Source of the DNA: a virus
Lineage: Duplodnaviria; Heunggongvirae; Uroviricota; Caudoviricetes
Length of the DNA stretch: 64,000 bases
Reading direction: 5' to 3' (one strand)
Virus record (IMG/VR): IMGVR_UViG_3300038345_000251
Location: 247,248-311,247 of that record
A program made the position numbers and the translations under genes. Of this stretch, positions 1-64,000 are shown one piece after another. The notes under the pieces are model-generated. The model did no database searches. It worked only from the letters and a program-made list of their open reading frames with translations, and was not told the origin of the DNA. Within the stretch, counting starts at the first letter, position 1. The number at the start of each line of letters is the position of its first letter.

Positions 1-3
1 AAC

Positions 4-1482
4 ATGACAGGATTAAGTATATCTTATACTGATTCATGGGCAACAGTAACATTGAGTAATCCGAATGGTAGTGGTACAATTGATTTTTCAGCACCACAAA
101 ATACAACAGGAGTAAATCATGGACCATCTAATTATTATGTACAACAAAATGGTATCAATATTGCCACAATTATTGTAGAGCAAACAAGAGGCTATGTAAC
201 TTTTGATGGATATGTATCACATTCAGCAGAAACAATTACAATTAGTTCAGATGAAACAAGTTTTGATAAAGTATTTGCTTCAACACTTAGTGGTTTGACA
301 ATATCACCTGAAGAAACTTATAATTGGATTTCAGGATTAGGAATTAATACACCGTTTGTTGATGATGGTGGTGGTGTACTTGCTGACCCAATCCCACAGT
401 CAGGTAGTGTTAGCGCAACAACAACAGTAAATGATACTAACTATGATAGAACTGCTATTTTTGATATTAAATGTAATAATGTTGTTGTTGGTAAACTTAC
501 TGTAAAACAATTAGCACAACTTAAAGAATTAACGTTTGATATTATATCAGCAGGTACATTATATTTGGCAGAAACAGCAGCAAGTGGTAGTTATAGTTAT
601 CTTGGAAAAACGATTGAATATAGTAAAGATAATGGTGTAACTTGGACAACTATTACAAGTAATAGTGGTAGTTCAGCACCAAGTATTAGTGTTGCTAGAG
701 GTGATAAAGTTTATTTTAGGGGTAATAATGACTGTTATACAGTAAATAGTGGTAATTGTTATGTTGTTTTTAGTGCTTCAACAGGTACAAAAGTTAATGT
801 TAGCGGTAATATAAACAGTTTAATACAAAAAGAAAACTTTAATTCAGTTACAAGTTTTACTAAAAGTTATGTATTTTGTAGTTTATTCAGTAATGGTAAT
901 TGGCTTGTATCAGTCAGAGATTTAGTATTTCCAACAATGTCACTCACAGATTATTGCTATGCTGGTATGTTTGCTTATCAAACTAATTTACTTGATGTAC
1001 CTGCAAAATTTCCTGCTACTACGTTAAAAGAAGGTTGTTATAGGTCAATGTTCCATGATTGTTCAGGCATTGTAAACGCTGATTATATGGAATTACCTGC
1101 AATGACATTAAAACCTTATTGTTACGCTAATATGTTTGTAAGAAATACAAGTCTTGTTAGCACACCTGCACTTCCTGCAACAACGTTAGCACAAGGTTGT
1201 TATTATTATATGTTCTATGGGTGTAGGGCTTTAACTACTGCACCTGAACTTCCTGCATTAACATTGGTTGCAGAATGTTATAAAACAATGTTTGAACTCT
1301 GTAGAGGTATTAAATATATTAAATGTCTTGCAACTAATATTTCAGCAAATCAATGTGTATATTATTTTACTAAAGATGTGGCTTCATCAGGTACGTTTGT
1401 CAAACATCCTAATATGACATCGTGGACAACAGGTACTGATGGTATACCAAATAATTGGACAGTAGAAGATGCAGTATTGTAA
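4..1482 (+). CDS. virion surface/adhesin-like protein with BspA-like leucine-rich repeats (probably 5'-truncated by the window edge)
   Basis: C-terminal repeats of the type PELPATTLxxxCYxxMFxGCxxLxxA; Ser/Thr-rich beta-type N-terminal part. Confidence 0.65.
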   Translation: MTGLSISYTDSWATVTLSNPNGSGTIDFSAPQNTTGVNHGPSNYYVQQNGINIATIIVEQTRGYVTFDGYVSHSAETITISSDETSFDKVFASTLSGLTISPEETYNWISGLGINTPFVDDGGGVLADPIPQSGSVSATTTVNDTNYDRTAIFDIKCNNVVVGKLTVKQLAQLKELTFDIISAGTLYLAETAASGSYSYLGKTIEYSKDNGVTWTTITSNSGSSAPSISVARGDKVYFRGNNDCYTVNSGNCYVVFSASTGTKVNVSGNINSLIQKENFNSVTSFTKSYVFCSLFSNGNWLVSVRDLVFPTMSLTDYCYAGMFAYQTNLLDVPAKFPATTLKEGCYRSMFHDCSGIVNADYMELPAMTLKPYCYANMFVRNTSLVSTPALPATTLAQGCYYYMFYGCRALTTAPELPALTLVAECYKTMFELCRGIKYIKCLATNISANQCVYYFTKDVASSGTFVKHPNMTSWTTGTDGIPNNWTVEDAVL

Positions 1483-1488
1483 TAAAAG

Positions 1489-1516
1489 AAAAGCCGTAGA
1501 ATCTACGGCTTTTTTA
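1489..1516. terminator. bidirectional intrinsic terminator
   Basis: AAAAGCCGTAGA-ATCTACGGCTTTT hairpin between convergent genes. Confidence 0.8.
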
Positions 1517-2557
1517 TTTATAATATTCTTTGTTAGAAATTATTCGTTGTATTACTTCATCAGACCATTTAGGGAAACATTCTTTTAATAAACTAATTAA
1601 TTCTTCTTTTGTAACGTTTCTCACTAAAAATTGTCTACCTTGTGCTGTTTTAAATCTAAATACAGGTATTATATCTTTTTTAGGCTCTGTAACAGGTTTT
1701 GATATTGTAGTATAGTCAGCACTATTAATTGGAATTGTGGTTGTTTGATATTTATCTATTTCTTTAACAAATTGTTGTCCTTCTACAGGCCAATATCTAT
1801 AGGCTCTACAAGCAGTTTTATATCCACTATCAAAGACAATGTTTTTAAGGTTTTCATCAGTAGAAAGTTTAATTTCTTTTGTTTTACCACCTTTCTTTTC
1901 TATATTAATAATTTCGGTTGTTAAATTTGGGGAAGTAGAATTTATTAAACGAACAGTACCATCATTTCTAAAAACAAATACTAATTGTATCTTACTTAGT
2001 TTATTTTGTTGTCTTTGTCTATTTTTAGCAGCAATAGCAGAATCTAATTCCATTTCATTCATTTGTTCTGCTTTTGCAAGTCTTTCAACTGTAAATATAC
2101 CATTGGATTTACTTGAAACATATGCAGCAATTTCTTTAAAATCAGTACCATGTGATTGTATAGGTACAAAACCATACATATTGCAATAATAATGGCACAT
2201 TTCGTGAACTAATGTACTTAATGCTGCTTTTTCACTCCATTTATAATTACCATTAAGTTCAATTGTTGGTTTACACATATCAACAAAATTACTTCTATCA
2301 ACATATATTTTATCTCCCCAATATGGGTCATATTGATATATTCTACGTGTTTGTTTACTGTATTTAAGATTAGTACCTGTCATTTTAAACCAACCTAAAA
2401 CGTTTCCGTTAGCACCTTTTCCTGTTTTAAATATCTTAAAATTACAAGCACCAAGTTCGTTATTGAATAATTGTCTGTTCATTTCGGTATACATTTCAGA
2501 CATCCATTCAGTAGTAAGATTTATATAATTCGTATCACTCGCTTCAATTAATAACAT
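1514..2557 (-). CDS. SprT-like zinc metalloprotease
   Basis: TLVHEMCH (HExxH) and downstream HGxxF motif. Confidence 0.8.
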   Translation of the reverse strand: MLLIEASDTNYINLTTEWMSEMYTEMNRQLFNNELGACNFKIFKTGKGANGNVLGWFKMTGTNLKYSKQTRRIYQYDPYWGDKIYVDRSNFVDMCKPTIELNGNYKWSEKAALSTLVHEMCHYYCNMYGFVPIQSHGTDFKEIAAYVSSKSNGIFTVERLAKAEQMNEMELDSAIAAKNRQRQQNKLSKIQLVFVFRNDGTVRLINSTSPNLTTEIINIEKKGGKTKEIKLSTDENLKNIVFDSGYKTACRAYRYWPVEGQQFVKEIDKYQTTTIPINSADYTTISKPVTEPKKDIIPVFRFKTAQGRQFLVRNVTKEELISLLKECFPKWSDEVIQRIISNKEYYK

Positions 2558-2624
2558 AAAAAAAATGTTTAATATATATAAATATTAAACAGAACTGAAT
2601 AAAAACCAAACTGAATAACAAAAG

Positions 2625-2972
2625 TTAACTTCTAATCCTTCTTCTTTCTGGACCTCTAATTTTATTTTCAAGCCCTTCAAATACATCTGAAATAACTTTC
2701 CAATCGTAGAATCCGTTTGCTGCACCACCTGCAATAATACCACCAATTATACCTACAATGTAGTTCCATAATTCAGATAAACCAAATGATACACCACCTG
2801 TCGCAACAAACACAACTGCAATAATAACTGCAAGAATCCAAGAAACTAAATGTCTTGCCCAACTTTTATCAATTTTAAAAATTCCATTAAAAACAGATGT
2901 TAATGTCTGTGTTCCAATTATGATTGATGGAATGGCAATTAAAAGTTGATTGATTAATGTTGTAATAACCAT
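2625..2972 (-). CDS. small multi-pass membrane protein (holin-like)
   Basis: 115 aa, about 3 hydrophobic segments, basic C-terminus. Confidence 0.5.
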   Translation of the reverse strand: MVITTLINQLLIAIPSIIIGTQTLTSVFNGIFKIDKSWARHLVSWILAVIIAVVFVATGGVSFGLSELWNYIVGIIGGIIAGGAANGFYDWKVISDVFEGLENKIRGPERRRIRS

Positions 2973-3027
2973 AATATAAAAATTTGTTAAATTATTGAAT
3001 ATAACAAGTTAGTAAATACTGTATTTG

Positions 3028-3112
3028 CGGAGGGTACTGGATTCGAACCAGTGGACCCATACGGGTCGGCAGTTTAGCAAACTGCTGGTTTAAGCCACTC
3101 ACCCAACCCTCC
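3028..3112 (-). tRNA. tRNA-Ser(GCU)
   Basis: class II cloverleaf, GCAGT-TT GCT AA-ACTGC. Confidence 0.95.
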
Positions 3113-3117
3113 AAAAT

Positions 3118-3243
3118 TAAGAACATAAAAAGTGTGCTGTAGCTTAGTTAGGATATATTTGCAACAATCACCTAACAACGTGTTTTCATTACAAGCACCA
3201 TCTAATACCATTATCTGCAAACGAGGTAACTTTAAATGTTCTT
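3118..3243 (-). ncRNA. putative structured RNA with a possible pseudoknot
   Basis: closing stem AAGAACAT/ATGTTCTT; crossing pairings TTTGCA/TGCAAA and GTTAGG/CCTAAC. Confidence 0.35.
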
Positions 3244-3245
3244 AG

Positions 3246-3319
3246 AGTACGTGACTGGATTTGAACCAGTGAATAACGGTTTTGCAGACCGACCCTTTAG
3301 ACCACTCAGGCACACGTAC
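3246..3319 (-). tRNA. tRNA-Cys(GCA)
   Basis: cloverleaf, loop CT GCA AA, U73. Confidence 0.95.
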
Positions 3320-3324
3320 ATAAA

Positions 3325-3721
3325 AAATCAAACCGTACTACATCGCTGCGACTGAGGAACTTCGGCTTTACGAAGATTGCATTACCTTTGGAGTGTTTTA
3401 CTTCTCTTTTAAACTACTTCAGATGTTGTACCAAATTACTGATGTTATCTCGTTGGCCTAGACAGGATGTTTTTCATCATCGTCTCTCTTTACAAGGTTT
3501 TACCCACCTGTTGGCAAGGCGCATCATTTTAGGTTTATGAATTATTCCTAAAATTCAAGATTCATGAGCATCCTAAGATTAATTATTCGGCCGCTTAGTT
3601 TCTTAATTTATTTTGGCTGTTTTCTTAATCGAACATTTACCGCACCTATGTTTGCACCTTAATAAATACCCTCATTACTACTTGGCAAGGTTCATTATGG
3701 AAAATGAACTAGGTTTGATTT
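3325..3721 (-). ncRNA. putative large (~400 nt) structured ncRNA
   Basis: 10-bp terminal stem AAATCAAACC/GGTTTGATTT, several internal hairpins, no ORF, lies between tRNAs. Confidence 0.45.
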
Positions 3722-3757
3722 GAAACTAACAAAGAAATGTTAGCGAGTATATTTCAC

Positions 3758-3820
3758 AGAAATCAATTTGTTTCATCAGATATTGGAGGTATCTACAAAA
3801 AAAGTTGCTGTTTGATTTCT
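3758..3820 (-). ncRNA. stem+ACAGCAA element with a Gly(UCC)-like anticodon hairpin
   Basis: AGAAATCAA-ACAGCAA...AGATA-CCTCCAA-TATCT...TTGATTTCT. Confidence 0.6.
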
Positions 3821-3825
3821 TATTG

Positions 3826-3898
3826 AGCCGACAGGGGGATTCGAACCCACGACTTCCGCATTACAAGTGCGGTGCTCTACCAGCTGAGCTATGTCGGC
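3826..3898 (-). tRNA. tRNA-Thr(UGU)
   Basis: canonical cloverleaf, CT TGT AA. Confidence 0.95.
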
Positions 3899-3962
3899 AT
3901 TAAATTCAATACAAATATACAAATAAATATATTAAAAATCAACATTAAATTAATAATGTTTG

Positions 3963-4035
3963 GGGGAAGGGTCGGAATCGAACCGACATCAACAGGACCA
4001 CAATCTGTCATGTTAACCTTTACACCACCATCCCC
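3963..4035 (-). tRNA. tRNA-His(GUG) with encoded G-1
   Basis: loop TT GTG GT, G-1:C73. Confidence 0.93.
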
Positions 4036-4040
4036 ATGTA

Positions 4041-4176
4041 TCTTCTAATAAACATCCAATGTGGTAATACGTACTCCCACAAATTTTACAGTTGTTGTTT
4101 TAACCTCATAAACTATCAGCACCACGCATATACAGACTTGAACTCGCTTCTCCAACTTGTGATGTGTATTAAAAGA
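4041..4176 (-). ncRNA. putative structured RNA with T-loop, D-arm and Tyr-loop-like pieces
   Basis: closing stem TCTTTTAATA..CATC/GATG..TATTAGAAGA; internal GTTCAAGTC, AGTTTATGAGGTTAAAAC, CTGTAAA. Confidence 0.3.
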
Positions 4177-4252
4177 AAAAACAGACTTTTAGTTATGTCT
4201 TCCTAACCAAGACATTTATGAACATCACCAGAGAGTATATTTCTAAGAAAAA

Positions 4253-4555
4253 TTACTTTTCCTTTTCGTTTTTCTTTCCCTTTTTAAGCCAAACTTCTTT
4301 AATACAATCAATTGAACCTTTATTGAAAAAATACAATACAGGTACTGTGATAAAGAGAAGAGGAAATACCCATAACCAAGAAATTTCAGGTGTGGCAATA
4401 ATAAAGTAAACACTATAAGCAACTATTAAATCAGCAATTAATGCGAAAATAGGTGCTAAATATGGTGTTAAGAATTCTAACTTATCAAAAAGTTTTCCAA
4501 GTGGTTCAAACATTTTTTCCACAACATTCCAAAATTTATCCCAAAACTTACTCAT
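4253..4555 (-). CDS. hypothetical membrane protein
   Basis: 100 aa, 2 hydrophobic segments, stop/start overlap with the upstream ORF. Confidence 0.6.
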   Translation of the reverse strand: MSKFWDKFWNVVEKMFEPLGKLFDKLEFLTPYLAPIFALIADLIVAYSVYFIIATPEISWLWVFPLLFITVPVLYFFNKGSIDCIKEVWLKKGKKNEKEK

Positions 4556-4769
4556 GATTCTTTTTATTTCTTTTTTCTTTTATTTTATTAACAAAATATT
4601 TACTAACAAGTATATCAAAATAAATTGCACCTGCTGTAAACGGAGCAATAAGAATTATTGCCCATAATAAACTTAAACTTTTGAAAGCAACACAAGCAAA
4701 TATCACTAATAAAAGATTAAAAGTAAATAATCCAAATGTTCCCCAAAAAATTAAACCTTTGTCTTCCAT
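4548..4769 (-). CDS. hypothetical membrane protein (start moved to MEDKG)
   Basis: 2 hydrophobic segments; ATG at 4769 directly follows the upstream stop. Confidence 0.55.
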   Translation of the reverse strand: MEDKGLIFWGTFGLFTFNLLLVIFACVAFKSLSLLWAIILIAPFTAGAIYFDILVSKYFVNKIKEKRNKKNHE

Positions 4770-4771
4770 AA

Positions 4772-5014
4772 TTAAACAATTAAAATTATAATAATTATTA
4801 TTGCTATTTGTAAAAGTTGGCCAACCATTCCACCTATCATGGTCGCCCACCAATCGTTCCAATCAAATATTCCACCTTTTAATTTGTCTTTGTATTCCAT
4901 CCCTGTAGCAAGGCCTAATACACATAAAATAGTAAATATAAATCCCACTGGGATAGCGTATTTAAAGTGTAAATCTCTATTAGAACTTTTAAACCAATTT
5001 TTAATTTTACCCAT
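4772..5014 (-). CDS. hypothetical membrane protein
   Basis: 80 aa, preceded by ACTATTTATA motif. Confidence 0.6.
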   Translation of the reverse strand: MGKIKNWFKSSNRDLHFKYAIPVGFIFTILCVLGLATGMEYKDKLKGGIFDWNDWWATMIGGMVGQLLQIAIIIIIILIV

Positions 5015-5255
5015 AACTCTTTTTACTATAAATAGTTATGAAGTATGAAATTGTATTATTTTGACAAATAAATTGTTTAATTTTTATATTAAAAATACGA
5101 AAGGAATTCCGTAGTCACCTTTCATCACAGATACTTCTGACACTATCTACATCAGCCTAAAGCGAACCGAAACCTGCTTATCATTATTTGAATCTTTCTC
5201 TAACACCCATTTTAGTTAGATATGCTATCTGATTCCCCAACTAGATATTTTTAAC

Positions 5256-5331
5256 TGGAGCAGTGGACGGGACTCGGACCCGCAACCTTGACATTGGCAA
5301 TGTCACTATCTACCAATTGATATACCACTGC
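5256..5331 (-). tRNA. tRNA-Gly(GCC) with encoded CCA
   Basis: loop TT GCC AA, U73-CCA. Confidence 0.93.
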
Positions 5332-5336
5332 ATATA

Positions 5337-5412
5337 TGGATGGCTGGATTTAATACCAACAATAGCGAGACTGTTTCTCGCTGTTTTACCACGTGACATT
5401 AGACTACATCCA
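5337..5412 (-). pseudogene. degenerate tRNA-like element
   Basis: acceptor TGGATG/CATCCA, D- and T-like arms, non-canonical anticodon and T loops. Confidence 0.45.
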
Positions 5413-5415
5413 TAA

Positions 5416-5569
5416 TGGAGCAGGTGAACGGAATCGAACCGTCATAGCCAGATTGTTCAAACACTACGCTTCGGACGTACAATCGTTCTCCCATTTGTTT
5501 GAAATAATTACTCACAGTGAATTGGAACTGTATGGAAGTCTGGCGCACTAACCGTTGTGCTACACCTGC
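5416..5569 (-). tRNA. tRNA-Gly(UCC) interrupted by a 79-nt intron
   Basis: exon1 5569-5534 ends CCAGA-CTTCC; exon2 5454-5416 AA-TCTGG...T-CCA; joining gives a canonical tRNA. Confidence 0.9.
5455..5533 (-). other. AUACRG...C mini-intron in tRNA-Gly(UCC)
   Basis: starts ATACAG; ACAGT/ACTGT pairing; nested stem TTCAAACA/TGTTTGAA with T-like arm; terminal C. Confidence 0.8.
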
Positions 5570-5575
5570 AAAAAC

Positions 5576-5712
5576 AAAAGTCTTTTTACCCTCATTCGGA
5601 TTCGAACCGTTATCTTCAGACTATCTGTCTGCTATTCTACCTATTAAACTACTTATGCAAGGGATTTATTTTGGCGCATACGAAATTGATTATTGATTGC
5701 TGTAAGACTTTT
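5576..5712 (-). ncRNA. stem+ACAGCAA element enclosing a degenerate tRNA body
   Basis: AAAAGTCTT-ACAGCAA...D arm, CAGAC/GTCTG arm, CGG-TTCGAAT-CCG...AAGACTTTT. Confidence 0.55.
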
Positions 5713-5885
5713 TATTAATTTTCTCAGTTTAATTATAACTGTATATGGCGAAGGTTTTTGACCACTCTTTTTACTTACTTAGCTAGCAGTTATTCGATAA
5801 AAAAAGTAAGAAGTTATATCTGAAAGATATTTCGAAATTCTCTTTCATCTACGGAATCAGACACCTTCAAAACCGTAAGCCTCTT

Positions 5886-6617
5886 TTACTGGTTTTTTAT
5901 ATCTTTTTTTCTAAATGGTAAATCGTATTTTTTACACCATTTTCTAACGGCATTATCTGTTACATTATAGATTTTACCAATTTCAACAAAACTTTTTTCT
6001 TTTATCAAGGAACTTAAAACATCTTTTGGCGGAATTGCATTTTTTTTCTTATTGTATGAAATGTTGTTTTTTTCTAAAAATTTGTTTAATGTTTTTCCAG
6101 TTATATGATTTTTTTTATAAATTTCTTTTTTAGGTAATCCGTTGTTAATGTCATTAATTATACTTTCATAATTTAAATAATTAAAAGAATCGTTTGTTTT
6201 ATGTATATAATTATTTTCATTGTAAAATGAAACCTTGTTTTTTTCCTTTTCTTCTTCTTTCTTTTTTTCTTTTTCTTGTCTGATTTTATAATGTATTTCT
6301 CTATGACAGTTAGCACAAAGTAACATACATTTATCAACTTCTTTTTTTAACGTTTCGATATTACATATTTTACTTGCTGAAATATTGAAATCTTTTTGTG
6401 TTGGGTCTTTATGATGAAAGTCAAGTGCTTCAATACACTTGTCATATCCACATATTTCACATTTACCACCTTTATATTCGACAAGTATTTGTTTATAATT
6501 TTTTCTTTTTTTAGCAACAGATTCATAGTTACATTTTTTACATCTTTTTCTTCCTTTTTTGTCAACGGAAAATTCAGTTTTTCCGTGTATCGGACAAAGT
6601 TCTATAATTGTTTCCAT
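5886..6617 (-). CDS. free-standing HNH homing endonuclease with C-terminal HTH (start moved to METII)
   Basis: CxxC..LDFHH..LCANCHREIH HNH motif; ACTATTTATA just upstream. Confidence 0.8.
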   Translation of the reverse strand: METIIELCPIHGKTEFSVDKKGRKRCKKCNYESVAKKRKNYKQILVEYKGGKCEICGYDKCIEALDFHHKDPTQKDFNISASKICNIETLKKEVDKCMLLCANCHREIHYKIRQEKEKKKEEEKEKNKVSFYNENNYIHKTNDSFNYLNYESIINDINNGLPKKEIYKKNHITGKTLNKFLEKNNISYNKKKNAIPPKDVLSSLIKEKSFVEIGKIYNVTDNAVRKWCKKYDLPFRKKDIKNQ

Positions 6618-6687
6618 ATGTTTTTTATTATAAATAGTTTTTGGTTCGAAAAAAATGCGATAATGTAAAAGTTTTTTGTTCGATTTG

Positions 6688-6764
6688 TCGGGACGGCAGG
6701 AATTGAACCTGCATGTAACCAATTACACTTTCAACACCTTATCAGGGTGAGGTGATACGTCCCG
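6688..6764 (-). tRNA. atypical D-arm-less tRNA-Ile(GAU)-like RNA with long extra arm
   Basis: acceptor CGGGACG/CGTCCCG, CACC-CT GAT AA-GGTG, extra hairpin TGTAA/TTACA, T arm GCAGG/CCTGC; only about 7 nt where the D arm should be. Confidence 0.55.
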
Positions 6765-6779
6765 GAGATAAAATACGGA

Positions 6780-6950
6780 TTAAAACTCAACAGGCATACC
6801 CCTAAAAATGTATTTAGTAGAGGTATCGCCTATTTTTCTTCTTCTAAGTTGTTTATGTGCAAGTTTTTTAGTTACTTTTTTTGTTTTTAACCATTGTTTA
6901 TTTGCTTTACCAGCACAATAAAATCCTTTGAAATCTTTTATACTATGCAT
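6780..6950 (-). CDS. small basic hypothetical protein (56 aa)
   Basis: own translation MHSIKDFKGFYCAG...PVEF*. Confidence 0.45.
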   Translation of the reverse strand: MHSIKDFKGFYCAGKANKQWLKTKKVTKKLAHKQLRRRKIGDTSTKYIFRGMPVEF

Positions 6951-6969
6951 ATTATTGAATTTAAAATTG

Positions 6970-7040
6970 TTGGAGTAGAAAGATTCGAACTCTCACTTAC
7001 AGAGCCAGAATCTGTAGTGCTGCCATTACACCATACTCCA
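6970..7040 (-). tRNA. tRNA-Gln(CUG)
   Basis: U1-A72, ACAGA-TT CTG GC-TCTGT. Confidence 0.93.
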
Positions 7041-7049
7041 TAAAAATTG

Positions 7050-7172
7050 TTGGGGGTAGAGGAATCGAACCTCTGTCTCGTCTTTATGAGAGATTTGCTA
7101 AGAAATTGCTGCAAGCTTTTATATCGAAAAGCCTTTTTCGCTTTTCGTATGCTGCCACTACACCAACCCCCA
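7050..7172 (-). tRNA. atypical tRNA(CAU)-like RNA with a ~50-nt stem+GCAGCAA insert in the anticodon stem
   Basis: intact acceptor, D and T arms; TCT-CT CAT AA-AGA; insert GCTTTT/AAAAGC-TT-GCAGCAA. Confidence 0.6.
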
Positions 7173-7179
7173 ATTGTTT

Positions 7180-7386
7180 TTATTTGTCAACTAAATTATT
7201 TCTAAGTCTTTCAAATTCTTTTTTATCTTGTTTATTTTTCTTTTGTAATTTTTCTACTTTGTTATCATTGCTTCCACAATGTCTATCATAGTATTTTTTT
7301 ACTTTAAATGGATAATCATTAAAATCATCACCATAAACACCATGTTTGGATTTTGCTTTTTCAGAATGTAATCTAGTTTTAGACAT
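7180..7386 (-). CDS. small basic hypothetical protein (start moved to MSKTRL)
   Basis: 68 aa; the ORF-track extension overlaps a tRNA-like gene. Confidence 0.5.
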   Translation of the reverse strand: MSKTRLHSEKAKSKHGVYGDDFNDYPFKVKKYYDRHCGSNDNKVEKLQKKNKQDKKEFERLRNNLVDK

Positions 7387-7407
7387 AATTTTATGTTTTA
7401 AAATTTG

Positions 7408-7522
7408 TGTGGATGAACAGATTTGAACTGCTGACACGAAGTTTACCCAAAAAGATGATGCTGTTAATTTCCAGAACTGAAAACATATTGTCTTCTGCTC
7501 TACCAGACTGAGCTACATCCAC
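7408..7522 (-). tRNA. atypical tRNA-Pro(UGG)-like RNA with a stem+ACAGCA insert in the anticodon stem
   Basis: intact acceptor, D and T arms; loop TT TGG GT; insert GTTTTCAG-TT-CTGGAAAT-TA-ACAGCAT. Confidence 0.6.
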
Positions 7523-7531
7523 ATATTAGAC

Positions 7532-7585
7532 GGAAAACGCTTTTCATTGCTACCCAGTAATAATTTAACTTGCTGTGTATTTTCC
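7532..7585 (-). ncRNA. minimal stem+ACAGCAA element
   Basis: GGAAAAT-AC-ACAGCAA...TGGGT...GTTTTCC. Confidence 0.55.
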
Positions 7586-7589
7586 TTTG

Positions 7590-7674
7590 TCGGAGTGGGG
7601 GGATTCGAACCCCCAAGCCCATTACAGGCACAAGTTCCTTAGACTTGCGTGTCTACCAATTCCACCACACTCCG
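7590..7674 (-). tRNA. tRNA-Leu(AAG)
   Basis: class II Leu body, CAAGT-CT AAG GA-ACTTG. Confidence 0.9.
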
Positions 7675-8598
7675 TTTTTTCAAATCTTTTTTCCTATAAG
7701 GTAAATCGTATGATTTACACCATTTCACTATTGTTTTATCACAAACATTATAAAGTTTTGCAATATATCTAAAAGAAAAATTAGTAATTAAATCAAATAA
7801 TTCTTTTTTAGAAGGTCTATTTTTTACTTTTCTTTGTTTTAAATAATACTCATGTTGTTTAATTGTATGTTTTTCATCATATTGCTCAGATTTTTTATAA
7901 TAGTTTGTATATTGTTTACCGTTTTTTGATATTTTTATTTCTCCTTTTGGTACTTTAATTATTCCAATATGAGTAATGTCTTTAATTTTATTATTTGATA
8001 ATAGTTCTTTTAATTTATTATTTATTAAATCATGATTGTTTTTTACTATGTCTTCTGAAATTCTAATAACTTTCCAACCCAAAGAAGTTAATAATAAATC
8101 TTTTTTCTTATCATTTTCTTTTCTTTCTTCATCTAAAAGATGTTGTGAACCATCTATTTCAACCGCAATTTTTTCATTGATAAATGCAAAATCAATATAA
8201 TATGGAAAAATAGATTTCTCTCTTTCAATTAAATATTTTTTATCATATTCATTTTCTTGAAGAAATTTTATAAAACATTTTTCTGGATAAGAAGGTTCAT
8301 TTCTTTTTCTCCAAGCAGTTTCTTCAGGATGTTCTTTTAAATATTTAAGCCTTATTTCTTTTAGTTTTAATTTTGTTTCTTTTGTATGTTTAAAACTCTT
8401 AGGATATTTTTTATGTGACAATGTGATTGATTCTGAAAAATTTCTTGTTATATTACCTAATAGTTTTTCTCTAATCCACATTTTTGATTTAATATTGTAT
8501 TTTTTAACAATATCACGTATTGAACAACCATTTAAATATTCATTTCTTATTTTTTCTTTTTCTTCTTCAGTAAACAAATTATCATATTTTGAACTCAT
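7639..8598 (-). CDS. free-standing DUF559/Vsr-like (PD-D/ExK) homing endonuclease
   Basis: YYIDFAF..KIAVEIDGSQH..D..L...GWKVIRI motif; HTH C-terminus; 3' end overlaps tRNA-Leu. Confidence 0.8.
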   Translation of the reverse strand: MSSKYDNLFTEEEKEKIRNEYLNGCSIRDIVKKYNIKSKMWIREKLLGNITRNFSESITLSHKKYPKSFKHTKETKLKLKEIRLKYLKEHPEETAWRKRNEPSYPEKCFIKFLQENEYDKKYLIEREKSIFPYYIDFAFINEKIAVEIDGSQHLLDEERKENDKKKDLLLTSLGWKVIRISEDIVKNNHDLINNKLKELLSNNKIKDITHIGIIKVPKGEIKISKNGKQYTNYYKKSEQYDEKHTIKQHEYYLKQRKVKNRPSKKELFDLITNFSFRYIAKLYNVCDKTIVKWCKSYDLPYRKKDLKKRSVVELVDTQV

Positions 8599-8672
8599 AA
8601 TTTTATCATTTTATTATAAATATAAGAAAAAAATAAAAACGAACCGATATTTTAAAAAATTTAATGTCCTTG

Positions 8673-8830
8673 TCGTGCATACCAGAATCGAACTGGTGTT
8701 TACAGAATGGGCTTCTTATAAAGTATCGAACTTTCTTCATTCTCACCAAGATTAAAATAAGAAGCTAACTTTTTTCAGATTAAGTTTAACTGTATAAAAT
8801 CTGTCGTCCTAGCCACTAGACGAATGCACG
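8673..8830 (-). tRNA. tRNA-Glu(UUC) interrupted by an 86-nt intron
   Basis: exon1 ends ACAGA-TT TT; exon2 starts C AT-TCTGT. Confidence 0.88.
8710..8795 (-). other. AUACRG...C mini-intron in tRNA-Glu(UUC), position 35/36
   Basis: ATACAG..AACTT..CTGAAA..AAGTT; nested stem GCTTCTTAT/ATAAGAAGC with AAAG-TTCGATA-CTTT arm; terminal C. Confidence 0.8.
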
Positions 8831-8835
8831 AAATT

Positions 8836-8974
8836 TAGTATCTACACGTGAAGCAGGTGTGCACTCCTATCTCTTCACCCTTTTGTATATGTAACACCCA
8901 AGTCATGTTCATATACCTTGCCTCCAAAAGACGCTTGGGAATTTCTTTGAAAACCGTCTTTATCCTTGATACTA
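8836..8974 (-). ncRNA. putative structured intergenic RNA
   Basis: closing stem AGTATC/GATACT, GC-richer than its flanks, no ORF. Confidence 0.25.
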
Positions 8975-8975
8975 G

Positions 8976-9049
8976 TGGAGCGTATCGGAATCGAACCGAT
9001 GACCTCAACATTGCAAGTGTTGCGTTCTAGCCAACTGAACTAACGCCCC
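8976..9049 (-). tRNA. tRNA-Ala(UGC)
   Basis: G3-U70, loop CT TGC AA. Confidence 0.95.
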
Positions 9050-9056
9050 ATAAATC

Positions 9057-9173
9057 GGAAAACTTTATCTTTACGTCCAGTGGACGGGGTTGGACTTGAA
9101 CCAACGAACCTCTCATGTTTTCAATTAAAGTGAAAAATGTTAAACCATTAGCGTAAATTGCTGTATGTTTTCC
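9057..9173 (-). ncRNA. stem+ACAGCAA element with UUA anticodon arm and T arm (permuted tRNA-like)
   Basis: GGAAAAC-AT-ACAGCAA...TTTCA-CT TTA AT-TGAAA...GTTGG-TTCAAGT-CCAAC-CGTCC/GGACG...GTTTTCC. Confidence 0.6.
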
Positions 9174-9174
9174 T

Positions 9175-9249
9175 TGGCGGTGCATACGAGAATCGAACTC
9201 GTACCGCATGATAGACAGTCACGCATCCTAACCATTGGACCAATGCACC
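9175..9249 (-). tRNA. tRNA-Asp(GUC) with encoded CCA
   Basis: loop CT GTC TA, G73-CCA. Confidence 0.93.
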
Positions 9250-9267
9250 GTAAAAAAATGTATAATC

Positions 9268-9381
9268 AGAAAACGTCTTTAAAAATATTTCCATTATCTC
9301 CAAAGGAGACCTTTCAGTTTTTTTGCTGAAAGTTGGATTCGAACCAACAATTTTTTAAGCAAATGTTGCTGTATGTTTTCT
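9268..9381 (-). ncRNA. stem+ACAGCAA element with a T arm followed by a hairpin
   Basis: AGAAAAC-AT-ACAGCAA...GTTGG-TTCGAAT-CCAAC-TTTCAG/CTGAAA...GTTTTCT. Confidence 0.6.
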
Positions 9382-9585
9382 TAATACAAATATACTAATA
9401 AATAATTTAAAAGTCAATAAAACGAAGCATATATATTTTCTTTAGATAATACACGTCTGTATTAAATAGGTCATCATTGATTGCCTTTGGGTACATTGTT
9501 CCTTATCTCATACTATAAGTCAATGGTTTGCTACCGTCACAATCGGTTTTTGCTTCTGGCTTGTTAGGTATGAACTAACAAGTTG

Positions 9586-9804
9586 TGGGAAGGGGAGGAT
9601 TCGAACCTCCGAAGCCGTAAGGCAGCAGATTGTTCCATATAACTGATTCGAACAGTTGATTGCAAGTTTTTAACTTACTCCGACTTTATAACATTTTTTT
9701 GTTACCGTAAGCCTACGACTTTGACCACTTGTCTAATATGGAATTTGGTTTTCAGTTTGCTCTGTATTACAGTCTGCCCCATTTGACCACTCTGGAACCT
9801 TCCC
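9586..9804 (-). tRNA. tRNA-Tyr(GUA) interrupted by a 136-nt intron
   Basis: class II Tyr body; exon1 ends GCAGA-CT GTA; exon2 AA-TCTGC. Confidence 0.9.
9632..9767 (-). other. AUACRG...C mini-intron in tRNA-Tyr(GUA)
   Basis: ATACAG..CTGAAA; nested tRNA-like domain TTCCATAT/ATATGGAA with D arm GAC-AAGTGGTCAAA-GTC and T arm AACTG-TTCGAAT-CAGTT; terminal C. Confidence 0.8.
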
Positions 9805-9810
9805 ATTTAT

Positions 9811-10401
9811 TTACTGTATTAAAACACCTTGTTTGTTTTTTCTAGGTTTATAACCTGTTCTACCTAATTTCCAACCATTGTTTAAATATTCTTGAAGTTT
9901 TTCTTTTAATAAATATTTAACTTTACCTTCTTTATTAATCCAAATTCTTTTGTTTGTTGAATTTTCAGGTAACATTTTTTTTCTTGTTTTTTGTTTTGAT
10001 TCTTCTTTATGGTGTCTATTTTTCCATATAGTATTAAAAGAATCTTTGTTGTTTAAATAGATTTCTTGACTAATCCAAAATTTTTCACCATTTTTGTCTA
10101 TAACTGGTACCATTCCATTAGTACTAAAATACTTACCACCTATTTGAACATTATAGCAATTTTCATCTTTTATTAAAGTTTCATTTACTATTTCCTTTTC
10201 ATATAAAAAGGCTTCTTCTGATGTATTAAAATATTTTAATATTTCTTTTTTAAAGCATTCTATTCCATATTTAATAATTGCTTTTTTAAGAAATTTTCCA
10301 GAACCCATATAACCGTCATCAATATTATCTGTGTTATGTACACCATAATAATATTTGTTGTTAATGGTGTTTGTAATTTTATAAAAATAATGATATTTCA
10401 T
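9811..10401 (-). CDS. free-standing Seg-like GIY-YIG homing endonuclease
   Basis: YFYKITNTINNKYYYGVH..DDGYMGSG N-terminus. Confidence 0.8.
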   Translation of the reverse strand: MKYHYFYKITNTINNKYYYGVHNTDNIDDGYMGSGKFLKKAIIKYGIECFKKEILKYFNTSEEAFLYEKEIVNETLIKDENCYNVQIGGKYFSTNGMVPVIDKNGEKFWISQEIYLNNKDSFNTIWKNRHHKEESKQKTRKKMLPENSTNKRIWINKEGKVKYLLKEKLQEYLNNGWKLGRTGYKPRKNKQGVLIQ

Positions 10402-10595
10402 AACATTTACAGTTTCTTTTTATATAAATAGTAGAAAAACTGTAAATGTAAAGTTTTTTTTCAAAAAAATAACCGATTATACACGAACTCGGTAAACATT
10501 CCTGACTTAACGATTCAGATGGCGATTATTGCTGCAAGAGCAACCACGTGTTTCGATTCCTGGTACCTAGGACCGCACATTTTAACATCATAAAA

Positions 10596-10868
10596 ACAGT
10601 ATTAAGGAACTTTATTTGGTATCTGGCTGTAACCTTATATGCCATATTGCAATTTGTTTATTCTTCGAACAACATATAAGAGCTTCACACACCATTAGAG
10701 AGTTGACCGTAAAGGCTGTTCTTCCTGTTTGAACTATTCCGTCTTCCCTTCGTGTTATCCTTAGTGTGTACCATTGAGGTCATACGTTTTGTGTTCGATT
10801 CACTACGTACTAACGGTTAATCCGTTCACTGCTCTCCCAGCTTGTTCCTGAACTCCTAATAATACTGT
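10596..10868 (-). ncRNA. putative ~270-nt structured ncRNA
   Basis: closing stem ACAGTATTA..GGAAC/GTTCC-TTAATACTGT, no ORF. Confidence 0.35.
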
Positions 10869-10880
10869 AAAGTTATATCG

Positions 10881-10954
10881 TGGGAGTGGTTGGATTCGAA
10901 CCAACGTCTTTCATCTTGTAAGGATGACAGTCTATACCACTGGCGTACACTCCC
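10881..10954 (-). tRNA. tRNA-Val(UAC)
   Basis: TCATC-CT TAC AA-GATGA. Confidence 0.93.
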
Positions 10955-11107
10955 AAAAGCACCACATTTACGGTAACGTGGTCAACCAAGTAATTACTCA
11001 ACGAGTAATATAAGTAAAATACCTACTGATGGAGTAACATATCACACTTAGTTACTCACCATCCCTCCAGTGTGTGAATCCCTTAAAATCTTTCTTACCT
11101 CGGTATT

Positions 11108-11653
11108 TTATTGATAATCTTCAGTTTGTCTAATTCCAAATTTATGAAAGTATCGCAAAGGTCTCCATTTTTTACCATTAACGATAAATCCCCATTTAAT
11201 TTTAGGTCTACCTTCAAACATTAAAGTCCAAGCACCACCTTTAGGAATCTGTAAATAATGTAAGTCTTCTGCTTTTGAAAACCATATTGAATCATCCATA
11301 TTGAAGAAGTTTTTCCAAGAATTGAAAATACCTTCAACGTAACATTTCCGTTGGTTTTTAACTTCATAAGGCGTTCCGTCTTTCCATATTGTAACAGTAT
11401 CGTCAGGATTCTTATTATCTTCGTAAGGCTTTACATTCCAATAATGTCCTTTTAGAACAATACTGAGTAAGTTAGCACTATGGTCGTGAAAATATCTGTT
11501 ATCATCACTTTTAATCCAATGATGTATTCTCATTGAATAACCAAAGAAGATAAAAGTCCATCTAATTAAATAAGGTGCTTCAGGAATACCAAGTTTTTCT
11601 GCCCATCTAATTTGAAAGTTTTTAAATGGTTTCGTGTTTGTACTTCCTTTCAT
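11108..11653 (-). CDS. cupin-like phage protein
   Basis: RIHHWIKSDDNRYFHDH..LSIVLKGHYWN His-rich motif. Confidence 0.55.
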   Translation of the reverse strand: MKGSTNTKPFKNFQIRWAEKLGIPEAPYLIRWTFIFFGYSMRIHHWIKSDDNRYFHDHSANLLSIVLKGHYWNVKPYEDNKNPDDTVTIWKDGTPYEVKNQRKCYVEGIFNSWKNFFNMDDSIWFSKAEDLHYLQIPKGGAWTLMFEGRPKIKWGFIVNGKKWRPLRYFHKFGIRQTEDYQ

Positions 11654-11679
11654 AAAATTTTAATTAAAATTAAACTTTG

Positions 11680-11817
11680 TCAAGGGTGAAGGATTCGAAC
11701 CCCCTGGATTCATCTGGAACGTCTAGAATACCCAAACTATCCCCTTTCGGTCTTCCCTATGTATCTGCTGTTAGCTACTCAGCAGTAAGGCTGTTTTACC
11801 AATTAAACTAACCCCTG
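11680..11817 (-). tRNA. tRNA-like RNA with a large insert replacing the anticodon arm
   Basis: acceptor CAGGGGT/ACCCTTG, D and T arms intact; insert has CTGCTG/CAGCAG hairpin with ACAGCAG, CC-GAAA-GG and TTTGGGT. Confidence 0.5.
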
Positions 11818-11825
11818 TAAATTTG

Positions 11826-11900
11826 TGTGCCCTGAATGAATCGAACATCCGCATTTTCTGGGACGTAAATCCCATTGGTCTGCCACTAGCCTAAAGACAC
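11826..11900 (-). pseudogene. atypical tRNA-Val(UAC)-like RNA with a 6-nt anticodon loop
   Basis: TGGGA-TTTACG-TCCCA, extended variable region. Confidence 0.5.
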
Positions 11901-12196
11901 ATTTCTCACCTAAGATTAACACGATTTTATCTGTCATTCTCACGCACTAGGTACATTCTTGTTTTTTGTGCTGTTCTCACCCCTTTTATGACCCCTAGAC
12001 GCTACTCTATGCATCCTATATTTGGAATTAATGATGCTACCCTACGTCCACACTCATCATAACGTTTAACTGTGGCTTCCATTACCTGTTCCAATCATTT
12101 AATGGACTCCCCCACAGTGAAGCTGTTAATCGGATTTCAACGCTCTCTATTGAAGATTTGAACTTCTACATACCCTAGTAATAGAAAAATATAAAC

Positions 12197-12327
12197 AGGA
12201 AACGTTTTTTGTTTTGTTTTCGCCACTAAACTAACAATGAGAACACACAATCTCATTGTGGGGGATTCGAACCCACCGTCTTCTTTTTTGCAGAAAGTTA
12301 ACAATTTAAAATTGCTGTATGTTTCCT
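12197..12327 (-). ncRNA. circularly permuted tRNA-Cys-like RNA inside a stem+ACAGCAA bracket
   Basis: order: AGGAAAC-AT-ACAGCAA, CTTT-CT GCA AA-AAAG, T arm, ACAATGAG/CTCATTGT acceptor hairpin, D arm, GTTTCCT. Confidence 0.65.
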
Positions 12328-12564
12328 TATCTTATTGTTTTGTGTGTTTTTATTTCAAAAAAATGATGGATGCACAACCACTTCCTATTCCATCATTGTG
12401 TCATTACGTTTTGTGCCAACGTACCCAATTCCACAACACTTATTGGGTAACTTCGTGTAGTTTCAACAATCAAATTACTAAGATTGTAATGGACAGCCAA
12501 AGTAAACTTTGGAACTAATGTAACCACCATTAAATTTCTGCCGTTGTTACGAAAAATAATTCTC

Positions 12565-12633
12565 GGAAAACTAAATTTTAGCGTTTCTGAATTAAAAGTT
12601 CGGAGCTTAAATAAAAGTTGCTGTACGTTTTCC
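12565..12633 (-). ncRNA. stem+ACAGCAA element with a Lys(UUU) anticodon hairpin
   Basis: GGAAAAC-GT-ACAGCAA...TCCGAA-CT TTT AA-TTCAGA...GTTTTCC. Confidence 0.6.
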
Positions 12634-12690
12634 TATATTTTATATTTCTGATACAAATATACAAACTTATTTTTAAAAAAACAAAATTTT

Positions 12691-12772
12691 CAGGGACTTA
12701 CACTGTTTTAATCATGCCTAAACTAACTATCTATTGATAGTGGTGGAATCAAACCAACCTTCTGATGCCAAG
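12691..12772 (-). ncRNA. permuted tRNA-like fragment (T arm, acceptor hairpin, D arm)
   Basis: TGG-TTTGATT-CCA, ACTATC-AATA-GATAGT, TA-GTTT..AAAC. Confidence 0.45.
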
Positions 12773-12948
12773 CGGAAGCGGAGGGATTTGAACCCACGAC
12801 CCACGGATTAGCTTGATGTGTGGAATACGATACCACAATTCGAACTGCAAATGCTACGAGTTTTTCCTTAAACTACATCAAAACATGTTCGTTTCGGTGA
12901 ACAATTCCGTATACAGTCCGTTGCTCTGACCAACTGAGCTACGCTTCC
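12773..12948 (-). tRNA. tRNA-Asn(GUU) interrupted by a 102-nt intron
   Basis: exon1 ends ACGGA-CT GT; exon2 T AA-TCCGT; G73. Confidence 0.9.
12811..12912 (-). other. AUACRG...C mini-intron in tRNA-Asn(GUU), position 35/36
   Basis: ATACGGAATT-GTTC-ACCGAAAC-GAAC; nested TTGATGT/ACATCAA domain; terminal C. Confidence 0.82.
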
Positions 12949-12955
12949 AAAGTTA

Positions 12956-13050
12956 AAACACTTGTTATCAGCCGATTAGAAGTAAGTCTTTCAAAGCATT
13001 GAATTTTAATGAGGTCTGCTTCCTCCTGTACACTTACTAAACAAGTGTTA
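12956..13050 (-). ncRNA. putative ~95-nt structured RNA
   Basis: 10-bp closing stem AACACTTGTT/AACAAGTGTT, inner AGTAAGT/ACTTACT and GAGG/CCTC. Confidence 0.35.
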
Positions 13051-13057
13051 TAAGTAG

Positions 13058-13235
13058 TACTCTCGTTGGGATTCGAACCCAAGACCCACAGCTTAGAACC
13101 CATAATGAGATTCGAACTCAATATTCATTACCTTAGCAATGTTCTATCCTAAATAGAAATTATGGGTTAATAAATCCGTTTCGGTGGATAATTCCGTATG
13201 AAGGCTGTTGCTCTATCCAACTGAGCTACGAGAGC
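13058..13235 (-). tRNA. tRNA-Arg(UCU) interrupted by a 104-nt intron
   Basis: exon1 ends ACAGC-CT TC; exon2 T AA-GCTGT. Confidence 0.9.
13096..13199 (-). other. AUACRG...C mini-intron in tRNA-Arg(UCU)
   Basis: ATACGGAATT-ATCC-ACCGAAAC-GGAT; nested cloverleaf AACCCATAAT/ATTATGGGTT with D, AC-like and T arms; terminal C. Confidence 0.82.
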
Positions 13236-13277
13236 ATCTATATTTTAGTTAAAAAATAAATTCAAAGTAAATGGTTA

Positions 13278-13610
13278 TTAGAGGATTTCCCTAACAATAC
13301 CATAAATGTTATTTCTGCTAATCCAACCGTTCATATGACCGTGATTATTACCAATCAAGTAAGATGAACCTTTTTTGTTGGTTTTAATAGAATGAATTAA
13401 ATGAAGATAATAATGTCCATTTACTTTTGAAAGAACTATATCTCTTTTTTTTAATTCAGTTTCTTCAGTAACAGGTTCGCATATTACAGGTTGTTTAGAT
13501 TTTAAAATTGGTGTCATAGAATTACCAATTCCTGTAATTTTGCAGGTTTCTCCGTTACGAAGATGTTCAGCAGAAAAACGATTTTCAAAACCACTATAAG
13601 TGTATTCCAT
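13278..13610 (-). CDS. S24/S26 peptidase-like protein
   Basis: GNSMTPIL...LHLIH...GNN pattern. Confidence 0.65.
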   Translation of the reverse strand: MEYTYSGFENRFSAEHLRNGETCKITGIGNSMTPILKSKQPVICEPVTEETELKKRDIVLSKVNGHYYLHLIHSIKTNKKGSSYLIGNNHGHMNGWISRNNIYGIVREIL

Positions 13611-13657
13611 AATCGTTATTTTTATTGAAATTATTATTAATTAAGGCTTATGCCTTG

Positions 13658-14001
13658 TGGACCAGAGCAGGGTCGAACTGCTGTCTTAAATACCGTCAAC
13701 AAAAAAATTGGTTACAAGCTTTACTATGTTCGTTCCTGAAGTCTATAAACATAGAAGAACTGAAAGTTACAGGAAGAACGATTTTAATTCGAATATTTTT
13801 TTGTTCTATCCTAGTTTAAAAATATTCTATTGTATCTTCTGTTTCCAGGTTTTACAAGACCCAGCAATACTTAGGCAATAGCGTAAGCGTATGCAAGTTG
13901 GTTTTCACTAACTTTGTCGTTTGTTGTTTGTAGAATTTTAAGTGTCACCACTACTTGTTTTCTTGTCAACTAATATCCAATCAAAACCAAAATACTGGCC
14001 C
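13658..14001 (-). ncRNA. ssrA: tmRNA; predicted tag (A)TNDKVSENQLAYAYAIA
   Basis: GGGCCAG/CTGGTCC-A acceptor with G3-U70, T arm, internal tag ORF 13924-13871. Confidence 0.88.
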
Positions 14002-14020
14002 ATTCTGTATATTTAATTTG

Positions 14021-14093
14021 TGACCCCGAAGGGACTTGAACCCTTGACCCCAGCATTAAAAGTGCCGTGCTCTACCAACTGAGCTACGAGGCC
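14021..14093 (-). tRNA. tRNA-Lys(UUU)
   Basis: loop CT TTT AA. Confidence 0.95.
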
Positions 14094-14107
14094 ATTAGTC
14101 TTAAGTG

Positions 14108-14180
14108 TGGTGTGGGGTGGAGTTGAACCACCGACACATGGATTTTCAGTCCATTGCTCTACCACCTGAGCTACCACACC
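14108..14180 (-). tRNA. tRNA-Phe(GAA)
   Basis: ATGGA-CT GAA AA-TCCAT. Confidence 0.95.
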
Positions 14181-14261
14181 ATATTTAAAAATTTTTATAT
14201 CGTCAAAAATATCTGAAAAAACGATGGATTCATACCATAGGCTATTAAGCAACCTTTCATG

Positions 14262-14333
14262 TACTCCCAATAGGAATCGAACCTATATTACTGGTTCCGT
14301 AGACCAACGTTTTATCCGTTAAACTATGGAAGC
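14262..14333 (-). tRNA. tRNA-Arg(ACG)
   Basis: loop CT ACG GA. Confidence 0.93.
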
Positions 14334-14349
14334 AGAACAGTTATGGTGT

Positions 14350-14424
14350 TGGCAGGAGTTAGAGGATTCGAACCCCTACCTGTGGTTTTGGAGACCAATA
14401 TGCTACCATTAACACCAAACTCCT
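14350..14424 (-). tRNA. tRNA-Trp(CCA) with encoded CCA
   Basis: loop CT CCA AA, G73. Confidence 0.93.
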
Positions 14425-14436
14425 ATATATTTTTTC

Positions 14437-14514
14437 GGAAAACAAAGTTGATTTATCATTCCAATTACCCTAAAATTGTGATTAAATTAAATTAAAATTT
14501 GCTGTATGTTTTCC
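14437..14514 (-). ncRNA. stem+ACAGCAA element with a Pro(AGG) anticodon hairpin
   Basis: GGAAAAC-AT-ACAGCAA...CAATT-TT AGG GT-AATTG...GTTTTCC. Confidence 0.6.
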
Positions 14515-14707
14515 TGTTTTTTTCCACGAAGGGAGAAGTCTAACTCCCACTTCGTTTAACGACTTTTTACTACCATAATGAATCTTCGAAGATACCCAAA
14601 TAAGATGTAGCCGTTATGAATTCGTTAATCAACAGTGCATCTGTGCCATAAAAATGGTTGATGTTGTCCGCTTTCACGTACTATTTAGGTAATTCATTAA
14701 AATATTT

Positions 14708-14788
14708 GCTATGGCAAGAGGAATCGAACCTCTGTCTCCACGTGCTATACTAAAGCTAGACGTCCTGTACCACTAGACGATACCACAG
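14708..14788 (-). tRNA. atypical tRNA-like RNA with 8-bp acceptor stem and ambiguous anticodon arm
   Basis: CTGTGGTA/TGCCATAG; Glu/Asp-like D arm; loop readable as CT TTA GT or TT AGT AT. Confidence 0.45.
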
Positions 14789-14800
14789 ATAAGTTTTATT

Positions 14801-14901
14801 CCACAAAGTATTGCTTGCTGCGTAGTCCGTTTTCGATTATCGGATTCAAACTTATAAAGCATCATAACCGTCAATGCTTCTACGCCCTGGGCACTTTGTG
14901 A
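14801..14901 (-). ncRNA. putative ~100-nt multibranch RNA
   Basis: CACAAAGT/ACTTTGTG, GCGTAG/CTACGC, AAGCAT/ATGCTT, TCCG/CGGA stems. Confidence 0.4.
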
Positions 14902-14906
14902 TTTTG

Positions 14907-14981
14907 TCGGGAAGACAGGACTCGAACCTGCGACCCCTGGTTCCCAAAACCAGTGTTCTGAACCAACTGAACTACTTCCCG
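14907..14981 (-). tRNA. tRNA-Pro(UGG)
   Basis: CTGGT-TT TGG GA-ACCAG. Confidence 0.95.
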
Positions 14982-15090
14982 ATAATTAAAAAAGTTAAAA
15001 TATAGCTAGCAGATAATAACTGACTACTTCTTGTTTTTTAATGACGTGCCATTTCGTCTCCAAGCCCATATCTGTATAATTTTAACTTTG

Positions 15091-15164
15091 TTGCGTAGAC
15101 TGGATTTGAACCAGTGACCGATAGGATATGAATCTATTGCTACTACCAACTGAGCTACTACGCA
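15091..15164 (-). tRNA. tRNA-Met(CAU)
   Basis: loop TT CAT AT; initiator versus elongator not resolved. Confidence 0.85.
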
Positions 15165-15295
15165 ATATTTGATAGAACCCAACGAAACTATCTGTCCTTG
15201 ATTTCTTTCTTAGTATTATTGTCCACTGCATTTGTGGCTTCAAGGTAGTTAATAAATGAATGCATCATTACATCAACTAAAGGGTTTTTGATTTG

Positions 15296-15882
15296 CGGAG
15301 AGTATAGGATTCGAACCTATGGACCGAAAAACGGTCAACAGTTTTCCTTACCACTATAGTTTTCACTACCAACAATATCATCATGGATTGCACATTTATA
15401 ACAATCTTTATATCAGGATTGCTCCCGTGCCAGGTGCTCCTATTGTTGTTTTGTGGTCTGGAACATACCTCAACCAATATTGAAATCTTGCAAGTATGGC
15501 TGTTACAAGGAAAGAATAATTCATTTCCATCTATAACCAATTTCAACTTAGGTTATTACCATCTGTTCTCTACACACTGTCTATTATTAATCCTAATGCT
15601 TTCACATGCAATGCAGAAGTATTTTTCCATTAGGATTATTTTAACATTGGCTCGGTATTAGCATATTTGGACTGTCCTCTTCCGTCTGAATTCTAAACGA
15701 TGCTTCTGTGTTACCACCAGCATTAATCAGGAATGGTTTGTTATTTAGACGATTATCCGATATATTCCTGCACATCCAAACTTAGCCTTCACCGAATTTG
15801 GTAATTTCTACATTATAAATTTCTTTATAAGCACTCAAATTAACTTTAAGACTGCCGCAATCGACCACTCTGCCAACTCTCC
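15296..15882 (-). tRNA. tRNA-Ser(UGA) interrupted by a group I intron
   Basis: exon1 ends GCAGT-CT T; exon2 GA AA-ACTG; class II Ser body, G73. Confidence 0.9.
15347..15847 (-). mobile_element. group I intron (501 nt, no endonuclease ORF) at tRNA position 34/35
   Basis: 5' exon ends in U, intron ends in G; P/Q/R/S-like cores AATTCGGTGAAG, AATACCGAGC, GTAGAGAACAGA, GAGGTATGTTCCA. Confidence 0.85.
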
Positions 15883-16066
15883 GAAAAAAATGAAACTTAT
15901 TCTGAACTCTCTCACGATTATAATAAATATTAACTTCCAGCCTTTGACTTGCACGTTAACAGACATTATCACCACTTAGGTATTCTGACACTACAGAGGT
16001 TATTTAAAATAAATGTTTATTCAACATTACTGTCAGTATTTATTTCATTAGAATATCTCTCTAGTA

Positions 16067-16188
16067 TGCTACAGGTAGGAATCGAACCTACGAAATTGAA
16101 TATTGTTGTGCCAAATTCAAATAACAGTTTCATCCATAGTCACACTTTAGGAATCAACCATTGTGTTGGGCCACTTCACCACTATAGC
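16067..16188 (-). tRNA. atypical tRNA-like RNA with enlarged anticodon/variable region (possible Arg-CCU loop)
   Basis: acceptor GCTATAG/CTGTAGC, D and T arms intact; TT CCT AA in a poorly paired arm. Confidence 0.45.
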
Positions 16189-16289
16189 CTTTGAGACAGT
16201 TTTTATCAGAATCAATATCACATATCATCTGATATTTAATATACAGTATTTACCAACATGTCAAAGAACATTGTTTCGTAAAAACATTA

Positions 16290-16297
16290 CAAAGATA
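16290..16297 (-). promoter_or_regulatory. Bacteroidetes-type -7 promoter element (TATCTTTG) feeding the tRNA array
   Basis: TAnnTTTG consensus; similar sites at 3912, 9387, 12654 and 17101. Confidence 0.6.
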
Positions 16298-16425
16298 CGA
16301 AGAATTTTTTAATTTTCCAAATCTTTTGTAATTTATTTCTTCATTTATTATTTTGAAGAACTTTTTTTTACATAATCAAGAAATATGCCAAGTTTTTTAA
16401 TTTAACAAATTTTTTGATTTATTTG

Positions 16426-16506
16426 TAGCCCTGAAAGGACTTGAACCTTCACGCCTGTGGCATCCGCTTTTGAGACGGACGTGTCTACCAATTCCACCAC
16501 AGGGCC
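16426..16506 (-). tRNA. tRNA-Leu(CAA)
   Basis: class II Leu body, CT CAA AA. Confidence 0.93.
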
Positions 16507-17272
16507 ATATAATAAAAGGTTATCGTTATAATAGATGTGCCTTAGATTTACACCTCTCACGGAAGGTTTGAGTAAACTTTCGTTCTACACTCGCTAACAC
16601 TCATGAATGTTAGTATCTTTAAAGTAACCTCAACTACTTTTATTCCGACTATACCATTTCACACTCTGTACACAAGCGGTAATTTTATACTTGGCCATAC
16701 TCTTTGTCATTAAATTACTAAGTGTTCATCATCCTTAATGAATTTACTTTTCCTAATAACCTATGTTTTTATTTCAATGAACTTCGTTTATGTTTCTAAC
16801 AATAACCGTGCCACGTTTTTTATACATATTATTTATAAAAAAAACCCCCGAAGTTTTTATCTTGGAGGTTGGGAATATATTGTGGTTAGAAACCTATGTG
16901 TCTTGTTTTTTCTTTATTCCTTCTCCAAGGTTAAGCATCCAAGTTCTCTTCTTGATGCTTTTGGGTCAATAACTGATGGTACGCCAAACCAACGACTTGC
17001 TGATTCCAAGCCGTTAAATTTGTGATTATATGTACACATCATTTTATTCATATCATTAAGGTTTAAAGAAATTACTCAAATATAAATATAAAACTTTTTA
17101 CAAAAATACGTAATTTTTATAAAAAAAACAAATATTTTTTTAATTTTTTTTGAAGAACTATGGGATTCGAACCCAAATAATGCCTTACCATTAGTTCTTA
17201 ACCTTGGTTTTGAACGTATAAACGCCCATCTCCACCACCAAATTTTATTTATTGTCGTTATTGGCCGACATT

Positions 17273-17344
17273 GTGATGTATATAGGAATCGAACCCATCT
17301 TGTCACGTTTAGAGTGTGCCGTTCTACCGATGAACTAATACATC
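17273..17344 (-). tRNA. amber suppressor tRNA(CUA)
   Basis: GATGTAT/ATACATC-A, D and T arms canonical, loop CT CTA AA; anticodon stem has only 3 central pairs. Confidence 0.75.
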
Positions 17345-17389
17345 AAAATGGGGATTTATAAGGGAAATCCCCAAAACCATAATAATAAG

Positions 17390-17677
17390 TTATTTAACCG
17401 TTTCCAAATTCTTAAAAAGTTCACCTGAATCGTCTCTTACCGCGAGTGCTGTAATTGTATAGTTCAAATCAGGTTCACGAAATGCTGAAAATCTAATTCC
17501 CATTTTTTGAAGTCTGTTAAACCACTTATCAGTATCTGCATACAAATATATAAGGTATTCATTGTTCCAATCTTGATTAGGGTTGTTAATCATCCATTGT
17601 GCCACAGCATGTCCACCTTGAACACATCCATATACAGGTCTAAGTTTTTTATTCACTAATACGTACAATCTTTTCAT
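17390..17677 (-). CDS. peptidyl-tRNA hydrolase-like (PTH2-type) protein
   Basis: LYVLV...VQGGHAVAQW...FREPDL...TALA pattern. Confidence 0.65.
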   Translation of the reverse strand: MKRLYVLVNKKLRPVYGCVQGGHAVAQWMINNPNQDWNNEYLIYLYADTDKWFNRLQKMGIRFSAFREPDLNYTITALAVRDDSGELFKNLETVK

Positions 17678-18116
17678 AATTTTCTAAATCAAAATTTTTT
17701 TCAAGTACTTTTTCACCAAACCAATTTTTTGTTTCTTTCACAGTATATGGTAATTCATATCCATATTCATTAAGAAAGTTATTAATTTCTGAGAGATACA
17801 ATGTTAAAGGATGTTTACCTTCAAACTTTGCGTTTGGATAATAACCGTGCAATTTGTAATATTCTTCTCTTTCAATTGGTTTAGAATTTTTTTCAGTTAT
17901 TTCAAAATTTTTACCCCTTAAAAGATTATAAGCTGCATACATTATTCGTAATTCATCTTTATTTGATAATACTTTGAAGTATGCATCTGATGGGTCAATT
18001 GTTCTTGTACCTGTAAAATGTACTGTTTTTCTTTGTGGTTTAATAATTTTTTGTTCGTTTTCTTTTTCAGCAATTCTTGCTCTAACTTCTTTAATAATTT
18101 TGTCCATAATATTCAA
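17649..18116 (-). CDS. hypothetical protein
   Basis: 155 aa ORF overlapping the PTH-like gene. Confidence 0.6.
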   Translation of the reverse strand: MNIMDKIIKEVRARIAEKENEQKIIKPQRKTVHFTGTRTIDPSDAYFKVLSNKDELRIMYAAYNLLRGKNFEITEKNSKPIEREEYYKLHGYYPNAKFEGKHPLTLYLSEINNFLNEYGYELPYTVKETKNWFGEKVLEKNFDLENYEKIVRISE

Positions 18117-18270
18117 TTTTTTAATTAATTATTCTTTTATTTTTACACAAATTCCTAACCAACCTTAAAAATTGAATATATTACGGAGGGTTTAAACTTA
18201 AAATCTAGTGTGTCATAACTTTACGTTTTTAAACATTATTATTATTGCTACAAATATATAATAATTTTCA

Positions 18271-19479
18271 TTAAAAATCAAGTTTTTTTAGATTAGATTC
18301 TGGAGAATCATTAATATAAACATTATTAAAACGAATATCAGTAGCAAAGAATCTAAACAATTCACCAACCCTATCTTTTAAAGTACGATTATCATTATCA
18401 ATAGATGAATTAAAATTTTGTCGTTTATCATGAAAGATAAAATTATATTCATCTATATTGTCTAACAAATCCCAATGAGTAACAACCATATTAAATGTCA
18501 GATTATATAATTTCCAATAATTATCAAGGCAATGTCTATTGTATGCTTCATTCAATAAATCAAAGTTCATTATACCTGTTTTAAATACACCTTGATATTG
18601 GTTTTCAACATTAGTTTCATGCTTGTTACTTAAGTCAAAATTAAATCCATATTGACAAGGAGTATAACCATTACCATGTCTTGTTAAATACGTTCTACTA
18701 ACAAGATAAACTTCAGCATTTTGAAGTAATTTTTCAAGGATAACATCATCAGTAAATGCATTTAATCCTGTTTTTGATGGGGTAACATTGGGGTAAAACC
18801 CTCTATCCATATCAAGTAATAATCCCTGACTACCTTCAAATATTAAAACATCAAATGTTGCTAATGCAATTACTCCTGCAACGTTAAAGAATTTATATTT
18901 ATCGTTTTCAACATCTTTTATTAATTGTTTATAAATGGTACTTTCAACTGAATCAAATGCTTTATCATTCTCATAATAGTAATAATCAAGGTCTGATAAT
19001 GTATTTAAATCAGTAAAATTATCTGGATAAACATGAAAGCCATCTTTATCACGTTTAAATGTTGGATAAATACCCCTTCCACAAGTACCATCACGTAGTA
19101 CTTTAGCATTTCTTCTACCATTTGCAACATCATAAGGTGTTACAATACGTGTTTTAGGCATAACATATAGTGGTGGTACTTTTTTAATTTTTTTCTTTAA
19201 TATTTCATATTCTAATTTAGCATCAAGAGGATTAAAATAGGTTGTATTCCAAATAAGTGTTGGTACTCCTAATAATACACCACTACCATATGTTGAACAA
19301 ATATGTTCTATACCATTATATTGAATGGTATGTGCTGCTTGTGGACCCCCACTAAAGCGAATAACCAGGGGTTTTTTCCCCTGGTCAATTGCTTTTTTGC
19401 ATAAATACTGTACGGTTACTCCTTTTCCTTCATCACCAAAAGCAGAACCTAATACAATTTTAACTTCTTTGTTTTCCAT
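18271..19479 (-). CDS. divergent adenylosuccinate synthetase-like protein
   Basis: GDEGKG, RFSGGPQAAHT, GTCGRG, FEGSQGLLLD, YPNVTPS, RTYLTRHGNG motifs. Confidence 0.85.
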   Translation of the reverse strand: MENKEVKIVLGSAFGDEGKGVTVQYLCKKAIDQGKKPLVIRFSGGPQAAHTIQYNGIEHICSTYGSGVLLGVPTLIWNTTYFNPLDAKLEYEILKKKIKKVPPLYVMPKTRIVTPYDVANGRRNAKVLRDGTCGRGIYPTFKRDKDGFHVYPDNFTDLNTLSDLDYYYYENDKAFDSVESTIYKQLIKDVENDKYKFFNVAGVIALATFDVLIFEGSQGLLLDMDRGFYPNVTPSKTGLNAFTDDVILEKLLQNAEVYLVSRTYLTRHGNGYTPCQYGFNFDLSNKHETNVENQYQGVFKTGIMNFDLLNEAYNRHCLDNYWKLYNLTFNMVVTHWDLLDNIDEYNFIFHDKRQNFNSSIDNDNRTLKDRVGELFRFFATDIRFNNVYINDSPESNLKKLDF

Positions 19480-20378
19480 CAGAGAATAACTTCAGGTTCA
19501 ACAATGTGTTCTTTACTTAAATCAACAGATTCAATAATGTTTGGTTTAATTTCAACAACTTCTTGTGTTTTATACGCTTTAGTGATAATACCTGCAATAA
19601 GATTTGGAATATCTTCACCATCACCTGACTGTGTTTCAACGTAGTTATCTCCAAGTAATTGTTTCCATTGTTCTTTTACTCTTTTTCTTGAACCACTGTA
19701 GTCTGTTACATTAATGTGGTACACATCCCAAGTTTTACGTGTTTCTTCAAGAATTTCGTTAATTGATACGTCTGCTTGTCCGTTACCAAACAAATTAGTA
19801 ATATCACTTTTAGGAATTCTTTCAAGAACAGGTTCATCACCAATTGTAATAAGAACACCTTTCTTACCGTGTTTTGTTAATGAATCAACAGAAGTATGTC
19901 TTGCAGCAACATACCAAACAAGTCCTGTTGCTTCTCCATCATTTGCACCACCACCACCTTCAAGATAAATAGATTTAAGCCATTGTTCTTGAAGTTCATC
20001 AGATGTTTCAAACTGACCCACCTGAATTGGTGCTTGGTCACATTCATTATCGCCATAGCCAATGAAACATACTTGTGCGTGTTCAACACCTTCATCCATA
20101 ATTTTCTTCATTAATTCAGGGAAACCTTTGGTAATGAGTTTCTTAGGGATTGTTCCCATACTACCAGTTACATCAAGACCAATAATAATAGGGAATGCGT
20201 TAGGGTGTTCTTCACTATCACGAGATTCACGAATTTTACCTTTGACATCCATCTTTTCATCAAGACTTCTTTTGGTAAAGATTTCTCTATCAAGATAAGT
20301 ACTGTCAAAGGTACTAGCTGTGGCGTAACGTGTACTTCTTAACGAAGCATCTGCATAACAATATACACCACCACCCAT
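19479..20378 (-). CDS. vWA-domain protein
   Basis: IIIGLDVTGSMG MIDAS motif, EGGGGAN, ITIGDE. Confidence 0.75.
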   Translation of the reverse strand: MGGGVYCYADASLRSTRYATASTFDSTYLDREIFTKRSLDEKMDVKGKIRESRDSEEHPNAFPIIIGLDVTGSMGTIPKKLITKGFPELMKKIMDEGVEHAQVCFIGYGDNECDQAPIQVGQFETSDELQEQWLKSIYLEGGGGANDGEATGLVWYVAARHTSVDSLTKHGKKGVLITIGDEPVLERIPKSDITNLFGNGQADVSINEILEETRKTWDVYHINVTDYSGSRKRVKEQWKQLLGDNYVETQSGDGEDIPNLIAGIITKAYKTQEVVEIKPNIIESVDLSKEHIVEPEVIL

Positions 20379-20380
20379 AA

Positions 20381-20788
20381 TTACTGTTCGTTATAGCGTG
20401 ATTTCCAAGTAGGGAGAACCTTTGTTACAAGTTCAGTATCAGTAAATTCTCCAAACAAAGTTTCATAACGGTCAAGCATAATTTCAAGACGGATGCTGAG
20501 ATTACGACTATCAAGACCAAGTTTTTCATCTGCTTCCATAAACTTATTAACATCGAAGTTTGCAGGAACAACGGTTGCATCATAAGTTGTAGTAGGAGCA
20601 AGTTCAAGCATCAAGTTTTCAGTCTTACGTTTGTTTTCACGAAGTGCACGGCAAATGTCTTCGATATGACGCTTGTAAGCGATTTCAGCATCTTCTGCAA
20701 CACTTTCTGCACGGTCACGTTTCAACTGTTTGAAGTCTCTAGTAAGGTTTGCTAAAAATAAACCCTGTTTTGCTTTTTCTTCTGACAT
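20381..20788 (-). CDS. hypothetical protein (start moved to MSEEK)
   Basis: the ORF-track start lies inside the TATATTTG promoter. Confidence 0.6.
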   Translation of the reverse strand: MSEEKAKQGLFLANLTRDFKQLKRDRAESVAEDAEIAYKRHIEDICRALRENKRKTENLMLELAPTTTYDATVVPANFDVNKFMEADEKLGLDSRNLSIRLEIMLDRYETLFGEFTDTELVTKVLPTWKSRYNEQ

Positions 20789-20848
20789 AGTTTTAATTTT
20801 TTTTTTAAGGTTATTAATTTCGATACAAATATACAAATAATTTTTTAA

Positions 20849-21001
20849 TTATTCAACAGTATAAAGTGAATCGGGTGAAACAGTTTCAAGGGTATCAACG
20901 GTTTCTTCAGTAACAGTTTCTTCTTCTACTTTATTATCACGGCAAGAAAATGAAACCATCATAAGTGCAATAATTGCAATAAAAGCAAATACTTTCTTCA
21001 T
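20849..21001 (-). CDS. small lipoprotein (50 aa)
   Basis: own translation MKKVFAFIAIIALMMVSFSC-RDNK.., lipobox Cys, acidic tail. Confidence 0.6.
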   Translation of the reverse strand: MKKVFAFIAIIALMMVSFSCRDNKVEEETVTEETVDTLETVSPDSLYTVE

Positions 21002-21082
21002 AATTTTACTTTTTTTTTAATTGTTATTATTATTTTTGTTTTTTTATTACTATTTATGTTTAGTAAAAAATGTTTAAACGTT

Positions 21083-21235
21083 ATGGCATGTTCATGTAAA
21101 TCATCATCAAGCAATGTTACTCCTATTAAACAGGTAGTAAAAAAAACTAATGCTAAAAATACAAGTTCTAAAATTAAACAAGTAATTCCTCAAAGAACTG
21201 TTAGTAGAAGGATTAGTTATAGACGTCCTATCTAA
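21083..21235 (+). CDS. small basic protein MACSCK.. (50 aa)
   Basis: own translation; preceded by an ACTATTTAT motif at about 21049. Confidence 0.5.
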   Translation: MACSCKSSSSNVTPIKQVVKKTNAKNTSSKIKQVIPQRTVSRRISYRRPI

Positions 21236-21552
21236 CAATTAACTATTTCAAAGAAGCACTTTCGCATATTAGCGATAATTTCTTCATATATAAACCAAAA
21301 ATGAAGTTTACAATTTAATTCAAAAAAACTAACTATTTTAGATAAAATGGTTCGTTGGTTTCTGAATTCATCACAAATTATTTTTATTTCCATACTATCA
21401 ACAATATCCTGTCTAGTACATATGATTATGAGAACTTCATAACCATACATTTTGGTTTTTTTTGTTGCCACAAACTTATCATTTAAAACATAAATGGTAA
21501 AATGTCTTATAGATAAAGTTCTAAATATTTCATTTTTCTTCAAGGAATCCAT
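21232..21552 (-). CDS. hypothetical protein
   Basis: 106 aa; one of very few ORFs ending in TAG. Confidence 0.45.
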   Translation of the reverse strand: MDSLKKNEIFRTLSIRHFTIYVLNDKFVATKKTKMYGYEVLIIICTRQDIVDSMEIKIICDEFRNQRTILSKIVSFFELNCKLHFWFIYEEIIANMRKCFFEIVNC

Positions 21553-22492
21553 TTTTAATAAATTCTTCTTTTAAAGGAATTGCGATTCTTTGAATATCTG
21601 GATGTGGTTTACCTGTTGTGCCATCAGCACGTAAATCAAAGAAATGTTTCCAATCAGATACAAATGCTGTCATTACAAATTCTGTGTTAATACCAAGTGG
21701 CAATACATAACGTGCATCTTCAGGATTCAAACCACAATCTAACAATTTAAAGTAACAAAACTCAGCAAAATCACATGCTGCAAGCCAATAAGTTAATCTA
21801 CTAAACAATGGCTTTTGTTCTTTTTCTTCAATTATTGATTTAAGATATTCTTTGTGAACTAATCCTAAAGTACCAAGCCATTCATCTTCATCGTTTAACT
21901 TTTCGTTTATCTCATCCTGATTAGTCCAATGTGGTATATTAAATTTGATTCCACCTTCTCCAAATTTCTTTTCGTTTGAATAGTTGCAAAATCTTGTACT
22001 CTCTTGTGAAAAACTAATACCATTTTCACCCCTATGTCTCATTGTACTTTGACTACCAACTCTATCCATCCAAAATTTTACACAAACTCTTTTTTCGTGA
22101 TAAGGTGTTGGTTCACAACTATATTGCAAATCATCTAACCAACCGTTTTCAACTAACACTCTAAGATTGGTTGTAACATAACCAGTAAGTGTGTTATCTT
22201 CGCCACATACGAAATTTACTTTAGAAAAATGATTTCTTTGATATTTTATAGGAACAACTTTTTCAGTAAAATTCTTAGTACTCCAAGTACATTTAAGATA
22301 TACAGTACCATGTTCAAGTACTGAACGATGACCACTTTTATTTAGTCTATCAATAAACGTTCTTGCGAATTCAGGTATTATTTCTTTATTTGTTTTATAG
22401 CAAATAAACCCACATTTTGTTGCAATTTCATAAGCACCGTCAATACCAGGGGATTGTTTAATTATTTCAAACTTTGGTTCTAAAAATCTCAT
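21530..22492 (-). CDS. thyX: flavin-dependent thymidylate synthase
   Basis: GHRSVLEH, RHR..SFSQESTRFCNY, EDARYVLP motifs. Confidence 0.9.
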   Translation of the reverse strand: MRFLEPKFEIIKQSPGIDGAYEIATKCGFICYKTNKEIIPEFARTFIDRLNKSGHRSVLEHGTVYLKCTWSTKNFTEKVVPIKYQRNHFSKVNFVCGEDNTLTGYVTTNLRVLVENGWLDDLQYSCEPTPYHEKRVCVKFWMDRVGSQSTMRHRGENGISFSQESTRFCNYSNEKKFGEGGIKFNIPHWTNQDEINEKLNDEDEWLGTLGLVHKEYLKSIIEEKEQKPLFSRLTYWLAACDFAEFCYFKLLDCGLNPEDARYVLPLGINTEFVMTAFVSDWKHFFDLRADGTTGKPHPDIQRIAIPLKEEFIKNGFLEEK

Positions 22493-22538
22493 TTTTTATA
22501 TTTTTATTATGGGGATAGTTATCTATCCCCATTTATTA

Positions 22539-23828
22539 TTAACCTGCACATTCACCTTCACAATCACAACACAATTCGTCAATACAAGATTCTTTGTCAC
22601 ACTTTAAATTATTAGTATCTTTAACGTTTTTATTTTTGAAATAGCCATTTCCAATGATTTCTTTAACGTTTTCAAGTGTCATCTTTTCAGGAATATGTTT
22701 TACATATTGTCCATCTTCATCAATCCAAACAGTAAGTTTTTCAAACTCAATTTCTTTTGGTTTATAACTATTTCTACTACCATAACCATAATATTGATTT
22801 TCGTTTTCAGTTAAAGTATATACAGTACAAAGGTCATTATCAACAATTTCATACGTATTACTACTAACTTTCTTAGGAGATTCCATACTCAAATCAATAT
22901 TAGTATAATTGTGACGTTTTGAACCATCAGGTCTAATAATGATATAGTGATATTCACAACTTAAGAATAAACCATCATCTGTATAATTTAACGAATTATC
23001 CCAAGCAGCATATTCTTTATCAATTTTACCTTCTTCATTAAGATACCATTGTGATGCATTGAAACTTACTTGTCTTGGAGTAAGGTTCATATATTCCATA
23101 CATCTTGATGCTGGTTCATTGAATCTATTCATTTCATCAATTATTGAAATAAGAATATCAAATGATAATTGGAAAATTCTACGTGAGTTTCTAAGTAAAT
23201 CTTCCATAAACTCTTTATTAACAAGTTTATCATTTGCAATTTCAACAATTTCTTCATCTGAAAGACCTTCATAACGTTTTGTATAAAGAATACGTGAAGG
23301 ACGGTTAATGAGGTTACTGTTAATGTTTGTTTGATTCACAGTAAAGATAAACAAATGATGTGTTTCATAAGGTCCATCAAGAAGTGAAAGAAGTGAATCA
23401 TTACCATCTTCATCATTATTTGGGCGATAAATTTTTTCAAACTCATCAATGAAAATAACACAATCACCAAGTGCAGGGTCAGTTATAAAATCTGTGAATT
23501 CTGGTCCATGAAATGGTTGACCAATAACAATAATTGGTTTATTTGCTTTTATTGCCAAAAGTTTAGCAGTAATTGTCTTACCACCACCCTTAAGACCTGA
23601 AAGAAGTACACCTACGTTTCTTGTCTTACTTTCATAAGTTTTTAACCACCTATCTACAGGAGATAAATCACCATAAATTTTCTCAGGAACTTTAAAATCC
23701 CAAGTTTTTGTTAAGAAAAATCCGCCTGGTGATACATTTAAATTATATACACCAACAGGTAGTTTTTCATAAGTTGCTTGTATTTCGGCAATTCTGTATA
23801 TATTGCCAGTTTGTAAAATTTTACCCAT
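22539..23828 (-). CDS. AAA+ ATPase
   Basis: GLKGGGKT Walker A, IFIDEFEK Walker B, NRPSR. Confidence 0.8.
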   Translation of the reverse strand: MGKILQTGNIYRIAEIQATYEKLPVGVYNLNVSPGGFFLTKTWDFKVPEKIYGDLSPVDRWLKTYESKTRNVGVLLSGLKGGGKTITAKLLAIKANKPIIVIGQPFHGPEFTDFITDPALGDCVIFIDEFEKIYRPNNDEDGNDSLLSLLDGPYETHHLFIFTVNQTNINSNLINRPSRILYTKRYEGLSDEEIVEIANDKLVNKEFMEDLLRNSRRIFQLSFDILISIIDEMNRFNEPASRCMEYMNLTPRQVSFNASQWYLNEEGKIDKEYAAWDNSLNYTDDGLFLSCEYHYIIIRPDGSKRHNYTNIDLSMESPKKVSSNTYEIVDNDLCTVYTLTENENQYYGYGSRNSYKPKEIEFEKLTVWIDEDGQYVKHIPEKMTLENVKEIIGNGYFKNKNVKDTNNLKCDKESCIDELCCDCEGECAG

Positions 23829-23830
23829 TT

Positions 23831-24499
23831 TTATTTTTGTTTTGTAATTATTTCATCAATTAAACCATATTCAAGTGCTTCTTCAGCAGTAAACCAATGG
23901 TCACGGTCAGCATCTTTTTCAATTTGTTCAAAAGTTTTGCCTGTATTTGATGCAAGGATTTCATACAATTTAGTCTGAAGTTTCTTTGCATGATTAATAC
24001 GAATTTCCATATCAGCAGTTTGCCCTTCTGCCCAAGAAGAAACTTGATGAATCATAATTTCTCCGTTTGGAAGACTGTAACGTTTACCCTTTGTGCCACT
24101 TGAAATAAGAATTGAACCCATTGAAGCAGCCATTCCTAAACAATAGGTAGAAACATCAGGAGTAATAAAATTCATAATATCATAGATAGCAAGACCATCA
24201 ATTACTGAACCACCAGGAGAATTAATAAACATTTTAATATCATCATCACCTGTAGAATTAAGATACAGTAATTGTGCATTAATGATATTTGCAACATCAT
24301 CATTAATACCTGTTCCTAAGAAAAGAATTCTATCATACTGTAAACGGCTAAAGATGTCCAAACCAATTACATTCATACTTCTTTCTTCAAGAATGGTAGG
24401 ATTAATAATACCATTCTTAACTGCGTATTTGTTATACTCATTAAGTTTATTAGTACCTATACCTTTAGATACAGCAAATTTTTCAAAATCGTTCATCAT
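23831..24499 (-). CDS. clpP: ATP-dependent Clp protease proteolytic subunit
   Basis: DIFSRL..DRI, INSPGGS, GMAASMG, MIHQ, DRDHWF motifs. Confidence 0.93.
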   Translation of the reverse strand: MMNDFEKFAVSKGIGTNKLNEYNKYAVKNGIINPTILEERSMNVIGLDIFSRLQYDRILFLGTGINDDVANIINAQLLYLNSTGDDDIKMFINSPGGSVIDGLAIYDIMNFITPDVSTYCLGMAASMGSILISSGTKGKRYSLPNGEIMIHQVSSWAEGQTADMEIRINHAKKLQTKLYEILASNTGKTFEQIEKDADRDHWFTAEEALEYGLIDEIITKQK

Positions 24500-24538
24500 A
24501 TTTTAAAGTTTTTACAAATATACAATTTTATTTTTTAA

Positions 24539-24820
24539 TTAACAATAGTGATTACCATATGTTCCTAACAAATGTTTTTCTTTATTAATATTACTAAGAT
24601 ATTTTTGTATTTCCGTTGAAAGTGTATCATTTTTTAAATGATATGTTTGTTCAGGTATAACTGTTATGGGAAACCTACAATTAACTTCGTTACATAACCA
24701 TTCTTCTTTTATCCAAATAGTTGTATCAATGTATTTGTAATTAGTTCCACAGTCAGTTTTTTCTGGATGATAATTATGATTAATTGAATAATCAAGATAG
24801 GTTTTTCCGTCTTTTTGCAT
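24539..24820 (-). CDS. hypothetical protein
   Basis: 93 aa ORF in operon. Confidence 0.5.
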   Translation of the reverse strand: MQKDGKTYLDYSINHNYHPEKTDCGTNYKYIDTTIWIKEEWLCNEVNCRFPITVIPEQTYHLKNDTLSTEIQKYLSNINKEKHLLGTYGNHYC

Positions 24821-24821
24821 A

Positions 24822-25370
24822 TTAATTTTTATTTTTGTTCATATATTCTAAAAGTGTATCTTTACTGATAACCATAAAATCGTGAATTTGGAATGGGTCA
24901 ATATCTTTATTGTGTATTAACAAATCTCTAACAGCAGTTGAAGAAATATGTCCAAATTCCTGTTTTGTTGGAAGAATCAATGTATCAATTTTTGGTTTAA
25001 TCTTCTTGTTAGCATCAGCGATTGCACGTTCATTTTCAAAATCAAGCATATTACGTACACCACGAATGATAAATCTGGAACCAAATTTTTCACAGGCATT
25101 GACAGTTAAACAATCATAGTCAACAACTTCATATCTATTATATATTTCACACCCGTCCTCTCTAAACCATCCCATTCCAGTAAAATATTTTTCAATGGAA
25201 TCTTCAATAATCTCTTTTCTTGTTTCAACATCAAAGAAACCTTTTTTAAGAGTGTTTTTACCAACACCAATGATTATTTTATCAAATAATGGAAGCGCAC
25301 GACAAAATATGTCTAAGTGACCCTTTGTAAATGGGTCAAAAGACCCAGGGAAAAAACCTATTCTTTCCAT
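24822..25370 (-). CDS. coaD: phosphopantetheine adenylyltransferase-like nucleotidyltransferase
   Basis: FPGSFDPFTKGH, IIRGVR..DFENE, ISSTAVR. Confidence 0.85.
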   Translation of the reverse strand: MERIGFFPGSFDPFTKGHLDIFCRALPLFDKIIIGVGKNTLKKGFFDVETRKEIIEDSIEKYFTGMGWFREDGCEIYNRYEVVDYDCLTVNACEKFGSRFIIRGVRNMLDFENERAIADANKKIKPKIDTLILPTKQEFGHISSTAVRDLLIHNKDIDPFQIHDFMVISKDTLLEYMNKNKN

Positions 25371-25371
25371 A

Positions 25372-26223
25372 TTATAAATTAATTAATTCTTCGTTATCCT
25401 CTCTGATGTCATCAATTGAATTGATTTCAAACTTATAATACCCACCTTCAGGATTTGGAATATCAACAAATTCATATGTTGGCTCTTCACTATCTGTTAT
25501 ATCCCATAAAACATAACCATGTCCTGTAATTGTTTCTCCATAATCTTTTTGTGATATACTTGAACAATAGACAATTTTAACACCATTTTTCTTAAGTTCT
25601 TGTTTCTTATGTATATGCCCTGCAATAACAAAATCACAATTTTCAAATATATTAGGGTCAATACCCTTTTCTGTTACATAATTTGTCGGTGTTATTGCAC
25701 CATTAATATCAGTATGAATCAAGCCAACATAACTTAACGGTGTTTTAGCACGACTTTTAGTTTTGAATGCTTCAATATCAGGTGTATTAAATGCATCATA
25801 TGAAGAATATAAACACCATACAACATTATCGTCTTTTAAACAGCCTGATTTATATTCAAGTTCTTTGTCAATATAAATAACATTAGTAAGTTTACCAAGT
25901 TCAAAAATTGGTTCAAGTGAATCAACTCTATCAGTATTGTTCATTAACATATCATGATTACCAATAACGACAATTGTTTTTGCTACTTTACCAAGTTCAG
26001 ACAAAAACCAGTATACAGCAATAATACTTTCATTGGTAACAGATATTTTATTATGAAAAATGTCACCGCAAACAACAATTCTTACTTTTCCTTTATCACC
26101 TTCTTCTTCTACAATTCGTTTACATTCATCAATAAATCTTTGAAGTATTACTTTAAGATTATCAATTCCTTTAACGGCAGGAAAATGTATATCAGAACAG
26201 GCTATAATTTTAGTTATACTCAT
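25372..26223 (-). CDS. metallophosphoesterase, SbcD/gp47-like nuclease subunit
   Basis: SDIH, GDIFH, IGNHD, AGHIHK motifs. Confidence 0.8.
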   Translation of the reverse strand: MSITKIIACSDIHFPAVKGIDNLKVILQRFIDECKRIVEEEGDKGKVRIVVCGDIFHNKISVTNESIIAVYWFLSELGKVAKTIVVIGNHDMLMNNTDRVDSLEPIFELGKLTNVIYIDKELEYKSGCLKDDNVVWCLYSSYDAFNTPDIEAFKTKSRAKTPLSYVGLIHTDINGAITPTNYVTEKGIDPNIFENCDFVIAGHIHKKQELKKNGVKIVYCSSISQKDYGETITGHGYVLWDITDSEEPTYEFVDIPNPEGGYYKFEINSIDDIREDNEELINL

Positions 26224-26813
26224 AATATATCATCACTAATATTCATTATTCGTAAAAGTTCTTTTAATTCGTCATTACTGAATTGCCAATTGTTAATTGT
26301 CTTTTCTTGAAATTTACGAATTGTAAATAATGGAATAAGACAAATAGGTGTTTTGAAAAATTCAGAATGTTCTTGTTTATTAAACAAATCAAAAAAATTT
26401 GTTATATCCTTATCATCATTACAAAAGTTTTGAATGTCTAACGCAATTGAAAACATATCACTTTCGTTAAAACCAACAAGAGTTTTTTCAAACAAATCTC
26501 TATCTATTTTAGTGTTAATAGATAAACGTTCTTTCCAAATATTCACAATTGTTTCTGCAATATATCTAAAAATAATAATTGAAAAAAATTCTTTGTTTGT
26601 TGTTGTTCTGTATTTGTCAGTAATTTCGTCCCAAGGAATTTCTTTATCATTTTTATGAATAATAACACCTTTTTGAAGTATTACATCATTACCATTATAT
26701 TTAATAGGCAGTGTTTCATCACTGGTAAATATGACATAATATGAACTATCATCAGGTTTTAATTGTGACAGCATATATTGCATTTTAATAAACGTTTCTT
26801 TTGAAATATCCAT
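26220..26813 (-). CDS. hypothetical protein
   Basis: 197 aa ORF in operon. Confidence 0.55.
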   Translation of the reverse strand: MDISKETFIKMQYMLSQLKPDDSSYYVIFTSDETLPIKYNGNDVILQKGVIIHKNDKEIPWDEITDKYRTTTNKEFFSIIIFRYIAETIVNIWKERLSINTKIDRDLFEKTLVGFNESDMFSIALDIQNFCNDDKDITNFFDLFNKQEHSEFFKTPICLIPLFTIRKFQEKTINNWQFSNDELKELLRIMNISDDIL

Positions 26814-26893
26814 AACTTAATATTTTTTACAAATATACAAAAAATCCTCAACAAAACCAAACTTGTTGAGGATTAAACTACTGATAAAGTTAA

Positions 26894-27223
26894 TCACCGA
26901 TTGATATTTACAACAATGTTCTTTCTTTGTTTATAAGGAATAAGTTTTTCATTCCTAAAAATTTCCATACAAAGGTCATAAACCTGATTATACAAGTCAC
27001 GTGCTTCTTCGCTTGGAATTTTGTGATTAGTGGAATCATAAAGGTTAAGATAACCATTCAGAATGTCAAGTTTTACTGACTTTACAGGGAAAATTTCTGG
27101 ATTAAACCCCTTCCACTTAAGGTAGTTCCAAAAATTAATGGTGCGAATTCTACGGAGGCTCATGTGTTCCTTCACAGTACCCCTCTTTTCAAGCATGTTG
27201 AAAATACTGTCGTTGTACTTCAT
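26894..27223 (-). CDS. hypothetical protein
   Basis: 109 aa ORF. Confidence 0.55.
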   Translation of the reverse strand: MKYNDSIFNMLEKRGTVKEHMSLRRIRTINFWNYLKWKGFNPEIFPVKSVKLDILNGYLNLYDSTNHKIPSEEARDLYNQVYDLCMEIFRNEKLIPYKQRKNIVVNINR

Positions 27224-27234
27224 ATGTGTAAATT

Positions 27235-27495
27235 TTATTTATGTTGTTTTTTAATCCAATCGTCAAGTGTACCGTCTGTTTTTTCCATTTTTTTCCTATT
27301 CCAGTAATCAGGACAATAACATTCATCGTTAGTGTAATAATAACATTCTGCGCCATTACTTCCAATATTTCTAGACAACATATAACAAATTCCTTCACCA
27401 ATATAGTGATTAAGTTTACTTATATCATATATGTATCCAGGATTTTTGGTTCGTTTATACTACCAACAATTTTTGCAACGTCCGTGATTAGGCAT
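27235..27495 (-). CDS. Cys-rich 86-aa protein with an in-frame TAG at codon 12 (readthrough or pseudogene)
   Basis: own translation MPNHGRCKNCW*YKRT...CYCPDYW...QHK*; fills the gap between two operon genes. Confidence 0.6.
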
Positions 27496-27497
27496 AG

Positions 27498-27710
27498 TTA
27501 GTCAACAATGATTATTTCTGTTCCTTCAGCATAAATGTTTCCTTCTCCGTCAGCCCAAAGATATTCATCCCAGTTTTTATCATATCCTTGATAATAAACA
27601 TGAAATTTTTCACTTTTTTTCTTATTGACAAATTTTGCTGTTCTAACGTTATCAAACGTTACGTTTTCGTGATTTATCAAAGTGTTTTTCTTCATAATTA
27701 TATCTCCCAA
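27498..27710 (-). CDS. hypothetical protein
   Basis: 70 aa, overlapping operon arrangement. Confidence 0.5.
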   Translation of the reverse strand: MGDIIMKKNTLINHENVTFDNVRTAKFVNKKKSEKFHVYYQGYDKNWDEYLWADGEGNIYAEGTEIIIVD

Positions 27711-27883
27711 CCGATTTCAAGAACTTTATTACCAAATTCATCTTCAATGTCATAACCACGTTCCCCGATACCAATAATCTTTACTTTAGTACCTTTAGTC
27801 ATAACACCTACCATACATTCATGTCTTTTGTGAGTTGTAACCCAGTCACCAACTTCACGTCCTTTATTAGATGGAATAAACAT
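27698..27883 (-). CDS. hypothetical protein
   Basis: 61 aa, operon arrangement. Confidence 0.5.
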   Translation of the reverse strand: MFIPSNKGREVGDWVTTHKRHECMVGVMTKGTKVKIIGIGERGYDIEDEFGNKVLEIGWEI

Positions 27884-27888
27884 AGTAT

Positions 27889-28740
27889 TTAATCTGTTAA
27901 ACGGTTTTCATTTACTTTAAATTTTTTAAACATATTTTTTTCTGAACAAAATGCTTGATATACAGTAGGATATTTTAGAATGAAATCTGCTGCTTTTTCT
28001 GGTTCTTCACAAGCATTATAAGTTTCGTCACAAGTACATACATTATCATAGTAAAGGTCTTCAATGGCACAGTGAGTTTTCCATAAAATTTCCCATCCAT
28101 TAGCAAGTTTTCTTGTATAGACAGTTCCATTGGAAAATATTTTTGTCTCTGTCTCATTAAATCCATTGTCATTGTAAGTTTTTTCAATGAATTTTACAAT
28201 TTCTTCCTTGGTTTGCTTATTATCTTCCAATTTATATTCAATGTTTGGAAAAGCGTTTTTCAATGTATGAAGTACCACATAAACCCTATACTCGTCAGGA
28301 CATTCAATTGTGAATTTTTGAGGAACGTTATTAGGATTATAACCATCCCATGCCCATGATTCTTTAAATCCTTCAAGGTAGCAACTTGGAATTTTGTCAT
28401 ATTTGTTTTCTACCATTCGCTGACTGATACAATCCTCTGGTATTAGGTTAGTTCTTTCATATTTGTATGGAAGTTCTACACTAAGTTTCCAATCATAAAA
28501 ATTACCTCTCATAATAACCTTTACACCGTTCATCATTTTAATGTAATAAACAGGCAAAAGGCAAGATTTAGAAGTGTGGGTTGATACGATGAATACACGA
28601 CTTTTTAAAAGATTCATTCCAATATCATCCCTAACAAAGATTGCTTGCTTTACTGCTGCGTTTTTATAAATGAGTTTTTCATCCAAATCCCATTTATTCA
28701 TCCAAGTTTGTAAAAGTTTCATTGTTTGTAAAAGTTTCAT
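27889..28740 (-). CDS. hypothetical protein
   Basis: 283 aa ORF. Confidence 0.6.
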   Translation of the reverse strand: MKLLQTMKLLQTWMNKWDLDEKLIYKNAAVKQAIFVRDDIGMNLLKSRVFIVSTHTSKSCLLPVYYIKMMNGVKVIMRGNFYDWKLSVELPYKYERTNLIPEDCISQRMVENKYDKIPSCYLEGFKESWAWDGYNPNNVPQKFTIECPDEYRVYVVLHTLKNAFPNIEYKLEDNKQTKEEIVKFIEKTYNDNGFNETETKIFSNGTVYTRKLANGWEILWKTHCAIEDLYYDNVCTCDETYNACEEPEKAADFILKYPTVYQAFCSEKNMFKKFKVNENRLTD

Positions 28741-28888
28741 TATTTATTTTTTATAATTCGTTCAATATATTCTTTAACGTCTTCTAATTCTTGTATCTCA
28801 AAACTCGTGCCACATTCTGCATGTTGTTTAAGTTGGTATATTTTCCCTTCAATATAACCTAATGTTCTATTTACCAATATTAAATCAT

Positions 28889-29740
28889 TCATAAGCCAAA
28901 AGTATCTCTTACTCCAAAATTTTCTTTCTTTTTAGAAAATATAATTTTGATATGTGTATAATCAGTTAATTTAACATCAAAATCTTTTTTAATTTCATCA
29001 TCAAGAAAAGAAACACGAAAACGTTCAAGATAATCAATATTATAATCATGTTCCATTAATTCCAAAAAGTCTTCTACCATAATAGGAAAATAATTTTCAT
29101 TAACTTCACGTTTCCAATTAATTTTCCAACGATACTTCAAAAGAAAATGCATGAAATTTTTCATAATTTTAAGTTCGCCATGCTTTTCTTCAAAGTCAGC
29201 AACTTGTTTTTCATATTTTACTTTACCATACACTTTATTCAATTCAGACGAATTGACATGTCTATAAGTATCATAAGTAACCATCATGTCTCTTACAATA
29301 ACATAATCAAAATCGCTATCAAACACTTTATTCCAAAAATCATCTATTTCTTCAGTAGATTTTGCATATGAATATACTTCATGAATAACAGAAGAAAGGA
29401 ACAAGATTTTAATACGATTTTTGCTTTCATTCAATTTTTCCTTTACTTCATCCCAAGAAGAAGTAAATATAACATCTTCATTATCATCACCATGAAAATT
29501 GGTTTTAGCAATATCAATCATAGTTTCAGAAATGTCATAACCAATATATGTGTGCATATAATGATTGTCTTTATTGGTTTCACAAAGATTGTTAATAATT
29601 GTACCGTCAGCACAACCAAAGTCAACAATTGTATAATGTTTATCAGAAAACTTATCCAACCAAAAAAGTTTATCTTTAATATGTTTGGACATATTTTCGT
29701 TATAAGAGTTAATGTTTTTGAATTTTTTTCCTACTTCCAT
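28889..29740 (-). CDS. class I SAM-dependent methyltransferase
   Basis: IVDFGCADG motif I, YIGYDIS, FLSSVIHEV. Confidence 0.8.
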   Translation of the reverse strand: MEVGKKFKNINSYNENMSKHIKDKLFWLDKFSDKHYTIVDFGCADGTIINNLCETNKDNHYMHTYIGYDISETMIDIAKTNFHGDDNEDVIFTSSWDEVKEKLNESKNRIKILFLSSVIHEVYSYAKSTEEIDDFWNKVFDSDFDYVIVRDMMVTYDTYRHVNSSELNKVYGKVKYEKQVADFEEKHGELKIMKNFMHFLLKYRWKINWKREVNENYFPIMVEDFLELMEHDYNIDYLERFRVSFLDDEIKKDFDVKLTDYTHIKIIFSKKKENFGVRDTFGL

Positions 29741-29833
29741 TTATTTTTATTTTTTACGATGCAAAGATAAATAAAATATTTTAATCTACCAAATTTTTTT
29801 TTTCATTTTTTATTTATCAATTTTAATGCCAAG

Positions 29834-30883
29834 TTAAATTAATAAATCAATTTCGGAAAATTGTTTTTTAGATTTCATTATTTTAATGATATTTTCTTTT
29901 CCACCTGCTTGATATGCTTCACCAAAGTCTTTCCAAGGAAGTTCATTAGTTTCAAGACGTACATACCATATTTTATTTCTTAATCTACCAACATTTAATA
30001 AATTATATATACGTTTTGTTTCAATAATTTTTGTATCACCATCAAGACATATTATAATATTACTATTTGCTTTTTCATAAAGTTGTTTATAAATTTCGTT
30101 TTCCTTCTTAAGTACCTTACCTAATAATGCGATACTATTTGGATAATATAAACAATCTAAACCACCTTCGACAAGAAATATATCATTATTCCATTGTATT
30201 TTACTCTCTTGGAAAACAATTTTATTTTTATCAGCGTCACAGTTTTTATACTTTACTTTATGATTATTCCAAGGAGAAGATAGACTATTACTCTTTTCAT
30301 TAATGAAATCTCTACCAATCCAATAATTTAAGTCACCTTCACTATTGTATGATGGAATAATAATTCTATCCCTGTCTTGCCACTTTTCTTCATCCCAAGT
30401 AGTATAACCGATATTATAAAAATCAATCATGTCCTGAGTGATTTTTCTTTCTTCAAGATATTCAATAAGTTTTTGTTTTCTACAGGTTTTCAAATCAATT
30501 TTTTTAAAGGTCAATGGTAATTTCAGACTATTATAATACCCTAAATCTTCTCCATTATCTTTAAATAAATCTAAATCATAGTATTTGGTTTCTTTTATTT
30601 CATTTACTATTCTAAAATATTCAGATAGTAATTCTTTAGTACCCCATTTTTTAATTAATTTAGATATGTTTCCACCATGTTCAGTTGACCAATCGTGATA
30701 TTTGCCTAATGAAAGAGATACTTCAAGATTATATTTTCCATCAGGTACACCACCATTTTCTTCAGCAATCCAAGGTGAATTAAATTGGTATTGGGATTCA
30801 TTAGTGCTAAAATCCCCTTGTTTAGATTCCCCAAAGATTAACCTAAGAATGTCGTATATTTGTCTAACTTCAACAGGTAACAT
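29834..30883 (-). CDS. DNA primase (TOPRIM)
   Basis: RIIIP..YWIGR, IFLVEGGLD, ICLDGD, KDFGE. Confidence 0.8.
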   Translation of the reverse strand: MLPVEVRQIYDILRLIFGESKQGDFSTNESQYQFNSPWIAEENGGVPDGKYNLEVSLSLGKYHDWSTEHGGNISKLIKKWGTKELLSEYFRIVNEIKETKYYDLDLFKDNGEDLGYYNSLKLPLTFKKIDLKTCRKQKLIEYLEERKITQDMIDFYNIGYTTWDEEKWQDRDRIIIPSYNSEGDLNYWIGRDFINEKSNSLSSPWNNHKVKYKNCDADKNKIVFQESKIQWNNDIFLVEGGLDCLYYPNSIALLGKVLKKENEIYKQLYEKANSNIIICLDGDTKIIETKRIYNLLNVGRLRNKIWYVRLETNELPWKDFGEAYQAGGKENIIKIMKSKKQFSEIDLLI

Positions 30884-30954
30884 ACAATATTGATTTTTAC
30901 AAATATACAATTTTTATATAAGTTTTACAACTTTTGTTTATTGGTGGACATAAT

Positions 30955-30979
30955 AAAAGCCGTAGGTTTTACGGCTTTT
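30955..30979. terminator. intrinsic terminator, near-identical to the one at 1489
   Basis: AAAAGCCGTA..TACGGCTTTT. Confidence 0.7.
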
Positions 30980-30991
30980 AATTTTTTTTGT

Positions 30992-31477
30992 TTAATCTTC
31001 CATACTTTGTGCCATTCGTTCAAGGTCCCCACCTTCTGCGTTCCACTGTTCTTTCCAGTTTTTATAGAACCCTTGTAATTTATTAAGTGTTCTCATATTT
31101 TCGTCAGAAAGAATAAGACCATCACACCATACAAAACATCCTTCACCTGTATTAGTTCTAAGTTTGAATTGGAACTTAAGATTATTAAGTCTTGGAATAG
31201 TACCACTAAAAATCAGATTACCTTCATCTGGAAGATAAATAAGTGGTGATTCTGATACTTTACCAGGTTTAGTGAATTGCGCACCGCTATCAACTGATGT
31301 TCTGAACTGTTCTATTTGACTTGATAAAACAGATTGTCCAAATCTTGGGTCATCAGTAATTGCAATAGCATCAGATTTTTTTTCATCTTCTTCTTTAAGT
31401 AAAGATTTTTCTGATGTATTATTTTCTTGAATATTTCTAATTTTATTTAATATATCTCTTGTATAATCTGTTTTCAT
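30992..31477 (-). CDS. hypothetical protein (start moved to MKTDY)
   Basis: ATG lies next to the upstream stop. Confidence 0.55.
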   Translation of the reverse strand: MKTDYTRDILNKIRNIQENNTSEKSLLKEEDEKKSDAIAITDDPRFGQSVLSSQIEQFRTSVDSGAQFTKPGKVSESPLIYLPDEGNLIFSGTIPRLNNLKFQFKLRTNTGEGCFVWCDGLILSDENMRTLNKLQGFYKNWKEQWNAEGGDLERMAQSMED

Positions 31478-31478
31478 A

Positions 31479-31967
31479 TTAACCATAATACATTCCATTC
31501 CATGAAGAAGTAGTACTTCTACCATAGTTTCTAATTATTTTACGTGCTTTTTCTTTAGCCTTTTCAGTTTTTTCAATTTCCTGTTTGATTAATTCTTCGG
31601 CTTCTTCTTGTGTTTCTACTTTTTCAAAGTTTTCTTTGAACTCTTCTTCTGATTTCTGTATATTTTCAATTTGTTCAATAACATCTTCTACTTCCTGAAC
31701 ATTTGTTTCTTCATCTGTTTCTTCAGATTCAGGTTCAATGTCATCAATAGTAACATCTATTTCTTTCACTGCTTTTTCAATTTCATCAAAAGAAATATCT
31801 TCGTTTTGTTCAAAAATATCATTTACATCTTTTTCAAGTTCTTCTTCTTCACTTGTTGTGACTGAAATTTCAACAGGATTTTCTACAATATCAAGTTTTT
31901 CGTTAAGTTGAACTTTAGATTTTATTTCATTAGTTTTCTTATTTGTTTTGTTACCTTTTTTAGCCAT
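31479..31967 (-). CDS. acidic hypothetical protein
   Basis: Glu-rich 162 aa; preceded by ACTATTTATA at 32003-31994. Confidence 0.55.
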   Translation of the reverse strand: MAKKGNKTNKKTNEIKSKVQLNEKLDIVENPVEISVTTSEEEELEKDVNDIFEQNEDISFDEIEKAVKEIDVTIDDIEPESEETDEETNVQEVEDVIEQIENIQKSEEEFKENFEKVETQEEAEELIKQEIEKTEKAKEKARKIIRNYGRSTTSSWNGMYYG

Positions 31968-31982
31968 AAGTTTTAAATTTTA

Positions 31983-32693
31983 TTAGTCATTATTATAAAT
32001 AGTTTTATCCATATCAAAAGACAATGCAGCACTTCTCATTTTTTTGAAACTGTTTGCATTAATTTGTCTAATTCTTTCTTTTGAAATTCCAAGTTCTTTA
32101 CCAATTTCATCAAGGGTTTTAGGTTTACAACCATTTAAACCATAATATTGTGTAATAATATCTTTTTCTTTATTATTTAAGAAATTCATTAATGAACCAA
32201 TTTTTGTTTTAATATCTTGTTCTTTTTCAAAACTGTTTTCATAAGTAATTGCACTTACTAATTTGCAATCAATATCATCATTATCATCTATTTCATCCTT
32301 TTCATTGAATTTTGGTAAATCTTCAGCATCTATTACGTTTCTTTTTTCTATCGCTTCTTTTATTGCTTGTTTAATCCACCATATAGAATAACTAATTACT
32401 TTATACCCTTTATCACCGTCAAAATTATCTAATGCTCTAATTAATCCAACATTTCCTTCAGAAATCAAATCAGAATAAGATAGTCCTCTACCTTGATAGT
32501 TTTTGGCTATATTAGCAACAAATCTTAAATTTGCTGATACTAATTTATTTCTTGCTTCAATGTCGTTTTCATATTTGTATTTATGCCACAATTCATATTC
32601 TTCTTCACGTGACAATGGTTTATATTCACTAATATCCTTAAAATACTTTTCTACATTATTATCATATTCAATAATGTTCTTATTACGTTTCAT
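31983..32693 (-). CDS. sigma-70 family RNA polymerase sigma factor (1)
   Basis: LVSANLRFV, DLISEGNVGL, YSIWWIKQ, TLDEIG..ISKERIRQI. Confidence 0.9.
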   Translation of the reverse strand: MKRNKNIIEYDNNVEKYFKDISEYKPLSREEEYELWHKYKYENDIEARNKLVSANLRFVANIAKNYQGRGLSYSDLISEGNVGLIRALDNFDGDKGYKVISYSIWWIKQAIKEAIEKRNVIDAEDLPKFNEKDEIDDNDDIDCKLVSAITYENSFEKEQDIKTKIGSLMNFLNNKEKDIITQYYGLNGCKPKTLDEIGKELGISKERIRQINANSFKKMRSAALSFDMDKTIYNND

Positions 32694-32713
32694 TCTCTTT
32701 ATGTTTTCATACC

Positions 32714-33544
32714 TTATTTTTTTGTTTTTTCGTTAATAACATTACTAACTTCATTGATTTTTTCCATAAGTCTTTCATTATAAATAGTTTGTATTCTATT
32801 TTTACTAAGTTCACAATATTCTGGTACTTTTTCAATACCAATAAAGTTTCTTTTAAGTTTTATAGCAGCGATACCAGATGTTCCACTTCCACAGAACGGG
32901 TCGAGAACAGTGTCACCTTCATTAGACCATGTTAAGATATGGTCATATGCAAGTTTTTCGGGAAAAACAGCAGGATGGTTTGTTTTATTTTGTGCTACAG
33001 CAATTTCCCATATATTATCTTTTACCTTTTCTTTATTAATATTAAAAGTTTTATGTGTTCTTCCATCTTCTCCACCAATATTTTTACAAGTTGAATCATA
33101 TTTTTTACCAGCACACTTACAAGGGACCATTATTGGGTTAAATGTCGTAGGTAATCCTTTACTGAAAACAAACATATATTCAAATACTTGATTATATCTT
33201 GGTTGTTTTACTTGTGGAAGTGGGTTTTCTTTTTTCCAAATCATTGTATCGTTTAAATTAAATCCTGCTTCTACAAAAGCAAGTGCTTGTTTAAACGAAG
33301 TAGTTGTTTCACTACCTTTTTTTGTCTTATCATTAATAACCCAAACAACAACACCACCAGGTTTTGTTATTTTATATAATAATTTGATGATGTCTTTACA
33401 AATATCTAAATTCCATTCAAGAGTATTACCATAACTACGCATATCGTCATATGGGGGGCTTGTTATTGTCATATCAACTGTAACACCTTTATCAATTAAT
33501 TCCTGTAGTTTTTCCCTACAATCTCCTTCAATAATACTAACCAT
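32714..33544 (-). CDS. DNA N4C/N6A methyltransferase (beta class)
   Basis: TSPPY, HPAVFP, VLDPFCGSGTS. Confidence 0.88.
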   Translation of the reverse strand: MVSIIEGDCREKLQELIDKGVTVDMTITSPPYDDMRSYGNTLEWNLDICKDIIKLLYKITKPGGVVVWVINDKTKKGSETTTSFKQALAFVEAGFNLNDTMIWKKENPLPQVKQPRYNQVFEYMFVFSKGLPTTFNPIMVPCKCAGKKYDSTCKNIGGEDGRTHKTFNINKEKVKDNIWEIAVAQNKTNHPAVFPEKLAYDHILTWSNEGDTVLDPFCGSGTSGIAAIKLKRNFIGIEKVPEYCELSKNRIQTIYNERLMEKINEVSNVINEKTKK

Positions 33545-33566
33545 TATAAAACAGATTTAATTGAAC

Positions 33567-34508
33567 TTATATTATTGATTTTACAAATTTCCATATATAT
33601 CCTCCACATGTTTTTCTTTTTTGGTTACAACAATGTGAAATGTGTTCACGTCTTATATTAAGACTTCTACTTGCTTCACCAATTGATTTATAAATTTTTA
33701 TTAAATTACCATCAATCGAATATTGTCCGACTTGTTTATTAAACGAAGTGTCTGTAAAATCACGTTTTTTCATGTGCGAAAACACTTCTTCTTGCCAATT
33801 ATTTTTACGAATAATTTGATAAGCTCTTGAATTACTATCAGCAAAACTTTTAATAGTATTATATTTTTTTGCTATTTCAATACAATTTTCTTTAGTGTAA
33901 ACGTTTCCGTATGGATTACCACCAAGTGTACCTGTTTTAGCAATATTTAATATAATCCAACCATTTTCTTTATATATTTTTACATATTCAGTTTCTAATT
34001 TAGATGCTTCTTCCTTAATAACATAATCAGTTAATTGTTTTGGTGAAGGTATTGATATATTATTATTTTTAGAAAAAATATAAACAACACTTTTTTTATC
34101 TTTTCTGTGTTGTAAATCTCTCATCTTTAAATTAAAAGTTAACCCTATATACGAATATTTTTTTTCATTAATTATAAATTCATATGCATAAATACATCTT
34201 TTATATTTACTACCAGTTTTTTTTAACTTTTCTAAAATATTATTCCATTTATTATTACGTATAACGGTATACATTGATAAATTTTCATTTACAAAATCAT
34301 TAAGATATTCATATTTGGATACTTTTTCAATACATTCATTAATTGTATATTTTTTGTGTTTTTTTCTTTTTAAATGAGATAATAATTCATTCCACCCATT
34401 TCGTCTTATGACTGTTACTATTGATTTATTAATATTTGTGATTTCTTCTAATGTAGTAAAATCTTTTACAAAATTTTCACAATATTCATATGTATATATT
34501 TTTTTCAT
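33567..34508 (-). CDS. free-standing GIY-YIG/NUMOD1 homing endonuclease
   Basis: CIYAY..YIGLT; C-terminal KQVGQYSIDG..SIGEASR..CGGYIW. Confidence 0.8.
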   Translation of the reverse strand: MKKIYTYEYCENFVKDFTTLEEITNINKSIVTVIRRNGWNELLSHLKRKKHKKYTINECIEKVSKYEYLNDFVNENLSMYTVIRNNKWNNILEKLKKTGSKYKRCIYAYEFIINEKKYSYIGLTFNLKMRDLQHRKDKKSVVYIFSKNNNISIPSPKQLTDYVIKEEASKLETEYVKIYKENGWIILNIAKTGTLGGNPYGNVYTKENCIEIAKKYNTIKSFADSNSRAYQIIRKNNWQEEVFSHMKKRDFTDTSFNKQVGQYSIDGNLIKIYKSIGEASRSLNIRREHISHCCNQKRKTCGGYIWKFVKSII

Positions 34509-34560
34509 GGCACTATGTATTTTTATATAAATATTTTAAAATAAAGAAAAAAAACAAATT

Positions 34561-36951
34561 TTATTTATTCAATACTCTTGAAATGTTATTTTCTTTAATT
34601 ATAGTTACAACACCACCATTGTGCCAATCTAAAATATCCGTTAAATGTGTAATATGTAAAACATAATCAAAATAAGGAATAATTTTATCATAAAGTTTTT
34701 TCACTGCATCATAATTTTCCTTTGCTACACCGCCTAATACTTCATCTAACAAAATCATTGGTGGTCTACTAAGCATTGACATATTACCTAAAACAACACG
34801 AAGTGCAAGTGAAGCAACTGTTCTTTCAAAACCTGATGCTGCATTAAGTTTACATTTAGCACCGTCACGTTCCATGATAAAATCAACTTCATTTTTATCA
34901 TTCATAATAATTTCAACAGTGAAATCAGCAACATCGTTAAGAAGATTATCCATTTGAGCATTGATAATAGGAAGTGTGTTTCTTAATACAATTTTAGATA
35001 TACCATTTTTACCAATAAGTTCAAGATATAATTTCCAGTCTTTTTCAATTTTTTCCTCATTTTTAATTTTAACAATGATAGATTCTTTTTCAGCAATTGT
35101 TTTTTCATTGGCTTCAATATTCTTCTGTGCAGAAATAATATCATTGTTTAACTTAATACGAATGTTATCTTCTACTTTAAGACTTTCATGTAGCATATTA
35201 ATTTTAGCATCAAGTTCATTATTGAATTTGATTGCTTCTTTATTATCATTTAATTTTTTAACGGTATCTTTTACTTCTTTATATTCAATTCTTTGATTTG
35301 CTAATTTTGTTTCAATGGCTGATACACGTAATTCAAGAGTATTTTTCTTTTTAGCATTTTCTCTTTTAATGTCAATTGCTTCAATTTTCTTTACAAGTTC
35401 TTCTTTTTCGTTATTAAGTTTAATACCTTCTTGAATTAATTCATTGATTTTAGTTTTATTTTCTTCAATTAAATTACTATTATCAACATTTTCAAACTTC
35501 CTACCACAAGTAGGACAATATTCATTATTCTTAAGTTGTTTATTATTATTCTTAAGATTTTCAATATTTGTTTTAATCTTTGCTATTTCGGAAATGACAG
35601 TTTCTTTTCTTGAAACGAAATTCTTATATTCAGTATCTGAATATTCAAAATCTTTAATATCAGATATTTGTTTTTCAAGTTCTTTTTTTAAGTTACTATC
35701 GTTTTTACCATTTTCTAATATTGTATTAAGTTTTGATTCTAATGTTGTTACATCTAATTTTGTATTAATTGTTGTATCTATAACTTTCTTTTCTGAAGTA
35801 TAACGTTTAATGTCTTCGTTATAACGTGTTATTGTTGTTTCAGAATCAGAAAATTTACGTTTGTTATCTTCTATCTCTTTGTTAAGAGAAGTATTAGAAT
35901 CATTAAGTTCTTTAATTTCCTGTACTAAAGTTTCTCTATTATAAACATCACAATATCTACCAACAGAAATTTTTTTGTTCCAAATTTCTCTTGCTACAAT
36001 ATTTTTATCTTCCAAACAAGATAAACCAATCCATCTTGAAAGCAATCTTCCTCTATCCGTTTTTTTAAGAGAAATAAGTTCATCAAGGTCTTTCATATTG
36101 GCTGAAATTATAAGGTCAAAATCATTTTCATCACCAATTGCCTCTTTGATTACTTTACTGGTTGCTTTTGCTGTTTGTTCCTGAAGATTGTCAATATCAG
36201 CCAATTCTTCTTGTTCACCTGCTTCATTTATACGATAATACTCTACTTTTTGGGAAGCACTTCTAAGTTCTTTTTTAGATTTACCTGCTCTTTTAAGTGT
36301 TCGTTTAATAACATAGTCAGTACCATCAATAGTTATACAACCTTCTACTTTTAATTCTGTTTCGTTTGGAAGATGTATATTGAACAATTGTCCAAGTTCA
36401 TCATCTGCTTTGCCAGAATGTGTTCTGCCAAAGAAAAGAAAGTGAAGGAGGTCATATGCAAATGTTGATTTACCACTCTTATTTGCAGGTTCACCATTAA
36501 GTAAAACCAAACCATGTAATTGAGTAAAATCAAAATGATTATTTGAACCATAGGAAAGAAAATTACTCCAGTCAAGCCATTTTACTGTATATCGTTTACC
36601 TTTTTCATATTTATCAAAATCAATTTGGTTATTAACCATTGAATCAATTGAAACAATAGCATCCCAATCATAATTTTCTATTTCGTTATCTGTTAAATAT
36701 TGTTTATAAAGTTGATGATGAAAATTAACGTCAGTAATGTTTTTAATATTATCAGCGTTTAATGCAACATCACCATTTGTCGTAAGTTTTTTAAAGTTTT
36801 TTTCGACAATAATATTTTTTATAGGAATATTATATTTTTCAGCAAATATTGTTTTAATGTTTTTCTCATTTTCTTTAGTATAATCAATGGGTGAAACATT
36901 CCAAACAATACATACTTTAGCATCTTGTCCTATTTCTATTTTCTTTTCCAT
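34561..36951 (-). CDS. SbcC/Rad50/gp46-like SMC ATPase
   Basis: NKSGKST Walker A, coiled coil with CPTC hook, ASGFE, LLDEVLG, HITH. Confidence 0.88.
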   Translation of the reverse strand: MEKKIEIGQDAKVCIVWNVSPIDYTKENEKNIKTIFAEKYNIPIKNIIVEKNFKKLTTNGDVALNADNIKNITDVNFHHQLYKQYLTDNEIENYDWDAIVSIDSMVNNQIDFDKYEKGKRYTVKWLDWSNFLSYGSNNHFDFTQLHGLVLLNGEPANKSGKSTFAYDLLHFLFFGRTHSGKADDELGQLFNIHLPNETELKVEGCITIDGTDYVIKRTLKRAGKSKKELRSASQKVEYYRINEAGEQEELADIDNLQEQTAKATSKVIKEAIGDENDFDLIISANMKDLDELISLKKTDRGRLLSRWIGLSCLEDKNIVAREIWNKKISVGRYCDVYNRETLVQEIKELNDSNTSLNKEIEDNKRKFSDSETTITRYNEDIKRYTSEKKVIDTTINTKLDVTTLESKLNTILENGKNDSNLKKELEKQISDIKDFEYSDTEYKNFVSRKETVISEIAKIKTNIENLKNNNKQLKNNEYCPTCGRKFENVDNSNLIEENKTKINELIQEGIKLNNEKEELVKKIEAIDIKRENAKKKNTLELRVSAIETKLANQRIEYKEVKDTVKKLNDNKEAIKFNNELDAKINMLHESLKVEDNIRIKLNNDIISAQKNIEANEKTIAEKESIIVKIKNEEKIEKDWKLYLELIGKNGISKIVLRNTLPIINAQMDNLLNDVADFTVEIIMNDKNEVDFIMERDGAKCKLNAASGFERTVASLALRVVLGNMSMLSRPPMILLDEVLGGVAKENYDAVKKLYDKIIPYFDYVLHITHLTDILDWHNGGVVTIIKENNISRVLNK

Positions 36952-37403
36952 TATTTTAATTTTCTTTTTTTAGGTTTTATTTCTTTTTTAGGTTCTTCTT
37001 TTACATTATCAGGAAGTTTAATCTCAACGGGCCAATCATTAGTTGTGTGTATTGGTTCGTAATGAACTTTACTTTCAGGTTTGTCTAAATTAGTTTCAGG
37101 TACTTCTTCTTTTACTGTTATATCATAGTCAGACTTATCTACCACTGTAGTATCTGACAACATTTCATCAAAATGGTCGTTTATTACTTCCTGTATTTGT
37201 TCAGGTGTTTCTTCAGTATTTTCAACAATCTTTTTAGCAAAATTATTAAAGGGTGAATCACCATATTTTTCAGTCATAAATGATTTTTGTAATAAATCAT
37301 TAATAAACCACCCTATTTTAAAATTATTAAGTTGACAATATTCTTTTATATCAGCGTATAACTTTGGTCTTATTTGTACCAAATGTCTTGTTTCGTCACT
37401 CAT
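36951..37403 (-). CDS. hypothetical protein (start moved to MSDET)
   Basis: the ORF-track start lies in the promoter motif. Confidence 0.55.
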   Translation of the reverse strand: MSDETRHLVQIRPKLYADIKEYCQLNNFKIGWFINDLLQKSFMTEKYGDSPFNNFAKKIVENTEETPEQIQEVINDHFDEMLSDTTVVDKSDYDITVKEEVPETNLDKPESKVHYEPIHTTNDWPVEIKLPDNVKEEPKKEIKPKKRKLK

Positions 37404-37521
37404 ATTTTTATAGTTTTTACAAATATACAAATTTTATATTAATTAAACAATTATTTTCCAGTTTTTTCTTTACAATCCATTGTTAAACATTATATTTATG
37501 TTAGTATTAATTAAAAAAATA

Positions 37522-38328
37522 ATGGAAGAAAATAGAATAATTTTAGGACTTGACGTAAGTACCAAATGTATTGGTATAAGTATTATTGAAGATGATGGTG
37601 AGAATATTCCAAAAATCATTGCAATTACACATAAATCACCTAAGTTGTCAAAAGATATTACTGATGATTTTGAAGGGCTATGTATTAAGAAACGAATATT
37701 TGATGATGAGTTTCTTAAATGTATTAATGAATATATCGGAAATAAAAAAATAACAGATGTTGTAATAGAAGAAGCATTATTAACATCTAAAAATGCGTAT
37801 ACAGTTGCAACTTTATTACGGTTTAATGGAATGATTGGCGAAGCTGTATATAATACACTTGGTGTAACACCTAAATTTATTTCTTCATATGATGCAAGAT
37901 TATATTCATTTCCAGAACTTGCTGCTATACGAAAATATAAAAAGAATGGTGATGAATATCCTTTAAAACATATTAAGGACGCAATTAAAAAAGATAACAT
38001 TGTTCTTTTTGGTTCATATCCATTTGATATAGACAAAAAAACTGTTATGCTAAATATGGTTAATAATGTATATACTGGCGAAAATACTATTCCTTGGGAA
38101 CTAAATAAAAAAGGTGAGTTAAAAAAAGAAAATTATGATGCTTGTGATTCACTTGTTTGTGCGTTAGCACATTCTAATATTATGAGATATGGATTAGATA
38201 AACCGACAATAGTTGACAGTCAAATAACAGAAACAGAAAACGAAACTATTATAGAATATACAACTAAAGTTTGGGATAGAAGTATTTCTAAAAAGATAAT
38301 GTTAACAAAAGAAAAAATCTCAGAATAA
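37522..38328 (+). CDS. RuvC-like Holliday junction resolvase
   Basis: ILGLDVSTKCIG, VVIEE, YDACDSLVCA. Confidence 0.75.
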   Translation: MEENRIILGLDVSTKCIGISIIEDDGENIPKIIAITHKSPKLSKDITDDFEGLCIKKRIFDDEFLKCINEYIGNKKITDVVIEEALLTSKNAYTVATLLRFNGMIGEAVYNTLGVTPKFISSYDARLYSFPELAAIRKYKKNGDEYPLKHIKDAIKKDNIVLFGSYPFDIDKKTVMLNMVNNVYTGENTIPWELNKKGELKKENYDACDSLVCALAHSNIMRYGLDKPTIVDSQITETENETIIEYTTKVWDRSISKKIMLTKEKISE

Positions 38329-38343
38329 TTTCTGAGATTTTTT

Positions 38344-38508
38344 TTAATCATTAAATGGATTTTTCATGTATTCGTCAATTGGCATATCACATAAATCAAT
38401 GACAGCACCATTCCATACATATCTTTCTTCTTTTCTGTTATCCATTTCCCAAATTGCATGATTATCCAAGTCAATACAATTTTCACGAGGGTCTTTCATA
38501 TAAGCCAT
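38344..38508 (-). CDS. small hypothetical protein (54 aa)
   Basis: own translation MAYMKDPREN..NPFND*. Confidence 0.45.
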   Translation of the reverse strand: MAYMKDPRENCIDLDNHAIWEMDNRKEERYVWNGAVIDLCDMPIDEYMKNPFND

Positions 38509-38556
38509 ATTCTACTATTTTTTAAAATAAATAGTTCTGTTTTTTAAAATGAAATT

Positions 38557-38566
38557 ACTATTTATA
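38557..38566 (+). promoter_or_regulatory. putative phage late promoter ACTATTTATA
   Basis: same motif upstream of structural genes (46868, 48959) and HEGs (6638, 10432, 34535). Confidence 0.55.
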
Positions 38567-38596
38567 TTAAAAATAAGAAAAAAAAATTAAACAAAA

Positions 38597-40087
38597 ATGA
38601 ATTATCAAGATTTTCAATTATCACGTAAAAGAAAAGACGTTATTTCAAAGCATCTTGCTAAAAAAAGAGTTAATAAATATGTAAGACAAAATGGTGTTGA
38701 ACCAACACCTGAAATTGAAGTAACATTCTATCAAGTTACACCTGAAGAGGAAGAAAAATATCGTAAAGCCTTTTTTGCTAATGACTTTGTTGAAGAAAGT
38801 GAATTACATATTGACATGCCTAATATTATTAATAATACCCATGAACAAGACCAGGTTGAAGAAACAATTGTTACCGAATTATTAAATGGTAATAAAACAG
38901 TTGTTGTTGAAGATGTTAATAATATTACACTTCCTAAAGAAGTAAATGTAATTGCAAATATTACAGGTAATTTTCAAAACGGTGCAACAATCGAATCACA
39001 GAGTACCAAAGCAATGACTATTCATAACACAAGTGAAGACCCTATTGACATTAGTATTATTGCAAAAAGTACTGTTTATTTAACAGGTAAATTCAATAAC
39101 ATCTATTTTAATGGTAAATCATTAAATGGTAGTTCAAGTGTTTATCCTGAAATTTATGGAGAAGTCGCAGTTGTTCCTCCAACAACAGGTAGTGTTAATG
39201 TTTATGGTACTTTCCAAGAAAATTCATCAGTTAAATATCTTGGTAGTGAAGCAATGAGTGTTTATAATAACAATAATGAAAATGGAAATGTTACCATTTA
39301 TGCGCCTTATTCAACAGTAACAGTTAGTGGTAAATATAACAATGTTGAAGCAACTGTTAGTGACAATACACTTATCCTTAGATATACTTTCCATGCACAT
39401 AAACTTAAAGTAAACCAAGGTAAAGTTGTATATCAAGGTATTAATGCATCAGATTTTTATGATGAATTAATCGGTGAAAGTGTTGAAGTAGAACCTTATG
39501 GTTTTGATGTTGATTCAACAAATTACACAAAAATTTCATCAACACCTGGTGTTTATAAGTTTGTAGACGATTTTACTGGAACAACATCTGTTAGTTTTGG
39601 TATTATTGCAAGTGGTAAATTCAAATATGACTTTAACGGACACAATGTAATTTTTGGTCGTTCAAATACAGGTAATATTTTCTTAAGAGGTACTGCAAGT
39701 ATTGACTTTGTTGGCGAAGGTAGTATGACAAACAATGCAAATTCATACGGAGTATGGGTTTCTTCAGAAAATGCAACTGTTAATGTTTATGGTGGTGAAT
39801 TCAATGCATATACACACGTAATGTATGCTGAAAAAGGTACAATTAATATCTATGGTGGAACATTTAATTGTTTGTCAGAAGATAAAAAATTTACTTTGAA
39901 CTGTCTTGATGCATCATATACAGCAGGTACTGCACATATTAATGTTTATGGTGGTAAATTCTACAATTTTGACCCATCACATTCAATGTCTGAACCTGGC
40001 GGACCAGTATCATTTGTTGCTGAAGGATATAAAGTTATTTCTTCACAAGTAGGCTCTGATATAATTTATGAAGTTGTTCCTGAATAA
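38597..40087 (+). CDS. probable virion protein with beta-helix-like C-terminus
   Basis: Asn/Gly-rich IYGGxF repeats; late-type motif upstream. Confidence 0.5.
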   Translation: MNYQDFQLSRKRKDVISKHLAKKRVNKYVRQNGVEPTPEIEVTFYQVTPEEEEKYRKAFFANDFVEESELHIDMPNIINNTHEQDQVEETIVTELLNGNKTVVVEDVNNITLPKEVNVIANITGNFQNGATIESQSTKAMTIHNTSEDPIDISIIAKSTVYLTGKFNNIYFNGKSLNGSSSVYPEIYGEVAVVPPTTGSVNVYGTFQENSSVKYLGSEAMSVYNNNNENGNVTIYAPYSTVTVSGKYNNVEATVSDNTLILRYTFHAHKLKVNQGKVVYQGINASDFYDELIGESVEVEPYGFDVDSTNYTKISSTPGVYKFVDDFTGTTSVSFGIIASGKFKYDFNGHNVIFGRSNTGNIFLRGTASIDFVGEGSMTNNANSYGVWVSSENATVNVYGGEFNAYTHVMYAEKGTINIYGGTFNCLSEDKKFTLNCLDASYTAGTAHINVYGGKFYNFDPSHSMSEPGGPVSFVAEGYKVISSQVGSDIIYEVVPE

Positions 40088-40109
40088 TAAAAAAGATAAA
40101 CATAAAATA

Positions 40110-40140
40110 AAAATGCATCCGTAACAGGATGCATTTTTTT
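40110..40140. terminator. bidirectional intrinsic terminator
   Basis: AAAATGCATCC..GGATGCATTTT. Confidence 0.75.
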
Positions 40141-40142
40141 AT

Positions 40143-41009
40143 TTATTTTGTTATCTGACGATAAGCAAGTTTCATTTTCTTGGTACATTTCTTAAGAATC
40201 TGTCTTACTCTTTCGCCTGACATACCTACTTCTTCACCAATATCATTATAATTTGGAATTGCATTATCTTTATAATCGCCAATACCATAACGCATTTCAA
40301 TAATTTTCCTGTCTTTAGTGTTAAAGATAGATAACATTTTTTCAATCATGTATGAAGTATAATCATTTTCGATTTCAATTTCATACTCATTTCTATCAGC
40401 AGTCTTTGTAATATATTCCTTTGAATTTTCAAAAGTATTTGATTCATTATCATCAAAGGTACTATTGATTGATTCAGTTTTTACATCATATAAATCACTT
40501 TCACACTGAATTTTAACGCCATATTTTTCTTGAAGAATTTCAATGACTTCAGATTCAGTAGGGTATCTACCATTTTTGCAATAGTAAGAATTATTAATAG
40601 AACTAAGTTTAGTACTGACTTTTGAATTGTTAGTACGTCTTACTAATAGGTTATCATTAACCAAATAGTAATTAATACTTCTACGAATATACCAGACAGC
40701 ATAACTAAGGAATCTGTTAGGCCGTTTAACGTCATAGAAGTCAATTGCTTGCATAAGACCAATGTTACCTTCACTTACTAAATCCAGTAATTTATCATCT
40801 GTCGTATAACATTTCGCAATAGAGAAAACAAATCTTAAGTTACTCTTAATTAGTTTTTCTCTTGCTTCTTCATCCCCATTCTTAACTTTGAGTATAAGTT
40901 CATCTTCCTCTTTTTCAGTTAAAACAGGATAGTTTTTAATGTCATGCAAATAATCTGCAATACCTCTTGTTCTTTCCAAGTAAGAACCACCGTAAACTTT
41001 TAAATCCAT
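40143..41009 (-). CDS. sigma-70 family RNA polymerase sigma factor (2)
   Basis: LIKSNLRFV, DLVSEGNIGL, FLSYAVWYIR, IGEEVGMSGERVRQI. Confidence 0.9.
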   Translation of the reverse strand: MDLKVYGGSYLERTRGIADYLHDIKNYPVLTEKEEDELILKVKNGDEEAREKLIKSNLRFVFSIAKCYTTDDKLLDLVSEGNIGLMQAIDFYDVKRPNRFLSYAVWYIRRSINYYLVNDNLLVRRTNNSKVSTKLSSINNSYYCKNGRYPTESEVIEILQEKYGVKIQCESDLYDVKTESINSTFDDNESNTFENSKEYITKTADRNEYEIEIENDYTSYMIEKMLSIFNTKDRKIIEMRYGIGDYKDNAIPNYNDIGEEVGMSGERVRQILKKCTKKMKLAYRQITK

Positions 41010-41422
41010 GAATTTGTCTTTAGTTTTGTTTTAAGTTGTGTTGCTACAATATAATCATAGTCTGCAATTTCATCTTTATAAAGAAAACCAATAAAGACGC
41101 TATCTTTGTTTTTTTGCGTTTCCTTTATATAAGCATTAATATTGGAAGCAGAACGTAAAATATCGTTTAAGACGTTTAAATTAGGGTCTTTATCTATATC
41201 ATACGTTTCAATCTTATAAATTGTTTCTTTATAAAGTTTATCAAAACTACTATTTTTATCAGCATATGGAACACTAAAAAGAGCAGCAAACAAAAACATA
41301 GCCATAGAAATTATTGCAATAATAACATCTAATATACTACTATTGGATGGTTTAAAAATTATTCTAATAATAATCAGTGCAATTAGAATAACTATTGGAA
41401 TAATAATAGATAAACAATGCAT
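41000..41422 (-). CDS. hypothetical membrane protein
   Basis: two N-terminal hydrophobic segments. Confidence 0.55.
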   Translation of the reverse strand: MHCLSIIIPIVILIALIIIRIIFKPSNSSILDVIIAIISMAMFLFAALFSVPYADKNSSFDKLYKETIYKIETYDIDKDPNLNVLNDILRSASNINAYIKETQKNKDSVFIGFLYKDEIADYDYIVATQLKTKLKTNSWI

Positions 41423-41425
41423 AAT

Positions 41426-42055
41426 TTATTTTGATTTTAAACGTTTTTTAAGTTCAGGGAATTCTTTAAGAATTTCTTTCATTTTATTCATATAATATTC
41501 AAAATCAGAGTTTGCTCTTTTAAGTTTTTCTTCTTTTGAACTATTGTCAATTTTTTCCCAAACCATACCATCAGTATTAACCTGATAATCACCTGCTGTA
41601 ATACCACCCTTATCCATATAATTAAAAATAAGGCTAATAATCAGTACAAGGTTTTCCACAATATAAAGGTACAATCCCCACCAATAATCTTCAAGTTCTT
41701 TAGGGTATTGTTTACCAAGAGGACTTTCTTCAGTTCCTGGAACAAAATCACCATAATGTCCAAGAATCATAGCAACGTCTTCCATAACATAAGTTCCACC
41801 AAACAAATTCCACTGATTAATTCCCCATGCATGACATTCTTTTTTATCTGACAAAACTTCAAGATGCTCCTGTGCACGATTAAGATAATCTCTAAGTTTT
41901 CCAAATTTTCTCATGTTTTCGTTAGAATTTTCAATTTCATTGATGGCGTCCACAAGTGGCGAAATATCATATAAATCACCAAGTTCAAAAGTTTCAAACT
42001 TAATATTTTTAATAAGTTTGATGTGGTCTTCAGTAAGTGTTAGTTTCTTTTTCAT
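41426..42055 (-). CDS. hypothetical protein
   Basis: 209 aa ORF in operon. Confidence 0.6.
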   Translation of the reverse strand: MKKKLTLTEDHIKLIKNIKFETFELGDLYDISPLVDAINEIENSNENMRKFGKLRDYLNRAQEHLEVLSDKKECHAWGINQWNLFGGTYVMEDVAMILGHYGDFVPGTEESPLGKQYPKELEDYWWGLYLYIVENLVLIISLIFNYMDKGGITAGDYQVNTDGMVWEKIDNSSKEEKLKRANSDFEYYMNKMKEILKEFPELKKRLKSK

Positions 42056-42249
42056 AATATAATATCTTTAATTTCAGTTAATTTTTCTTCTTTCTTTTCT
42101 TTATCGTTTATAATATCAAATATTTTCTGAATCTTATTCACGTCTTTAGAAAGCACATAACCATCTTCTAAAATCTTCCCACAATATGATAAAATACGGT
42201 TAAGTTGAATATGCACAATTTGTGCCATAGTTTCTTCATTAAATTCCAT
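42052..42249 (-). CDS. hypothetical protein
   Basis: 65 aa ORF in operon. Confidence 0.5.
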   Translation of the reverse strand: MEFNEETMAQIVHIQLNRILSYCGKILEDGYVLSKDVNKIQKIFDIINDKEKKEEKLTEIKDIIL

Positions 42250-42770
42250 TTTCGTTTCTTGTTAAAATTTTTATTGCTTTTTCAATGTCTTTATCAGATA
42301 TTCCATTTTCTTCATCTGTTTGAATAAAATTATCTTTTTGTCCTAACAACATATCAGTATCATCATCAAAAATAACAAATTCATAATCTATATCTTCTTC
42401 GTGGTAATGTTTTCGATAATACGGTTCACCATCATAATCATTACCATATTTTGTACCCATACCACCAAAATTAACTCGCAGCCATTTTTCAATCTCATTA
42501 CCCCTACAAATCCAATCTTCATAATAATGGTCTGTGTAACCAATAATTGGTACTTCTAATCCACACCCCTGTAGTGATTTTTCAGTTCTTCCATTGTCAT
42601 AACCCCACGAAGATGATATGACAATTTCTGCACCAATTTCATTCAATTTATTTAATTTCTTAACACAGTCAGTGTCTATACGTCCATAGCATTTACTTGT
42701 AGTAAGTACACCATCAATGTCAAAGGAAGACGATACGTTTGTAGTATCGCCCTGAACCGTCTACGGACAT
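42239..42770 (-). CDS. HAD-family phosphatase (RNA-repair 'Swiss Army knife'-like), needs a +1 frameshift at CTT-TGA-C
   Basis: frame 0 MSVDGSGRYYKRIVFL, then +1 frame DIDGVL..IVISSSW..VIFDDD; joined it reads VFLDIDGV. Confidence 0.7.
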
Positions 42771-42780
42771 TTTTAAATTT

Positions 42781-43503
42781 TTATTTGTGTTGTTCATATA
42801 TTTTATACTTTCTTGTTAAATAAATTTCTTTATTTCCTTGGTATATAAAGTTTAAAAATTTTAAAGAATCTTTGTACCAATGTTGTTTAAAAACATTATT
42901 TTTATTTTTTGTTACTGAAAACATTTTAACACTTGTTATCTGATATTTTTCTTCTAAAAATTCGTTTATGAAATTTAAAATTTCTTTTGTTGAAATTAAA
43001 TTACAACGTAAACGGTTTTTATTTATACCACACAAAGAAATCGAACCATCCCCATCAAATAATCCTGCAATAAAATATGAATATAGTTCTTCTTCAATTT
43101 TTGGAAATTCACATTTATCAGATTTTTTATTTGTGATTCCTTTTTCAATTATATTATTAACAAACAATTCGTTTGTAATTTGTATTGAATATTCATAATA
43201 TGTTTTATCTGTTCTTTTGTCGTGATAATTAAAATTAGATATTTTATGCTCTGATTTAATATCTGTTTTGAATTTTTCAAGTATTTCTAAGTCTTTACAT
43301 ATAATTGTTAATTTATTATTATTTTTATTTATAGAACCATCAGCAGTAATAAAACCAAGCCAATATGCTTTTTTAGGTGTATCTATTGTTTTAAAATAGT
43401 CAATATCAATATTAAGTTTTGACATATTTAGTCTTGATTTTTTTCGTTTTATTCCATATTTCCTTAAAACACTTCCAATTCCTCCAGGTGTTAATCCAAA
43501 CAT
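42781..43503 (-). CDS. LAGLIDADG homing endonuclease
   Basis: YWLGFITADGS and FIAGLFDGDGS motifs; frame stays open about 39 codons upstream of the ATG. Confidence 0.88.
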   Translation of the reverse strand: MFGLTPGGIGSVLRKYGIKRKKSRLNMSKLNIDIDYFKTIDTPKKAYWLGFITADGSINKNNNKLTIICKDLEILEKFKTDIKSEHKISNFNYHDKRTDKTYYEYSIQITNELFVNNIIEKGITNKKSDKCEFPKIEEELYSYFIAGLFDGDGSISLCGINKNRLRCNLISTKEILNFINEFLEEKYQITSVKMFSVTKNKNNVFKQHWYKDSLKFLNFIYQGNKEIYLTRKYKIYEQHK

Positions 43504-43586
43504 TTTTCCAATTTCTTTTTGGGATAATGTTTTGGATAATTCAATAATTTTTTCGTCTCTTTTTTTAATTTCTATGTTTTTTATAT

Positions 43587-43634
43587 CTAAAAAAACAACA
43601 TTTTTAGAAATACCAATCGTTTATAGTCTTTCAT
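43587..43634 (-). CDS. short ORF MKDYKRLVFLKMLFF*, a probable orphaned 5' end of the HAD gene
   Basis: ATGA overlap with the upstream stop; YKRLVFL matches YKRIVFL. Confidence 0.5.
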   Translation of the reverse strand: MKDYKRLVFLKMLFF

Positions 43635-43861
43635 TCTAATACTGATTTAAATAAACTTCTAACTGTTCGAAATAAAAGTACAAATATATGAAATATTACT
43701 CTTAAAATACCAAAAAGTAAATATAAAGGCCAAAAAAGAACTTTTGAAACAACTAAAGTATCTTCATCTAAACTAAGTTCATCAGCCCATTTAAATCCAG
43801 CCAATGAAAAGATACCGATAAGAAAATATATAAGACAAATGCAAATAATTTTTCCAAACAT
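43631..43861 (-). CDS. hypothetical membrane protein
   Basis: 76 aa, hydrophobic. Confidence 0.55.
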   Translation of the reverse strand: MFGKIICICLIYFLIGIFSLAGFKWADELSLDEDTLVVSKVLFWPLYLLFGILRVIFHIFVLLFRTVRSLFKSVLE

Positions 43862-43866
43862 AACAA

Positions 43867-44127
43867 TTATTTTTTATAAAATTCAAAAACGTCACAAACA
43901 AATGTTTTACAAACATTATAAAGAAATTTTACAGATACAAAAATAATTTTTGGTAAATAAAAAATTAAATAAAACAACCAAAAAATACTATAACTGCCTA
44001 CTTCAACAAATGAAATCTCTTCTTCTTCTGTGTCTCCCATACACAAAAAAAGCGTAAATCCCAAAAAAATAGCAAATGAAATAATTCCGTAAATAAGTAG
44101 GAAAGTGCCAATTGTCCAATTTTCCAT
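43867..44127 (-). CDS. hypothetical membrane protein
   Basis: 86 aa, hydrophobic. Confidence 0.55.
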   Translation of the reverse strand: MENWTIGTFLLIYGIISFAIFLGFTLFLCMGDTEEEEISFVEVGSYSIFWLFYLIFYLPKIIFVSVKFLYNVCKTFVCDVFEFYKK

Positions 44128-44138
44128 AATATAATAAT

Positions 44139-44555
44139 TTAATATAAATGTTCACTAAACATCATTTCCCAACCATTACCATCATTATTTGTATATCTTT
44201 CATGTGGTACTTGATTTTGAAATTCTTCTGAACTAACATATATACCTGTATAATCTTTTTTTATTGCATCTTGTTCAGAAACTTGTCCTGCATTATATGC
44301 AATCTCCATTGCTTGCCACCTGTCAACAAATCTACCTTTGCTTGTAAGAAATCCTTGCACTTGTCTTCCATCAGAAATACATCTGCAAAGTCTTGTCTGT
44401 TTATGTGTATAGATACAGTTACCGTGCCTCCAGTGGCCGATAACCATACCTTTACTTATATTTTGTGCAAGAAACCCTCTTGGTGCAGGTGTTCTGAACC
44501 TATGCTTATACCAGATTGCAGCACAAATTATGTATTCTTTGCTATTATCAATCAT
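44139..44555 (-). CDS. hypothetical phage protein
   Basis: YIICAAIW..GHWRHGNC..QGFLTSKGRFVDR. Confidence 0.6.
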   Translation of the reverse strand: MIDNSKEYIICAAIWYKHRFRTPAPRGFLAQNISKGMVIGHWRHGNCIYTHKQTRLCRCISDGRQVQGFLTSKGRFVDRWQAMEIAYNAGQVSEQDAIKKDYTGIYVSSEEFQNQVPHERYTNNDGNGWEMMFSEHLY

Positions 44556-45034
44556 TAGTCAAAAAGTTTTAGCCATTTACCAAATTCATATCCAAATGAA
44601 GGAATCCTATCAGTAGGAATTTTACTTAACACAGAATTTACATAAAGTTCGTGTTCATCACCATAAAACTCTTCGTAAATATCCTTATTTTCTTTCAAGC
44701 CTGTTGCTTTTTGAATTAAATCATAAAGTGGCTGAAAATATTCAGACATATCTTCAACTTGATTAAATCCAACAACATCCATAGCAGAAAGAATCTGATA
44801 ATCCCAGAATGGTTCTTCACTAATATTGTTTTTCACTTGAAAACCATTCCCACTACAATAGAATTGATAAAAACCATTACTATCTTTGTTAGGAAGTTTA
44901 TAATCCCAACGTGCCAATTTACGGTTTCCAGATGGAAAATCCTTAACGAGCATACAGATAGTTATACCCTCTTCAGGGTATTCCTCAACACTAAAACCGT
45001 GTGCTTTAAACCATTGTTTATCTACTTTTTCCAT
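44555..45034 (-). CDS. hypothetical protein
   Basis: 159 aa ORF. Confidence 0.55.
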   Translation of the reverse strand: MEKVDKQWFKAHGFSVEEYPEEGITICMLVKDFPSGNRKLARWDYKLPNKDSNGFYQFYCSGNGFQVKNNISEEPFWDYQILSAMDVVGFNQVEDMSEYFQPLYDLIQKATGLKENKDIYEEFYGDEHELYVNSVLSKIPTDRIPSFGYEFGKWLKLFD

Positions 45035-45075
45035 ATCTTTTTTGGTTTGTTACAACATTAACAAAAAGTATGCCG

Positions 45076-45756
45076 TTAAAATTCAGTTCCTTTAATTTCT
45101 TTAATTTTCTTTTGAATTTGGAAAAAATTTAGTTCTTCAGGTAATGGCATAAGATATTTTCCAAAGGCTTTTTCCCACACAAATCTTTTTTTACGTTCAT
45201 AATATTCGTTCCTATCAATTTTACCTTCGTGAAAATCATTTAATATTGCGAAATAATTATCATTATCTTCTACTCTATAATTTTTTTGTTCGTAATCATA
45301 AATGTATAAATCAATATCATCAGTTGTTTCTGCAATTATTTCATATATTTTCTTTGCATCACCACCTGCCTCAAATTCACTATTACCGATTAATGTACTT
45401 GCAACTTTTTTACCTTTAAAATGTGCATTTACAAGTTCTAAACACGATTTAAGGGCATCATAATCCAAAGTATCAGGTTTTATAGAAGGATTATATCTAC
45501 CTTTAGTGATATAGCAAAGAACAAAAATTGGAAATCCTTGATTAACATAACTTGTAACAACTTGACAAGTACCTAATTTATTAACATCATCATAATTTGT
45601 TTCTTTGTTAACTTTGTCAATATCAGGAAAATTACGACAAATTTTATGCATAAATCCATTTCCCTTACTATTTTTAATAGATGCACCTATTAATATCACA
45701 TCATATTTCTTAACATCATCAACAAGGTCTGTACCGATAATAATTTCTTTTACCAT
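45076..45756 (-). CDS. macrodomain (ADP-ribose-binding) protein
   Basis: [37 protein letters not shown] pattern. Confidence 0.6.
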
Positions 45757-46793
45757 AGTTCTTTTAACTTTTTACGTTGTTCTTCACTAAATGTTTCAGG
45801 ATAAAGATATTTAAATGTAACAAAATAATCACCATATCCACCACTTGGGTCAATTTGTGTTATCTTTGGAATACCTTTACCGTTAAATTTTATTGTATAT
45901 CCATCTTTAATTATATTAGGTAATTTTACCTCTTTTTCAGTACCATCAATGAATTTTATATTTCGTTTTCCACCAAGAAGTGCTTCATTGAACTTAATGT
46001 ATTCAGTATGTTGTATATTAAACAAATCAGTTCTTCCTTCAGGTGCTTTTCTTTCAAAATATCCATCGTTTTCTATGATAAAGAGAATATTAACTTCACC
46101 CCTTTCTCCACCACCAGCAGGTTCATTACCAATATTTCCAAGGCTCATAGTTAGTCCACCAAACACACCTGGCGGAATTTGAATATTTTGGGTAATAGTT
46201 TTATCTTTTCTTCCTGTACCATTACAATGTTTACACTTGTTTTTTGGTACACCTTTACCTGTTCCATTACAATATTGGCAAGGTCTGATATTTCTAAATA
46301 TCATACTGCCATTAACTCTTTCATCAACGACAGTACCTGAACCACCACAATGTTCACATTTTGTTTCTTTACCATCTTCTGAACCTGTACCGTTACAATG
46401 GCTACAATTTTCTTTGACAGTAAATGAAATTGTTTTATTTGTACCTTTATACGCTTCTTGTAATGTAATTGTTACATTAACTATTATTGGTTCACCAACT
46501 CTAACAACATGCCTTGTTCTTCTGTTAAACATTTCAAAAGGGTCCATACCAACCCAATCATCCATTGATGGAGCAGGGTTATCATATTTTGCACGTTTAT
46601 CCTTATCAGACAGAACGTTATACGCTTCTGAAATTTCTTTAAATTTTTCTTCTGCTTCTTTTTGTTCTTTTTCTGATTTATCAACCCATTTATCAGGATG
46701 CCACTTAATACTAAGTTTATGATATGCTTTTTTTATATCATCTTCACTTGCATTTTTTGAAATACCTAATATGTCGTAATAATTTTTATCCAT
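45750..46793 (-). CDS. dnaJ: DnaJ chaperone
   Basis: J domain with HPD, four CxxCxGxG repeats, C-terminal domain. Confidence 0.93.
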
Positions 46794-46899
46794 TTTATAT
46801 ATCTAATATACTTTTACAAAAATACAAAAATAATATTTAAATCTCAAAAACCTTATCTATTTTTTTGACTATTTATATAAGAATATAAAACAATTTCAT

Positions 46900-48909
46900 A
46901 TGCTTACATATCAAAATATTAAAAATAATAGTACACGAAGTATTGATGCTAGACTTTACAATGATGAATACTTTGATTTCATGCTTTATCGTGGAGAAGT
47001 TGTAGGACTTAATTGTGATATTGATAATAGTCTTATTGCTGACTTTTCTGATATGAGTATTGAAGATGGAATTCTTTATTCATCAAGACAATGGACAGGT
47101 GCAATAAATAATGGGATATTATTAGAAGATATTGGATTTACAGGTATTGATAATGGTTTGATTCACTTTGATAAAGATAAAATTTCAAATAGAGACTTCT
47201 TAAAAATTCTTACAGGAAGTACTTATGAAATTAATTCAGGTGAAACACGTTTATTCTTAACACCAATTACAGGTAATACACAAAACTTCTCATATCCTAT
47301 GTATTTAGAAGAAGAAGACGGTAAAAAATATATAGCATTTAAAGGTGGTTTTTATCAGGGATTTTATAAACTTTTTGGTTTTGACTACCAAGTACTTCCA
47401 AATGGACCAGATTTTGAATGGAATTTATCATTTACAATTAGACCAAGAGACTACGAAGTTGGTGTTGATACTGTTAATCATATTCATCCAGAAAATAAGG
47501 GTATTTTCTTCTTTATAGGTACACGTGCAGAAAATAAATTTGTTAATTTCTATAACACAGATGAAGAAACAATGGAAGAAATGAAAATCCCAAGTATCAA
47601 CAATGATGGATATTTAGACCCTTCAAATTGTGACCCTTCAGCAATTACATATAGTATTGAAAATCATATTGTTAACCCACAAGATTATACAATGGATATA
47701 GTTGAAAAGAAAGTTAATAGAGATTATTTTCCTCCTGAATACTTTGACAAAAACAGTACACAACCATGTAACTGCCATCCTGATAAACCTAAAAAGCCGA
47801 AAAAAAGAACAGTTTATCCTAAAGATGGTTGTGAATGTAATGTACACTCAATTCCAGAATATAATTGGCATGTATCTGATTTATACACATACAAATACGA
47901 TGAAGGTTCTGCCAACTGTTGTAGAGGGAAAAAATGTAAACCTTATGACCCATGTGAACCACATCCACTTCCTACATGTGATTGTGATAACACATACTTT
48001 GCAGACAATTATTTCCAAGATTTAGAGTGTAATCGTGGTAAAAAATATATGTCAGATGAATATCTTGTAAAAGATGTTAAAATTGATGAAAATAATATTA
48101 CTGATAGTTTAGGACATCTTTTCACTAAAAAAGGATATTATGAAATTACAACTGACAATAAATTTTTAATGTTCGATAGAACACCACTTGGTTTAACTGT
48201 ACGTGATTGGGTTGACGGAATGACAGTAACACTTACAGGTAGAAACGATTGGGGTAATATCAATTATTTCCCAATTATGAATAGAACAAAAACTGGTTAT
48301 ACAGTCAATGACATTTACAAATATCAAGAAGAGAATACAATTCCTTATAACATTTATAAAGATATTAAAAATAATGCTTTTGCATTAAAAGTTACTGATG
48401 ATGGCGCAATCGGATATAAATATGCTTATCTTGATTGCAAAGCAGATAATGACCAACATTATACTGTAAAAGAAGAATATTCAAAACCAGGATTAATCAA
48501 AAAAGATGAATGGAATAGTATTGTTGTAAAATTTGTTATTCTTAATCCAACCATTATACGTAGAAAAGATGGAACTATTTGTCCAGACCCAAATAAGGGA
48601 AAACGTAAGATGAGAATGTATTTTTATGTAAATGGTTATCTTGTTTTTATAAGCAAAGAACTTAACGAATTTAATTTCAGAGAATTAAATGATGTAAACT
48701 TAAAACAAGAAGCCGTTCCTTATAACATTTCACTTGGTGGAGGAACACAAGGTTTACTTGAAGCAATTTTACCTGATTATTATAAATTATCAGAATATGT
48801 ATTTCCAATTGAAAAAGATTTTTGCGGAACTTTTCTCGGTGATATAAAATCATTTAAAATTTATGACGGTCATCTTGATTGTATTACAATGAGAGACTTA
48901 AAAATATAA
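46900..48909 (+). CDS. probable virion structural protein
   Basis: 669 aa, late-type motif upstream, Cys-rich central insert. Confidence 0.5.
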   Translation: MLTYQNIKNNSTRSIDARLYNDEYFDFMLYRGEVVGLNCDIDNSLIADFSDMSIEDGILYSSRQWTGAINNGILLEDIGFTGIDNGLIHFDKDKISNRDFLKILTGSTYEINSGETRLFLTPITGNTQNFSYPMYLEEEDGKKYIAFKGGFYQGFYKLFGFDYQVLPNGPDFEWNLSFTIRPRDYEVGVDTVNHIHPENKGIFFFIGTRAENKFVNFYNTDEETMEEMKIPSINNDGYLDPSNCDPSAITYSIENHIVNPQDYTMDIVEKKVNRDYFPPEYFDKNSTQPCNCHPDKPKKPKKRTVYPKDGCECNVHSIPEYNWHVSDLYTYKYDEGSANCCRGKKCKPYDPCEPHPLPTCDCDNTYFADNYFQDLECNRGKKYMSDEYLVKDVKIDENNITDSLGHLFTKKGYYEITTDNKFLMFDRTPLGLTVRDWVDGMTVTLTGRNDWGNINYFPIMNRTKTGYTVNDIYKYQEENTIPYNIYKDIKNNAFALKVTDDGAIGYKYAYLDCKADNDQHYTVKEEYSKPGLIKKDEWNSIVVKFVILNPTIIRRKDGTICPDPNKGKRKMRMYFYVNGYLVFISKELNEFNFRELNDVNLKQEAVPYNISLGGGTQGLLEAILPDYYKLSEYVFPIEKDFCGTFLGDIKSFKIYDGHLDCITMRDLKI

Positions 48910-49005
48910 GAAAGTTTTGAAAGATAGTAAAGTATGTCAATATTTTAGGCTTTCTACAACTATTTATCTAAAAATAATGAAATAATAAAATTAATAAATA
49001 ATAAT

Positions 49006-51348
49006 ATGTCTAACGAAATAAAATGTAATAAGGGTGCTGTTGTAAAAGAAATCAATGGTGTTAAGTATTTCAAATTAGTTAGTAAATACCCAGGTGATTA
49101 CACAAAAAACTGTGGTTTGTTAGCAAATGAAATTGATGAGAACTTTTTCTTCCTTAGAAGTTACGACATTCAAAGTATGCACATTGATGAGGATAGAAAC
49201 CTTATCCTTACACGTGTAGATGGTGATAAACTTGTTGTAAATATTAGTGAAGAAGTCGGTTATCCTACTTTTGAATTTATTAAAGAAGAAGGTAAGATAA
49301 TTGTACATTATCCTGATGGTACAACTGACGTAATGGAAGGATTTCTTATCGAAGGACAAGACATCAGAGTTGCAACAGACTATACTATCAAAGGTGATGG
49401 TAGAATCTCAAACCCTCTTAGAATCAGTGAAGTAGAAAGAACAGGTACTTATGCACCTGCAAAAGAATTTATTGATTTAACTGTTGAAGGAAATAAATTA
49501 CCTGAAGACAAAGGAAAAGGTTATAGAGTTGTAACTAAAGAATATTTTACACCTTTTGGTTGCCTTTATGACTATTCTGGTGTTACAAAAATTCAAGAAG
49601 ACCTTGAAGGTAAACCTTGGAGAGTTCCATCAAGACAAGATTGGGCTGATTTACTTAATGCTGCTGAATGTCCTGAAGATAGAAATCACGGTGAAGTTGA
49701 TATTAATGAGTGGAAAGGTAAAGTAGCTGGTAAAAGATGTAAATCTACAACATCTTGGTCTGCATATACTAAAGAAGGTCAAGAAATGGAAGATTGGGTA
49801 AAAGGTATTGACAATTTACCATCTACAGGTAGTTTTGGAACATTTCACGTAATCCCTGTTGGTTATGCAGAAGGTAGTCGTGGTAATCTTAGTGGCGAAG
49901 GTGCAAGAGATAACTTCGATATTGAAGGACTTCATCTTCTTTCATCATTCTGGTCAATTACTCCAACTAATAGTAAATTAAAATCTGAAAACCCTAACAT
50001 TTATACCAGAACATTTGCATATGATAGTGCAGAAGTTCTTCAAGAATCTTCAAAACCAAGTTCAAAACTTTCACTTCGTCTTGTTAAAGACTTTAACTTT
50101 GACGATTTTAATGAATATGAAAATATTCTTGGTCACTATGTACCATGTGTTTTAATTTCTAATCCAGAATTAAAATATAGTAAAGTTTGGACAGCAATTA
50201 ACATTGGTTTTACTAATCCTAATTATGGTGGTGTAACATCAGATTCATGGAGTGGTTTAACAGGTGAAGATAGAGAAATTAAAGAAGTTTTCTTCATTAA
50301 CGAATGGAATGGCGAAGAATGGGTTAAAAAACAAATGAACCCTGGTGATTCAGTTGTTATTATTGACTATGATGGAGACCCTTCAACTTCAGGTGATACA
50401 TATCACGAATGGAGAGTATATGAATATGAAGATGGTACATCAGAACTTAAAGATACAGCAGAAGCACTTAAAGAAGAAATTCAAAAAGAACTTGATGAAA
50501 TTAATGATAAAATTGATGAATTAAGTGCCAAAACTGAAGAAATCGAAGACAAACTTGATGATGAAATTGCAAGAGCAATTTCAGCAGAAACAATGCTTGC
50601 AGAAGCAATTGATGCTGAAACTGAACGTGCAATCAGTGCTGAAACCATTCTTCAAGAAGAAATAGATGCACTTGACGAAAAACTTGATGCCGAAATTGAA
50701 CGTGCAATCAGTGCTGAAACCATTCTTCAAGAAGAAATAGATGCTGAGACTGAAAGAGCACAGTCAGCAGAAACTGTTCTTCAGGAAGAAATTGATAGTA
50801 TTACTGTTGAAAGTGCTGAAACACCAGATGAATATACATTAAAATCATATGCTGTTTATGTTAATGGTGAACAACGTGGAATAACCATTGATATTCCTAA
50901 AGATAAAAGCATTAAAGAAATTTCAACAGGATGGACAGGTGCAATAATTGACCCAGAAACAGGTGAATATACTTATGACCCAGAAACTGGTACAACAGAA
51001 GTAATAAGAATTATTTACCAAAAACAAGATGGTAAATTTGAACTTACTGAAGTTAATATTGAAGACTTTATAATGGAAAATGAATTTGCTGATGGTTTAT
51101 CAGCAGATACAAATGAACACGTTGTAAGAGTTCTTATTGACCCTGAATCAGATTCATTCTTAACAGTTAGTCCTACAGGTGTTTTACTTTCAGGTGTAAC
51201 TTCAGAGATTGAAAGACTTGACGGTAAAGACATTGATGTTGATGGACATGATTTAACTGTAACTGAAGGCCTTACTCTTAAAAGAGAAAATGGTGAAGAA
51301 ATTAAAGTAAATATTGATACAAACTTTGGGTTATTACCTAAATATTAA
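49006..51348 (+). CDS. virion/fibre protein with FISUMP (Fib_succ_major)-like domain and coiled coil
   Basis: WRVPSRQDWADL, GKxCKS..W, FWS..LSLRLVKD; ETERAxSAE repeats. Confidence 0.65.
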   Translation: MSNEIKCNKGAVVKEINGVKYFKLVSKYPGDYTKNCGLLANEIDENFFFLRSYDIQSMHIDEDRNLILTRVDGDKLVVNISEEVGYPTFEFIKEEGKIIVHYPDGTTDVMEGFLIEGQDIRVATDYTIKGDGRISNPLRISEVERTGTYAPAKEFIDLTVEGNKLPEDKGKGYRVVTKEYFTPFGCLYDYSGVTKIQEDLEGKPWRVPSRQDWADLLNAAECPEDRNHGEVDINEWKGKVAGKRCKSTTSWSAYTKEGQEMEDWVKGIDNLPSTGSFGTFHVIPVGYAEGSRGNLSGEGARDNFDIEGLHLLSSFWSITPTNSKLKSENPNIYTRTFAYDSAEVLQESSKPSSKLSLRLVKDFNFDDFNEYENILGHYVPCVLISNPELKYSKVWTAINIGFTNPNYGGVTSDSWSGLTGEDREIKEVFFINEWNGEEWVKKQMNPGDSVVIIDYDGDPSTSGDTYHEWRVYEYEDGTSELKDTAEALKEEIQKELDEINDKIDELSAKTEEIEDKLDDEIARAISAETMLAEAIDAETERAISAETILQEEIDALDEKLDAEIERAISAETILQEEIDAETERAQSAETVLQEEIDSITVESAETPDEYTLKSYAVYVNGEQRGITIDIPKDKSIKEISTGWTGAIIDPETGEYTYDPETGTTEVIRIIYQKQDGKFELTEVNIEDFIMENEFADGLSADTNEHVVRVLIDPESDSFLTVSPTGVLLSGVTSEIERLDGKDIDVDGHDLTVTEGLTLKRENGEEIKVNIDTNFGLLPKY

Positions 51349-51420
51349 TAATAGTTTTAATAAAATTTTTATTTTAGCAAAAAAGAATAATAAAAAAATA
51401 ATCCAAAAAAATTTAAAATA

Positions 51421-54400
51421 ATGAGTAGATTACAATTTAGACACTACGAAGGTGTATATGATACCAGAGAAGATGCATTAGTATATATTAGTAAACTTAC
51501 TAATCATGAACTTGCAACAAATCTTGGTGAATCACTTATCGGTGAACCTTTTACCGTAGCATATCTTGACGAAAATGGAGAAAAACAAGTTTTGTTATGC
51601 ATTGGTAAAGAAGGTAACGTTGGTGATGGTATACTTGAACCTTATCATATTATTGATTCTGCTAAACTTGCAGAAGATATTGAAGAAGTTTCAGGTGCAA
51701 CAGAAGGACTTAGAGAAGAATTAGAGGCTGAAATTGAACGTGCAAAAGCAGCTGAACAAGCACTTGATGAAAAAATTGATGCTGAAACTGAACGTGCACA
51801 GGCAGCAGAACAAGTACTTCAAGATAATATTGATGCTGAACAAGCAAGAGCAGAAGCAGCAGAACAAGCATTACAGAATGAACTTGATACAACACAAGCA
51901 GGTGCAGGTTTAAACGAAGATGGAACATATCATAGACACAACACACAAGGTGAATCAAACTATATTCACGAAGCAACATCCCTTGATGAAGCTGATATGG
52001 TTCTTGATAGAGAACTTGCAAGAATTGATGGCGAAGCACTTAGAAACATTATTGTTAACGATGTAACAGGTACTGTTAATGATAATATTGCCGAAGTTAC
52101 AATTGATGGTGAAGATATTAAGATTGGTGACTATGAAGAATATGATGGACGTGCAAATACTCCACACCCAATTCACGATGATTATACAGTTCTTGAATCT
52201 GTTAAACAATTAGATACCAACCTTATGGAGTTCATGTCAAGAGAACAAGAAGAAAGAGAAGGTATTCATTTAATTAAATTAACAGAAGAAGATGGTTTAC
52301 CAGCAAATGTTAGAGAAGCATATCAACTTGTAAATAAAGATGGTTTGCCAATGCCAAATACAGCAAGAGTTGATATTTACAAAGATAGTGCACTTAAAAA
52401 AGTTTATCTTGGACATACTGATGATAGACTTGAAGATTATACAAATCCAGAATCACTTGTAGAAGGTACAGGTGATACTGCACTTTGCTTCATTTATTTT
52501 ACAGTAGATGGTTTTTATCAACTTGTTCCTATTGATGTAGAAGAATTTCTTGAAGAAAGCGAATTTCTTGATGGTTTAAGAGTTGATAACCACAAAGTAT
52601 ATGTTAAAATTGACCAGGCTTCAGAACCATTCTTAACAGTTTCAGAAAATGGTGTTAAATTAAGTGGTGTACAAGACGCTATTGATGCTACAGTCAATAC
52701 TGAAACTGAACGTGCACAGGCAGCAGAACAGGCACTTCAAGATAATATTGATACTGAACAAGCAAGAGCAGAAGCAGCAGAACAAATACTTCAAGACAAT
52801 ATTGATGCTGAACAAGCAAGAGCAGAAGCAGCAGAACAAATACTTCAAGACAATATTGATGCAGTTATTGCTGGTGCAGGTTTGAACGAAGATGGTTCAC
52901 ATAAACAACATAATGTTGTACCAGATGATGTTGCTAATTATATTATGGGTTCACATTCACTTGATGAAGCCGATATGATTCTTGATAAGAAACTCTTCCA
53001 ACTTAGTGCTAAAACTGAAGCTGAAATTGCAAGACTTGATGAGGCAATTGATGATAATTCATCATTAATCAATGATTTGCAAGAAGAACTTGATAGAACA
53101 CAAGATGGAGCTGGTTTAGCAGCAGATGGTTCATATGAACCTATTCCAAGTGCTAATTATATTAACGAAGCAATATCACTTAAGGAAGCAGATTTAATTC
53201 TTGATAGAACAATCCATCAATTAAGTGCAGGTACTGTTACTGAACTTCAAACTCTTGACGAAAAAATTGAAGAAGAAATTGCAAGAGCAACTGAAAGAGA
53301 AGACCAAATCAGTGGTGATGTTACAACATTAGCAATTGCAGTAACAGAAGATATTGAAGAACTTTATAGTCAAATTACTAACGAAATTGATAGAGCAACC
53401 CAAGCAGAAAGTGCAATCAGTTCAGATATAAGAACACTTAGTGCATCTACTTTTGAACTTAGTGCTAATACTGAAAACAGAATTAGAGAAGAAAGAGAAC
53501 GTGCAATGGCTGCTGAAGACGAACTTCGTAATTCAATTAACGAAAATCGTGTTATTTCTCTTGATAATACAGTTAAAATTACACGTAATAGTTCTATAAA
53601 TGGTACTGATTTAGCAGTTAACATTGATGGTGCTACAATTGCAAAAGATAGTAATGGTGTTCTTGCAGCAAAACTTAAGATTCAAAAGTTAGCAACTCCT
53701 TCTTCAACAAATGTTAAAGAAGAATATGCATTAGTTGATAATAATGGTACATATCTTGGTGATACTGTTAAAGTTTACAAAGATAGTTCACTTGAAAGTG
53801 TTGAACTTGTAAACGTTGGCGGTAAAGAATATCTTAGATTCCATTACATTCTTGCTGATGGTTCAACAAGTCAGGTTGACCTTGATGTAAGTGCATTCCT
53901 TAGTGAAACTGAATTTAAAGATGGTTTGAAAGTTACTAATAGTAATGTATATGTTCTTATTGACCCTACTTCAGAATCATTCTTAACAGTAAGTTCTAAT
54001 GGTGTTAAATTAAGTGGTGTACAAAACGCTATTGATAGTGCAGTTAATACTGAAAAAGCAGCACGTGAAGCAGCGGACACAACACTTCAAACAAATATAA
54101 ACAATCTTAGAACAGATGCAACTAATTCAGCAACTACACTTTATAACGCATTAACTGCTGAAACTTATAATAGAGAAACTGCTGACAGTACACTTCAAAA
54201 TAATATTAATTCTGAACAGGATAGAGCAACTGCTGCTGAAAATCAACTTAGAAGTGATTTAAATACTGAAATAAACAATCGTTCAACAGCTGATACCGCA
54301 CTTAACAATGCAATTACTGCTGAAACACAAGCACGTAGCAATGCTGATACAGCACTTCAAAATAGTATTATTGATGAGGTAACAAGAGCAACAACAATTG

Positions 54401-56088
54401 AACAAGAACTTAGAAACTTGATTTCAAATGAAACGTTAGCAAGACAAAATGGTGATACTCAAAATACTAATGCTATTAATACTGAATCAACAAGAGCACA
54501 AGCAGCAGAATCTTCACTTCAAACATTAATTGATAATGAGGTAACAGATAGACAAACAGCAATTTCAGATGAAATAGCAAACCGTACTGCTGCTGATAAT
54601 CAACTTCAGTCAAACATTGATGATATGTATACTGCATATACTCATGCAATTACTGAAGAAAGTACAAGTAGAATTGATACTGATAATATGCTGTTATCAT
54701 TAATTCAAGGATTATCAGGTGCTACAGGTGAAACTTATCAAGCATTACAGCAAGAAATTATTAGAGCAACTAACGCTGAAACTTATATTAGTGGTAATGT
54801 AACAACTTTAAGTAGTTCTACTGTAGAAATTAATAACAATTTAACTGTTTTAAGTAGTACCACAAAAGAAATTCAGAGTGGATTAACACAACTTAGCGGT
54901 TCAGTTATTACTTTAAGTAGTACAACAAATACTATTAACAACAACTTAACAACATTAAGTGGTTCAGTTACAGCATTAAGTAGTACTACTGTAGAAATTA
55001 GAAATGATGTAACCGAACTTAGTGGCTCAGTTGTATCATTTAGTTCATCAACACATACTGAAATTACCGACATTAAAGAAAGACTTAATAATCTTTCAAG
55101 TAAGAGCGTTGCTGGTTCACAAGCAATTAAAGTTGCAGCAGGAACAGGTTCTAATAGTGGTGTAAGTACTGTTAGTTTGTTAATTAATGGTGCTGATAAA
55201 GTTCTTACCCAAGATGATTCAGGTTTACTTACTAACTTATCAATGGAATTAAGTAATGACAGTAAAACTCTTTATCTTAAAGGTAAAAATGGAACAACAA
55301 TTTCTACTATTGATACCACAAACTTTGTGAAAGATGGTATGCTTGATAGTGTAACATTCGATTCAAATACAAAGACACTTAAATTTGTCTTTAACACTGA
55401 TTCAGGACATGCACAAATTGATGTTCCACTTGGAAGTCTTGTTGACATTTATACAGTATCAGCTGGTTCAACAACTTACTTAGAAATCGAAAACTATAAA
55501 GTTGGTGCAAGAGTTGATGTTGATGGTGGTCTTGCAGGTTATACAAAACTTAGACAACTTAGTGGTGATGTTGTTACTTTAAGTGGCAATGTTGTTACTT
55601 TAAGTGGAACAGTTGTTAATATCCAGAGTGGTTTGACACAACTTAGTGGTACTGTTATTACTTTAAGTGGTAATGTAACTACTTTAAGTGGAAACTTAAT
55701 TACATTAAGTAGCACTACAAAAGAAATTCAGAGTGGTTTAACACAACTTAGTGGTACAGTATTAAGTATTCAAAGTGGTTTAACAGTTCTTAGTGGTGAT
55801 GTTACTAATCTTAGTGCACAAACAGTTAATAATACTGAAGAAATTAATAATCTTAAGCAACAAATATCTGCAATAACACAACAGGTATCTGCATTAACAC
55901 AAACTGTCAATAATATGGAATCTAATATTGAACAGTATCTTAATGACCATCTTTACGATGCAATTAAGGCAATGTTTAAGGGTACTACAGATGAAATCAA
56001 ACTCACAACTGATGATACTAATTCAACAATCACAATTGGATTTGATGACCCTGCACACTTCGGTAATGGTGATGGTTATAACGGATAA
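51421..56088 (+). CDS. long coiled-coil tail fibre-like protein
   Basis: 1555 aa; 18-aa AEQARAEAAEQ repeats, TxLSGxV heptads, duplicated modules. Confidence 0.7.
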   Translation: MSRLQFRHYEGVYDTREDALVYISKLTNHELATNLGESLIGEPFTVAYLDENGEKQVLLCIGKEGNVGDGILEPYHIIDSAKLAEDIEEVSGATEGLREELEAEIERAKAAEQALDEKIDAETERAQAAEQVLQDNIDAEQARAEAAEQALQNELDTTQAGAGLNEDGTYHRHNTQGESNYIHEATSLDEADMVLDRELARIDGEALRNIIVNDVTGTVNDNIAEVTIDGEDIKIGDYEEYDGRANTPHPIHDDYTVLESVKQLDTNLMEFMSREQEEREGIHLIKLTEEDGLPANVREAYQLVNKDGLPMPNTARVDIYKDSALKKVYLGHTDDRLEDYTNPESLVEGTGDTALCFIYFTVDGFYQLVPIDVEEFLEESEFLDGLRVDNHKVYVKIDQASEPFLTVSENGVKLSGVQDAIDATVNTETERAQAAEQALQDNIDTEQARAEAAEQILQDNIDAEQARAEAAEQILQDNIDAVIAGAGLNEDGSHKQHNVVPDDVANYIMGSHSLDEADMILDKKLFQLSAKTEAEIARLDEAIDDNSSLINDLQEELDRTQDGAGLAADGSYEPIPSANYINEAISLKEADLILDRTIHQLSAGTVTELQTLDEKIEEEIARATEREDQISGDVTTLAIAVTEDIEELYSQITNEIDRATQAESAISSDIRTLSASTFELSANTENRIREERERAMAAEDELRNSINENRVISLDNTVKITRNSSINGTDLAVNIDGATIAKDSNGVLAAKLKIQKLATPSSTNVKEEYALVDNNGTYLGDTVKVYKDSSLESVELVNVGGKEYLRFHYILADGSTSQVDLDVSAFLSETEFKDGLKVTNSNVYVLIDPTSESFLTVSSNGVKLSGVQNAIDSAVNTEKAAREAADTTLQTNINNLRTDATNSATTLYNALTAETYNRETADSTLQNNINSEQDRATAAENQLRSDLNTEINNRSTADTALNNAITAETQARSNADTALQNSIIDEVTRATTIEQELRNLISNETLARQNGDTQNTNAINTESTRAQAAESSLQTLIDNEVTDRQTAISDEIANRTAADNQLQSNIDDMYTAYTHAITEESTSRIDTDNMLLSLIQGLSGATGETYQALQQEIIRATNAETYISGNVTTLSSSTVEINNNLTVLSSTTKEIQSGLTQLSGSVITLSSTTNTINNNLTTLSGSVTALSSTTVEIRNDVTELSGSVVSFSSSTHTEITDIKERLNNLSSKSVAGSQAIKVAAGTGSNSGVSTVSLLINGADKVLTQDDSGLLTNLSMELSNDSKTLYLKGKNGTTISTIDTTNFVKDGMLDSVTFDSNTKTLKFVFNTDSGHAQIDVPLGSLVDIYTVSAGSTTYLEIENYKVGARVDVDGGLAGYTKLRQLSGDVVTLSGNVVTLSGTVVNIQSGLTQLSGTVITLSGNVTTLSGNLITLSSTTKEIQSGLTQLSGTVLSIQSGLTVLSGDVTNLSAQTVNNTEEINNLKQQISAITQQVSALTQTVNNMESNIEQYLNDHLYDAIKAMFKGTTDEIKLTTDDTNSTITIGFDDPAHFGNGDGYNG

Positions 56089-56107
56089 AAATTATTTTAA
56101 ACATGAT

Positions 56108-56136
56108 AAAAGGGGAAGTGTTTAACTTCCCCTTTT
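56108..56136. terminator. bidirectional intrinsic terminator
   Basis: AAAAGGGGAAG..CTTCCCCTTTT. Confidence 0.8.
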
Positions 56137-56139
56137 ATT

Positions 56140-56667
56140 TTATCTTCTTCTTGGTGGTTGATTACCCCTATGTTGATTATTTCTTGGTGGTTGATTACGA
56201 TTAGGATTGTTAGGTGCTGGACGGACATCTGGACGTGGACGATAATTTGGTCTTGGTTGTGGACGTGGTTCAGGTCTACGTGGCGGTGGTGGTGTAACCC
56301 TATATCTTGGATAATGATATGGATAACGGTAATAATAACTACCATAATAAGGATAATAATACCCATAAGGATATACGACAACAGAAGTAGTACTTGTTAC
56401 TTTTTCTGATTCAAGAATTTGTTCAACACCTTCAACAACAACAATTGAATTGTCAATATAATGTTCAGTTCCATTTTGTTCAATAAAATGAATTGAAAAT
56501 AAAGTATCTTGTACAGGTACTTCTTCTAAAACAACATTATTATAACTTCTCAATTTTTCTCCTGTTGGGGATAAAACGCTAACATTACCAAGTGTGACAA
56601 CCCTATTTGATACACCACAACTTGTAATTAAAATCGTCATTAAAATTACAATTAAAATCTTTTTCAT
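56140..56667 (-). CDS. lipoprotein with Tyr/Pro/Arg-rich C-terminus
   Basis: MKKILIV..ITSC lipobox. Confidence 0.6.
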   Translation of the reverse strand: MKKILIVILMTILITSCGVSNRVVTLGNVSVLSPTGEKLRSYNNVVLEEVPVQDTLFSIHFIEQNGTEHYIDNSIVVVEGVEQILESEKVTSTTSVVVYPYGYYYPYYGSYYYRYPYHYPRYRVTPPPPRRPEPRPQPRPNYRPRPDVRPAPNNPNRNQPPRNNQHRGNQPPRRR

Positions 56668-56686
56668 TATACAAAGGTTTTAAAAA

Positions 56687-57427
56687 TTATTTTTTACATT
56701 CATATATTGTTAACAAAGTTTCATCATCTAATGGGTCAATAAATCTTTCGTAAAAATTAGATACCCAATCAAATTGATTTTTAGTTTCATCTAATTCAAC
56801 CCATCCATTTTTATCAACAAATGCATATGCCCAAAATGCAGTACTATGAACAACATAATTTTCTTTAGTTCCAAATGATTGAAAATATGCTGTTCTTTCC
56901 TTCATATTAGTGTATATTTTCTCTTCATATAAGTTAGATGGTTTCCTACCTTCCATTACCATTTCCCAAGCAATACGGTATATTTCTTGACCATTTAGAT
57001 GCATTTTAGACCAATCAATATCTTTCTTTCTTGCTTGAAATAATTCTACACCATCATAAGTTATAAAAGGTACTGAAAATAATTTACCTTTTTGATAAAA
57101 ACTATATTCTCCATTAGGGTTTTTAGTTGATACGGCATTGTTGTTCTCATCCAAATCATAATCAGATGTTAAATAATAATAAGCATCTTCATCTGACATA
57201 TTTTTTAATGCATTTAATTCATCTTGATAATATATTGTTGAGCCATTAGATATGTTACTATCAATAATTTTTTGATATACTTTTTCTCTTTCTTTTTTTA
57301 ATTTATGTGCATCTTTAAAATTATAAACAATATATTCATCAACAGTAATATTACTATCATATGGCATCATCAATTCTTCAGGGTTTTCTCCTGCGACTAT
57401 TGTTTCAAAAAAACTATATTCAACCAT
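56687..57427 (-). CDS. hypothetical protein
   Basis: 246 aa ORF. Confidence 0.6.
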   Translation of the reverse strand: MVEYSFFETIVAGENPEELMMPYDSNITVDEYIVYNFKDAHKLKKEREKVYQKIIDSNISNGSTIYYQDELNALKNMSDEDAYYYLTSDYDLDENNNAVSTKNPNGEYSFYQKGKLFSVPFITYDGVELFQARKKDIDWSKMHLNGQEIYRIAWEMVMEGRKPSNLYEEKIYTNMKERTAYFQSFGTKENYVVHSTAFWAYAFVDKNGWVELDETKNQFDWVSNFYERFIDPLDDETLLTIYECKK

Positions 57428-57439
57428 AATATTTTTTTA

Positions 57440-57748
57440 TTAATCAGGTAATTTATTATTACTAAAATCTGGTAAACAATTATTGTTAAATTGATAAATG
57501 GATAAGATTTCTTTCATTGCATGTTTTTTACTTTCTCTTTCACCCATTGCTTTTCTATTTAACGAATCTATTATAGCATACATTTCTTTATATGTTAATT
57601 TCCTAAAAACCCAAAAACACATAAATTTATAAAGCCAATTCCTTTTGGGAACGGCTTTAACTACTTCATTTATCCATGAACGTTCTTCTTCCATAATTAA
57701 AATACAATTAAAACTGACCAAGTTATTGCCATTAACAATGTTAACCAA
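57440..57748 (-). CDS. hypothetical protein (true start may be MEEER at 57694)
   Basis: ORF in operon. Confidence 0.45.
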   Translation of the reverse strand: MVNIVNGNNLVSFNCILIMEEERSWINEVVKAVPKRNWLYKFMCFWVFRKLTYKEMYAIIDSLNRKAMGERESKKHAMKEILSIYQFNNNCLPDFSNNKLPD

Positions 57749-57909
57749 AGTCTAATAGATGAACTTTTCTTAATAACTTCATTTTCAGTTGTATTTAACT
57801 GTATTGCCTTCATTGCTGGTGACATTGTAATGTCACTTATTAACGTGGTGATAAACGTAACACTTGAAAATAATGCTATTACAGCACAAATATATTTAAG
57901 AAATAACAT
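57697..57909 (-). CDS. small membrane protein
   Basis: 70 aa, two hydrophobic segments. Confidence 0.5.
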   Translation of the reverse strand: MLFLKYICAVIALFSSVTFITTLISDITMSPAMKAIQLNTTENEVIKKSSSIRLWLTLLMAITWSVLIVF

Positions 57910-58216
57910 TGTTGTAAATATCTTCTGCTTTTAACATTCCAATAGTTCTCTTTACTTCTTTACCGTTATTGAAGTAAACACATACAGGAATGTTTCTTAT
58001 ATTTAAATCTCTTGTAATATCATCAGCAAAGTCATCTTCAACGTTAACTTCGCCAAATTTATATCCGTTTAATTTTTCAGGGTCAAGTTTGTTAATAATG
58101 CTTCCAAGTACCCTACATGGACTACACCAATCAGCACTAAATTTTAAAACAACTTTTTCTTGATTAATAAAACTGTCGTATTCTTCTTTCGTATGTAAAA
58201 TTCTAATATCAACCAT
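57896..58216 (-). CDS. trxA: thioredoxin
   Basis: FSADWCSPC, IRNIP. Confidence 0.88.
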   Translation of the reverse strand: MVDIRILHTKEEYDSFINQEKVVLKFSADWCSPCRVLGSIINKLDPEKLNGYKFGEVNVEDDFADDITRDLNIRNIPVCVYFNNGKEVKRTIGMLKAEDIYNNVIS

Positions 58217-58303
58217 AATTTTTTTCTTTTTTTACAAAATTATAAAAAAAATCTGGAAAAAACAAGACTTTCCAGATTTTATAACTAATAATATAAATGA
58301 ATG

Positions 58304-58777
58304 TTAAAACGGAAGTTCTTCGTCATTGTCTTCATCAACATAAGGTGTTGGTTGTTCAACAGGCTCTTCTTTTTCAACAGGTTTTGGTTTAGCACTTGGC
58401 ATACTTGTACTAACATTTTCATCTTCCTGTGGTGCTGCCTGTGGCTGTGCAGTTGTACCGTCACGTTTAGTATTAGTATTAACGATTCTAACCATATCAG
58501 TAACAACATCGTAATTGATATATAACTGTCCGTTTTTACTGAAAGAAGGTCTTACGTTTACCACACCTGACACAAAAACCAATGAACCCTTTTTAAGTGC
58601 TTTAATCTGCTTATCAATGATAAATGGATTAAAAGAAACACAATCATACCAAGTAGAAGATTCTTCACCGTTTTTAAATTCGTTTTCTACAATTTTAAAC
58701 TTAACAACTTTAGTTCCACCTGAAGTAGTTTCAACTTCAGCATCTTTTCCTAAACGACCAATAATGTGTCCAATCAT
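58304..58777 (-). CDS. ssb: single-stranded DNA-binding protein
   Basis: IIGRLGKDAE OB fold, KKGSLVFVSG, acidic tail DEELPF. Confidence 0.88.
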   Translation of the reverse strand: MIGHIIGRLGKDAEVETTSGGTKVVKFKIVENEFKNGEESSTWYDCVSFNPFIIDKQIKALKKGSLVFVSGVVNVRPSFSKNGQLYINYDVVTDMVRIVNTNTKRDGTTAQPQAAPQEDENVSTSMPSAKPKPVEKEEPVEQPTPYVDEDNDEELPF

Positions 58778-58813
58778 AATTTTTAGTAAGTTTTAAATAA
58801 TTAATAAATTTTG

Positions 58814-58886
58814 TTGTGATGAGAGGATTCGAACCTCTGACTTTCAGGGCCAAAACCTGACGTTCTACCAACTGAACTACATCACA
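58814..58886 (-). tRNA. tRNA-Gln(UUG), outside the main array
   Basis: TCAGG-TT TTG GC-CCTGA, U1-A72. Confidence 0.9.
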
Positions 58887-58967
58887 TTTTTTAGTAGAAG
58901 TAATTAATAAATATATCCTTCTACTTTTTTGCAATACAAATATACGTTTTTTTATTGAAAAAAACAA

Positions 58968-59417
58968 TTATTCTTCAGTTTTTTCTTCATCAGGTGTTGT
59001 TTTTTCATCTGAATTAACTTCTTCATAAGGTGTTTCGTCTATACTTTGTACAGGTGTTTCCTTAGTTTGAAGTTCATTAAGTTTCTTACCAATGGCAAGT
59101 TCTTCATTTGTAGTATCAACCTCGCTTACACCATTCTTCTGATTTTCGTAATCCTTTAACCATTGGTCATAATATTTTTCAGTTTTCTTTACCTGAAGCA
59201 TATATTCCTTATAAGAAATACGATGATTATTATACTGTCTTCTTAAACCTTTAAGAATTTCTTGCTTGGTTGCAAATCTTTCTTCACCTTCTGGAGCACT
59301 CTGTGTTGGTGTTGTAGAATTCGTTTGATTGTGTTTAACAACTTCCTTTACTTCGCTTTTAGCCGCCTTTTTTACTTCATTTTCATCAGTAGCAACTCTT
59401 TCTCTTTGTTTTGCCAT
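58968..59417 (-). CDS. hypothetical protein
   Basis: 149 aa, charged. Confidence 0.55.
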   Translation of the reverse strand: MAKQRERVATDENEVKKAAKSEVKEVVKHNQTNSTTPTQSAPEGEERFATKQEILKGLRRQYNNHRISYKEYMLQVKKTEKYYDQWLKDYENQKNGVSEVDTTNEELAIGKKLNELQTKETPVQSIDETPYEEVNSDEKTTPDEEKTEE

Positions 59418-59461
59418 AATTTATTTTTTTTAATTCAATTATTGTTTTATATTTATATATA

Positions 59462-60280
59462 TTATTTTATTTTACATAATTCGAAAAATTTTTCTTTATT
59501 GTCACTTAAAAGAAAAGCGTCAAACACTTTAAATTTATTTCTTGTAAAAGTTACTGTTTCTCCTTTAACAACTTTAGTTTGAGTTGTTTCCTCTTTAGCA
59601 ATAAACCTACCATATTTATATTTGTCTTCAAACATATTCCAATCAACAATGCATCTATCATTACACATTGCAATTTGTTCGTCAGTATTTTTACCAAGAA
59701 GTTCCTTGTGTGGAATATATGTTTGGGCAGTTTGCTGTTTAGAATTCTTTATACAGTCTAATTGACGATAAAGAAACCAAGCATATACATCGTTCTGATT
59801 AGGAACAACCCACGCTTTACAGTCAAATTGTGCCATTTTCATTTTATCAATCAAATTATATACATCATCCAAAGAAACTTTATCATATCCTTCATCAAGT
59901 TTATCAGAAATATTATAAAGTATAAAATTTCTATTAAATTCAGATGTTGCCATAGCAGCAAGAATAGATTGAATCTTACAAAGTCTTCCACCAAATAACG
60001 TATCAGTTTCAGGCGTGTCATAATCAGTAATAAGTAACGAAATTTCATCACTCTGTACATACGCAAGTTTACATCCCTGCACGTTTTCACATAAGAATTT
60101 AGCCGTTTCGTTCATCATTCTAATAAAATAATCATCAAATGGCTTTTCAAAGTTATTTTTCACTAACTTACTAAAATTCTTACCGTCCAACATTATAAGA
60201 ATATTGCTATTTGGAAGCAGACGATAGTCAGTAAGACTTCTATAGTACTGACATTTATCTTCAAGATTTTTAAAGTTCAT
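59462..60280 (-). CDS. Thg1-like tRNA guanylyltransferase (3'-5' polymerase)
   Basis: IMLDGKNFSKL, YVQSDEISLL, FGGRLCK, FDCKAW, WFLYRQxD..KNS. Confidence 0.9.
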   Translation of the reverse strand: MNFKNLEDKCQYYRSLTDYRLLPNSNILIMLDGKNFSKLVKNNFEKPFDDYFIRMMNETAKFLCENVQGCKLAYVQSDEISLLITDYDTPETDTLFGGRLCKIQSILAAMATSEFNRNFILYNISDKLDEGYDKVSLDDVYNLIDKMKMAQFDCKAWVVPNQNDVYAWFLYRQLDCIKNSKQQTAQTYIPHKELLGKNTDEQIAMCNDRCIVDWNMFEDKYKYGRFIAKEETTQTKVVKGETVTFTRNKFKVFDAFLLSDNKEKFFELCKIK

Positions 60281-60746
60281 ATTTATTTTTATCAATTAAA
60301 GGATTTTCTTTTTCTATACGTTTCCAATGTTTTTCAAAATCTTCTATATCATTTTCAAATAGTCCGACCCATTTATATTCTGGATATTCATTGATGGCAG
60401 TTTCAATAACCTTATAAACTGAAGGAAACCTGCGTGTACCATCTTCCATATATTGTTCAACCATATTTTGAATATGTTGCTCCTTAGTAAATGATACACC
60501 AAGCATTTCATAATCATAAAGATTACTATCTTTTTTAGCAAGTTCAAAGGCTTCTTTTTCAGTAGGATGATACGTTAGTTCAACTTCATCTTTGACTGAA
60601 TATTCCCAAGCATAGTTTTCATATTTTTTTTGATATTCATCAAACTTTGTTTTATCAACAAATCCAACTTTACCATAATAATGTTCAGCATTAAAACAGT
60701 AATCTCTAAAAGTTGAAATAAATATTAATAAAATTTTATCTTCCAT
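60270..60746 (-). CDS. hypothetical protein
   Basis: 158 aa ORF. Confidence 0.55.
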   Translation of the reverse strand: MEDKILLIFISTFRDYCFNAEHYYGKVGFVDKTKFDEYQKKYENYAWEYSVKDEVELTYHPTEKEAFELAKKDSNLYDYEMLGVSFTKEQHIQNMVEQYMEDGTRRFPSVYKVIETAINEYPEYKWVGLFENDIEDFEKHWKRIEKENPLIDKNKYEL

Positions 60747-60851
60747 TATTCTTTAAAATATTTATTTGGTAAAAAATTAATCCAAAATATAAGTGCTATG
60801 TTATATAACTTTGGAAATTTTTCTAAATCCTTGGCAAATTTTATACCAAAC

Positions 60852-61628
60852 TTAGTTATCCTCAGTTTCTTTTTGTTTCTTCTTGTGTTTTTCATAATAT
60901 TCTTGATTAGTCCAACCATAAAAATCCATATCAGATTCGTATTTTAATGCCTTATCTTTCTTATTTTCAGGAATACATCTTTCACAATACGGCTCTATCC
61001 ATCCGTTTGTGACATATTCAGCGGGTCTACCACATTCAATACACGTTCTATATGAAATATAACCATATTTTGCTATAACTTTCTCTGTTTGTCTATTTCC
61101 ACCTGTATCGTACCAACATAATGTTCCATGTTTCTCCTTTATTTGGTCAATCCTATATTTTTTAAGTGTTTTCCTTCCATCTTCAAGTAATGCTTTTTTT
61201 ATTTCCTTACACATTTGAATTCCAAAACATTTTCTCCATCCATATGGCATTGCACCTAATTCAGTATATAAAGGAACACAATGAAATATACCTAAAAAAA
61301 TATTCAATAAATCAGCACATTTAATTTTAAATGCAAGATACTTATTTTTTACTTCCCAACATCCTGGTACATTACTATATTTTTTATTTATTTTATTCGG
61401 ATTCCATTCATAAGCATCATTCCATTTATCTCTATGATAATCCCATAATTTCCAATTAGTGTAATGTTTACCTGTCCATCTATTCCTTGGATATAAAAAA
61501 GGAAAACGAATACATAAAATAGTAGATTTCGTTGCTCTTATTGGCCAAGTAAAAAACCTATGTATTTTATATTTAATGTGATTTATTTTTTGTCGTTTCA
61601 TTAAATCATTTAATTCTTTTTCTGTCAT
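60852..61628 (-). CDS. hypothetical phage protein with CxxC
   Basis: MPYGW..QIKEKHGTLCWY..TCIECG..GWIEPYC. Confidence 0.6.
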   Translation of the reverse strand: MTEKELNDLMKRQKINHIKYKIHRFFTWPIRATKSTILCIRFPFLYPRNRWTGKHYTNWKLWDYHRDKWNDAYEWNPNKINKKYSNVPGCWEVKNKYLAFKIKCADLLNIFLGIFHCVPLYTELGAMPYGWRKCFGIQMCKEIKKALLEDGRKTLKKYRIDQIKEKHGTLCWYDTGGNRQTEKVIAKYGYISYRTCIECGRPAEYVTNGWIEPYCERCIPENKKDKALKYESDMDFYGWTNQEYYEKHKKKQKETEDN

Positions 61629-62074
61629 TTTAAACCAAGTTTACTATCTTTATTCTTTTTAAAATAGTTTATAATTTCTTCAGGTGATGCTTTATGTGTT
61701 TTGGGTGAATTTAATGCTTTTATTCTTTTATCTACTAAACAAAATTCAAGTGTACCAGGTTCAATCCACATACCTAAATTAACCCAACTTGCACCGTCTT
61801 CATTAACCCAGAACTGATATTTATCTAAATCATCCCTTATTGCAATTATTCCAAAAAAAGCATTTATATCATCACCACAATCAAAAGTATCAAAACTATT
61901 ATAGAAATTATCAAAATTTTGAATAAATACTGTATCGTTTGTTGTGAAAGCATATAAATCACATTGAGATTGATTCAACATATGTTTTTCAATTTCATAT
62001 TCAAGATTATCTAATTTTTTTAAAAAATCAGACAAATCATTAATCTTAACATTTGCTTTATATTTATATTTCAT
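61625..62074 (-). CDS. hypothetical protein
   Basis: 149 aa ORF. Confidence 0.55.
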   Translation of the reverse strand: MKYKYKANVKINDLSDFLKKLDNLEYEIEKHMLNQSQCDLYAFTTNDTVFIQNFDNFYNSFDTFDCGDDINAFFGIIAIRDDLDKYQFWVNEDGASWVNLGMWIEPGTLEFCLVDKRIKALNSPKTHKASPEEIINYFKKNKDSKLGLK

Positions 62075-62076
62075 AT

Positions 62077-62406
62077 TTAAAAACCTTCTTTTTTTAAATC
62101 TTCTTTTAATCTTTCATGAAACGTATCTTCTCCATCGTCACCCGAAATAAGCCAATCAATTCTTTGTGCATAAATATATGCTTTTTTGAGATATTTAAGT
62201 CCTTTTTTAAACTCTTTAATTGTATCATTGGAAAAGTTATAATAATATTTTGCATATTCTTTAACGTTTCCATTTTCATCAATTTCCCAAGGGTCTAAAC
62301 TTTCTTTTGGTCTTTCTTTTTTATTTTCTCTAATTATTTGTTCGACTTCATCAGCAATTTGGGAAATACGGTATTGTTGATAGTCACATAAATGTCCACC
62401 ACTCAT
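62077..62406 (-). CDS. hypothetical phage protein
   Basis: MSGGHL..RIDWLISGDDGEDTF. Confidence 0.6.
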   Translation of the reverse strand: MSGGHLCDYQQYRISQIADEVEQIIRENKKERPKESLDPWEIDENGNVKEYAKYYYNFSNDTIKEFKKGLKYLKKAYIYAQRIDWLISGDDGEDTFHERLKEDLKKEGF

Positions 62407-62471
62407 AATTTTATTTTTTTACAAAAATACAATTTTATTTTTTAAAAAACAAACATTTCTACTATTATATA

Positions 62472-62578
62472 CATACACGTGTATGCGTGAGTAACTTATA
62501 GTTCTGGAAATTTATTTAGCTAAATATATTTAAGCTAAATATTTTATTTTAAGCTAATTATATATAAGCTAAATAAAT
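62472..62578. repeat. palindromes plus 4 AGCTAA(A/T)T direct repeats in a divergent intergenic region
   Basis: CATACACGTGTATG, TATTTAGCTAAATA, then three further TAAGCTAA copies. Confidence 0.6.
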
Positions 62579-62680
62579 TAATTAATAGTCCTGTTAAGTT
62601 ATATAAGCATTGTATGTCAAAAAAGTGCAATAGTTGTTTTTTTAAGTTTTTTTTTGTAGCTTTGTCAAAAACAACGCAAT

Positions 62681-62932
62681 ATGGAAAAAGAAATCAAATT
62701 ATTCAATCGTGATGGTATTGGTACAAAATTTGTACAAATCGAAGACAATGTATATAAACTTGAACAGAGTATAGATTTAAATTGGGGTATTACAGGTACG
62801 CTTGACAACATTATAGCGGTTGACCCACCTGGTGGACCATATATTACTGTTGGCTATCAAGTACAAGATTATGTTGTTGTTGATATTAAAAATGATAAAG
62901 GGATTAAATTTACATTAGCAAAACTTAAATAA
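62681..62932 (+). CDS. hypothetical protein
   Basis: 83 aa ORF. Confidence 0.55.
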   Translation: MEKEIKLFNRDGIGTKFVQIEDNVYKLEQSIDLNWGITGTLDNIIAVDPPGGPYITVGYQVQDYVVVDIKNDKGIKFTLAKLK

Positions 62933-62934
62933 TT

Positions 62935-63480
62935 ATGAGTACAAACAAAATCGTATCTTTAGTATTGGTTCTCCTTATCGGTTTAGGAGCAATTGTTGGT
63001 GTTTCTATGTATTTCAGTTATAACAATGCTGAAATTAACCTTCGTAAACAGTCTGATGCACAACGTAGCAAAGTTGAAGGTGTTTATGATAAAATGTGGA
63101 AAATTATTCAACAGAAAGCACAAGTTTCTAATGAATATAAAGAAGCATTTAAAGAAATTTATCCTGAAATTATTAGTGGACGTTATTCTTCAGGTGATGG
63201 TAGTCTTATGAAATGGATTCAAGAAAGCAATCCAGAATTTGACACTTCACTTTATAAAGACTTGATGGCATCAATAGAAATTTATCGTACAGAGTTTCAA
63301 CATGCACAAGAAAAAATGATTGATATTATTCGTGAACATGAAGTTCTTACTTCAACATATCCTTCAAAATGGTTCGTTAAAAATAAACAGCCTATTGAAT
63401 ACACCGTGATTTCTTCGACAAGAACGAAAGGTACTGTTGAAACAGGTATTGATGATGATGTTGACTTATTTAAGAAATAA
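62935..63480 (+). CDS. membrane-anchored phage protein
   Basis: N-terminal TM segment, soluble helical domain. Confidence 0.6.
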   Translation: MSTNKIVSLVLVLLIGLGAIVGVSMYFSYNNAEINLRKQSDAQRSKVEGVYDKMWKIIQQKAQVSNEYKEAFKEIYPEIISGRYSSGDGSLMKWIQESNPEFDTSLYKDLMASIEIYRTEFQHAQEKMIDIIREHEVLTSTYPSKWFVKNKQPIEYTVISSTRTKGTVETGIDDDVDLFKK

Positions 63481-63483
63481 ATA

Positions 63484-64000
63484 ATGGAAATTGTTTTATT
63501 TGTAATTCCATTTATTGTATCAGTTTTACTTCTTATTTTTTTTAAGAAGCATACTGTGTGGTGGGAATACCTTATTTTGGTAATCCCATCCTTGCTTTTT
63601 ACTCTTGGTGTAAAAGGAATAATGATTAAAGCAAACACGACTGATACAGAATATTATGGCGGTTACATTGTAAAAGTAAGACATTATGATGAGTGGGATG
63701 AATGGATAGAAAGAACATGTACTAGACAAGTTCCTATTGGGGAAGATAAAGATGGTAATACAATATACAAAGAAGAAGAGTATGATTGTTCTTATAGACA
63801 ATACCATCCTGAATATTGGGTATATGTTACTAATTTATCAAACTTTGAAATACCATTATCAGATAAATTGTTTGAATATATAAGAAAGCGATTTGGTTCA
63901 CCAATGGTATTTGTTGATATGCATAGGAATTATTATAGAATTGATGGTGATGCACAGGATTATTATTGGACAGGAACAAGAGAAACTATATATACGGTTA
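63484..64000 (+). CDS. membrane protein, runs off the window end
   Basis: own translation MEIVLFVIPFIVSVLLLIFFKKH..; frame open to the edge. Confidence 0.6.
   Translation, partial: MEIVLFVIPFIVSVLLLIFFKKHTVWWEYLILVIPSLLFTLGVKGIMIKANTTDTEYYGGYIVKVRHYDEWDEWIERTCTRQVPIGEDKDGNTIYKEEEYDCSYRQYHPEYWVYVTNLSNFEIPLSDKLFEYIRKRFGSPMVFVDMHRNYYRIDGDAQDYYWTGTRETIYTV

What the first reader, a model, noticed from the sequence alone, without database searches (positions are those of the whole stretch)
3758..14514. Dispersed family of stem+ACAGCAA RNAs that display anticodon stem-loops
Seen: eight stand-alone elements (3758, 5576, 7532, 9057, 9268, 12197, 12565, 14437) have a 7-9 bp closing stem whose sequence varies (GGAAAAC/GUUUUCC, AGAAAUCAA/UUGAUUUCU, AAAAGUCUU/AAGACUUUU), followed by invariant ACAGCAA. 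Five clearly enclose an anticodon-like hairpin: Gly CC-UCC-AA, CU-UUA-AU, Cys CU-GCA-AA, Lys CU-UUU-AA and Pro UU-AGG-GU. Some also keep T, acceptor or D pieces. The same module sits inside two linear tRNA-like genes (7050, 7408). Inference: a tRNA-associated module that could act as a decoy for anticodon nucleases, synthetases or modification enzymes, as a protein-binding tag, or as a processing signal or ribozyme.
Basis: partly seen in the sequence, partly recalled or inferred. Interest (0 to 1): 0.85.

Follow-up and report, generated by a model that had tools for sequence, protein, structure and literature searches.

The report
Phage Y-like RNAs with ACAGCAA handle
The eight elements are real small RNA genes in a giant rumen phage's tRNA cluster; they share one conserved "handle", display tRNA parts, and are most likely the partner RNAs of the phage's Ro60-like ring protein, a pairing that recurs in many unrelated phages and that I did not find described in the literature I searched.

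Summary
Observation confirmed. All eight elements lie on the minus (tRNA) strand. Each has a 7-9 bp end-to-end helix with compensatory changes, then 0-2 nt and unpaired ACAGCAA on the 5' side. Two more copies lie elsewhere in the 393-kb phage genome, and 5-8 in each of five related huge phages.

The cargo varies: an anticodon-arm look-alike, a circularly permuted tRNA, or a linear tRNA-like body. In two tRNA-like genes the handle is an inserted hairpin.

The same handle lies beside the gene for a DUF2828/DUF7788 protein in 11 of 11 unrelated cultured phages sampled. This genome's copy of that protein is predicted to fold like Ro60. A mini-handle sits 4 nt before that gene's start codon here and in three relatives.

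Best reading (0.68): these are Y-RNA-like partner RNAs of a phage Ro60-like protein, and the handle is the docking site. The decoy idea is untested. Ribozyme, retron, promoter and cut-and-rejoin readings lack support.

No Rfam family reaches threshold. The design equals that of the Dictyostelium Class I RNAs. This scan found the same family earlier on other DNA (at least 103 genomes).

The parts
3758..3820 (-). E1: handle RNA. Helix AGAAAUCAA/UUGAUUUCU (3812-3820 with 3758-3766), ACAGCAA at 3805-3811. Cargo is a 5-bp hairpin with loop CC-UCC-AA.
   Evidence: 53.8 bits. RF01414 aligns end to end at 15.1 bits.
5576..5712 (-). E2: handle RNA. Helix AAAAGUCUU/AAGACUUUU, ACAGCAA at 5697-5703. Cargo is a degenerate linear tRNA-like body (T arm GGUUCGAAUCC; anticodon-arm position has only a 5-nt loop).
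   Evidence: Handle model R2 scores 27.1 bits. The tRNA model scores 23.5 bits, below the cut-off of 29.
7532..7585 (-). E3: shortest handle RNA. Helix GGAAAAU/GUUUUCC, linker AC, ACAGCAA at 7570-7576. It lies flush between tRNA-Leu (7589-7674) and the 7408-7522 gene.
   Evidence: 37.8 bits
9057..9173 (-). E4: handle RNA. Helix GGAAAAC/GUUUUCC, ACAGCAA at 9158-9164. Cargo is an anticodon-arm mimic (CU-UUA-AU), a T arm and a loop-closed acceptor-like hairpin. It lies flush between tRNA-Asp and tRNA-Ala.
   Evidence: (45.4 bits)
9268..9381 (-). E5: handle RNA. Helix AGAAAAC/GUUUUCU, ACAGCAA at 9366-9372. Cargo is a T arm plus two further hairpins.
   Evidence: 47.3 bits. Folding z-score -2.6.
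12197..12327 (-). E6: handle RNA. Helix AGGAAAC/GUUUCCU, ACAGCAA at 12312-12318. Cargo is a complete circularly permuted tRNA-Cys look-alike: anticodon arm, T arm, 9-bp loop-closed acceptor, D arm.
   Evidence: 43 bits. Folding z-score -3.4. RNA-library contigs cover it.
12565..12633 (-). E7: handle RNA. Helix GGAAAAC/GUUUUCC, ACAGCAA at 12618-12624. Cargo is a Lys-like loop CU-UUU-AA.
   Evidence: 65.4 bits. A metatranscriptome contig with no mismatch covers 12452-12638.
14437..14514 (-). E8: handle RNA. Helix GGAAAACA/UGUUUUCC, ACAGCAA at 14499-14505. Cargo is a 5-bp hairpin with loop UU-AGG-GU. It ends 12 nt before tRNA-Trp.
   Evidence: 59.3 bits. An RNA-library contig covers 14344-14505.
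7408..7522 (-). Linear tRNA-Pro(UGG)-like gene. A hairpin-closed handle (7458-7484: GUUUUC-loop-GGAAAU-UA-ACAGCAU) is inserted in the 5' strand of the anticodon stem.
   Evidence: The tRNA model scores 46.6 bits. Sequence and fold. The same subtype occurs in Klebsiella phage FBKp34 and Cronobacter phage S13.
7049..7172 (-). Linear tRNA(CAU)-like gene. A hairpin-closed handle (7106-7134: AGGCUUUU-loop-AAAAGCUU-GCAGCAA) lies between the D arm and the anticodon arm.
   Evidence: ARAGORN with introns allowed. Sequence and fold. The Rfam tRNA model does not detect it.

Best explanation
The elements are genes for small non-coding RNAs, most probably co-transcribed with the phage's tRNAs. They are probably released by the ordinary tRNA end-processing enzymes, because several lie within 1-12 nt of the flanking tRNAs. 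All share one handle. The two ends of the RNA form a 7-9 bp helix, usually bounded on the outside by AG...CU followed by G. The 5' strand runs on, after 0-2 nt, into the unpaired word ACAGCAA. I infer that this handle is the docking site for the phage's Ro60-like ring protein (DUF2828 + DUF7788/vWA; G000 357367-359034, about 46 kb beyond the window's end). That makes the RNAs functional analogues of Y RNAs. The variable body displays tRNA parts, and four layouts occur: an anticodon-arm mimic alone, a permuted tRNA, a linear tRNA-like body, or a whole tRNA with the handle inserted. By analogy with Y RNA modules that tether Ro60 to other factors, the body would bring tRNA-recognising proteins (nucleases, repair or modification enzymes) to the ring, or hold them away from real tRNAs. 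A minimal handle 4 nt upstream of the protein's own start codon probably lets the protein repress its own translation.

Shown: the family, its covariation, its genomic association with the gene, and the predicted Ro60-like fold. Inferred: binding, autoregulation, release by tRNA processing, and the role of the cargo.
For: (1) The helix covaries: 100% paired, 4 of 7 pairs compensated, and slide controls fall to 29-70%. RNAalifold finds the same helix.
(2) Model R2 finds 9 copies in the 393-kb genome, and a direct search adds E2. All lie in the two tRNA regions. It finds 5-8 copies in each of five related huge-phage records.
(3) The genome encodes one DUF2828/DUF7788 protein. Its AlphaFold model's 13 best PDB matches are all Ro60 proteins, aligned over the full length (E 6e-6 to 6e-4, TM 0.22-0.52). 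In Swiss-Prot models the five best matches are Ro60 proteins and the sixth is telomerase p80, another TROVE protein.
(4) Homologues of this protein occur in 609 phage records. In 11 of 11 lineages sampled, 1-5 handle RNAs lie on the gene's strand. They lie within about 600 nt of the gene in 10 of the 11, and 750 nt downstream in Cronobacter S13. The lineages are E. coli wV8, Listeria A511, Mycobacterium Acquire49, Vibrio phi-Grn1, Staphylococcus 6ec, Campylobacter PC14, Leptolyngbya Lbo-JY46, Bacillus PJN02, Enterococcus Bill, Klebsiella FBKp34 and Cronobacter S13. Strict matches number 25 in 13.2 kb next to the gene against 14 in 320 kb elsewhere. Acquire49 has no annotated tRNA gene in the 13-kb stretch fetched, so the link there is to the gene and not to tRNA arrays.
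(5) A mini-handle lies directly before the gene's AUG in this genome (28.6 bits, E 0.003). It is also present in three relatives at 75-79% protein identity or more, with compensatory helix changes. In phi-Grn1 the handle encloses the ribosome-binding site and start codon.
(6) Published context: the Ro60-like gp130 of phage Bas63 counters the Ppl defence, and its authors guessed that some downstream 'tRNAs' are Y RNAs (10.1101/2024.10.10.617714). Thermus phage phiLo Ro60 binds two adjacent Y-like RNAs (PMC12135203).
Against: No binding, transcript-end or genetic data exist for this phage. In this lineage the RNA genes are 46-100 kb from the protein gene. One related record (82% complete) has the RNAs but no detectable gene. 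The protein model is of only moderate confidence (pLDDT 66), and sequence profiles find no PDB relative. The canonical Ro60-binding CGAA motif is absent. The Pfam TROVE model does not hit the genome. The one published protein partner of the look-alike Dictyostelium Class I RNAs is an RRM protein, not Ro60 (PMC7919456). Gene adjacency could reflect co-expression rather than contact.
Confidence: 0.68

Rival explanations
1. Disrupted tRNA genes. The handle marks sites where an unknown endonuclease and ligase cut and rejoin permuted or interrupted precursors into working tRNAs, as bulge-helix-bulge motifs do in archaea and algae.
For: E6, E4 and the two L044 elements hold complete permuted cloverleaves, and two linear tRNA-like genes carry the handle as an insert. 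Other tRNA genes in the same array carry mini-introns. For the 13058-13235 gene, RNA-library contigs show the spliced junction. The phage encodes two PF09414 RNA ligases.
Against: Most members have no tRNA body to rejoin: they hold an anticodon-arm mimic only, or a roughly 190-nt non-tRNA cargo. Handles sit beside the Ro60-like gene in a phage with no annotated tRNA gene in the 13-kb stretch fetched. UUU, GCA, UGG and CAU are also present as ordinary tRNA genes, and UCC as the intron-bearing gene at 5419-5569. No splicing endonuclease or RtcB is encoded. There is no 3-4-3 bulge-helix-bulge geometry. RNA-library contigs cross E6-E7 unbroken.
Confidence: 0.1
2. Free-standing decoys. The RNAs act alone as baits for host anticodon nucleases or tRNA-modifying enzymes. 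The handle only stabilises the ends or is read by a host factor, with no role for the Ro60-like protein.
For: Anticodon-arm mimics are strongly enriched (22 of 62 against 2.5 expected, a count that includes T-arm loops). They favour UUU, GUA, GCA, UUC, GUU and GUC. From my own knowledge, several of these are anticodons of tRNAs cut by known anticodon nucleases (PrrC, colicin E5, zymocin-type).
Against: This does not explain an ACAGCAA word that is nearly invariant across very different hosts, the tight linkage to one protein gene, or the mini-handle on that gene's leader. Family members in E. coli, Listeria, Staphylococcus and Mycobacterium phages have no anticodon-like loop.
Confidence: 0.12
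3. A self-cleaving or self-ligating ribozyme core built on the helix plus ACAGCAA.
For: A short, near-invariant unpaired word next to a helix is typical of small ribozymes. No protein contact has been shown.
Against: No ribozyme family in Rfam 15 matches. The conserved part is only a helix plus 7 nt, with no second conserved strand. Contigs cross the elements intact.
Confidence: 0.04
4. A DNA-level feature: promoter, terminator, or inverted-repeat mobile element.
For: The ends are inverted repeats, and the copies are dispersed.
Against: The helix arms differ between copies through compensatory changes, which is selection at the RNA level. Promoter-like and terminator-like sites are at chance level and do not coincide with the elements. 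The hairpin-permuted version inside tRNA-like genes makes no sense as terminal inverted repeats.
Confidence: 0.02

Closest known systems
Ro60 (Rsr) - Y RNA ribonucleoproteins, especially bacterial and mycobacteriophage YrlA (Rfam RF02553; Chen et al. 2014, PMC4201824)
   Same: Small RNAs whose 5' and 3' ends form a helix, followed by a conserved unpaired word that serves as the protein handle. They have a variable module that in YrlA is a tRNA mimic with a loop-closed acceptor, T arm and D arm. They are encoded beside a ring-shaped HEAT+vWA protein and are often multicopy.
   Different: The handle word is ACAGCAA, not GNCGAA/CGAA. The partner is the DUF2828/DUF7788 family, which the Pfam TROVE model and sequence profiles do not connect to Ro60. 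The handle branches off beside an intact anticodon arm instead of replacing it. RF02553 does not match: the only hit is an artefact of two adjacent tRNAs.
Thermus phage phiLo Ro60 with Yrl1 and Yrl2 (PMC12135203; PDB 9KOP, 9L5Y)
   Same: A phage-encoded Ro60-type ring protein with small partner RNAs encoded next to its gene. That protein is among the best structural matches of this genome's protein.
   Different: The phiLo RNAs carry the CGAA motif and no tRNA parts. Binding is shown there by EMSA and cryo-EM, and nothing is shown here.
Class I RNAs of dictyostelid social amoebae (Rfam RF01414; Kjellin et al. 2021, PMC7919456)
   Same: The design is the same: about 60 nt, a short end-to-end helix kept by compensatory changes, a conserved motif ending in ACAGCAA right after the 5' strand, conserved AAG at the start and CUG(U) at the end, a variable interior, and many gene copies. 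RF01414 aligns end to end with E1 and with the wV8 elements.
   Different: Scores of 15-20 bits are far below the gathering score of 41.5, and E7 gives no hit. The amoeba genes have their own DUSE promoter. Their known binder is the RRM protein Rnp1A. No tRNA-like cargo has been described, and the authors found the class in no other organism.
Bas63 gp130 (PhageMaP preprint, 10.1101/2024.10.10.617714)
   Same: A Ro60-like phage protein directly upstream of a tRNA array, the same layout as wV8 gp47. It gives a phenotype as a counter to the Ppl defence system. The authors suggest that some annotated tRNAs may be Y RNAs.
   Different: That work defines no RNA family, handle or structure. I did not test orthology of gp130 to this genome's protein; I infer it from the shared gene layout.
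Circularly permuted and split tRNA genes (Cyanidioschyzon merolae, archaea)
   Same: E4, E6 and relatives have the 3' half of a cloverleaf before the 5' half, with the acceptor closed by a loop.
   Different: Those precursors mature through bulge-helix-bulge cleavage by a splicing endonuclease. Here there is no such motif or enzyme. The break lies between the D arm and the anticodon arm and is always capped by the ACAGCAA handle.

Membership tests
YrlA / Y RNA (RF02553) | Match to the family covariance model at its gathering score (69 bits) | tested here: not met
   No hit at gathering. The 25-27 bit hit at 7470-7638 pairs the T arm of tRNA-Leu with the D arm of the next gene. The wV8 elements give no hit at E<=10.
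YrlA / Y RNA (RF02553) | Terminal 5'-3' helix next to a conserved bulge carrying GNCGAA/CGAA | tested here: not met
   The terminal helix is present and covaries, but the conserved word is ACAGCAA in all members.
YrlA / Y RNA (RF02553) | Encoded beside a Ro60 orthologue | tested here: inconclusive
   The Pfam TROVE model finds nothing in the genome. The DUF2828/DUF7788 protein is predicted to fold like Ro60. It is adjacent to handle RNAs in 11 of 11 cultured lineages. In this genome only a mini-handle abuts the gene.
YrlA / Y RNA (RF02553) | tRNA-like module with T arm, D arm and closed acceptor | tested here: met
   E4, E5 and E6 have it in part or in full, as do L044, L041 and wV8 10404-10529. 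E1, E3, E7 and E8 do not.
YrlA / Y RNA (RF02553) | Physical binding to the Ro60-type protein | not testable with these tools
   Needs EMSA, RIP or a structure.
Dictyostelid Class I RNA (RF01414) | Match to the family covariance model at its gathering score (41.5 bits) | tested here: not met
   E1 scores 15.1 bits. E7 gives no hit. The wV8 elements score 20.1 and 17.8 bits.
Dictyostelid Class I RNA (RF01414) | Short end-to-end helix kept by compensatory changes, followed on the 5' side by the motif ending in ACAGCAA | tested here: met
   The last 7 of the 11 motif positions are identical, and the first 4 vary.
Dictyostelid Class I RNA (RF01414) | Conserved AAG start and CUGU end | tested here: inconclusive
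   In the DNA, 24 of 40 curated members begin NAAG and 24 of 40 end CUGU or CUGA. The RNA ends are not mapped.
Dictyostelid Class I RNA (RF01414) | Own DUSE promoter about 60 nt upstream; binding to Rnp1A | not tested
   The elements sit flush between tRNA genes, so an own promoter is unlikely for E3 and E4. Binding is not testable here.
tRNA (RF00005) | Match to the tRNA model at 29 bits with a contiguous cloverleaf | tested here: not met
   E2 scores 23.5 bits and the other stand-alone elements give no hit. The 7408-7522 gene passes at 46.6 bits despite the insert.
Permuted or split tRNA genes matured by a splicing endonuclease | Bulge-helix-bulge motif at the junction, plus a splicing endonuclease and RtcB-type ligase | tested here: not met
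   The junction is a 7-9 bp helix with one 7-9 nt 5' bulge. PF01974 and PF01139 are absent. Two PF09414 ligases are present.
Retron msr/msd RNA | Associated reverse transcriptase | tested here: not met
   PF00078 finds nothing in the complete genome.

The most novel reading that the evidence does not exclude
The DUF2828 Ro60-like ring and its ACAGCAA-handle RNAs form an ancient, uncatalogued ribonucleoprotein. In phages it would work as a programmable bait: each RNA displays a particular anticodon arm or a whole tRNA, to capture, block or recruit host tRNA-targeting defence nucleases or repair enzymes. The orphan Class I RNAs of social amoebae would be the eukaryotic branch of the same particle.
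Probability: 0.2. Interest if true: 0.9.

Novelty: new variant of a known kind. Interest (0 to 1): 0.68.

Why it matters
If the inference holds, hundreds of well-studied phages (Felix O1 types, Listeria A511, staphylococcal, mycobacterial and T4-like vibriophages) carry an unannotated class of small RNAs and an RNA-protein particle that has escaped description. The protein already has an anti-defence phenotype in one phage. The RNAs show what the particle might recognise, namely tRNA anticodon arms, which ties it to the current question of how phages cope with tRNA-cleaving immunity. It would also explain many 'oversized' or 'pseudo' tRNA calls in phage annotations. The shared signature gives a testable lead on the 20-year-old puzzle of the Dictyostelium Class I RNAs.

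Tried and rejected
1. An exact 16-mer scan of IMG/VR gave 48 loci. About 40 were chance matches inside coding DNA, and only L001/L043, L002, L013/L041, L034 and L044 were relatives.
2. A loose regex over the whole genome was too noisy to use.
3. The YrlA hit is spurious.
4. Retron idea (closing helix plus AGC): no reverse transcriptase.
5. Splicing or repair machinery: no RtcB and no tRNA splicing endonuclease.
6. Promoter and terminator scans were at chance level.
7. Single-sequence folding z-scores are mostly weak.
8. Metatranscriptome contigs show that the array is present in RNA libraries and that a neighbouring mini-intron is spliced. They give no coverage at all of 7049-7585, so they cannot say whether the inserted handles are removed. 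Contigs cannot show RNA ends, and DNA carry-over is not excluded.
9. Sequence searches of the protein against PDB sequences found nothing, with a single sequence or with a profile. Only the fold search linked it to Ro60.
10. A single-protein search of IMG/VR found only 3 close loci.
11. The open reading frames inside the array include DUF559 and GIY-YIG homing endonucleases and an S24-like peptidase; none is a candidate partner.
12. A mini-handle is absent upstream of the 58-62% identical homologues (L066, L067, L075), so that feature is clade-limited.

Full report
WHAT IS THERE

The window comes from a 392,823-bp, 29.6% G+C virus record judged complete. DNA holders are bovine gut and other gut metagenomes. 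Positions 3000-17400 hold a dense RNA gene array on the minus strand. ARAGORN tRNAs in that stretch (21 in the window) and Rfam 27 in the window. Several of these tRNAs carry 40-105-nt insertions. The array also holds a tmRNA and a CUA-anticodon tRNA.

All eight flagged elements lie on this strand. Read as RNA, each is: 5' helix strand, 0-2 nt, ACAGCAA, cargo, 3' helix strand, G. The helix sequence differs between copies while pairing is kept: GGAAAAC/GUUUUCC, AGAAAUCAA/UUGAUUUCU, AAAAGUCUU/AAGACUUUU, AGGAAAC/GUUUCCU.

IS IT MORE THAN CHANCE?

I built a covariance model from five members and rebuilt it from 17.
- In the 17-member alignment the 7-bp helix is paired in all 119 cells. Four pairs show double changes, and the covariation score is reached by none of 500 shuffles. 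Sliding the partner strand drops pairing to 29-70%.
- RNAalifold, given ten short members and no structure, returns exactly this helix.
- The model finds nine copies in the whole genome, and E2 scores in a direct search. All lie in the two tRNA regions. Two are new copies outside the window, just after a tRNA-Met near G000 6250-6500.
- It also finds 5-8 copies in each of five related huge-phage records.
- Thermodynamic z-scores of single elements are modest. Promoter-like and terminator-like sites are at chance.

THE CARGO

The short members (E1, E7, E8 and many relatives) enclose a hairpin that looks like an anticodon arm: 5 bp and a 7-nt loop of the form YU-NNN-R-N.
- Over 62 family members, 22 have a perfect such hairpin (the pattern also counts T-arm loops), against 2.5 +/- 1.5 (maximum 8) in shuffled cargo.
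- The anticodon-like loops show UUU, GCA, GUA, UUC, GUU, GUC, GAA, GAU, UCC, UUA and AGG.
- E4, E5 and E6 add a T arm, a loop-closed acceptor hairpin and, in E6, a D arm. E6 is a complete circularly permuted cloverleaf opened between the D arm and the anticodon arm.
- E2 encloses a degenerate linear tRNA-like body.
- The genes at 7049-7172 and 7408-7522 are the reverse permutation: ordinary acceptor ends, with the handle present as a closed hairpin at the same junction (7106-7134 and 7458-7484). The same oversized-tRNA subtype exists in Klebsiella phage FBKp34 and Cronobacter phage S13.
- UUU, GCA, UGG and CAU are also present in the array as ordinary tRNA genes, and UCC as the intron-bearing gene at 5419-5569. 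So the elements are not needed as tRNA genes.

THE LINK TO A PROTEIN

I confirmed it (G000 357367-359034, 555 aa, DUF2828 + DUF7788).
- Sequence methods do not connect it to any solved structure.
- An AlphaFold model (pLDDT 66, pTM 0.64) has as its 13 best PDB matches only Ro60 proteins: Deinococcus Rsr, frog and human Ro60, and Thermus phage phiLo Ro60. They align over the full length (E 6e-6 to 6e-4, TM 0.22-0.52). In Swiss-Prot models the five best matches are Ro60 proteins and the sixth is telomerase p80, another TROVE protein.
- tblastn finds homologues in 609 deposited phage genomes, often annotated 'RNA-binding' or 'Ro-like'.

I fetched the gene neighbourhood from 11 unrelated cultured phages and scanned both strands with a simple descriptor: helix of at least 7 bp, at most 3 nt, then CAGCAA (the tally below counts ACAGCAA only).
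- Every lineage has 1-5 handle RNAs on the gene's strand. They usually abut the gene. For example, there are three ending 35 nt before Listeria A511 gp57, three starting 20 nt after the Staphylococcus 6ec gene, five starting 8 nt after the Leptolyngbya phage gene, and three starting 42 nt after the 'Ro-like' gene of Mycobacterium phage Acquire49. Acquire49 has no annotated tRNA gene in the 13-kb stretch fetched.
- Strict matches number 25 in the 13.2 kb next to the genes against 14 in the other 320 kb. Several of those 14 are further true copies in nearby tRNA arrays.

In the rumen-phage lineage the RNAs are instead dispersed in the tRNA arrays. The complete relative G003 also has the gene. 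An 82%-complete relative shows none.

A direct tie exists within this genome. Model R2 finds a 46-nt minimal handle (AGAAUUU, AA, ACAGCAA, an 18-nt loop, GAAUUCU, GA) that ends 4 nt before the protein's AUG (28.6 bits, E 0.003 in 149 kb). The same arrangement, with compensatory helix changes, precedes the gene in three relatives. In Vibrio phage phi-Grn1 the handle encloses the Shine-Dalgarno sequence and the start codon. RNA-binding proteins often repress their own mRNA through a copy of their target (established for ribosomal proteins, T4 RegA and phage coat proteins). I read this as a probable autoregulatory operator, and hence as indirect evidence that the protein recognises the handle. 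More distant homologues (58-62% identity) lack it.

MECHANISM, WITH ITS STATUS

Shown:
- a conserved structured-RNA family;
- its tight genomic association with one protein family;
- the predicted Ro60-like fold of that protein.

Inferred:
- the RNAs are released from the tRNA operon by the enzymes that trim the flanking tRNAs (E3 and E4 are flush between two tRNAs, and E2, E5 and E8 end 6-18 nt before one);
- the helix plus ACAGCAA docks on the ring, as the bulged helix of Y RNAs docks on Ro60;
- the cargo presents tRNA features to a third party.

Which third party is unknown. The published Bas63 result that the Ro60-like gp130 counters a defence system suggests counter-defence or tRNA damage control. 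So do the known ties of bacterial Ro60/YrlA to PNPase and to the tRNA-damage-induced Rtc operon.

RNA evidence is thin. Near-identical metatranscriptome contigs cover 12273-12627, 12452-12638, 11825-12663, 14344-14505 and 5533-5770. So the array is represented in RNA libraries and is crossed unbroken, but contigs cannot show ends and DNA carry-over is not excluded. Nothing covers 7049-7585.

COMPARISON WITH WHAT IS KNOWN

In architecture this is a Y RNA system, but it fails the membership tests for YrlA. RF02553 does not match, the CGAA word is replaced, and the partner is a different Pfam family.

The handle's design is that of the dictyostelid Class I RNAs: a short covarying terminal helix, a motif ending in ACAGCAA after the 5' strand, an AAG start and a CUG(U) end (PMC7919456). 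RF01414 aligns end to end with E1 and with the wV8 elements, but at 15-20 bits against a threshold of 41.5. I therefore report a resemblance, not membership.

I found no paper describing the phage RNAs. The nearest are the Bas63 authors' guess that some of that phage's 'tRNAs' are Y RNAs, and the phiLo Yrl RNAs, which have a different motif.

This scan has noted the same family on other DNA many times: 120 notes in at least 103 genomes. I re-derived the key points independently here and added the leader mini-handle and the four cargo layouts.

VERDICT

This is a new variant of a known kind of system, with high confidence that the RNA family is real and moderate confidence (0.68) in the Ro60-like partnership.

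Noticed in passing
window 13058-13235 (-); also 5419-5569, 8672-8832, 9586-9800, 12773-12948: tRNA genes with 68-105-nt insertions that start (A)UAC(A/G)G at or next to the anticodon, several holding a nested tRNA-like fold. For 13058-13235, loose ends of RNA-library contigs at 13098 and 13200 give the spliced junction and the loop CUUCUAA, i.e. tRNA-Arg(UCU). So these mini-introns are removed in vivo. Lak megaphages were reported to have similar 'enigmatic' tRNA introns (PMC6784885).
   Followed up: partly
G000 357319-357364 (outside the window; L053:1393-1438): A minimal ACAGCAA handle ends 4 nt before the start codon of the Ro60-like DUF2828 gene. It is conserved with compensatory changes in three relatives and is a probable autoregulatory operator.
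   Followed up: yes
G000 6248-6501 (-) (L054:749-1002): Two further handle RNAs lie just downstream of a tRNA-Met in a second small RNA cluster of the genome. One has a 130-nt cargo that is not tRNA-like.
   Followed up: partly
L057:2871-3073 (-) and L061:3360-3549 (+) (related huge phages): Here the handle helix AGAAAGCG/CGCUUUCU encloses a conserved structured cargo of about 190 nt that is not tRNA-like. Its identity is unknown.
   Followed up: no
window 13655-14001 (-): A phage-encoded tmRNA (49.2 bits). One RNA-library contig joins 14002 back to 13666 with 3 extra letters. This may reflect a tandem, circular or permuted form, or an assembly artefact.
   Followed up: no
window 17274-17344 (-): A tRNA with anticodon CUA (amber suppressor type), as in phages that recode TAG.
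   Followed up: no
window 7639-8598 (-), 9811-10401 (-): Homing-endonuclease-type ORFs (DUF559/Vsr-like with HTH; GIY-YIG/SegE-like) are interspersed among the tRNA genes.
   Followed up: partly
window 10460-10880, 11900-12190, 12330-12560, 15200-16400 (-): Long stretches between the RNA genes with no ORF of 60 aa or more on the minus strand and a less A+T-rich look. Several are covered by RNA-library contigs at high nominal depth. They may be further structured RNAs, and no Rfam family matches them.
   Followed up: no
L079:7015-7128; L080:6890-7010 and 7020-7132: Annotated 'tRNA-Asp', 'tRNA-Ser' and 'tRNA-OTHER' genes of 113-121 nt in Klebsiella phage FBKp34 and Cronobacter phage S13 are tRNAs with a hairpin-closed (A/U)CAGCA handle inserted between the D arm and the anticodon arm. 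This is the same subtype as window 7408-7522.
   Followed up: partly

Follow-up and report, generated by a model that had tools for sequence, protein, structure and literature searches.

Anticodon-loop inserts in five tRNA genes of a rumen phage form a mobile family with a nested tRNA-like domain and resemble the introns of Lak megaphages

The source phage comes from cattle rumen and has a genome of 392,823 bp (~393 kb) with 29.6% GC. In the window, a 64,000-nt stretch of this genome, the genes for tRNA-Gly(UCC), tRNA-Glu(UUC), tRNA-Tyr(GUA), tRNA-Asn(GUU) and tRNA-Arg(UCU) are split by inserts of 79-136 nt in the anticodon loop. The Gly, Asn and Arg genes were located by the Rfam tRNA model bridging the insert, and the Glu and Tyr genes were placed by reading the sequence. 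All five are on the minus strand:

5416..5569, minus strand: tRNA-Gly(UCC) gene, split by a 79-nt intron; Rfam tRNA match at 5419-5569, 53.1 bits; spliced form tRNA-Gly(tcc) by ARAGORN.
8672..8830, minus strand: tRNA-Glu(UUC) gene, split by an 86-nt intron; placed by sequence reading; spliced form tRNA-Glu(ttc) by ARAGORN.
9585..9804, minus strand: tRNA-Tyr(GUA) gene, split by a 136-nt intron; placed by sequence reading; spliced form tRNA-Tyr(gta) by ARAGORN.
12772..12948, minus strand: tRNA-Asn(GUU) gene, split by a 102-nt intron; Rfam tRNA match at 12773-12948, 53.7 bits; spliced form tRNA-Asn(gtt) by ARAGORN.
13057..13235, minus strand: tRNA-Arg(UCU) gene, split by a 104-nt intron; Rfam tRNA match at 13058-13235, 50.6 bits; spliced form tRNA-Arg(tct) by ARAGORN.

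As the first-pass annotation had proposed, deletion of the insert gave a canonical tRNA with the stated anticodon for 5/5 genes when examined by ARAGORN. The same annotation found no intron-less copy of the five anticodons in the window, and this holds for the entire 392,823-bp genome. These tRNAs read top codons of the phage, used at 70.8 (GAA), 56.5 (AAT), 47.7 (TAT), 23.7 (AGA) and 14.9 (GGA) per thousand.

The inserts were divided into the following parts, all read on the minus strand:

5533->5455 (79 nt), minus strand: Gly intron; 5' module 5533->5510, linker 5509->5504, tRNA-like domain 5503->5456, final C 5455.
8795->8710 (86 nt), minus strand: Glu intron; pseudoknot module 8795->8767 (CAG/CUG + AACUU/AAGUU), tRNA-like domain 8765->8711 (9+4 bp), final C 8710.
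9767->9632 (136 nt), minus strand: Tyr intron; 5' hairpin 9767->9753, A-rich linker 9752->9744, nested tRNA 9743->9633 (8+5 bp), final C 9632.
12912->12811 (102 nt), minus strand: Asn intron; pseudoknot module 12912->12886 (CGG/CCG + UGUUC/GAACA), tRNA-like domain 12882->12812 (8+4 bp, 9-nt loop), final C 12811.
13199->13096 (104 nt), minus strand: Arg intron; pseudoknot module 13199->13174 (CGG/CCG + AUCC/GGAU), linker 13173->13169, nested cloverleaf 13168->13097 (9+4 bp), final C 13096.

All five window introns start with AUAC(A/G)G and terminate in C, and the CRG/CYG stem, the acceptor-like stem and the T arm were recovered in our parse, as first described. The acceptor-like stem measures 8-9 bp rather than 7-10 bp. 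The crossing stem is present too, and for Gly the stem fitting the family geometry is AUUC/GAGU instead of AAUU/AAUU. The Gly tRNA-like domain consists of an 8-bp stem, a 4-bp T stem and one bulged G, and the Glu intron was matched by covariance model R1 with 30.8 bits. In the Tyr intron the 5' module is the hairpin alone, while the nested domain is a near-complete tRNA, scoring 34.3 bits with the Rfam tRNA model at 9633-9742, and its stem and T arm appear in the minimum-energy fold of the intron. The Arg intron has a fold z-score of -2.47, and its nested domain is a full cloverleaf. Insertion sites had been placed at 35/36 (Glu, Asn, Arg) or 36/37 (Gly, Tyr), and site 35/36 is unambiguous for Asn and Glu only; the Arg boundary can be shifted by 3 nt, as exon 1 and the intron both finish in UUC, the Gly boundary by 1 nt either way and the Tyr boundary by 1 nt. 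The Asn boundary was confirmed by a DNA allele lacking exactly 12811-12912.

Nine further introns were found in 5 related phage records, and the parsed set comprised 15 units from 7 phage records, namely 14 introns and 1 free-standing unit. The results showed a common plan, from 5' to 3': N-U-A, a hairpin, a tRNA-like domain and one unpaired C. The part upstream of the inner stem consists of a 5' module of 15-29 nt and a linker of 0-11 nt, and the 3' tail is a single C, which ends all 14 parsed introns. The 5' hairpin has 3 bp and is extended to an H-type pseudoknot in 13/15 units, the exceptions being the window Tyr intron and the Glu intron of phage G002, so the pseudoknot described earlier is frequent without being universal. 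The tRNA-like domain contains acceptor-like and T-like stems, a D-loop-like GG and a T-loop; the GG lies 4-12 nt past the stem in 15/15 units and 7-12 nt in 14/15. Added together, the acceptor-like stem and the T stem come to 13 bp in 13/15 units. Four-armed cloverleaves occur inside the Arg intron and the G002 Asn intron, most nested domains have lost the anticodon arm, and the sequences are diverse, with the elbow and the helix length alone being kept. The AUACRG start did not extend to the whole family, as CUACAG, AUAAGG and UUAAGG also occur.

We then considered the pairing. All helices covary: the paired fraction with the unit's own partner strand versus those of other members was 1.00 vs 0.42 for the acceptor-like stem, 1.00 vs 0.60 for the second pseudoknot stem and 1.00 vs 0.61 for the T stem. 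The parse of 15 units holds 285 Watson-Crick, 10 G-U, 0 A-C and 2 A-G pairs, counts that are inflated since we chose the helix boundaries ourselves. The pseudoknot stem occurs in 13 units, where shuffles predict 2.96 (P about 1e-9), and the 13-bp sum holds in 17/19 when the four published Lak introns discussed below are added (P about 1e-4), both P values being optimistic because the family members are related. Compensatory changes were seen between Arg introns (CAG/CUG in phage L182 vs CGG/CCG in L289) and between Glu introns (AACUU/AAGUU in the window vs AAGUU/AACUU in L182).

The exons were examined next to the inserts. Removal of the insert gave canonical tRNAs for 14/14 introns, and three diverged Arg(UCU) genes carry the intron at the same site, with acceptor and T stems altered compensatorily. 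At the DNA level, the 102 nt of the Asn intron are precisely what a near-identical strain is missing: in run X4 (listed 'DNA?'), one contig joins 12810 to 12913 with 0 mismatches in the compared flanks and no target duplication. The same tRNA types are uninterrupted in related phages, and a nearly identical intron lies in Arg of L182 and in Thr of G002. Together with the covarying helices and the nested tRNA mimic, this bore out the earlier proposal of a mobile mini-intron family.

Such precise presence and absence in hairpin-rich elements could also be expected of seamless, never-spliced DNA insertions, for example non-autonomous IS200/IS605 hairpin-type elements that inactivate tRNA genes, and TnpB/IS605-type genes are indeed found close to the tRNA clusters of related phages. 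The flanks do not fit: exon 1 can end in any of the four bases, its last four are UUCC, UUUU, UGUA, CUGU, CUUC, CUUG, UUGG or AUUU, and no conserved target sequence was found on either intron side, such as the abutting tetra- or pentanucleotide of IS200/IS605-type elements. Further against it, the wobble is strand-specific, with 10 G-U and 0 A-C pairs in the sense-strand reading only; the tRNA-specific GG and UUCGAAU elbow signals are conserved; the exons remain canonical and evolve compensatorily across diverged phages; and the five genes are the sole ones for some of the most-used phage codons. We therefore consider DNA insertion without splicing very improbable.

A search against Rfam, which the first-pass annotation had called for, gave no match of the inserts to intron or ribozyme families at E<=1 (positions 5200-13400), and the proposed distinctness from group I, group II and bulge-helix-bulge introns held. 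Group I introns are about 200 nt or more, against 79-136 nt for the window inserts. No match to the core of Rfam Intron_gpI (P3-P9 and the guanosine-binding site) was obtained at E<=1 in 5200-13400, and the 14 parsed introns end in C rather than G and are without the conserved U before the 5' splice site. The inserts do share with the group I introns of bacterial and phage tRNAs the anticodon-loop site, the mobility and the free-standing or associated homing-endonuclease genes nearby. Group II introns (six domains, 5' GUGYG, 3' AY) likewise gave no Rfam match, and the insert ends are NUA...C at a length of 79-136 nt. For the bulge-helix-bulge motif (two 3-nt bulges around a 4-bp helix), inspection of the junctions by eye found no complementary 4-mer between intron start and end, and the phage genome encodes no EndA (PF01974) splicing endonuclease. 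Bulge-helix-bulge tRNA introns resemble the inserts in their variable anticodon-loop positions and in the protein-dependent cut-and-ligate logic with heal-and-seal ligation that we propose here, but the signals of the phage inserts sit inside the intron as a tRNA mimic and not in an exon-intron helix.

Phages G010, G027 and G012 also carry the 5' module as a free-standing element before a real tRNA-Tyr, and it therefore has a role outside introns. One possible account, though a rather unlikely one, is that the 5' hairpin/pseudoknot acts, perhaps with help from the tRNA-like domain, as a novel self-cleaving or self-splicing ribozyme of very small size. It would cut at its own 5' edge as theta ribozymes do, leaving 2',3'-cyclic phosphate and 5'-OH ends for the phage HD-kinase and ligase to heal and seal. 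The module is recurrent, shows compensatory changes and has invariant U2, A3 and G6 among the 15 units; the phage HD phosphoesterase-kinase fusion is the enzyme type needed for such ends; and there is a precedent in theta (HDV-like) ribozymes, which adjoin gut-phage tRNAs and process tRNA ends (Kienbeck et al. 2024, PMC10879173). Like them, the phage module is a small structured RNA that abuts phage tRNA sequence and needs cutting at its own 5' edge, and in both cases the phages have Bacteroidota/Bacillota hosts. Theta ribozymes, however, lie in 3' trailers and have the HDV nested double pseudoknot, while the phage modules lie in anticodon-loop inserts, are without P3, P4 and J4/2, and have 3 unpaired nt before the first stem. 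No Rfam match at E<=1 to hammerhead, HDV-like, twister, twister-sister, pistol, hatchet or hairpin ribozymes was obtained, either in 5200-13400 or near the free-standing unit, although Rfam 15 may not include theta ribozymes. Moreover, the invariant bases are very few for a ribozyme active site, the second stem is absent from the window Tyr and G002 Glu introns and was not seen in the four Lak introns, and a self-cleaving module leaves the 3' cut and the 13-bp rule unexplained.

Less probable still is that the nested domain is itself the product, a small RNA gene (5' module plus tRNA or mini-tRNA) lodged in other tRNA genes. RNase P and RNase Z would then release a mini-tRNA serving as decoy, primer or cofactor, and rejoining of the host tRNA halves would be secondary. 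The tRNA-Tyr behind the free-standing module in G010 and G027, at 51.6 bits, is bona fide, and the near-complete tRNA in the window Tyr intron, the cloverleaves of the Arg and G002 Asn introns and a possible tRNA inside the Lak Thr intron (PMC6784885) point the same way. Against this, the sequence diversity of the nested domains and the loss of the anticodon arm from most of them suggest a handle, not a product, and the host tRNAs would still need splicing.

Our best guess, held with middling confidence, is that the inserts are removed by tRNA-mimic-directed cuts followed by sealing with the phage HD-kinase and RNA ligases; we infer splicing itself as well as every enzyme assignment. The inserts would be transcribed within the pre-tRNA, from which they must be removed to give a working tRNA, and each intron would carry its own cutting signals. 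The 5' cut site would lie 3 nt (N-U-A) upstream of the small hairpin, usually an H-type pseudoknot, and the 3' cut site one unpaired C after the mimic of the tRNA top half, whose stacked acceptor-like and T-like helix would be held at 13 bp from the D-loop GG/T-loop elbow. A tRNA end-processing enzyme may first dock on the elbow and make the 3' cut, most likely by RNase Z-like cleavage behind the discriminator-like C. The 5' cut would then be made by a second nuclease or by the 5' module, and the halves, kept together by the anticodon stem, would be healed and sealed by the phage RNA-repair set. For this the phage encodes an HD phosphoesterase + AAA_33 kinase fusion, two PF09414 (Rnl-type) ligases and a weak RlaP-like nucleotidyltransferase match; it also encodes a CCA-adding enzyme. 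No RNase Z-type metallo-beta-lactamase, RtcB or EndA was found in the phage genome, so host enzymes must be assumed. Counting against this explanation, RNase Z accounts for the 3' cut only, and cleavage by RNase P is expected at the base of the inner stem instead of the 5' splice site, leaving the 5' module on exon 1. Acceptance by RNase Z is presumed, as the layout is 13 bp + C vs 12 bp + N73 in an ordinary tRNA. Exon-exon joins in rumen metatranscriptome contigs do not show splicing: these are conserved tRNA pieces with high depth in DNA runs too, probably from other organisms, and intron-less DNA alleles exist.

The closest known system is found in Lak megaphages, gut phages of ~540 kb with Prevotella hosts, whose tRNAs were listed with 'enigmatic introns' having 'no hit in rfam' (Devoto et al. 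2019, Nat Microbiol, PMC6784885; Table S6, Fig. 4). They interrupt the anticodon loops of Gly-UCC, Thr-UGU, Phe-GAA and 'Tyr' and measure roughly 80-115 nt, and presence or absence between strains was reported for the Thr intron; no intron architecture or mechanism was given, and the boundaries came from eukaryote-mode tRNAscan (PMC6784885). We read the four Table S6 sequences by eye against the 15-unit parse. All four fit the window plan: a hairpin opening C...G follows (N)UA, an A-rich linker leads on to a tRNA-like domain, and C is the last base. Their stacked helices are 8+5, 9+4, 8+5 and 7+6, that is 13 bp each. Under the family boundary rule the Lak 'Tyr(GTA)' reads as Asn(GUU). Only a plain hairpin was seen in the 5' module of the four Lak introns, whereas most members of the window family have a pseudoknot and a short linker, and the window phage differs from the ~540-kb Lak phage in genome size (393 kb), with 29.6% GC and a cattle rumen source.

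The insert type in the Tyr, Gly, Glu, Asn and Arg genes was thus already noted in 2019 in Lak megaphages, and what the first-pass annotation proposed as a candidate new class is not a first sighting. The window inserts share with the Lak introns the size and site without an Rfam family, the internal plan and, for the Asn intron, precise presence and absence between strains. The best explanation, to which we give about even credence, is that the inserts are true intervening sequences of one mobile family, and that the introns called 'enigmatic' in Lak megaphage tRNAs are of this kind.

The phage record is a single 392,823-bp sequence of 29.6% G+C, rated complete by CheckV; the window covers its bases 247,248-311,247. 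Its DNA was present in metagenomes from cattle gut and rumen. Within the window, every tRNA gene belongs to one 15-kb cluster on the minus strand. Matches of the Rfam tRNA model ran across three genes that have a large insert in the anticodon loop, namely Gly (5419-5569), Asn (12773-12948) and Arg (13058-13235), and the interior of a fourth insert, in the Tyr gene, scored as a tRNA itself (9633-9742, 34 bits). The split Glu and Tyr genes were located by reading the strand.

Introns in the five split tRNA genes of the window
5533->5455, minus strand: Gly(UCC) intron, gene spanned by the Rfam tRNA model
8795->8710, minus strand: Glu(UUC) intron, from reading of the strand
9767->9632, minus strand: Tyr(GUA) intron, from reading of the strand
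12912->12811, minus strand: Asn(GUU) intron, gene spanned by the Rfam tRNA model
13199->13096, minus strand: Arg(UCU) intron, gene spanned by the Rfam tRNA model

ARAGORN recognized all five insert-free forms as canonical tRNAs with the anticodons proposed in the first-pass annotation, and the proposed AUAC(A/G)G start and final C were present in 5/5 introns. The annotation had also found no intron-less copy of these genes in the window, and the whole phage genome likewise has only one gene for each of the five tRNAs. Its insertion sites (35/36 or 36/37) stood only in part: the boundary is unambiguous in Glu and Asn, and can slide by 3 nt in Arg, 1 nt either way in Gly and 1 nt in Tyr. Annotated with their inserts in place, the Asn gene was labelled Ser by ARAGORN and the Gly gene Pyl. 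Standard tRNA finders overlook or mislabel split genes of the Lak-type kind, and the intron boundary rule is useful for annotating such phage genes.

MAFFT alignments of all members (A3 and A4) misaligned the 5' modules, so the 15 units (14 introns and one free-standing unit) were parsed by hand in Python. Each intron starts with three unpaired bases, N-U-A, followed by a 3-bp first stem, C-R-G with C-Y-G, whose first pair is A-G in two members. In 13/15 units the hairpin loop pairs beyond an A-rich run to form a second stem of 4-6 bp, giving an H-type pseudoknot. After a linker of 0-11 nt comes the tRNA-like domain, with an acceptor-like stem of 8-9 bp, a D-loop-like region in which GG lies 4-12 nt past that stem (7-12 nt in 14/15), further arms in some members only, and a T stem of 4-5 bp with a loop usually of the UUCGAAU type. 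The intron ends with the acceptor-like 3' strand and a single C that can never pair.

Across the four helices we counted 285 Watson-Crick, 10 G-U, 0 A-C and 2 A-G pairs. The units had 15 distinct acceptor-like stems, 12 T stems and 11 second stems, each fully paired with the opposite strand of the same unit; against strands taken from other members, the paired fraction was 0.42, 0.61 and 0.60, respectively. The 13 units with a second stem compare with 2.96 expected from shuffled loops. Close homologues also differed by double compensatory changes, in the CRG/CYG pairing between the Arg introns of the related loci L182 and L289, which bore out the covariation claimed earlier, and in the second stem between the window Glu and L182 Glu introns. 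The P values are generous because the parse was hand-chosen and the members are related; even so, the covariation pattern is plain. The acceptor-like and T stems summed to 13 bp in 13/15 units (9+4 or 8+5), and in 17/19 when four published Lak introns (8+5, 9+4, 8+5 and 7+6) were included, compared with about 47% expected if the stem lengths were independent. In ordinary tRNAs the acceptor and T stems make 12 bp. A constant spacing between a tRNA-type elbow and the end of the helix is characteristic of recognition by a ruler-type enzyme.

The introns did not match known classes. As the first-pass annotation had argued, they lack the hallmarks of group I and group II introns, and no bulge-helix-bulge motif could be drawn. 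The Rfam search it had proposed returned only the tRNA family at E<=1 in the window introns, with the same result around the free-standing unit. Mapped by hand, the 5' module fitted none of the HDV-like, hammerhead and pistol folds.

Relatives were reached from a nearby adenylosuccinate-synthetase gene, which served as anchor, and by motif scans; this revealed nine additional introns outside the window phage.

Introns and free module in related phages
IMG/VR 3300001478_000094: Thr(UGU) intron
ENA contig L182: Arg(UCU) and Glu(UUC) introns
IMG/VR 3300021426_000068: Pro(UGG), Asn(GUU), Thr(UGU) and Glu(UUC) introns
IMG/VR 3300031994_000044: Glu(UUC) intron
IMG/VR 3300028048_000281: Arg(UCU) intron
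L198:12626-12740 (= G010:C1:144458-144572), also L272 and L274: free 5' module AUACAG AGUA AUUC A CUG UGAA GAAU

Insertion sites in the family were 34/35, 35/36 or 36/37, and this variation indicates that they are defined by the intron, not by the tRNA body. The 5' module was free-standing, outside any host tRNA, in the more distantly related phages G010, G027 and G012. In loci L198 and L272 (phages G010 and G027) a genuine tRNA-Tyr(GUA) of 51.6 bits lay 3 nt downstream of it, and the intron family may descend from a free unit of this kind. R1, a covariance model of three closely related members, recovers only part of the family, and the 5' module alone was an unspecific descriptor (496 matches vs 372 in shuffled sequence). 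An exact-pattern scan of IMG/VR with the Asn/Arg 5' module gave no matches; a scan with an intergenic 15-mer gave mostly chance matches, one of which, locus L040, contains a Glu intron. No split tRNAs were among the best 150 matches listed in a whole-record tRNA search of 28 phage records.

Several other elements were observed in the window. A repeated intergenic element on the minus strand, at 14508, 12321, 9375, 9167 and 7579, reads GGAAAAC-AUACAGCAA (variants UACACAGCAA and ACGUACAGCAA) followed by a hairpin. In the two copies examined, 14508 and 7579, the unit ends about 60-100 nt downstream with a matching GUUUUCC, and some copies have a T-arm-like hairpin. Like the intron 5' module, the element has AUACAG and a hairpin; it is also present in the relatives G001 and L154. 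The tRNA-like gene at 7408-7522 (46.6 bits, Rfam) has an insert of about 41 nt with ACAGCA in the anticodon region, of a different type from the five introns, and is conserved in two relatives (G001:C1:24381-24498 and G002:C1:7492-7612). An odd 138-nt tRNA-like gene at 11680-11817 has the hairpin loop AGUAGCUAA and then AUACAU...CCGAAA. Immediately 5' of their free units, G010, G027 and G012 have a conserved element (L198:12520-12625 and L274), apparently pseudoknotted, that contains the same loop and CCGAAAC; it has covarying long-range helices and no Rfam match. ARAGORN in intron mode reported a tRNA-Ser(UGA) with a 501-nt insert at 15295-15882, where Rfam gave no group I intron at the gathering threshold. 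An amber-suppressor tRNA(CUA) at 17273-17344 is conserved, always adjacent to one and the same gene block, in each relative examined (L180, L182, L186, L187, L154 and L032).

Devoto et al. (2019, PMC6784885) described 'enigmatic introns' in Lak megaphage tRNAs, listed with 'no hit in rfam', one of which may encode a tRNA and is missing from some strains. Read with the boundary rule of the window family, the Lak introns follow the same plan. The 'tRNA-Tyr(GTA)' of Lak phages A1/A2/C1 (PMC6784885, Table S6), with its intron taken as AUAC...C, reads CUGU/.../UAA; the gene is probably Asn(GUU), in agreement with its short variable loop, and its intron boundaries as published appear offset. Our literature search found no paper after Devoto et al. 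2019 that explains Lak-type introns.

The introns are mobile. A contig of sequencing run X4 (listed as 'DNA?'), from a near-identical strain, joins 12810 directly to 12913 without mismatch in the compared flanks and therefore lacks exactly the Asn intron. In the same contig, the whole split Arg gene (window 13052-13233) is replaced by 81 other letters. Relatives have uninterrupted genes for the same tRNA types, and a nearly identical intron occurs in Arg of one phage and Thr of another. No transposon target sequence was common to the intron flanks. The tRNA cluster also contains three free-standing ORFs that resemble endonuclease genes:

5886-6722: endonuclease-like ORF
7639-8598: endonuclease-like ORF
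9811-10401: endonuclease-like ORF

They are of three types, one HNH-like (by eye), one DUF559/Vsr-like and one GIY-YIG, the last ending immediately upstream of the split tRNA-Tyr, and may help the introns spread at the DNA level. Three diverged Arg(UCU) genes carry an intron at the same site, with acceptor and T stems changed in compensatory fashion. The five window tRNAs read GAA, AAU, UAU, AGA and GGA, three of which are among the phage's six most used codons, and selection on the RNA is suggested by wobble pairs confined to one strand and by the conservation of the elbow signals. Taken together, the compensatory exons, the codon use and the RNA-level selection argue strongly that the inserts are spliced, and against inactive genes disrupted by a DNA element.

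Metatranscriptome contigs were also compared, four rumen sets with 5400-13300 at 90% likeness, and two RNA and two DNA runs with 12740-13270 at 97%. Apparent Arg exon-exon joins in RNA contigs consisted of the conserved pieces 13064-13098 and 13200-13229, which were found at high depth in the DNA runs as well and probably come from other organisms; intron-less alleles also exist at the DNA level. No RNA contig of the two RNA runs covered the introns in 12740-13270 at 97%.

To our knowledge, tRNA splicing in bacteria and their viruses occurs only through self-splicing group I introns. Searches of the phage genome found no RtcB, EndA or RNase Z-type beta-lactamase, and a search without a positive control found no T4 Rnl1. 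The phage encodes two Rnl-type ligases.

RNA-repair genes of the phage
G000:C1:217.7-225.5 kb (outside the window): Rnl-type ligase, RlaP-like match, HD + kinase fusion, CCA-adding enzyme
about 28.5 kb: second Rnl-type ligase

The RlaP-like match adjoining one ligase is weak (E 5e-4, below the Pfam cut-off). Nearby, an HD phosphoesterase is fused to a polynucleotide-kinase-like domain, with the CCA-adding enzyme alongside. The ligases and the HD-kinase make up a full heal-and-seal set and are candidate healing and sealing enzymes. The 3' splice site, one unpaired base beyond the tRNA-like helix, is at the position expected of an RNase Z cut, and the 5' cut, 3 nt ahead of the hairpin, may be made by another nuclease or by the RNA itself, in which case the tiny hairpin/pseudoknot may be a new minimal ribozyme. 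The 5' splice site fits no nameable enzyme; RNase P was rejected for this role, its expected cleavage point being the inner stem instead of the splice site. We consider the chances evenly balanced that these are real introns whose removal depends on cuts guided by the elbow and on ligation by the phage, the doubt being mostly about the enzymes. More tentatively, and at slightly short of even chances, these introns and the Lak ones may represent a third, bacterial-virus-specific route of tRNA splicing, in which the elbow and 13-bp ruler recruit ordinary tRNA end-processing enzymes, the position of the other cut is fixed by the 5' hairpin/pseudoknot, and the exons are joined by a heal-and-seal ligase of the phage.

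For the bacterial world, a small, ribozyme-poor intron containing a tRNA mimic would imply a splicing route that is protein-assisted (or relies on a new ribozyme). The phage genome offers a rich test set, with five introns in the sole genes for five heavily used codons, to which the near-isogenic allele without one intron adds, and with rules that can be mutated (NUA plus hairpin, 13-bp helix, GG/T-loop elbow and final C). If the proposed third route is true, maturation of the phage's most used tRNAs would depend on phage enzymes.

What the first reader, a model, noticed from the sequence alone, without database searches (positions are those of the whole stretch)
5455..5533. Smallest family member: 79-nt intron in tRNA-Gly(UCC)
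Sequence AUACAGUUCC-AAUU-CACUGU-GAGU-AAUU-A then UUCAAACA...UACG-UCCGAAG-CGUA-G-UGUUUGAA-C. It keeps the pseudoknot and an elbow mimic with a variant T-loop but no anticodon-like arm, so it defines a minimal core. The site could equally be read as 37/38, because both junctions have an A.
Basis: seen in the sequence. Interest (0 to 1): 0.7.

Follow-up and report, generated by a model that had tools for sequence, protein, structure and literature searches.

The report
Tiny tRNA-shaped intron in phage tRNA-Gly
A glycine tRNA gene of a 393-kb phage is split in its anticodon loop by a 79-base insert built from a small hairpin plus a miniature tRNA look-alike; this is the poorly understood intron type first seen in Lak megaphages, and no known splicing mechanism fits it.

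Summary
A minus-strand tRNA-Gly(UCC) gene (5569..5416) carries a 79-nt insert (5533..5455) in its anticodon loop. Removing it restores the loop CUUCCAA, as in intron-less relatives in other phages.

The insert belongs to a family that includes the published "enigmatic" Lak megaphage introns, one of which sits at the same site in tRNA-Gly(UCC). In 16 of 17 members:
- the 5' splice site lies 3 nt before a covarying hairpin (S1);
- the 3' splice site lies after a T-like 7-nt loop, 13 stacked layers and one C.

That rule fixes the ambiguous Gly site at 36/37.

The variant T-loop (UCCGAAG) and the strand AUGGGAGAAC recur unchanged in a metagenome intron whose acceptor-like helix covaries. This supports the "elbow mimic".

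The pseudoknot is not significant for Gly alone. It covaries only in the CGG-type 5' module, seen here in Asn, Arg and one tRNA of uncertain identity.

This is not the smallest member: a Lak Phe intron is also 79 nt and a metagenome Ile intron is 70 nt.

I found no group I core, no bulge-helix-bulge motif, no guide pairing and no known ribozyme. The phage lacks RtcB and EndA but encodes RNA ligases shared with Lak. Splicing itself is unproven and the mechanism is inferred.

This scan had already noted the same intron type on other DNA.

The parts
5416..5569 (-). tRNA-Gly(UCC) gene with intron and encoded CCA (5418-5416)
   Evidence: Rfam tRNA 53.1 bits over 5419-5569. The spliced product is called tRNA-Gly(tcc) by ARAGORN.
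5534..5569 (-). Exon 1 (tRNA positions 1-36, ends ...CUUCC)
   Evidence: Sequence. The 5' half is identical to the intron-less tRNA-Gly(UCC) of L013 up to the anticodon stem.
5455..5533 (-). 79-nt intron, AUAC...C register (36/37)
   Evidence: The register is chosen by the family rule: 3 nt before S1, and one C after the 13-layer helix.
5419..5454 (-). Exon 2 (starts AAUCUGG; ends at the discriminator U)
5531..5533 (-). Unpaired AUA at the 5' end of the intron (family consensus N-U-A, occasionally NUAA)
   Evidence: Family table; CUA in L157.
5515..5530 (-). S1 hairpin CAGU-(UCCAAUUC)-ACUG, extendable by A3-U20
   Evidence: Present in the MFE and centroid folds. S1 covaries across the family: CAG/CUG, CGG/CCG, CAAG/CUUG, CUGAC/GUCAG, CAGG/CCUG, CAAUC/GAUUG.
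5506..5523 (-). Candidate pseudoknot S2: AAUU (5523-5520) with AAUU (5509-5506)
   Evidence: P=0.30 in any register and 0.07 in the family register. Supported only by analogy with the CGG-type module.
5496..5503 (-). Acceptor-like helix, 5' strand UUCAAACA
   Evidence: Pairs with 5463-5456. Covaries with CAGUAUG/CAUACUG in L157.
5485..5494 (-). Conserved single strand AUGGGAGAAC (D-loop stand-in carrying GGG)
   Evidence: Identical 10-mer in the L157 intron; GAGAAYGA is also in the Glu intron of this genome.
5465..5479 (-). T-arm mimic UACG-UCCGAAG-CGUA
   Evidence: ACGUCCGAAGCGU is identical in L157, and the outer stem pair changes U-A to A-U.
5455..5464 (-). G70 (conserved non-Watson-Crick layer), acceptor-like 3' strand UGUUUGAA, and terminal C79 before the 3' splice site
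   Evidence: 13 layers plus C in 16 of 17 family members.
5886..6722 (-). Free-standing HNH homing-endonuclease-like gene just upstream of the tRNA-Gly(UCC) gene
   Evidence: PHROG HNH families, best 2.5e-32. Relatives sit next to tRNA genes in other phages and in Lak.

Best explanation
This is a genuine intervening sequence of the Lak-megaphage type of tRNA intron, and it must be removed to give the phage's only tRNA-Gly(UCC).

Its parts, in order, are:
- three unpaired nucleotides (AUA);
- a short hairpin, S1;
- an 11-nt linker that may form a weak pseudoknot with the S1 loop;
- a miniature tRNA look-alike: an 8-bp acceptor-like helix stacked on a 4-bp T-like stem through one non-Watson-Crick layer (13 layers in all), capped by the 7-nt loop UCCGAAG;
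- a 15-nt GGG-containing strand in place of the D and anticodon arms;
- one final unpaired C.

The intron's own architecture sets both splice sites. The 5' site is 3 nt before S1, and the 3' site is one nucleotide after the 13-layer helix. In the pre-tRNA both sites sit at a three-way junction on top of the anticodon stem.

Inferred, not shown: cutting is done by protein or ribonucleoprotein enzymes that dock on the tRNA-like handle. The 3' cut lies at the place where a tRNA 3'-processing enzyme such as RNase Z would cut a tRNA-like substrate. The agent of the 5' cut is unknown. The exons would then be joined by an ATP-dependent RNA ligase that uses 3'-OH and 5'-phosphate ends, such as the ligases that this phage and Lak phages both encode. 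The intron probably spreads among tRNA anticodon loops as a mobile element.
For: A real interrupted tRNA:
- The tRNA model matches end to end with a 79-nt insert.
- Removal restores CUUCCAA, as in intron-less relatives.
- It is the only Gly(UCC) gene in the 393-kb genome. Glu, Tyr, Asn and Arg(UCU) also exist only in intron-bearing form.

Family membership:
- Lak Table S6 lists introns with the same build, including one at the same site of tRNA-Gly(UCC), with presence/absence alleles.
- I recovered these from IMG/VR and GenBank and found further members in metagenomes.
- The rule '3 nt + S1 ... 7-nt loop + 13 layers + C' holds in 16 of 17 members, and every helix layer except the innermost G-C covaries.
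- The descriptor gives 4 hits in the real genome and 0 in shuffles.

Elbow elements conserved in L157 while the acceptor-like helix covaries.

Sites are intron-defined. With fixed intron boundaries the insertion point is 34/35, 35/36 or 36/37 in different tRNAs.

Against RNA-guided self-splicing and known classes:
- no exon-intron guide pairing;
- no BHB;
- only the tRNA model hits in Rfam at E<=10;
- few conserved unpaired bases.

Enzymes:
- no RtcB, EndA, Rnl1 or RNase Z-like gene in the phage;
- two PF09414 RNA ligases, one 62-63% identical to a Lak protein encoded 1.6 kb from the Lak tRNA arrays;
- among 50,697 GenBank phage records that ligase is found in only 20: 15 Lak, 4 other huge phages and XacN1.
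Against: - Splicing, end chemistry and the enzymes are all inferred.
- The intron alone folds no better than shuffles (z -0.14).
- Counted from the T-like loop, the final C sits at tRNA position 74, not 73, so a strict RNase Z ruler would cut one nucleotide earlier.
- Nothing explains the 5' cut.
- RNA ligases are common in huge phages with many tRNAs and may serve tRNA repair instead.
- The shared ligase may only reflect kinship between this phage and Lak.
- One family member (own Asn) has 12 layers and a 9-nt loop, and one (L157 Ile) has a degenerate T-loop. The elbow may therefore not be strictly required.
Confidence: 0.5

Rival explanations
1. It is a new small self-splicing, or self-cleaving plus ligating, RNA. 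The three-way junction of anticodon stem, S1 and acceptor-like helix would form the active site, and the tRNA-like domain would be scaffold only.
For: Both splice sites lie at one junction and are set by intron structure, not by tRNA position. No splicing endonuclease or RtcB is encoded. The topology of the 3' site (helix, one unpaired C, cut, next helix) recalls the hammerhead cleavage site. AUA, the A-rich linker, AUGGGAGAAC and an A.G/G.G layer are conserved unpaired elements.
Against: Very few unpaired bases are conserved across the whole family, and linker and loop sequences differ widely. There is no guide pairing with the exons. No Rfam ribozyme matches at E<=10. At 70-80 nt it is far below any known self-splicing intron. 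The thermodynamic signal is weak.
Confidence: 0.2
2. The insert is never removed. The gene would be a dead tRNA disrupted by a mobile element, or a non-decoding tRNA-shaped RNA like T4 species 1 RNA.
For: No expression or splicing data exist. This scan has found many phage tRNA-framed RNAs with pseudoknot inserts that cannot decode. The array also holds other odd tRNA-like genes.
Against: Removal restores a perfect 7-nt loop and a needed anticodon in every member. Exons keep an intact cloverleaf and match intron-less relatives. Five isoacceptors exist only in this form. Helices of the insert covary, so the RNA structure is under selection. Lak populations carry precise intron-plus and intron-minus alleles.
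Confidence: 0.1
3. It is an archaeal/eukaryal-type intron cut at a bulge-helix-bulge motif by a splicing endonuclease and joined by RtcB.
For: It lies in the anticodon loop and its size is in the archaeal range. Many bacteria carry RtcB, including Bacteroides in the control set.
Against: No allowed register in any of 8 members tested gives a 4-bp central helix with flanking helices. There is no EndA or RtcB homologue in this phage, and no RtcB in the Lak-like record. Bacteria are not known to have the endonuclease (established knowledge).
Confidence: 0.03
4. It is a degenerate group I (or group II/III) intron.
For: Group I introns are the only established introns of bacterial and phage tRNA anticodon loops. 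The same array has a weak group I match in another tRNA (18.4 bits, 15547-15858).
Against: It is 79 nt, against about 200 nt for the smallest known group I intron (Azoarcus, 205 nt; my recollection). It gives no RF00028 or group II match at E<=10. It ends in C, not G; exon 1 ends in C, not U; and there is no P1-like guide pairing.
Confidence: 0.02

Closest known systems
'Enigmatic' tRNA introns of Lak megaphages (Devoto et al. 2019, Nat Microbiol, PMC6784885, Table S6)
   Same: Same build: N-U-A, then a hairpin starting at C, an A-rich linker, a tRNA-like domain of 13 layers under a T-loop, and a final C. Same host type (huge phage tRNA arrays). One Lak intron (87 or 84 nt) sits at the same site of tRNA-Gly(UCC). 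Neither has an Rfam hit.
   Different: There is no significant primary-sequence similarity to any Lak intron. This one has a larger S1 loop with a possible pseudoknot, a variant T-loop UCCGAAG with GGG in the D-like strand, and the shortest middle segment (15-16 nt). The paper gave sequences only, with tRNAscan 37/38 boundaries that mislabel the Asn(GUU) gene as Tyr(GTA). It described no structure or mechanism.
Group I introns in bacterial and phage tRNA anticodon loops (cyanobacterial tRNA-Leu(UAA), Azoarcus tRNA-Ile)
   Same: An intron in the anticodon loop of a bacterial-type tRNA. Splice sites are set by the intron and not by a ruler on the tRNA body. Likely mobile.
   Different: A third of the minimal size or less, no conserved catalytic core, no terminal G, no guide sequence, and no Rfam match.
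Archaeal and eukaryal tRNA introns (bulge-helix-bulge, EndA plus RtcB or Trl1)
   Same: Small, protein-dependent (as I infer here), in or near the anticodon, and in archaea at varied positions.
   Different: No BHB motif in any register. No EndA or RtcB in the phage. The hosts are bacteria.
tRNA-like elements processed by RNase P and RNase Z (mascRNA of MALAT1, tmRNA tRNA-like domain, plant-virus tRNA-like structures)
   Same: An acceptor/T-arm minihelix with a T-loop and a D-loop stand-in but no anticodon arm, as in the tmRNA tRNA-like domain. The end of the element coincides with a processing site.
   Different: Here the element is nested inside another tRNA's anticodon loop. The stack is 13 layers, not 12. 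The 5' splice site lies about 30 nt upstream of where RNase P would cut.
Phage T4 species 1 / species 2 RNAs and other tRNA-framed pseudoknot RNAs
   Same: A phage tRNA-cluster gene with a structured insert at the anticodon position.
   Different: Those have no restorable anticodon loop. Here excision gives a canonical decoding tRNA.

Membership tests
Lak-type tRNA-like mini-introns | Insert in the anticodon loop of a phage tRNA gene whose removal restores a 7-nt loop and a sensible anticodon | tested here: met
   intron-less homologues.
Lak-type tRNA-like mini-introns | 5' end N-U-A(A) followed by a hairpin whose first pair starts at a C, 3 nt (rarely 4) from the 5' splice site | tested here: met
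   AUA + CAGU/ACUG; family table; S1 covaries among members.
Lak-type tRNA-like mini-introns | 3' domain: T-like 7-nt loop, then 13 stacked layers on the 3' strand, then a single C, then the 3' splice site | tested here: met
   UCCGAAG + 4 + 1 + 8 layers + C79. The rule holds in 16 of 17 members.
Lak-type tRNA-like mini-introns | GG-containing single strand between the acceptor-like 5' strand and the T-like stem | tested here: met
   AAUGGGAGAACGAUUG; the 10-mer is conserved in L157.
Lak-type tRNA-like mini-introns | Actually spliced from the RNA | not testable with these tools
No published RNA data were found.
Group I intron | Conserved P3-P9 catalytic core detectable by RF00028 | tested here: not met
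   No match at E<=10 in 5400-5590.
Group I intron | Terminal G at the intron 3' end, U at the end of exon 1, and P1 guide pairing | tested here: not met
   The intron ends in C and exon 1 ends in C. There is no consistent guide pairing.
Archaeal/eukaryal BHB intron | Bulge-helix-bulge: two 3-nt bulges around a 4-bp helix at the splice sites | tested here: not met
   At best 2 of 4 central pairs for Gly in any of its three registers; no member fits.
Archaeal/eukaryal BHB intron | Splicing endonuclease (PF01974) and RtcB available | tested here: not met
   Neither is in the 393-kb phage, and RtcB is absent from the Lak-like record. The host genome is unknown.
Known small self-cleaving ribozymes (hammerhead, HDV-like, twister, pistol, hatchet) | Match to the family's covariance model | tested here: not met
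   Only tRNA and one chance-level SAM/SAH hit at E<=10. By eye there is no P3 hairpin for an HDV fold and no CUGANGA/GAA core.
Group II / group III intron | 5' GUGYG, domains V and VI | tested here: not met
   It starts AUACAG, is 79 nt, and gives no Rfam group II hit.
Non-decoding tRNA-framed phage RNAs (T4 species 1 type) | No restorable anticodon loop | tested here: not met
   Excision gives a canonical loop CUUCCAA.

The most novel reading that the evidence does not exclude
These phage mini-introns are a fifth mechanistic class of intron. The intron carries its own tRNA look-alike as a molecular ruler, so that tRNA-processing enzymes (or a new ribozyme core at the junction) cut at fixed distances from intron helices. 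A dedicated phage RNA ligase shared with Lak megaphages then reseals the anticodon loop. The 79-nt Gly intron and its 70-80-nt relatives would be the minimal substrates that make this testable.
Probability: 0.5. Interest if true: 0.85.

Novelty: new member of a known kind. Interest (0 to 1): 0.6.

Why it matters
Bacteria and their phages are thought to have only self-splicing group I or II introns. An intron of 70-140 nt that fits none of the four known classes, sits inside or right beside the anticodon, and recurs in huge gut and rumen phages would mean an unknown way of cutting and rejoining tRNA in bacterial cells. The practical gains from this work:
- a structural rule that fixes the splice sites;
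- corrected isotype calls, for example the Lak 'Tyr' gene is Asn;
- a list of very short natural substrates;
- a candidate ligase to test.

If the tRNA-like handle recruits host RNase Z or RNase P, it would also be a new example of a mobile element hijacking the tRNA maturation machinery.

Tried and rejected
- Close relatives of this phage: searches with the SprT-like neighbour protein found none. The HNH neighbour gave only intron-less arrays.
- blastn of the intron against GenBank phages: only a chance 24-nt match.
- MAFFT alignments of whole introns were structurally wrong. I therefore built no covariance model and used a hand-written descriptor plus per-layer tables.
- The idea that S1 copies the host tRNA's anticodon stem (CAG/CUG in Gly, Glu, Tyr; CGG/CCG in Asn) does not hold in the Lak members. 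Dropped.
- An exon-binding guide sequence (GGGAG opposite CUUCC) is not significant and is absent in Lak Gly.
- HDV-like, pistol, hatchet and hammerhead folds were checked by eye and by Rfam. None fits.
- RNase P as the agent of the 5' cut is rejected on geometry; its ruler would cut about 30 nt downstream of the 5' splice site.
- Proteins shared with the Lak array neighbourhood other than the ligase and the HNH gave no RNA-processing candidate: a cytidylyltransferase-like protein and two unknowns.
- The PD-(D/E)XK-like ORF next to the L157 intron is unrelated to the DUF559 ORF of this window.

Full report
**Observation.** The window is part of a 392,823-bp IMG/VR phage record. A minus-strand array of about 30 tRNA genes and a tmRNA lies between about 3 and 17 kb. 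Rfam's tRNA model matches 5419-5569(-) from end to end at 53.1 bits, with 81 nt where the model has two anticodon-loop positions. On the minus strand the gene reads:
- acceptor GCAGGUG;
- D arm GCAC/GUGC;
- anticodon stem CCAGA;
- CUUCC;
- the 79-nt insert (5533..5455);
- AA;
- UCUGG;
- T arm GACGG-UUCGAUU-CCGUU;
- CACCUGC-U-CCA.

Cutting the insert out gives a 75-nt RNA that ARAGORN calls tRNA-Gly(tcc). Two other IMG/VR phages carry nearly identical intron-less tRNA-Gly(UCC) genes with the loop CUUCCAA. L013 shares the first 26 nt exactly and differs in the anticodon stem by compensatory changes. Because 'CA' stands at both junctions, three registers (35/36, 36/37, 37/38) give the same mature tRNA, not two.

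**Family in this genome.** Four more genes in the array are split in the same way: Glu(UUC) 86 nt, Tyr(GUA) 136 nt, Asn(GUU) 102 nt and Arg(UCU) 104 nt. The isotypes follow from the tRNA bodies. Glu has the typical UC-GUCU...GGAC D arm. The Asn gene has a short variable loop and G73, so it is not a class II Tyr. Arg has A20. These five isoacceptors exist only in intron-bearing form in the 393-kb genome. That argues against dead genes.

**Link to the literature.** Devoto et al. 2019 (PMC6784885) reported "enigmatic" introns in Lak megaphage tRNAs, with no Rfam hit and with intron-plus and intron-minus alleles in populations. Their Table S6 shows the same build. It includes an 87-nt intron at the same place of tRNA-Gly(TCC): CUUCC|AUACAAG...GCAUAUAGC|AA. 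I recovered the following:
- the Lak Gly intron, and an 84-nt variant, from IMG/VR, with a tRNA-Pro(UGG) intron whose 36/37 site is unambiguous;
- the Lak-A1 and Lak-B1 introns from GenBank;
- three metagenome contigs with further members.

With the boundaries derived below, the Lak gene annotated 'Tyr(GTA)' is Asn(GUU). Lak-A1 has a proper class II tRNA-Tyr elsewhere.

**Anatomy and rule.** The members share these features:
- The intron starts N-U-A (once NUAA).
- A hairpin S1 follows whose first pair is always C-G. Its stem covaries: CAG/CUG, CGG/CCG, CAAG/CUUG, CUGAC/GUCAG, CAGG/CCUG, CAAUC/GAUUG.
- A 7-13-nt, mostly A-rich linker follows.
- Then comes a tRNA-like domain: an acceptor-like helix interrupted on its 5' strand by 12-79 nt that contain GG, and a T-like stem with a 7-nt loop.
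- From the loop, exactly 13 stacked layers run along the 3' strand, followed by one C and then the 3' splice site.

This holds in 16 of 17 members; own Asn has a 9-nt loop and 12 layers. Every layer except the innermost G-C varies while staying paired.

A strict descriptor of these features finds four sites in the real genome, all in anticodon loops, and none in five shuffled copies. With these intron-defined boundaries the insertion point is 34/35, 35/36 or 36/37 in different tRNAs. The intron, not the tRNA body, therefore sets the sites. For Gly both rules pick 5533..5455 (36/37).

**The Gly member in detail.** Its parts are AUA; S1 CAGU/ACUG with loop UCCAAUUC; linker UGAGUAAUUAU; acceptor-like UUCAAACA/UGUUUGAA; strand AAUGGGAGAACGAUUG; T-like UACG-UCCGAAG-CGUA; G70; and C79. 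The minimum-energy and centroid folds of the 154-nt precursor keep the whole cloverleaf. They place S1 and the acceptor-like helix on top of the anticodon stem as a three-way junction. The stability is unremarkable: z is -1.85 for the precursor and -0.14 for the intron. The support is therefore comparative.

The best comparator is an 80-nt intron on metagenome contig L157.
- Its 5' module is the Arg type of this genome.
- Its tRNA-like domain is the Gly type. AUGGGAGAAC and ACGUCCGAAGCGU are identical, and the non-Watson-Crick layer next to the T-like stem is kept.
- The outer T-stem pair changes from U-A to A-U.
- The acceptor-like helix is entirely different in sequence (CAGUAUG/CAUACUG) yet paired.

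So the variant T-loop and the GGG strand are selected together. That fits an elbow-like contact, possibly G-C pairs with C55 and C56 of the loop (inference). It also shows that the modules are shuffled between introns.

**Pseudoknot.** In Gly, AAUU (loop) can pair with AAUU (linker), but shuffled loop and linker reach 4 bp in 30% of trials, or 7% if the family register is required. The Lak Gly, Pro, Asn, Phe and Thr introns and own Tyr have a 6-7-nt ANNAAA-type loop and no such pairing. In the CGG-type module, five sequences differ within the first 26 nt only at position 1 and at two S2 pairs. Those pairs change on both sides, giving GUUC/GAAC, AUCC/GGAU and AUUC/GAAU. All cells are paired, and only 6 of 500 shuffles do as well. 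The pseudoknot is therefore real in that subtype, plausible in Gly and Glu, and not a universal core element.

**Size claim.** Gly is the shortest in this genome, but Lak Phe(GAA) is also 79 nt and the L157 Ile(GAU) intron is 70 nt.

**What it is not.**
- Rfam at E<=10 over 5400-5590 returns only tRNA.
- It is not group I: there is no core, the intron ends in C, exon 1 ends in C, and there is no guide pairing.
- It is not BHB: no register of any of the 8 members tested gives a 4-bp central helix with flanking helices.
- HDV-like, pistol, hatchet and hammerhead folds do not fit by eye.

**Enzymes.** The phage has no RtcB, EndA, T4 Rnl1-type ligase or RNase Z-like gene. It does encode two 225-226-aa PF09414 RNA ligases. 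One is 62-63% identical to a Lak protein that lies 1.6 kb from the tRNA arrays of Lak-A1 and Lak-B1. Among 50,697 GenBank phage records this ligase occurs in only 15 Lak genomes, four other huge phages and XacN1. The Lak-like IMG/VR record has four PF09414 genes and no RtcB. This fits sealing of 3'-OH and 5'-phosphate ends, which metal-dependent tRNA-processing nucleases leave. It is correlation only.

**Mechanism, marked as inference.** The 3' site always follows the tRNA-like helix by one nucleotide, as a tRNA 3'-processing cut would. The 5' site is always 3 nt before S1. Both lie at one junction. Few unpaired bases are conserved and there is no guide pairing. I therefore favour protein or RNP endonucleases docking on the tRNA-like handle, followed by the phage ligase (about 50%), over a new ribozyme (about 20%). 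Two points remain open: the agent of the 5' cut, and the fact that the final C corresponds to tRNA position 74 rather than 73.

**Mobility.** Several observations suggest mobility aimed at anticodon loops:
- precise intron-plus and intron-minus alleles in Lak;
- insertion into many different tRNAs at structurally equivalent sites;
- module shuffling;
- free-standing homing-endonuclease genes beside intron-bearing tRNAs, such as the HNH gene at 5886-6722 with relatives next to tRNA genes in other phages and Lak.

The route is unknown.

**Verdict.** This is a real and correctly located feature. It is a divergent small member of a published but uncharacterised intron type. The tRNA-like elbow is supported. 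The pseudoknot is unproven for this member. It is not the smallest member. The family remains of high interest because no known splicing mechanism fits it.

Noticed in passing
window 5519-5527 (minus strand; intron nt 7-13): The S1 loop region contains UUCCAAU, identical to positions 33-39 of the mature tRNA-Gly (anticodon loop plus the first stem base). Chance is roughly 0.5-1% for a 7-mer in 79 nt. It is not seen in the Lak Gly intron. It could be a leftover of insertion or an anticodon-loop decoy.
   Followed up: partly
window 5886-6722 (-); L006, L007, L010, L011; L146 23042-23647; L147 24948-25559: An HNH homing-endonuclease-like gene sits just upstream of the split tRNA-Gly(UCC). Its relatives sit next to intron-less tRNA-Gly(UCC) genes in other phages, next to tRNA-Asn in Lak-A1, and next to the intron-bearing tRNA-Asn in Lak-B1. 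The intron may shield the tRNA gene from a neighbouring endonuclease, or travel with it.
   Followed up: partly
L146 (Lak-A1 MK250016.1) 30022-30114(-); L147 (Lak-B1) 24743-24883(+): The Lak gene published as tRNA-Tyr(GTA) with an intron reads as tRNA-Asn(GUU) split at 35/36 when the AUAC...C boundaries are used. It has a short variable loop, and a separate class II tRNA-Tyr exists in the same array.
   Followed up: yes
L157 753-832(-) and L157 2270-2339(-) (metagenome contig Ga0138317_1009054): There are two family introns on one 2.8-kb contig. The first is an 80-nt mosaic of an Arg-type 5' module and a Gly-type tRNA-like domain. Its host tRNA reads Val(UAC) at 34/35 by the family rule but could be read as Gly(UCC) or Arg(UCU). 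The second is a 70-nt intron in tRNA-Ile(GAU) with a degenerate T-loop UUCAUAA, the shortest member seen.
   Followed up: partly
G000 218709-219389(-) and 28460-29137(-) (outside the window; loci L140, L139): The phage has two small PF09414 RNA ligases. The first is 62-63% identical to a Lak protein next to the Lak tRNA arrays, is nearly restricted to Lak and a few huge phages in GenBank, and lies beside an RlaP-like nucleotidyltransferase (PHROG 388).
   Followed up: partly
window 5587-5658 (-): A degenerate tRNA-like sequence lies between the HNH gene and tRNA-Gly(UCC). It scores 23.5 bits on the Rfam tRNA model, below threshold. It has a good T arm, but its acceptor strands do not pair.
   Followed up: no
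window 7049-7172, 7408-7522, 11680-11817, 16067-16188 (-): These are further tRNA-like genes with inserts of 31-70 nt that do not follow the AUAC...C rule. Their nature is unresolved.
   Followed up: no
window 15547-15858 (-): A weak full-length match to the group I intron model (18.4 bits, E 0.039 in an 851-nt search, below the gathering score).
   Followed up: partly
window 13655-14001 (-) and 17273-17344 (-): A phage-encoded tmRNA (49.2 bits, just above the gathering score) and an amber-suppressor-type tRNA(CUA) lie in the same array.
   Followed up: no
window 7639-8598 (-), 9811-10401 (-): Two more free-standing endonuclease-like genes lie inside the tRNA array: a DUF559/Vsr-like protein with HTH domains, and a GIY-YIG protein.
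   Followed up: no
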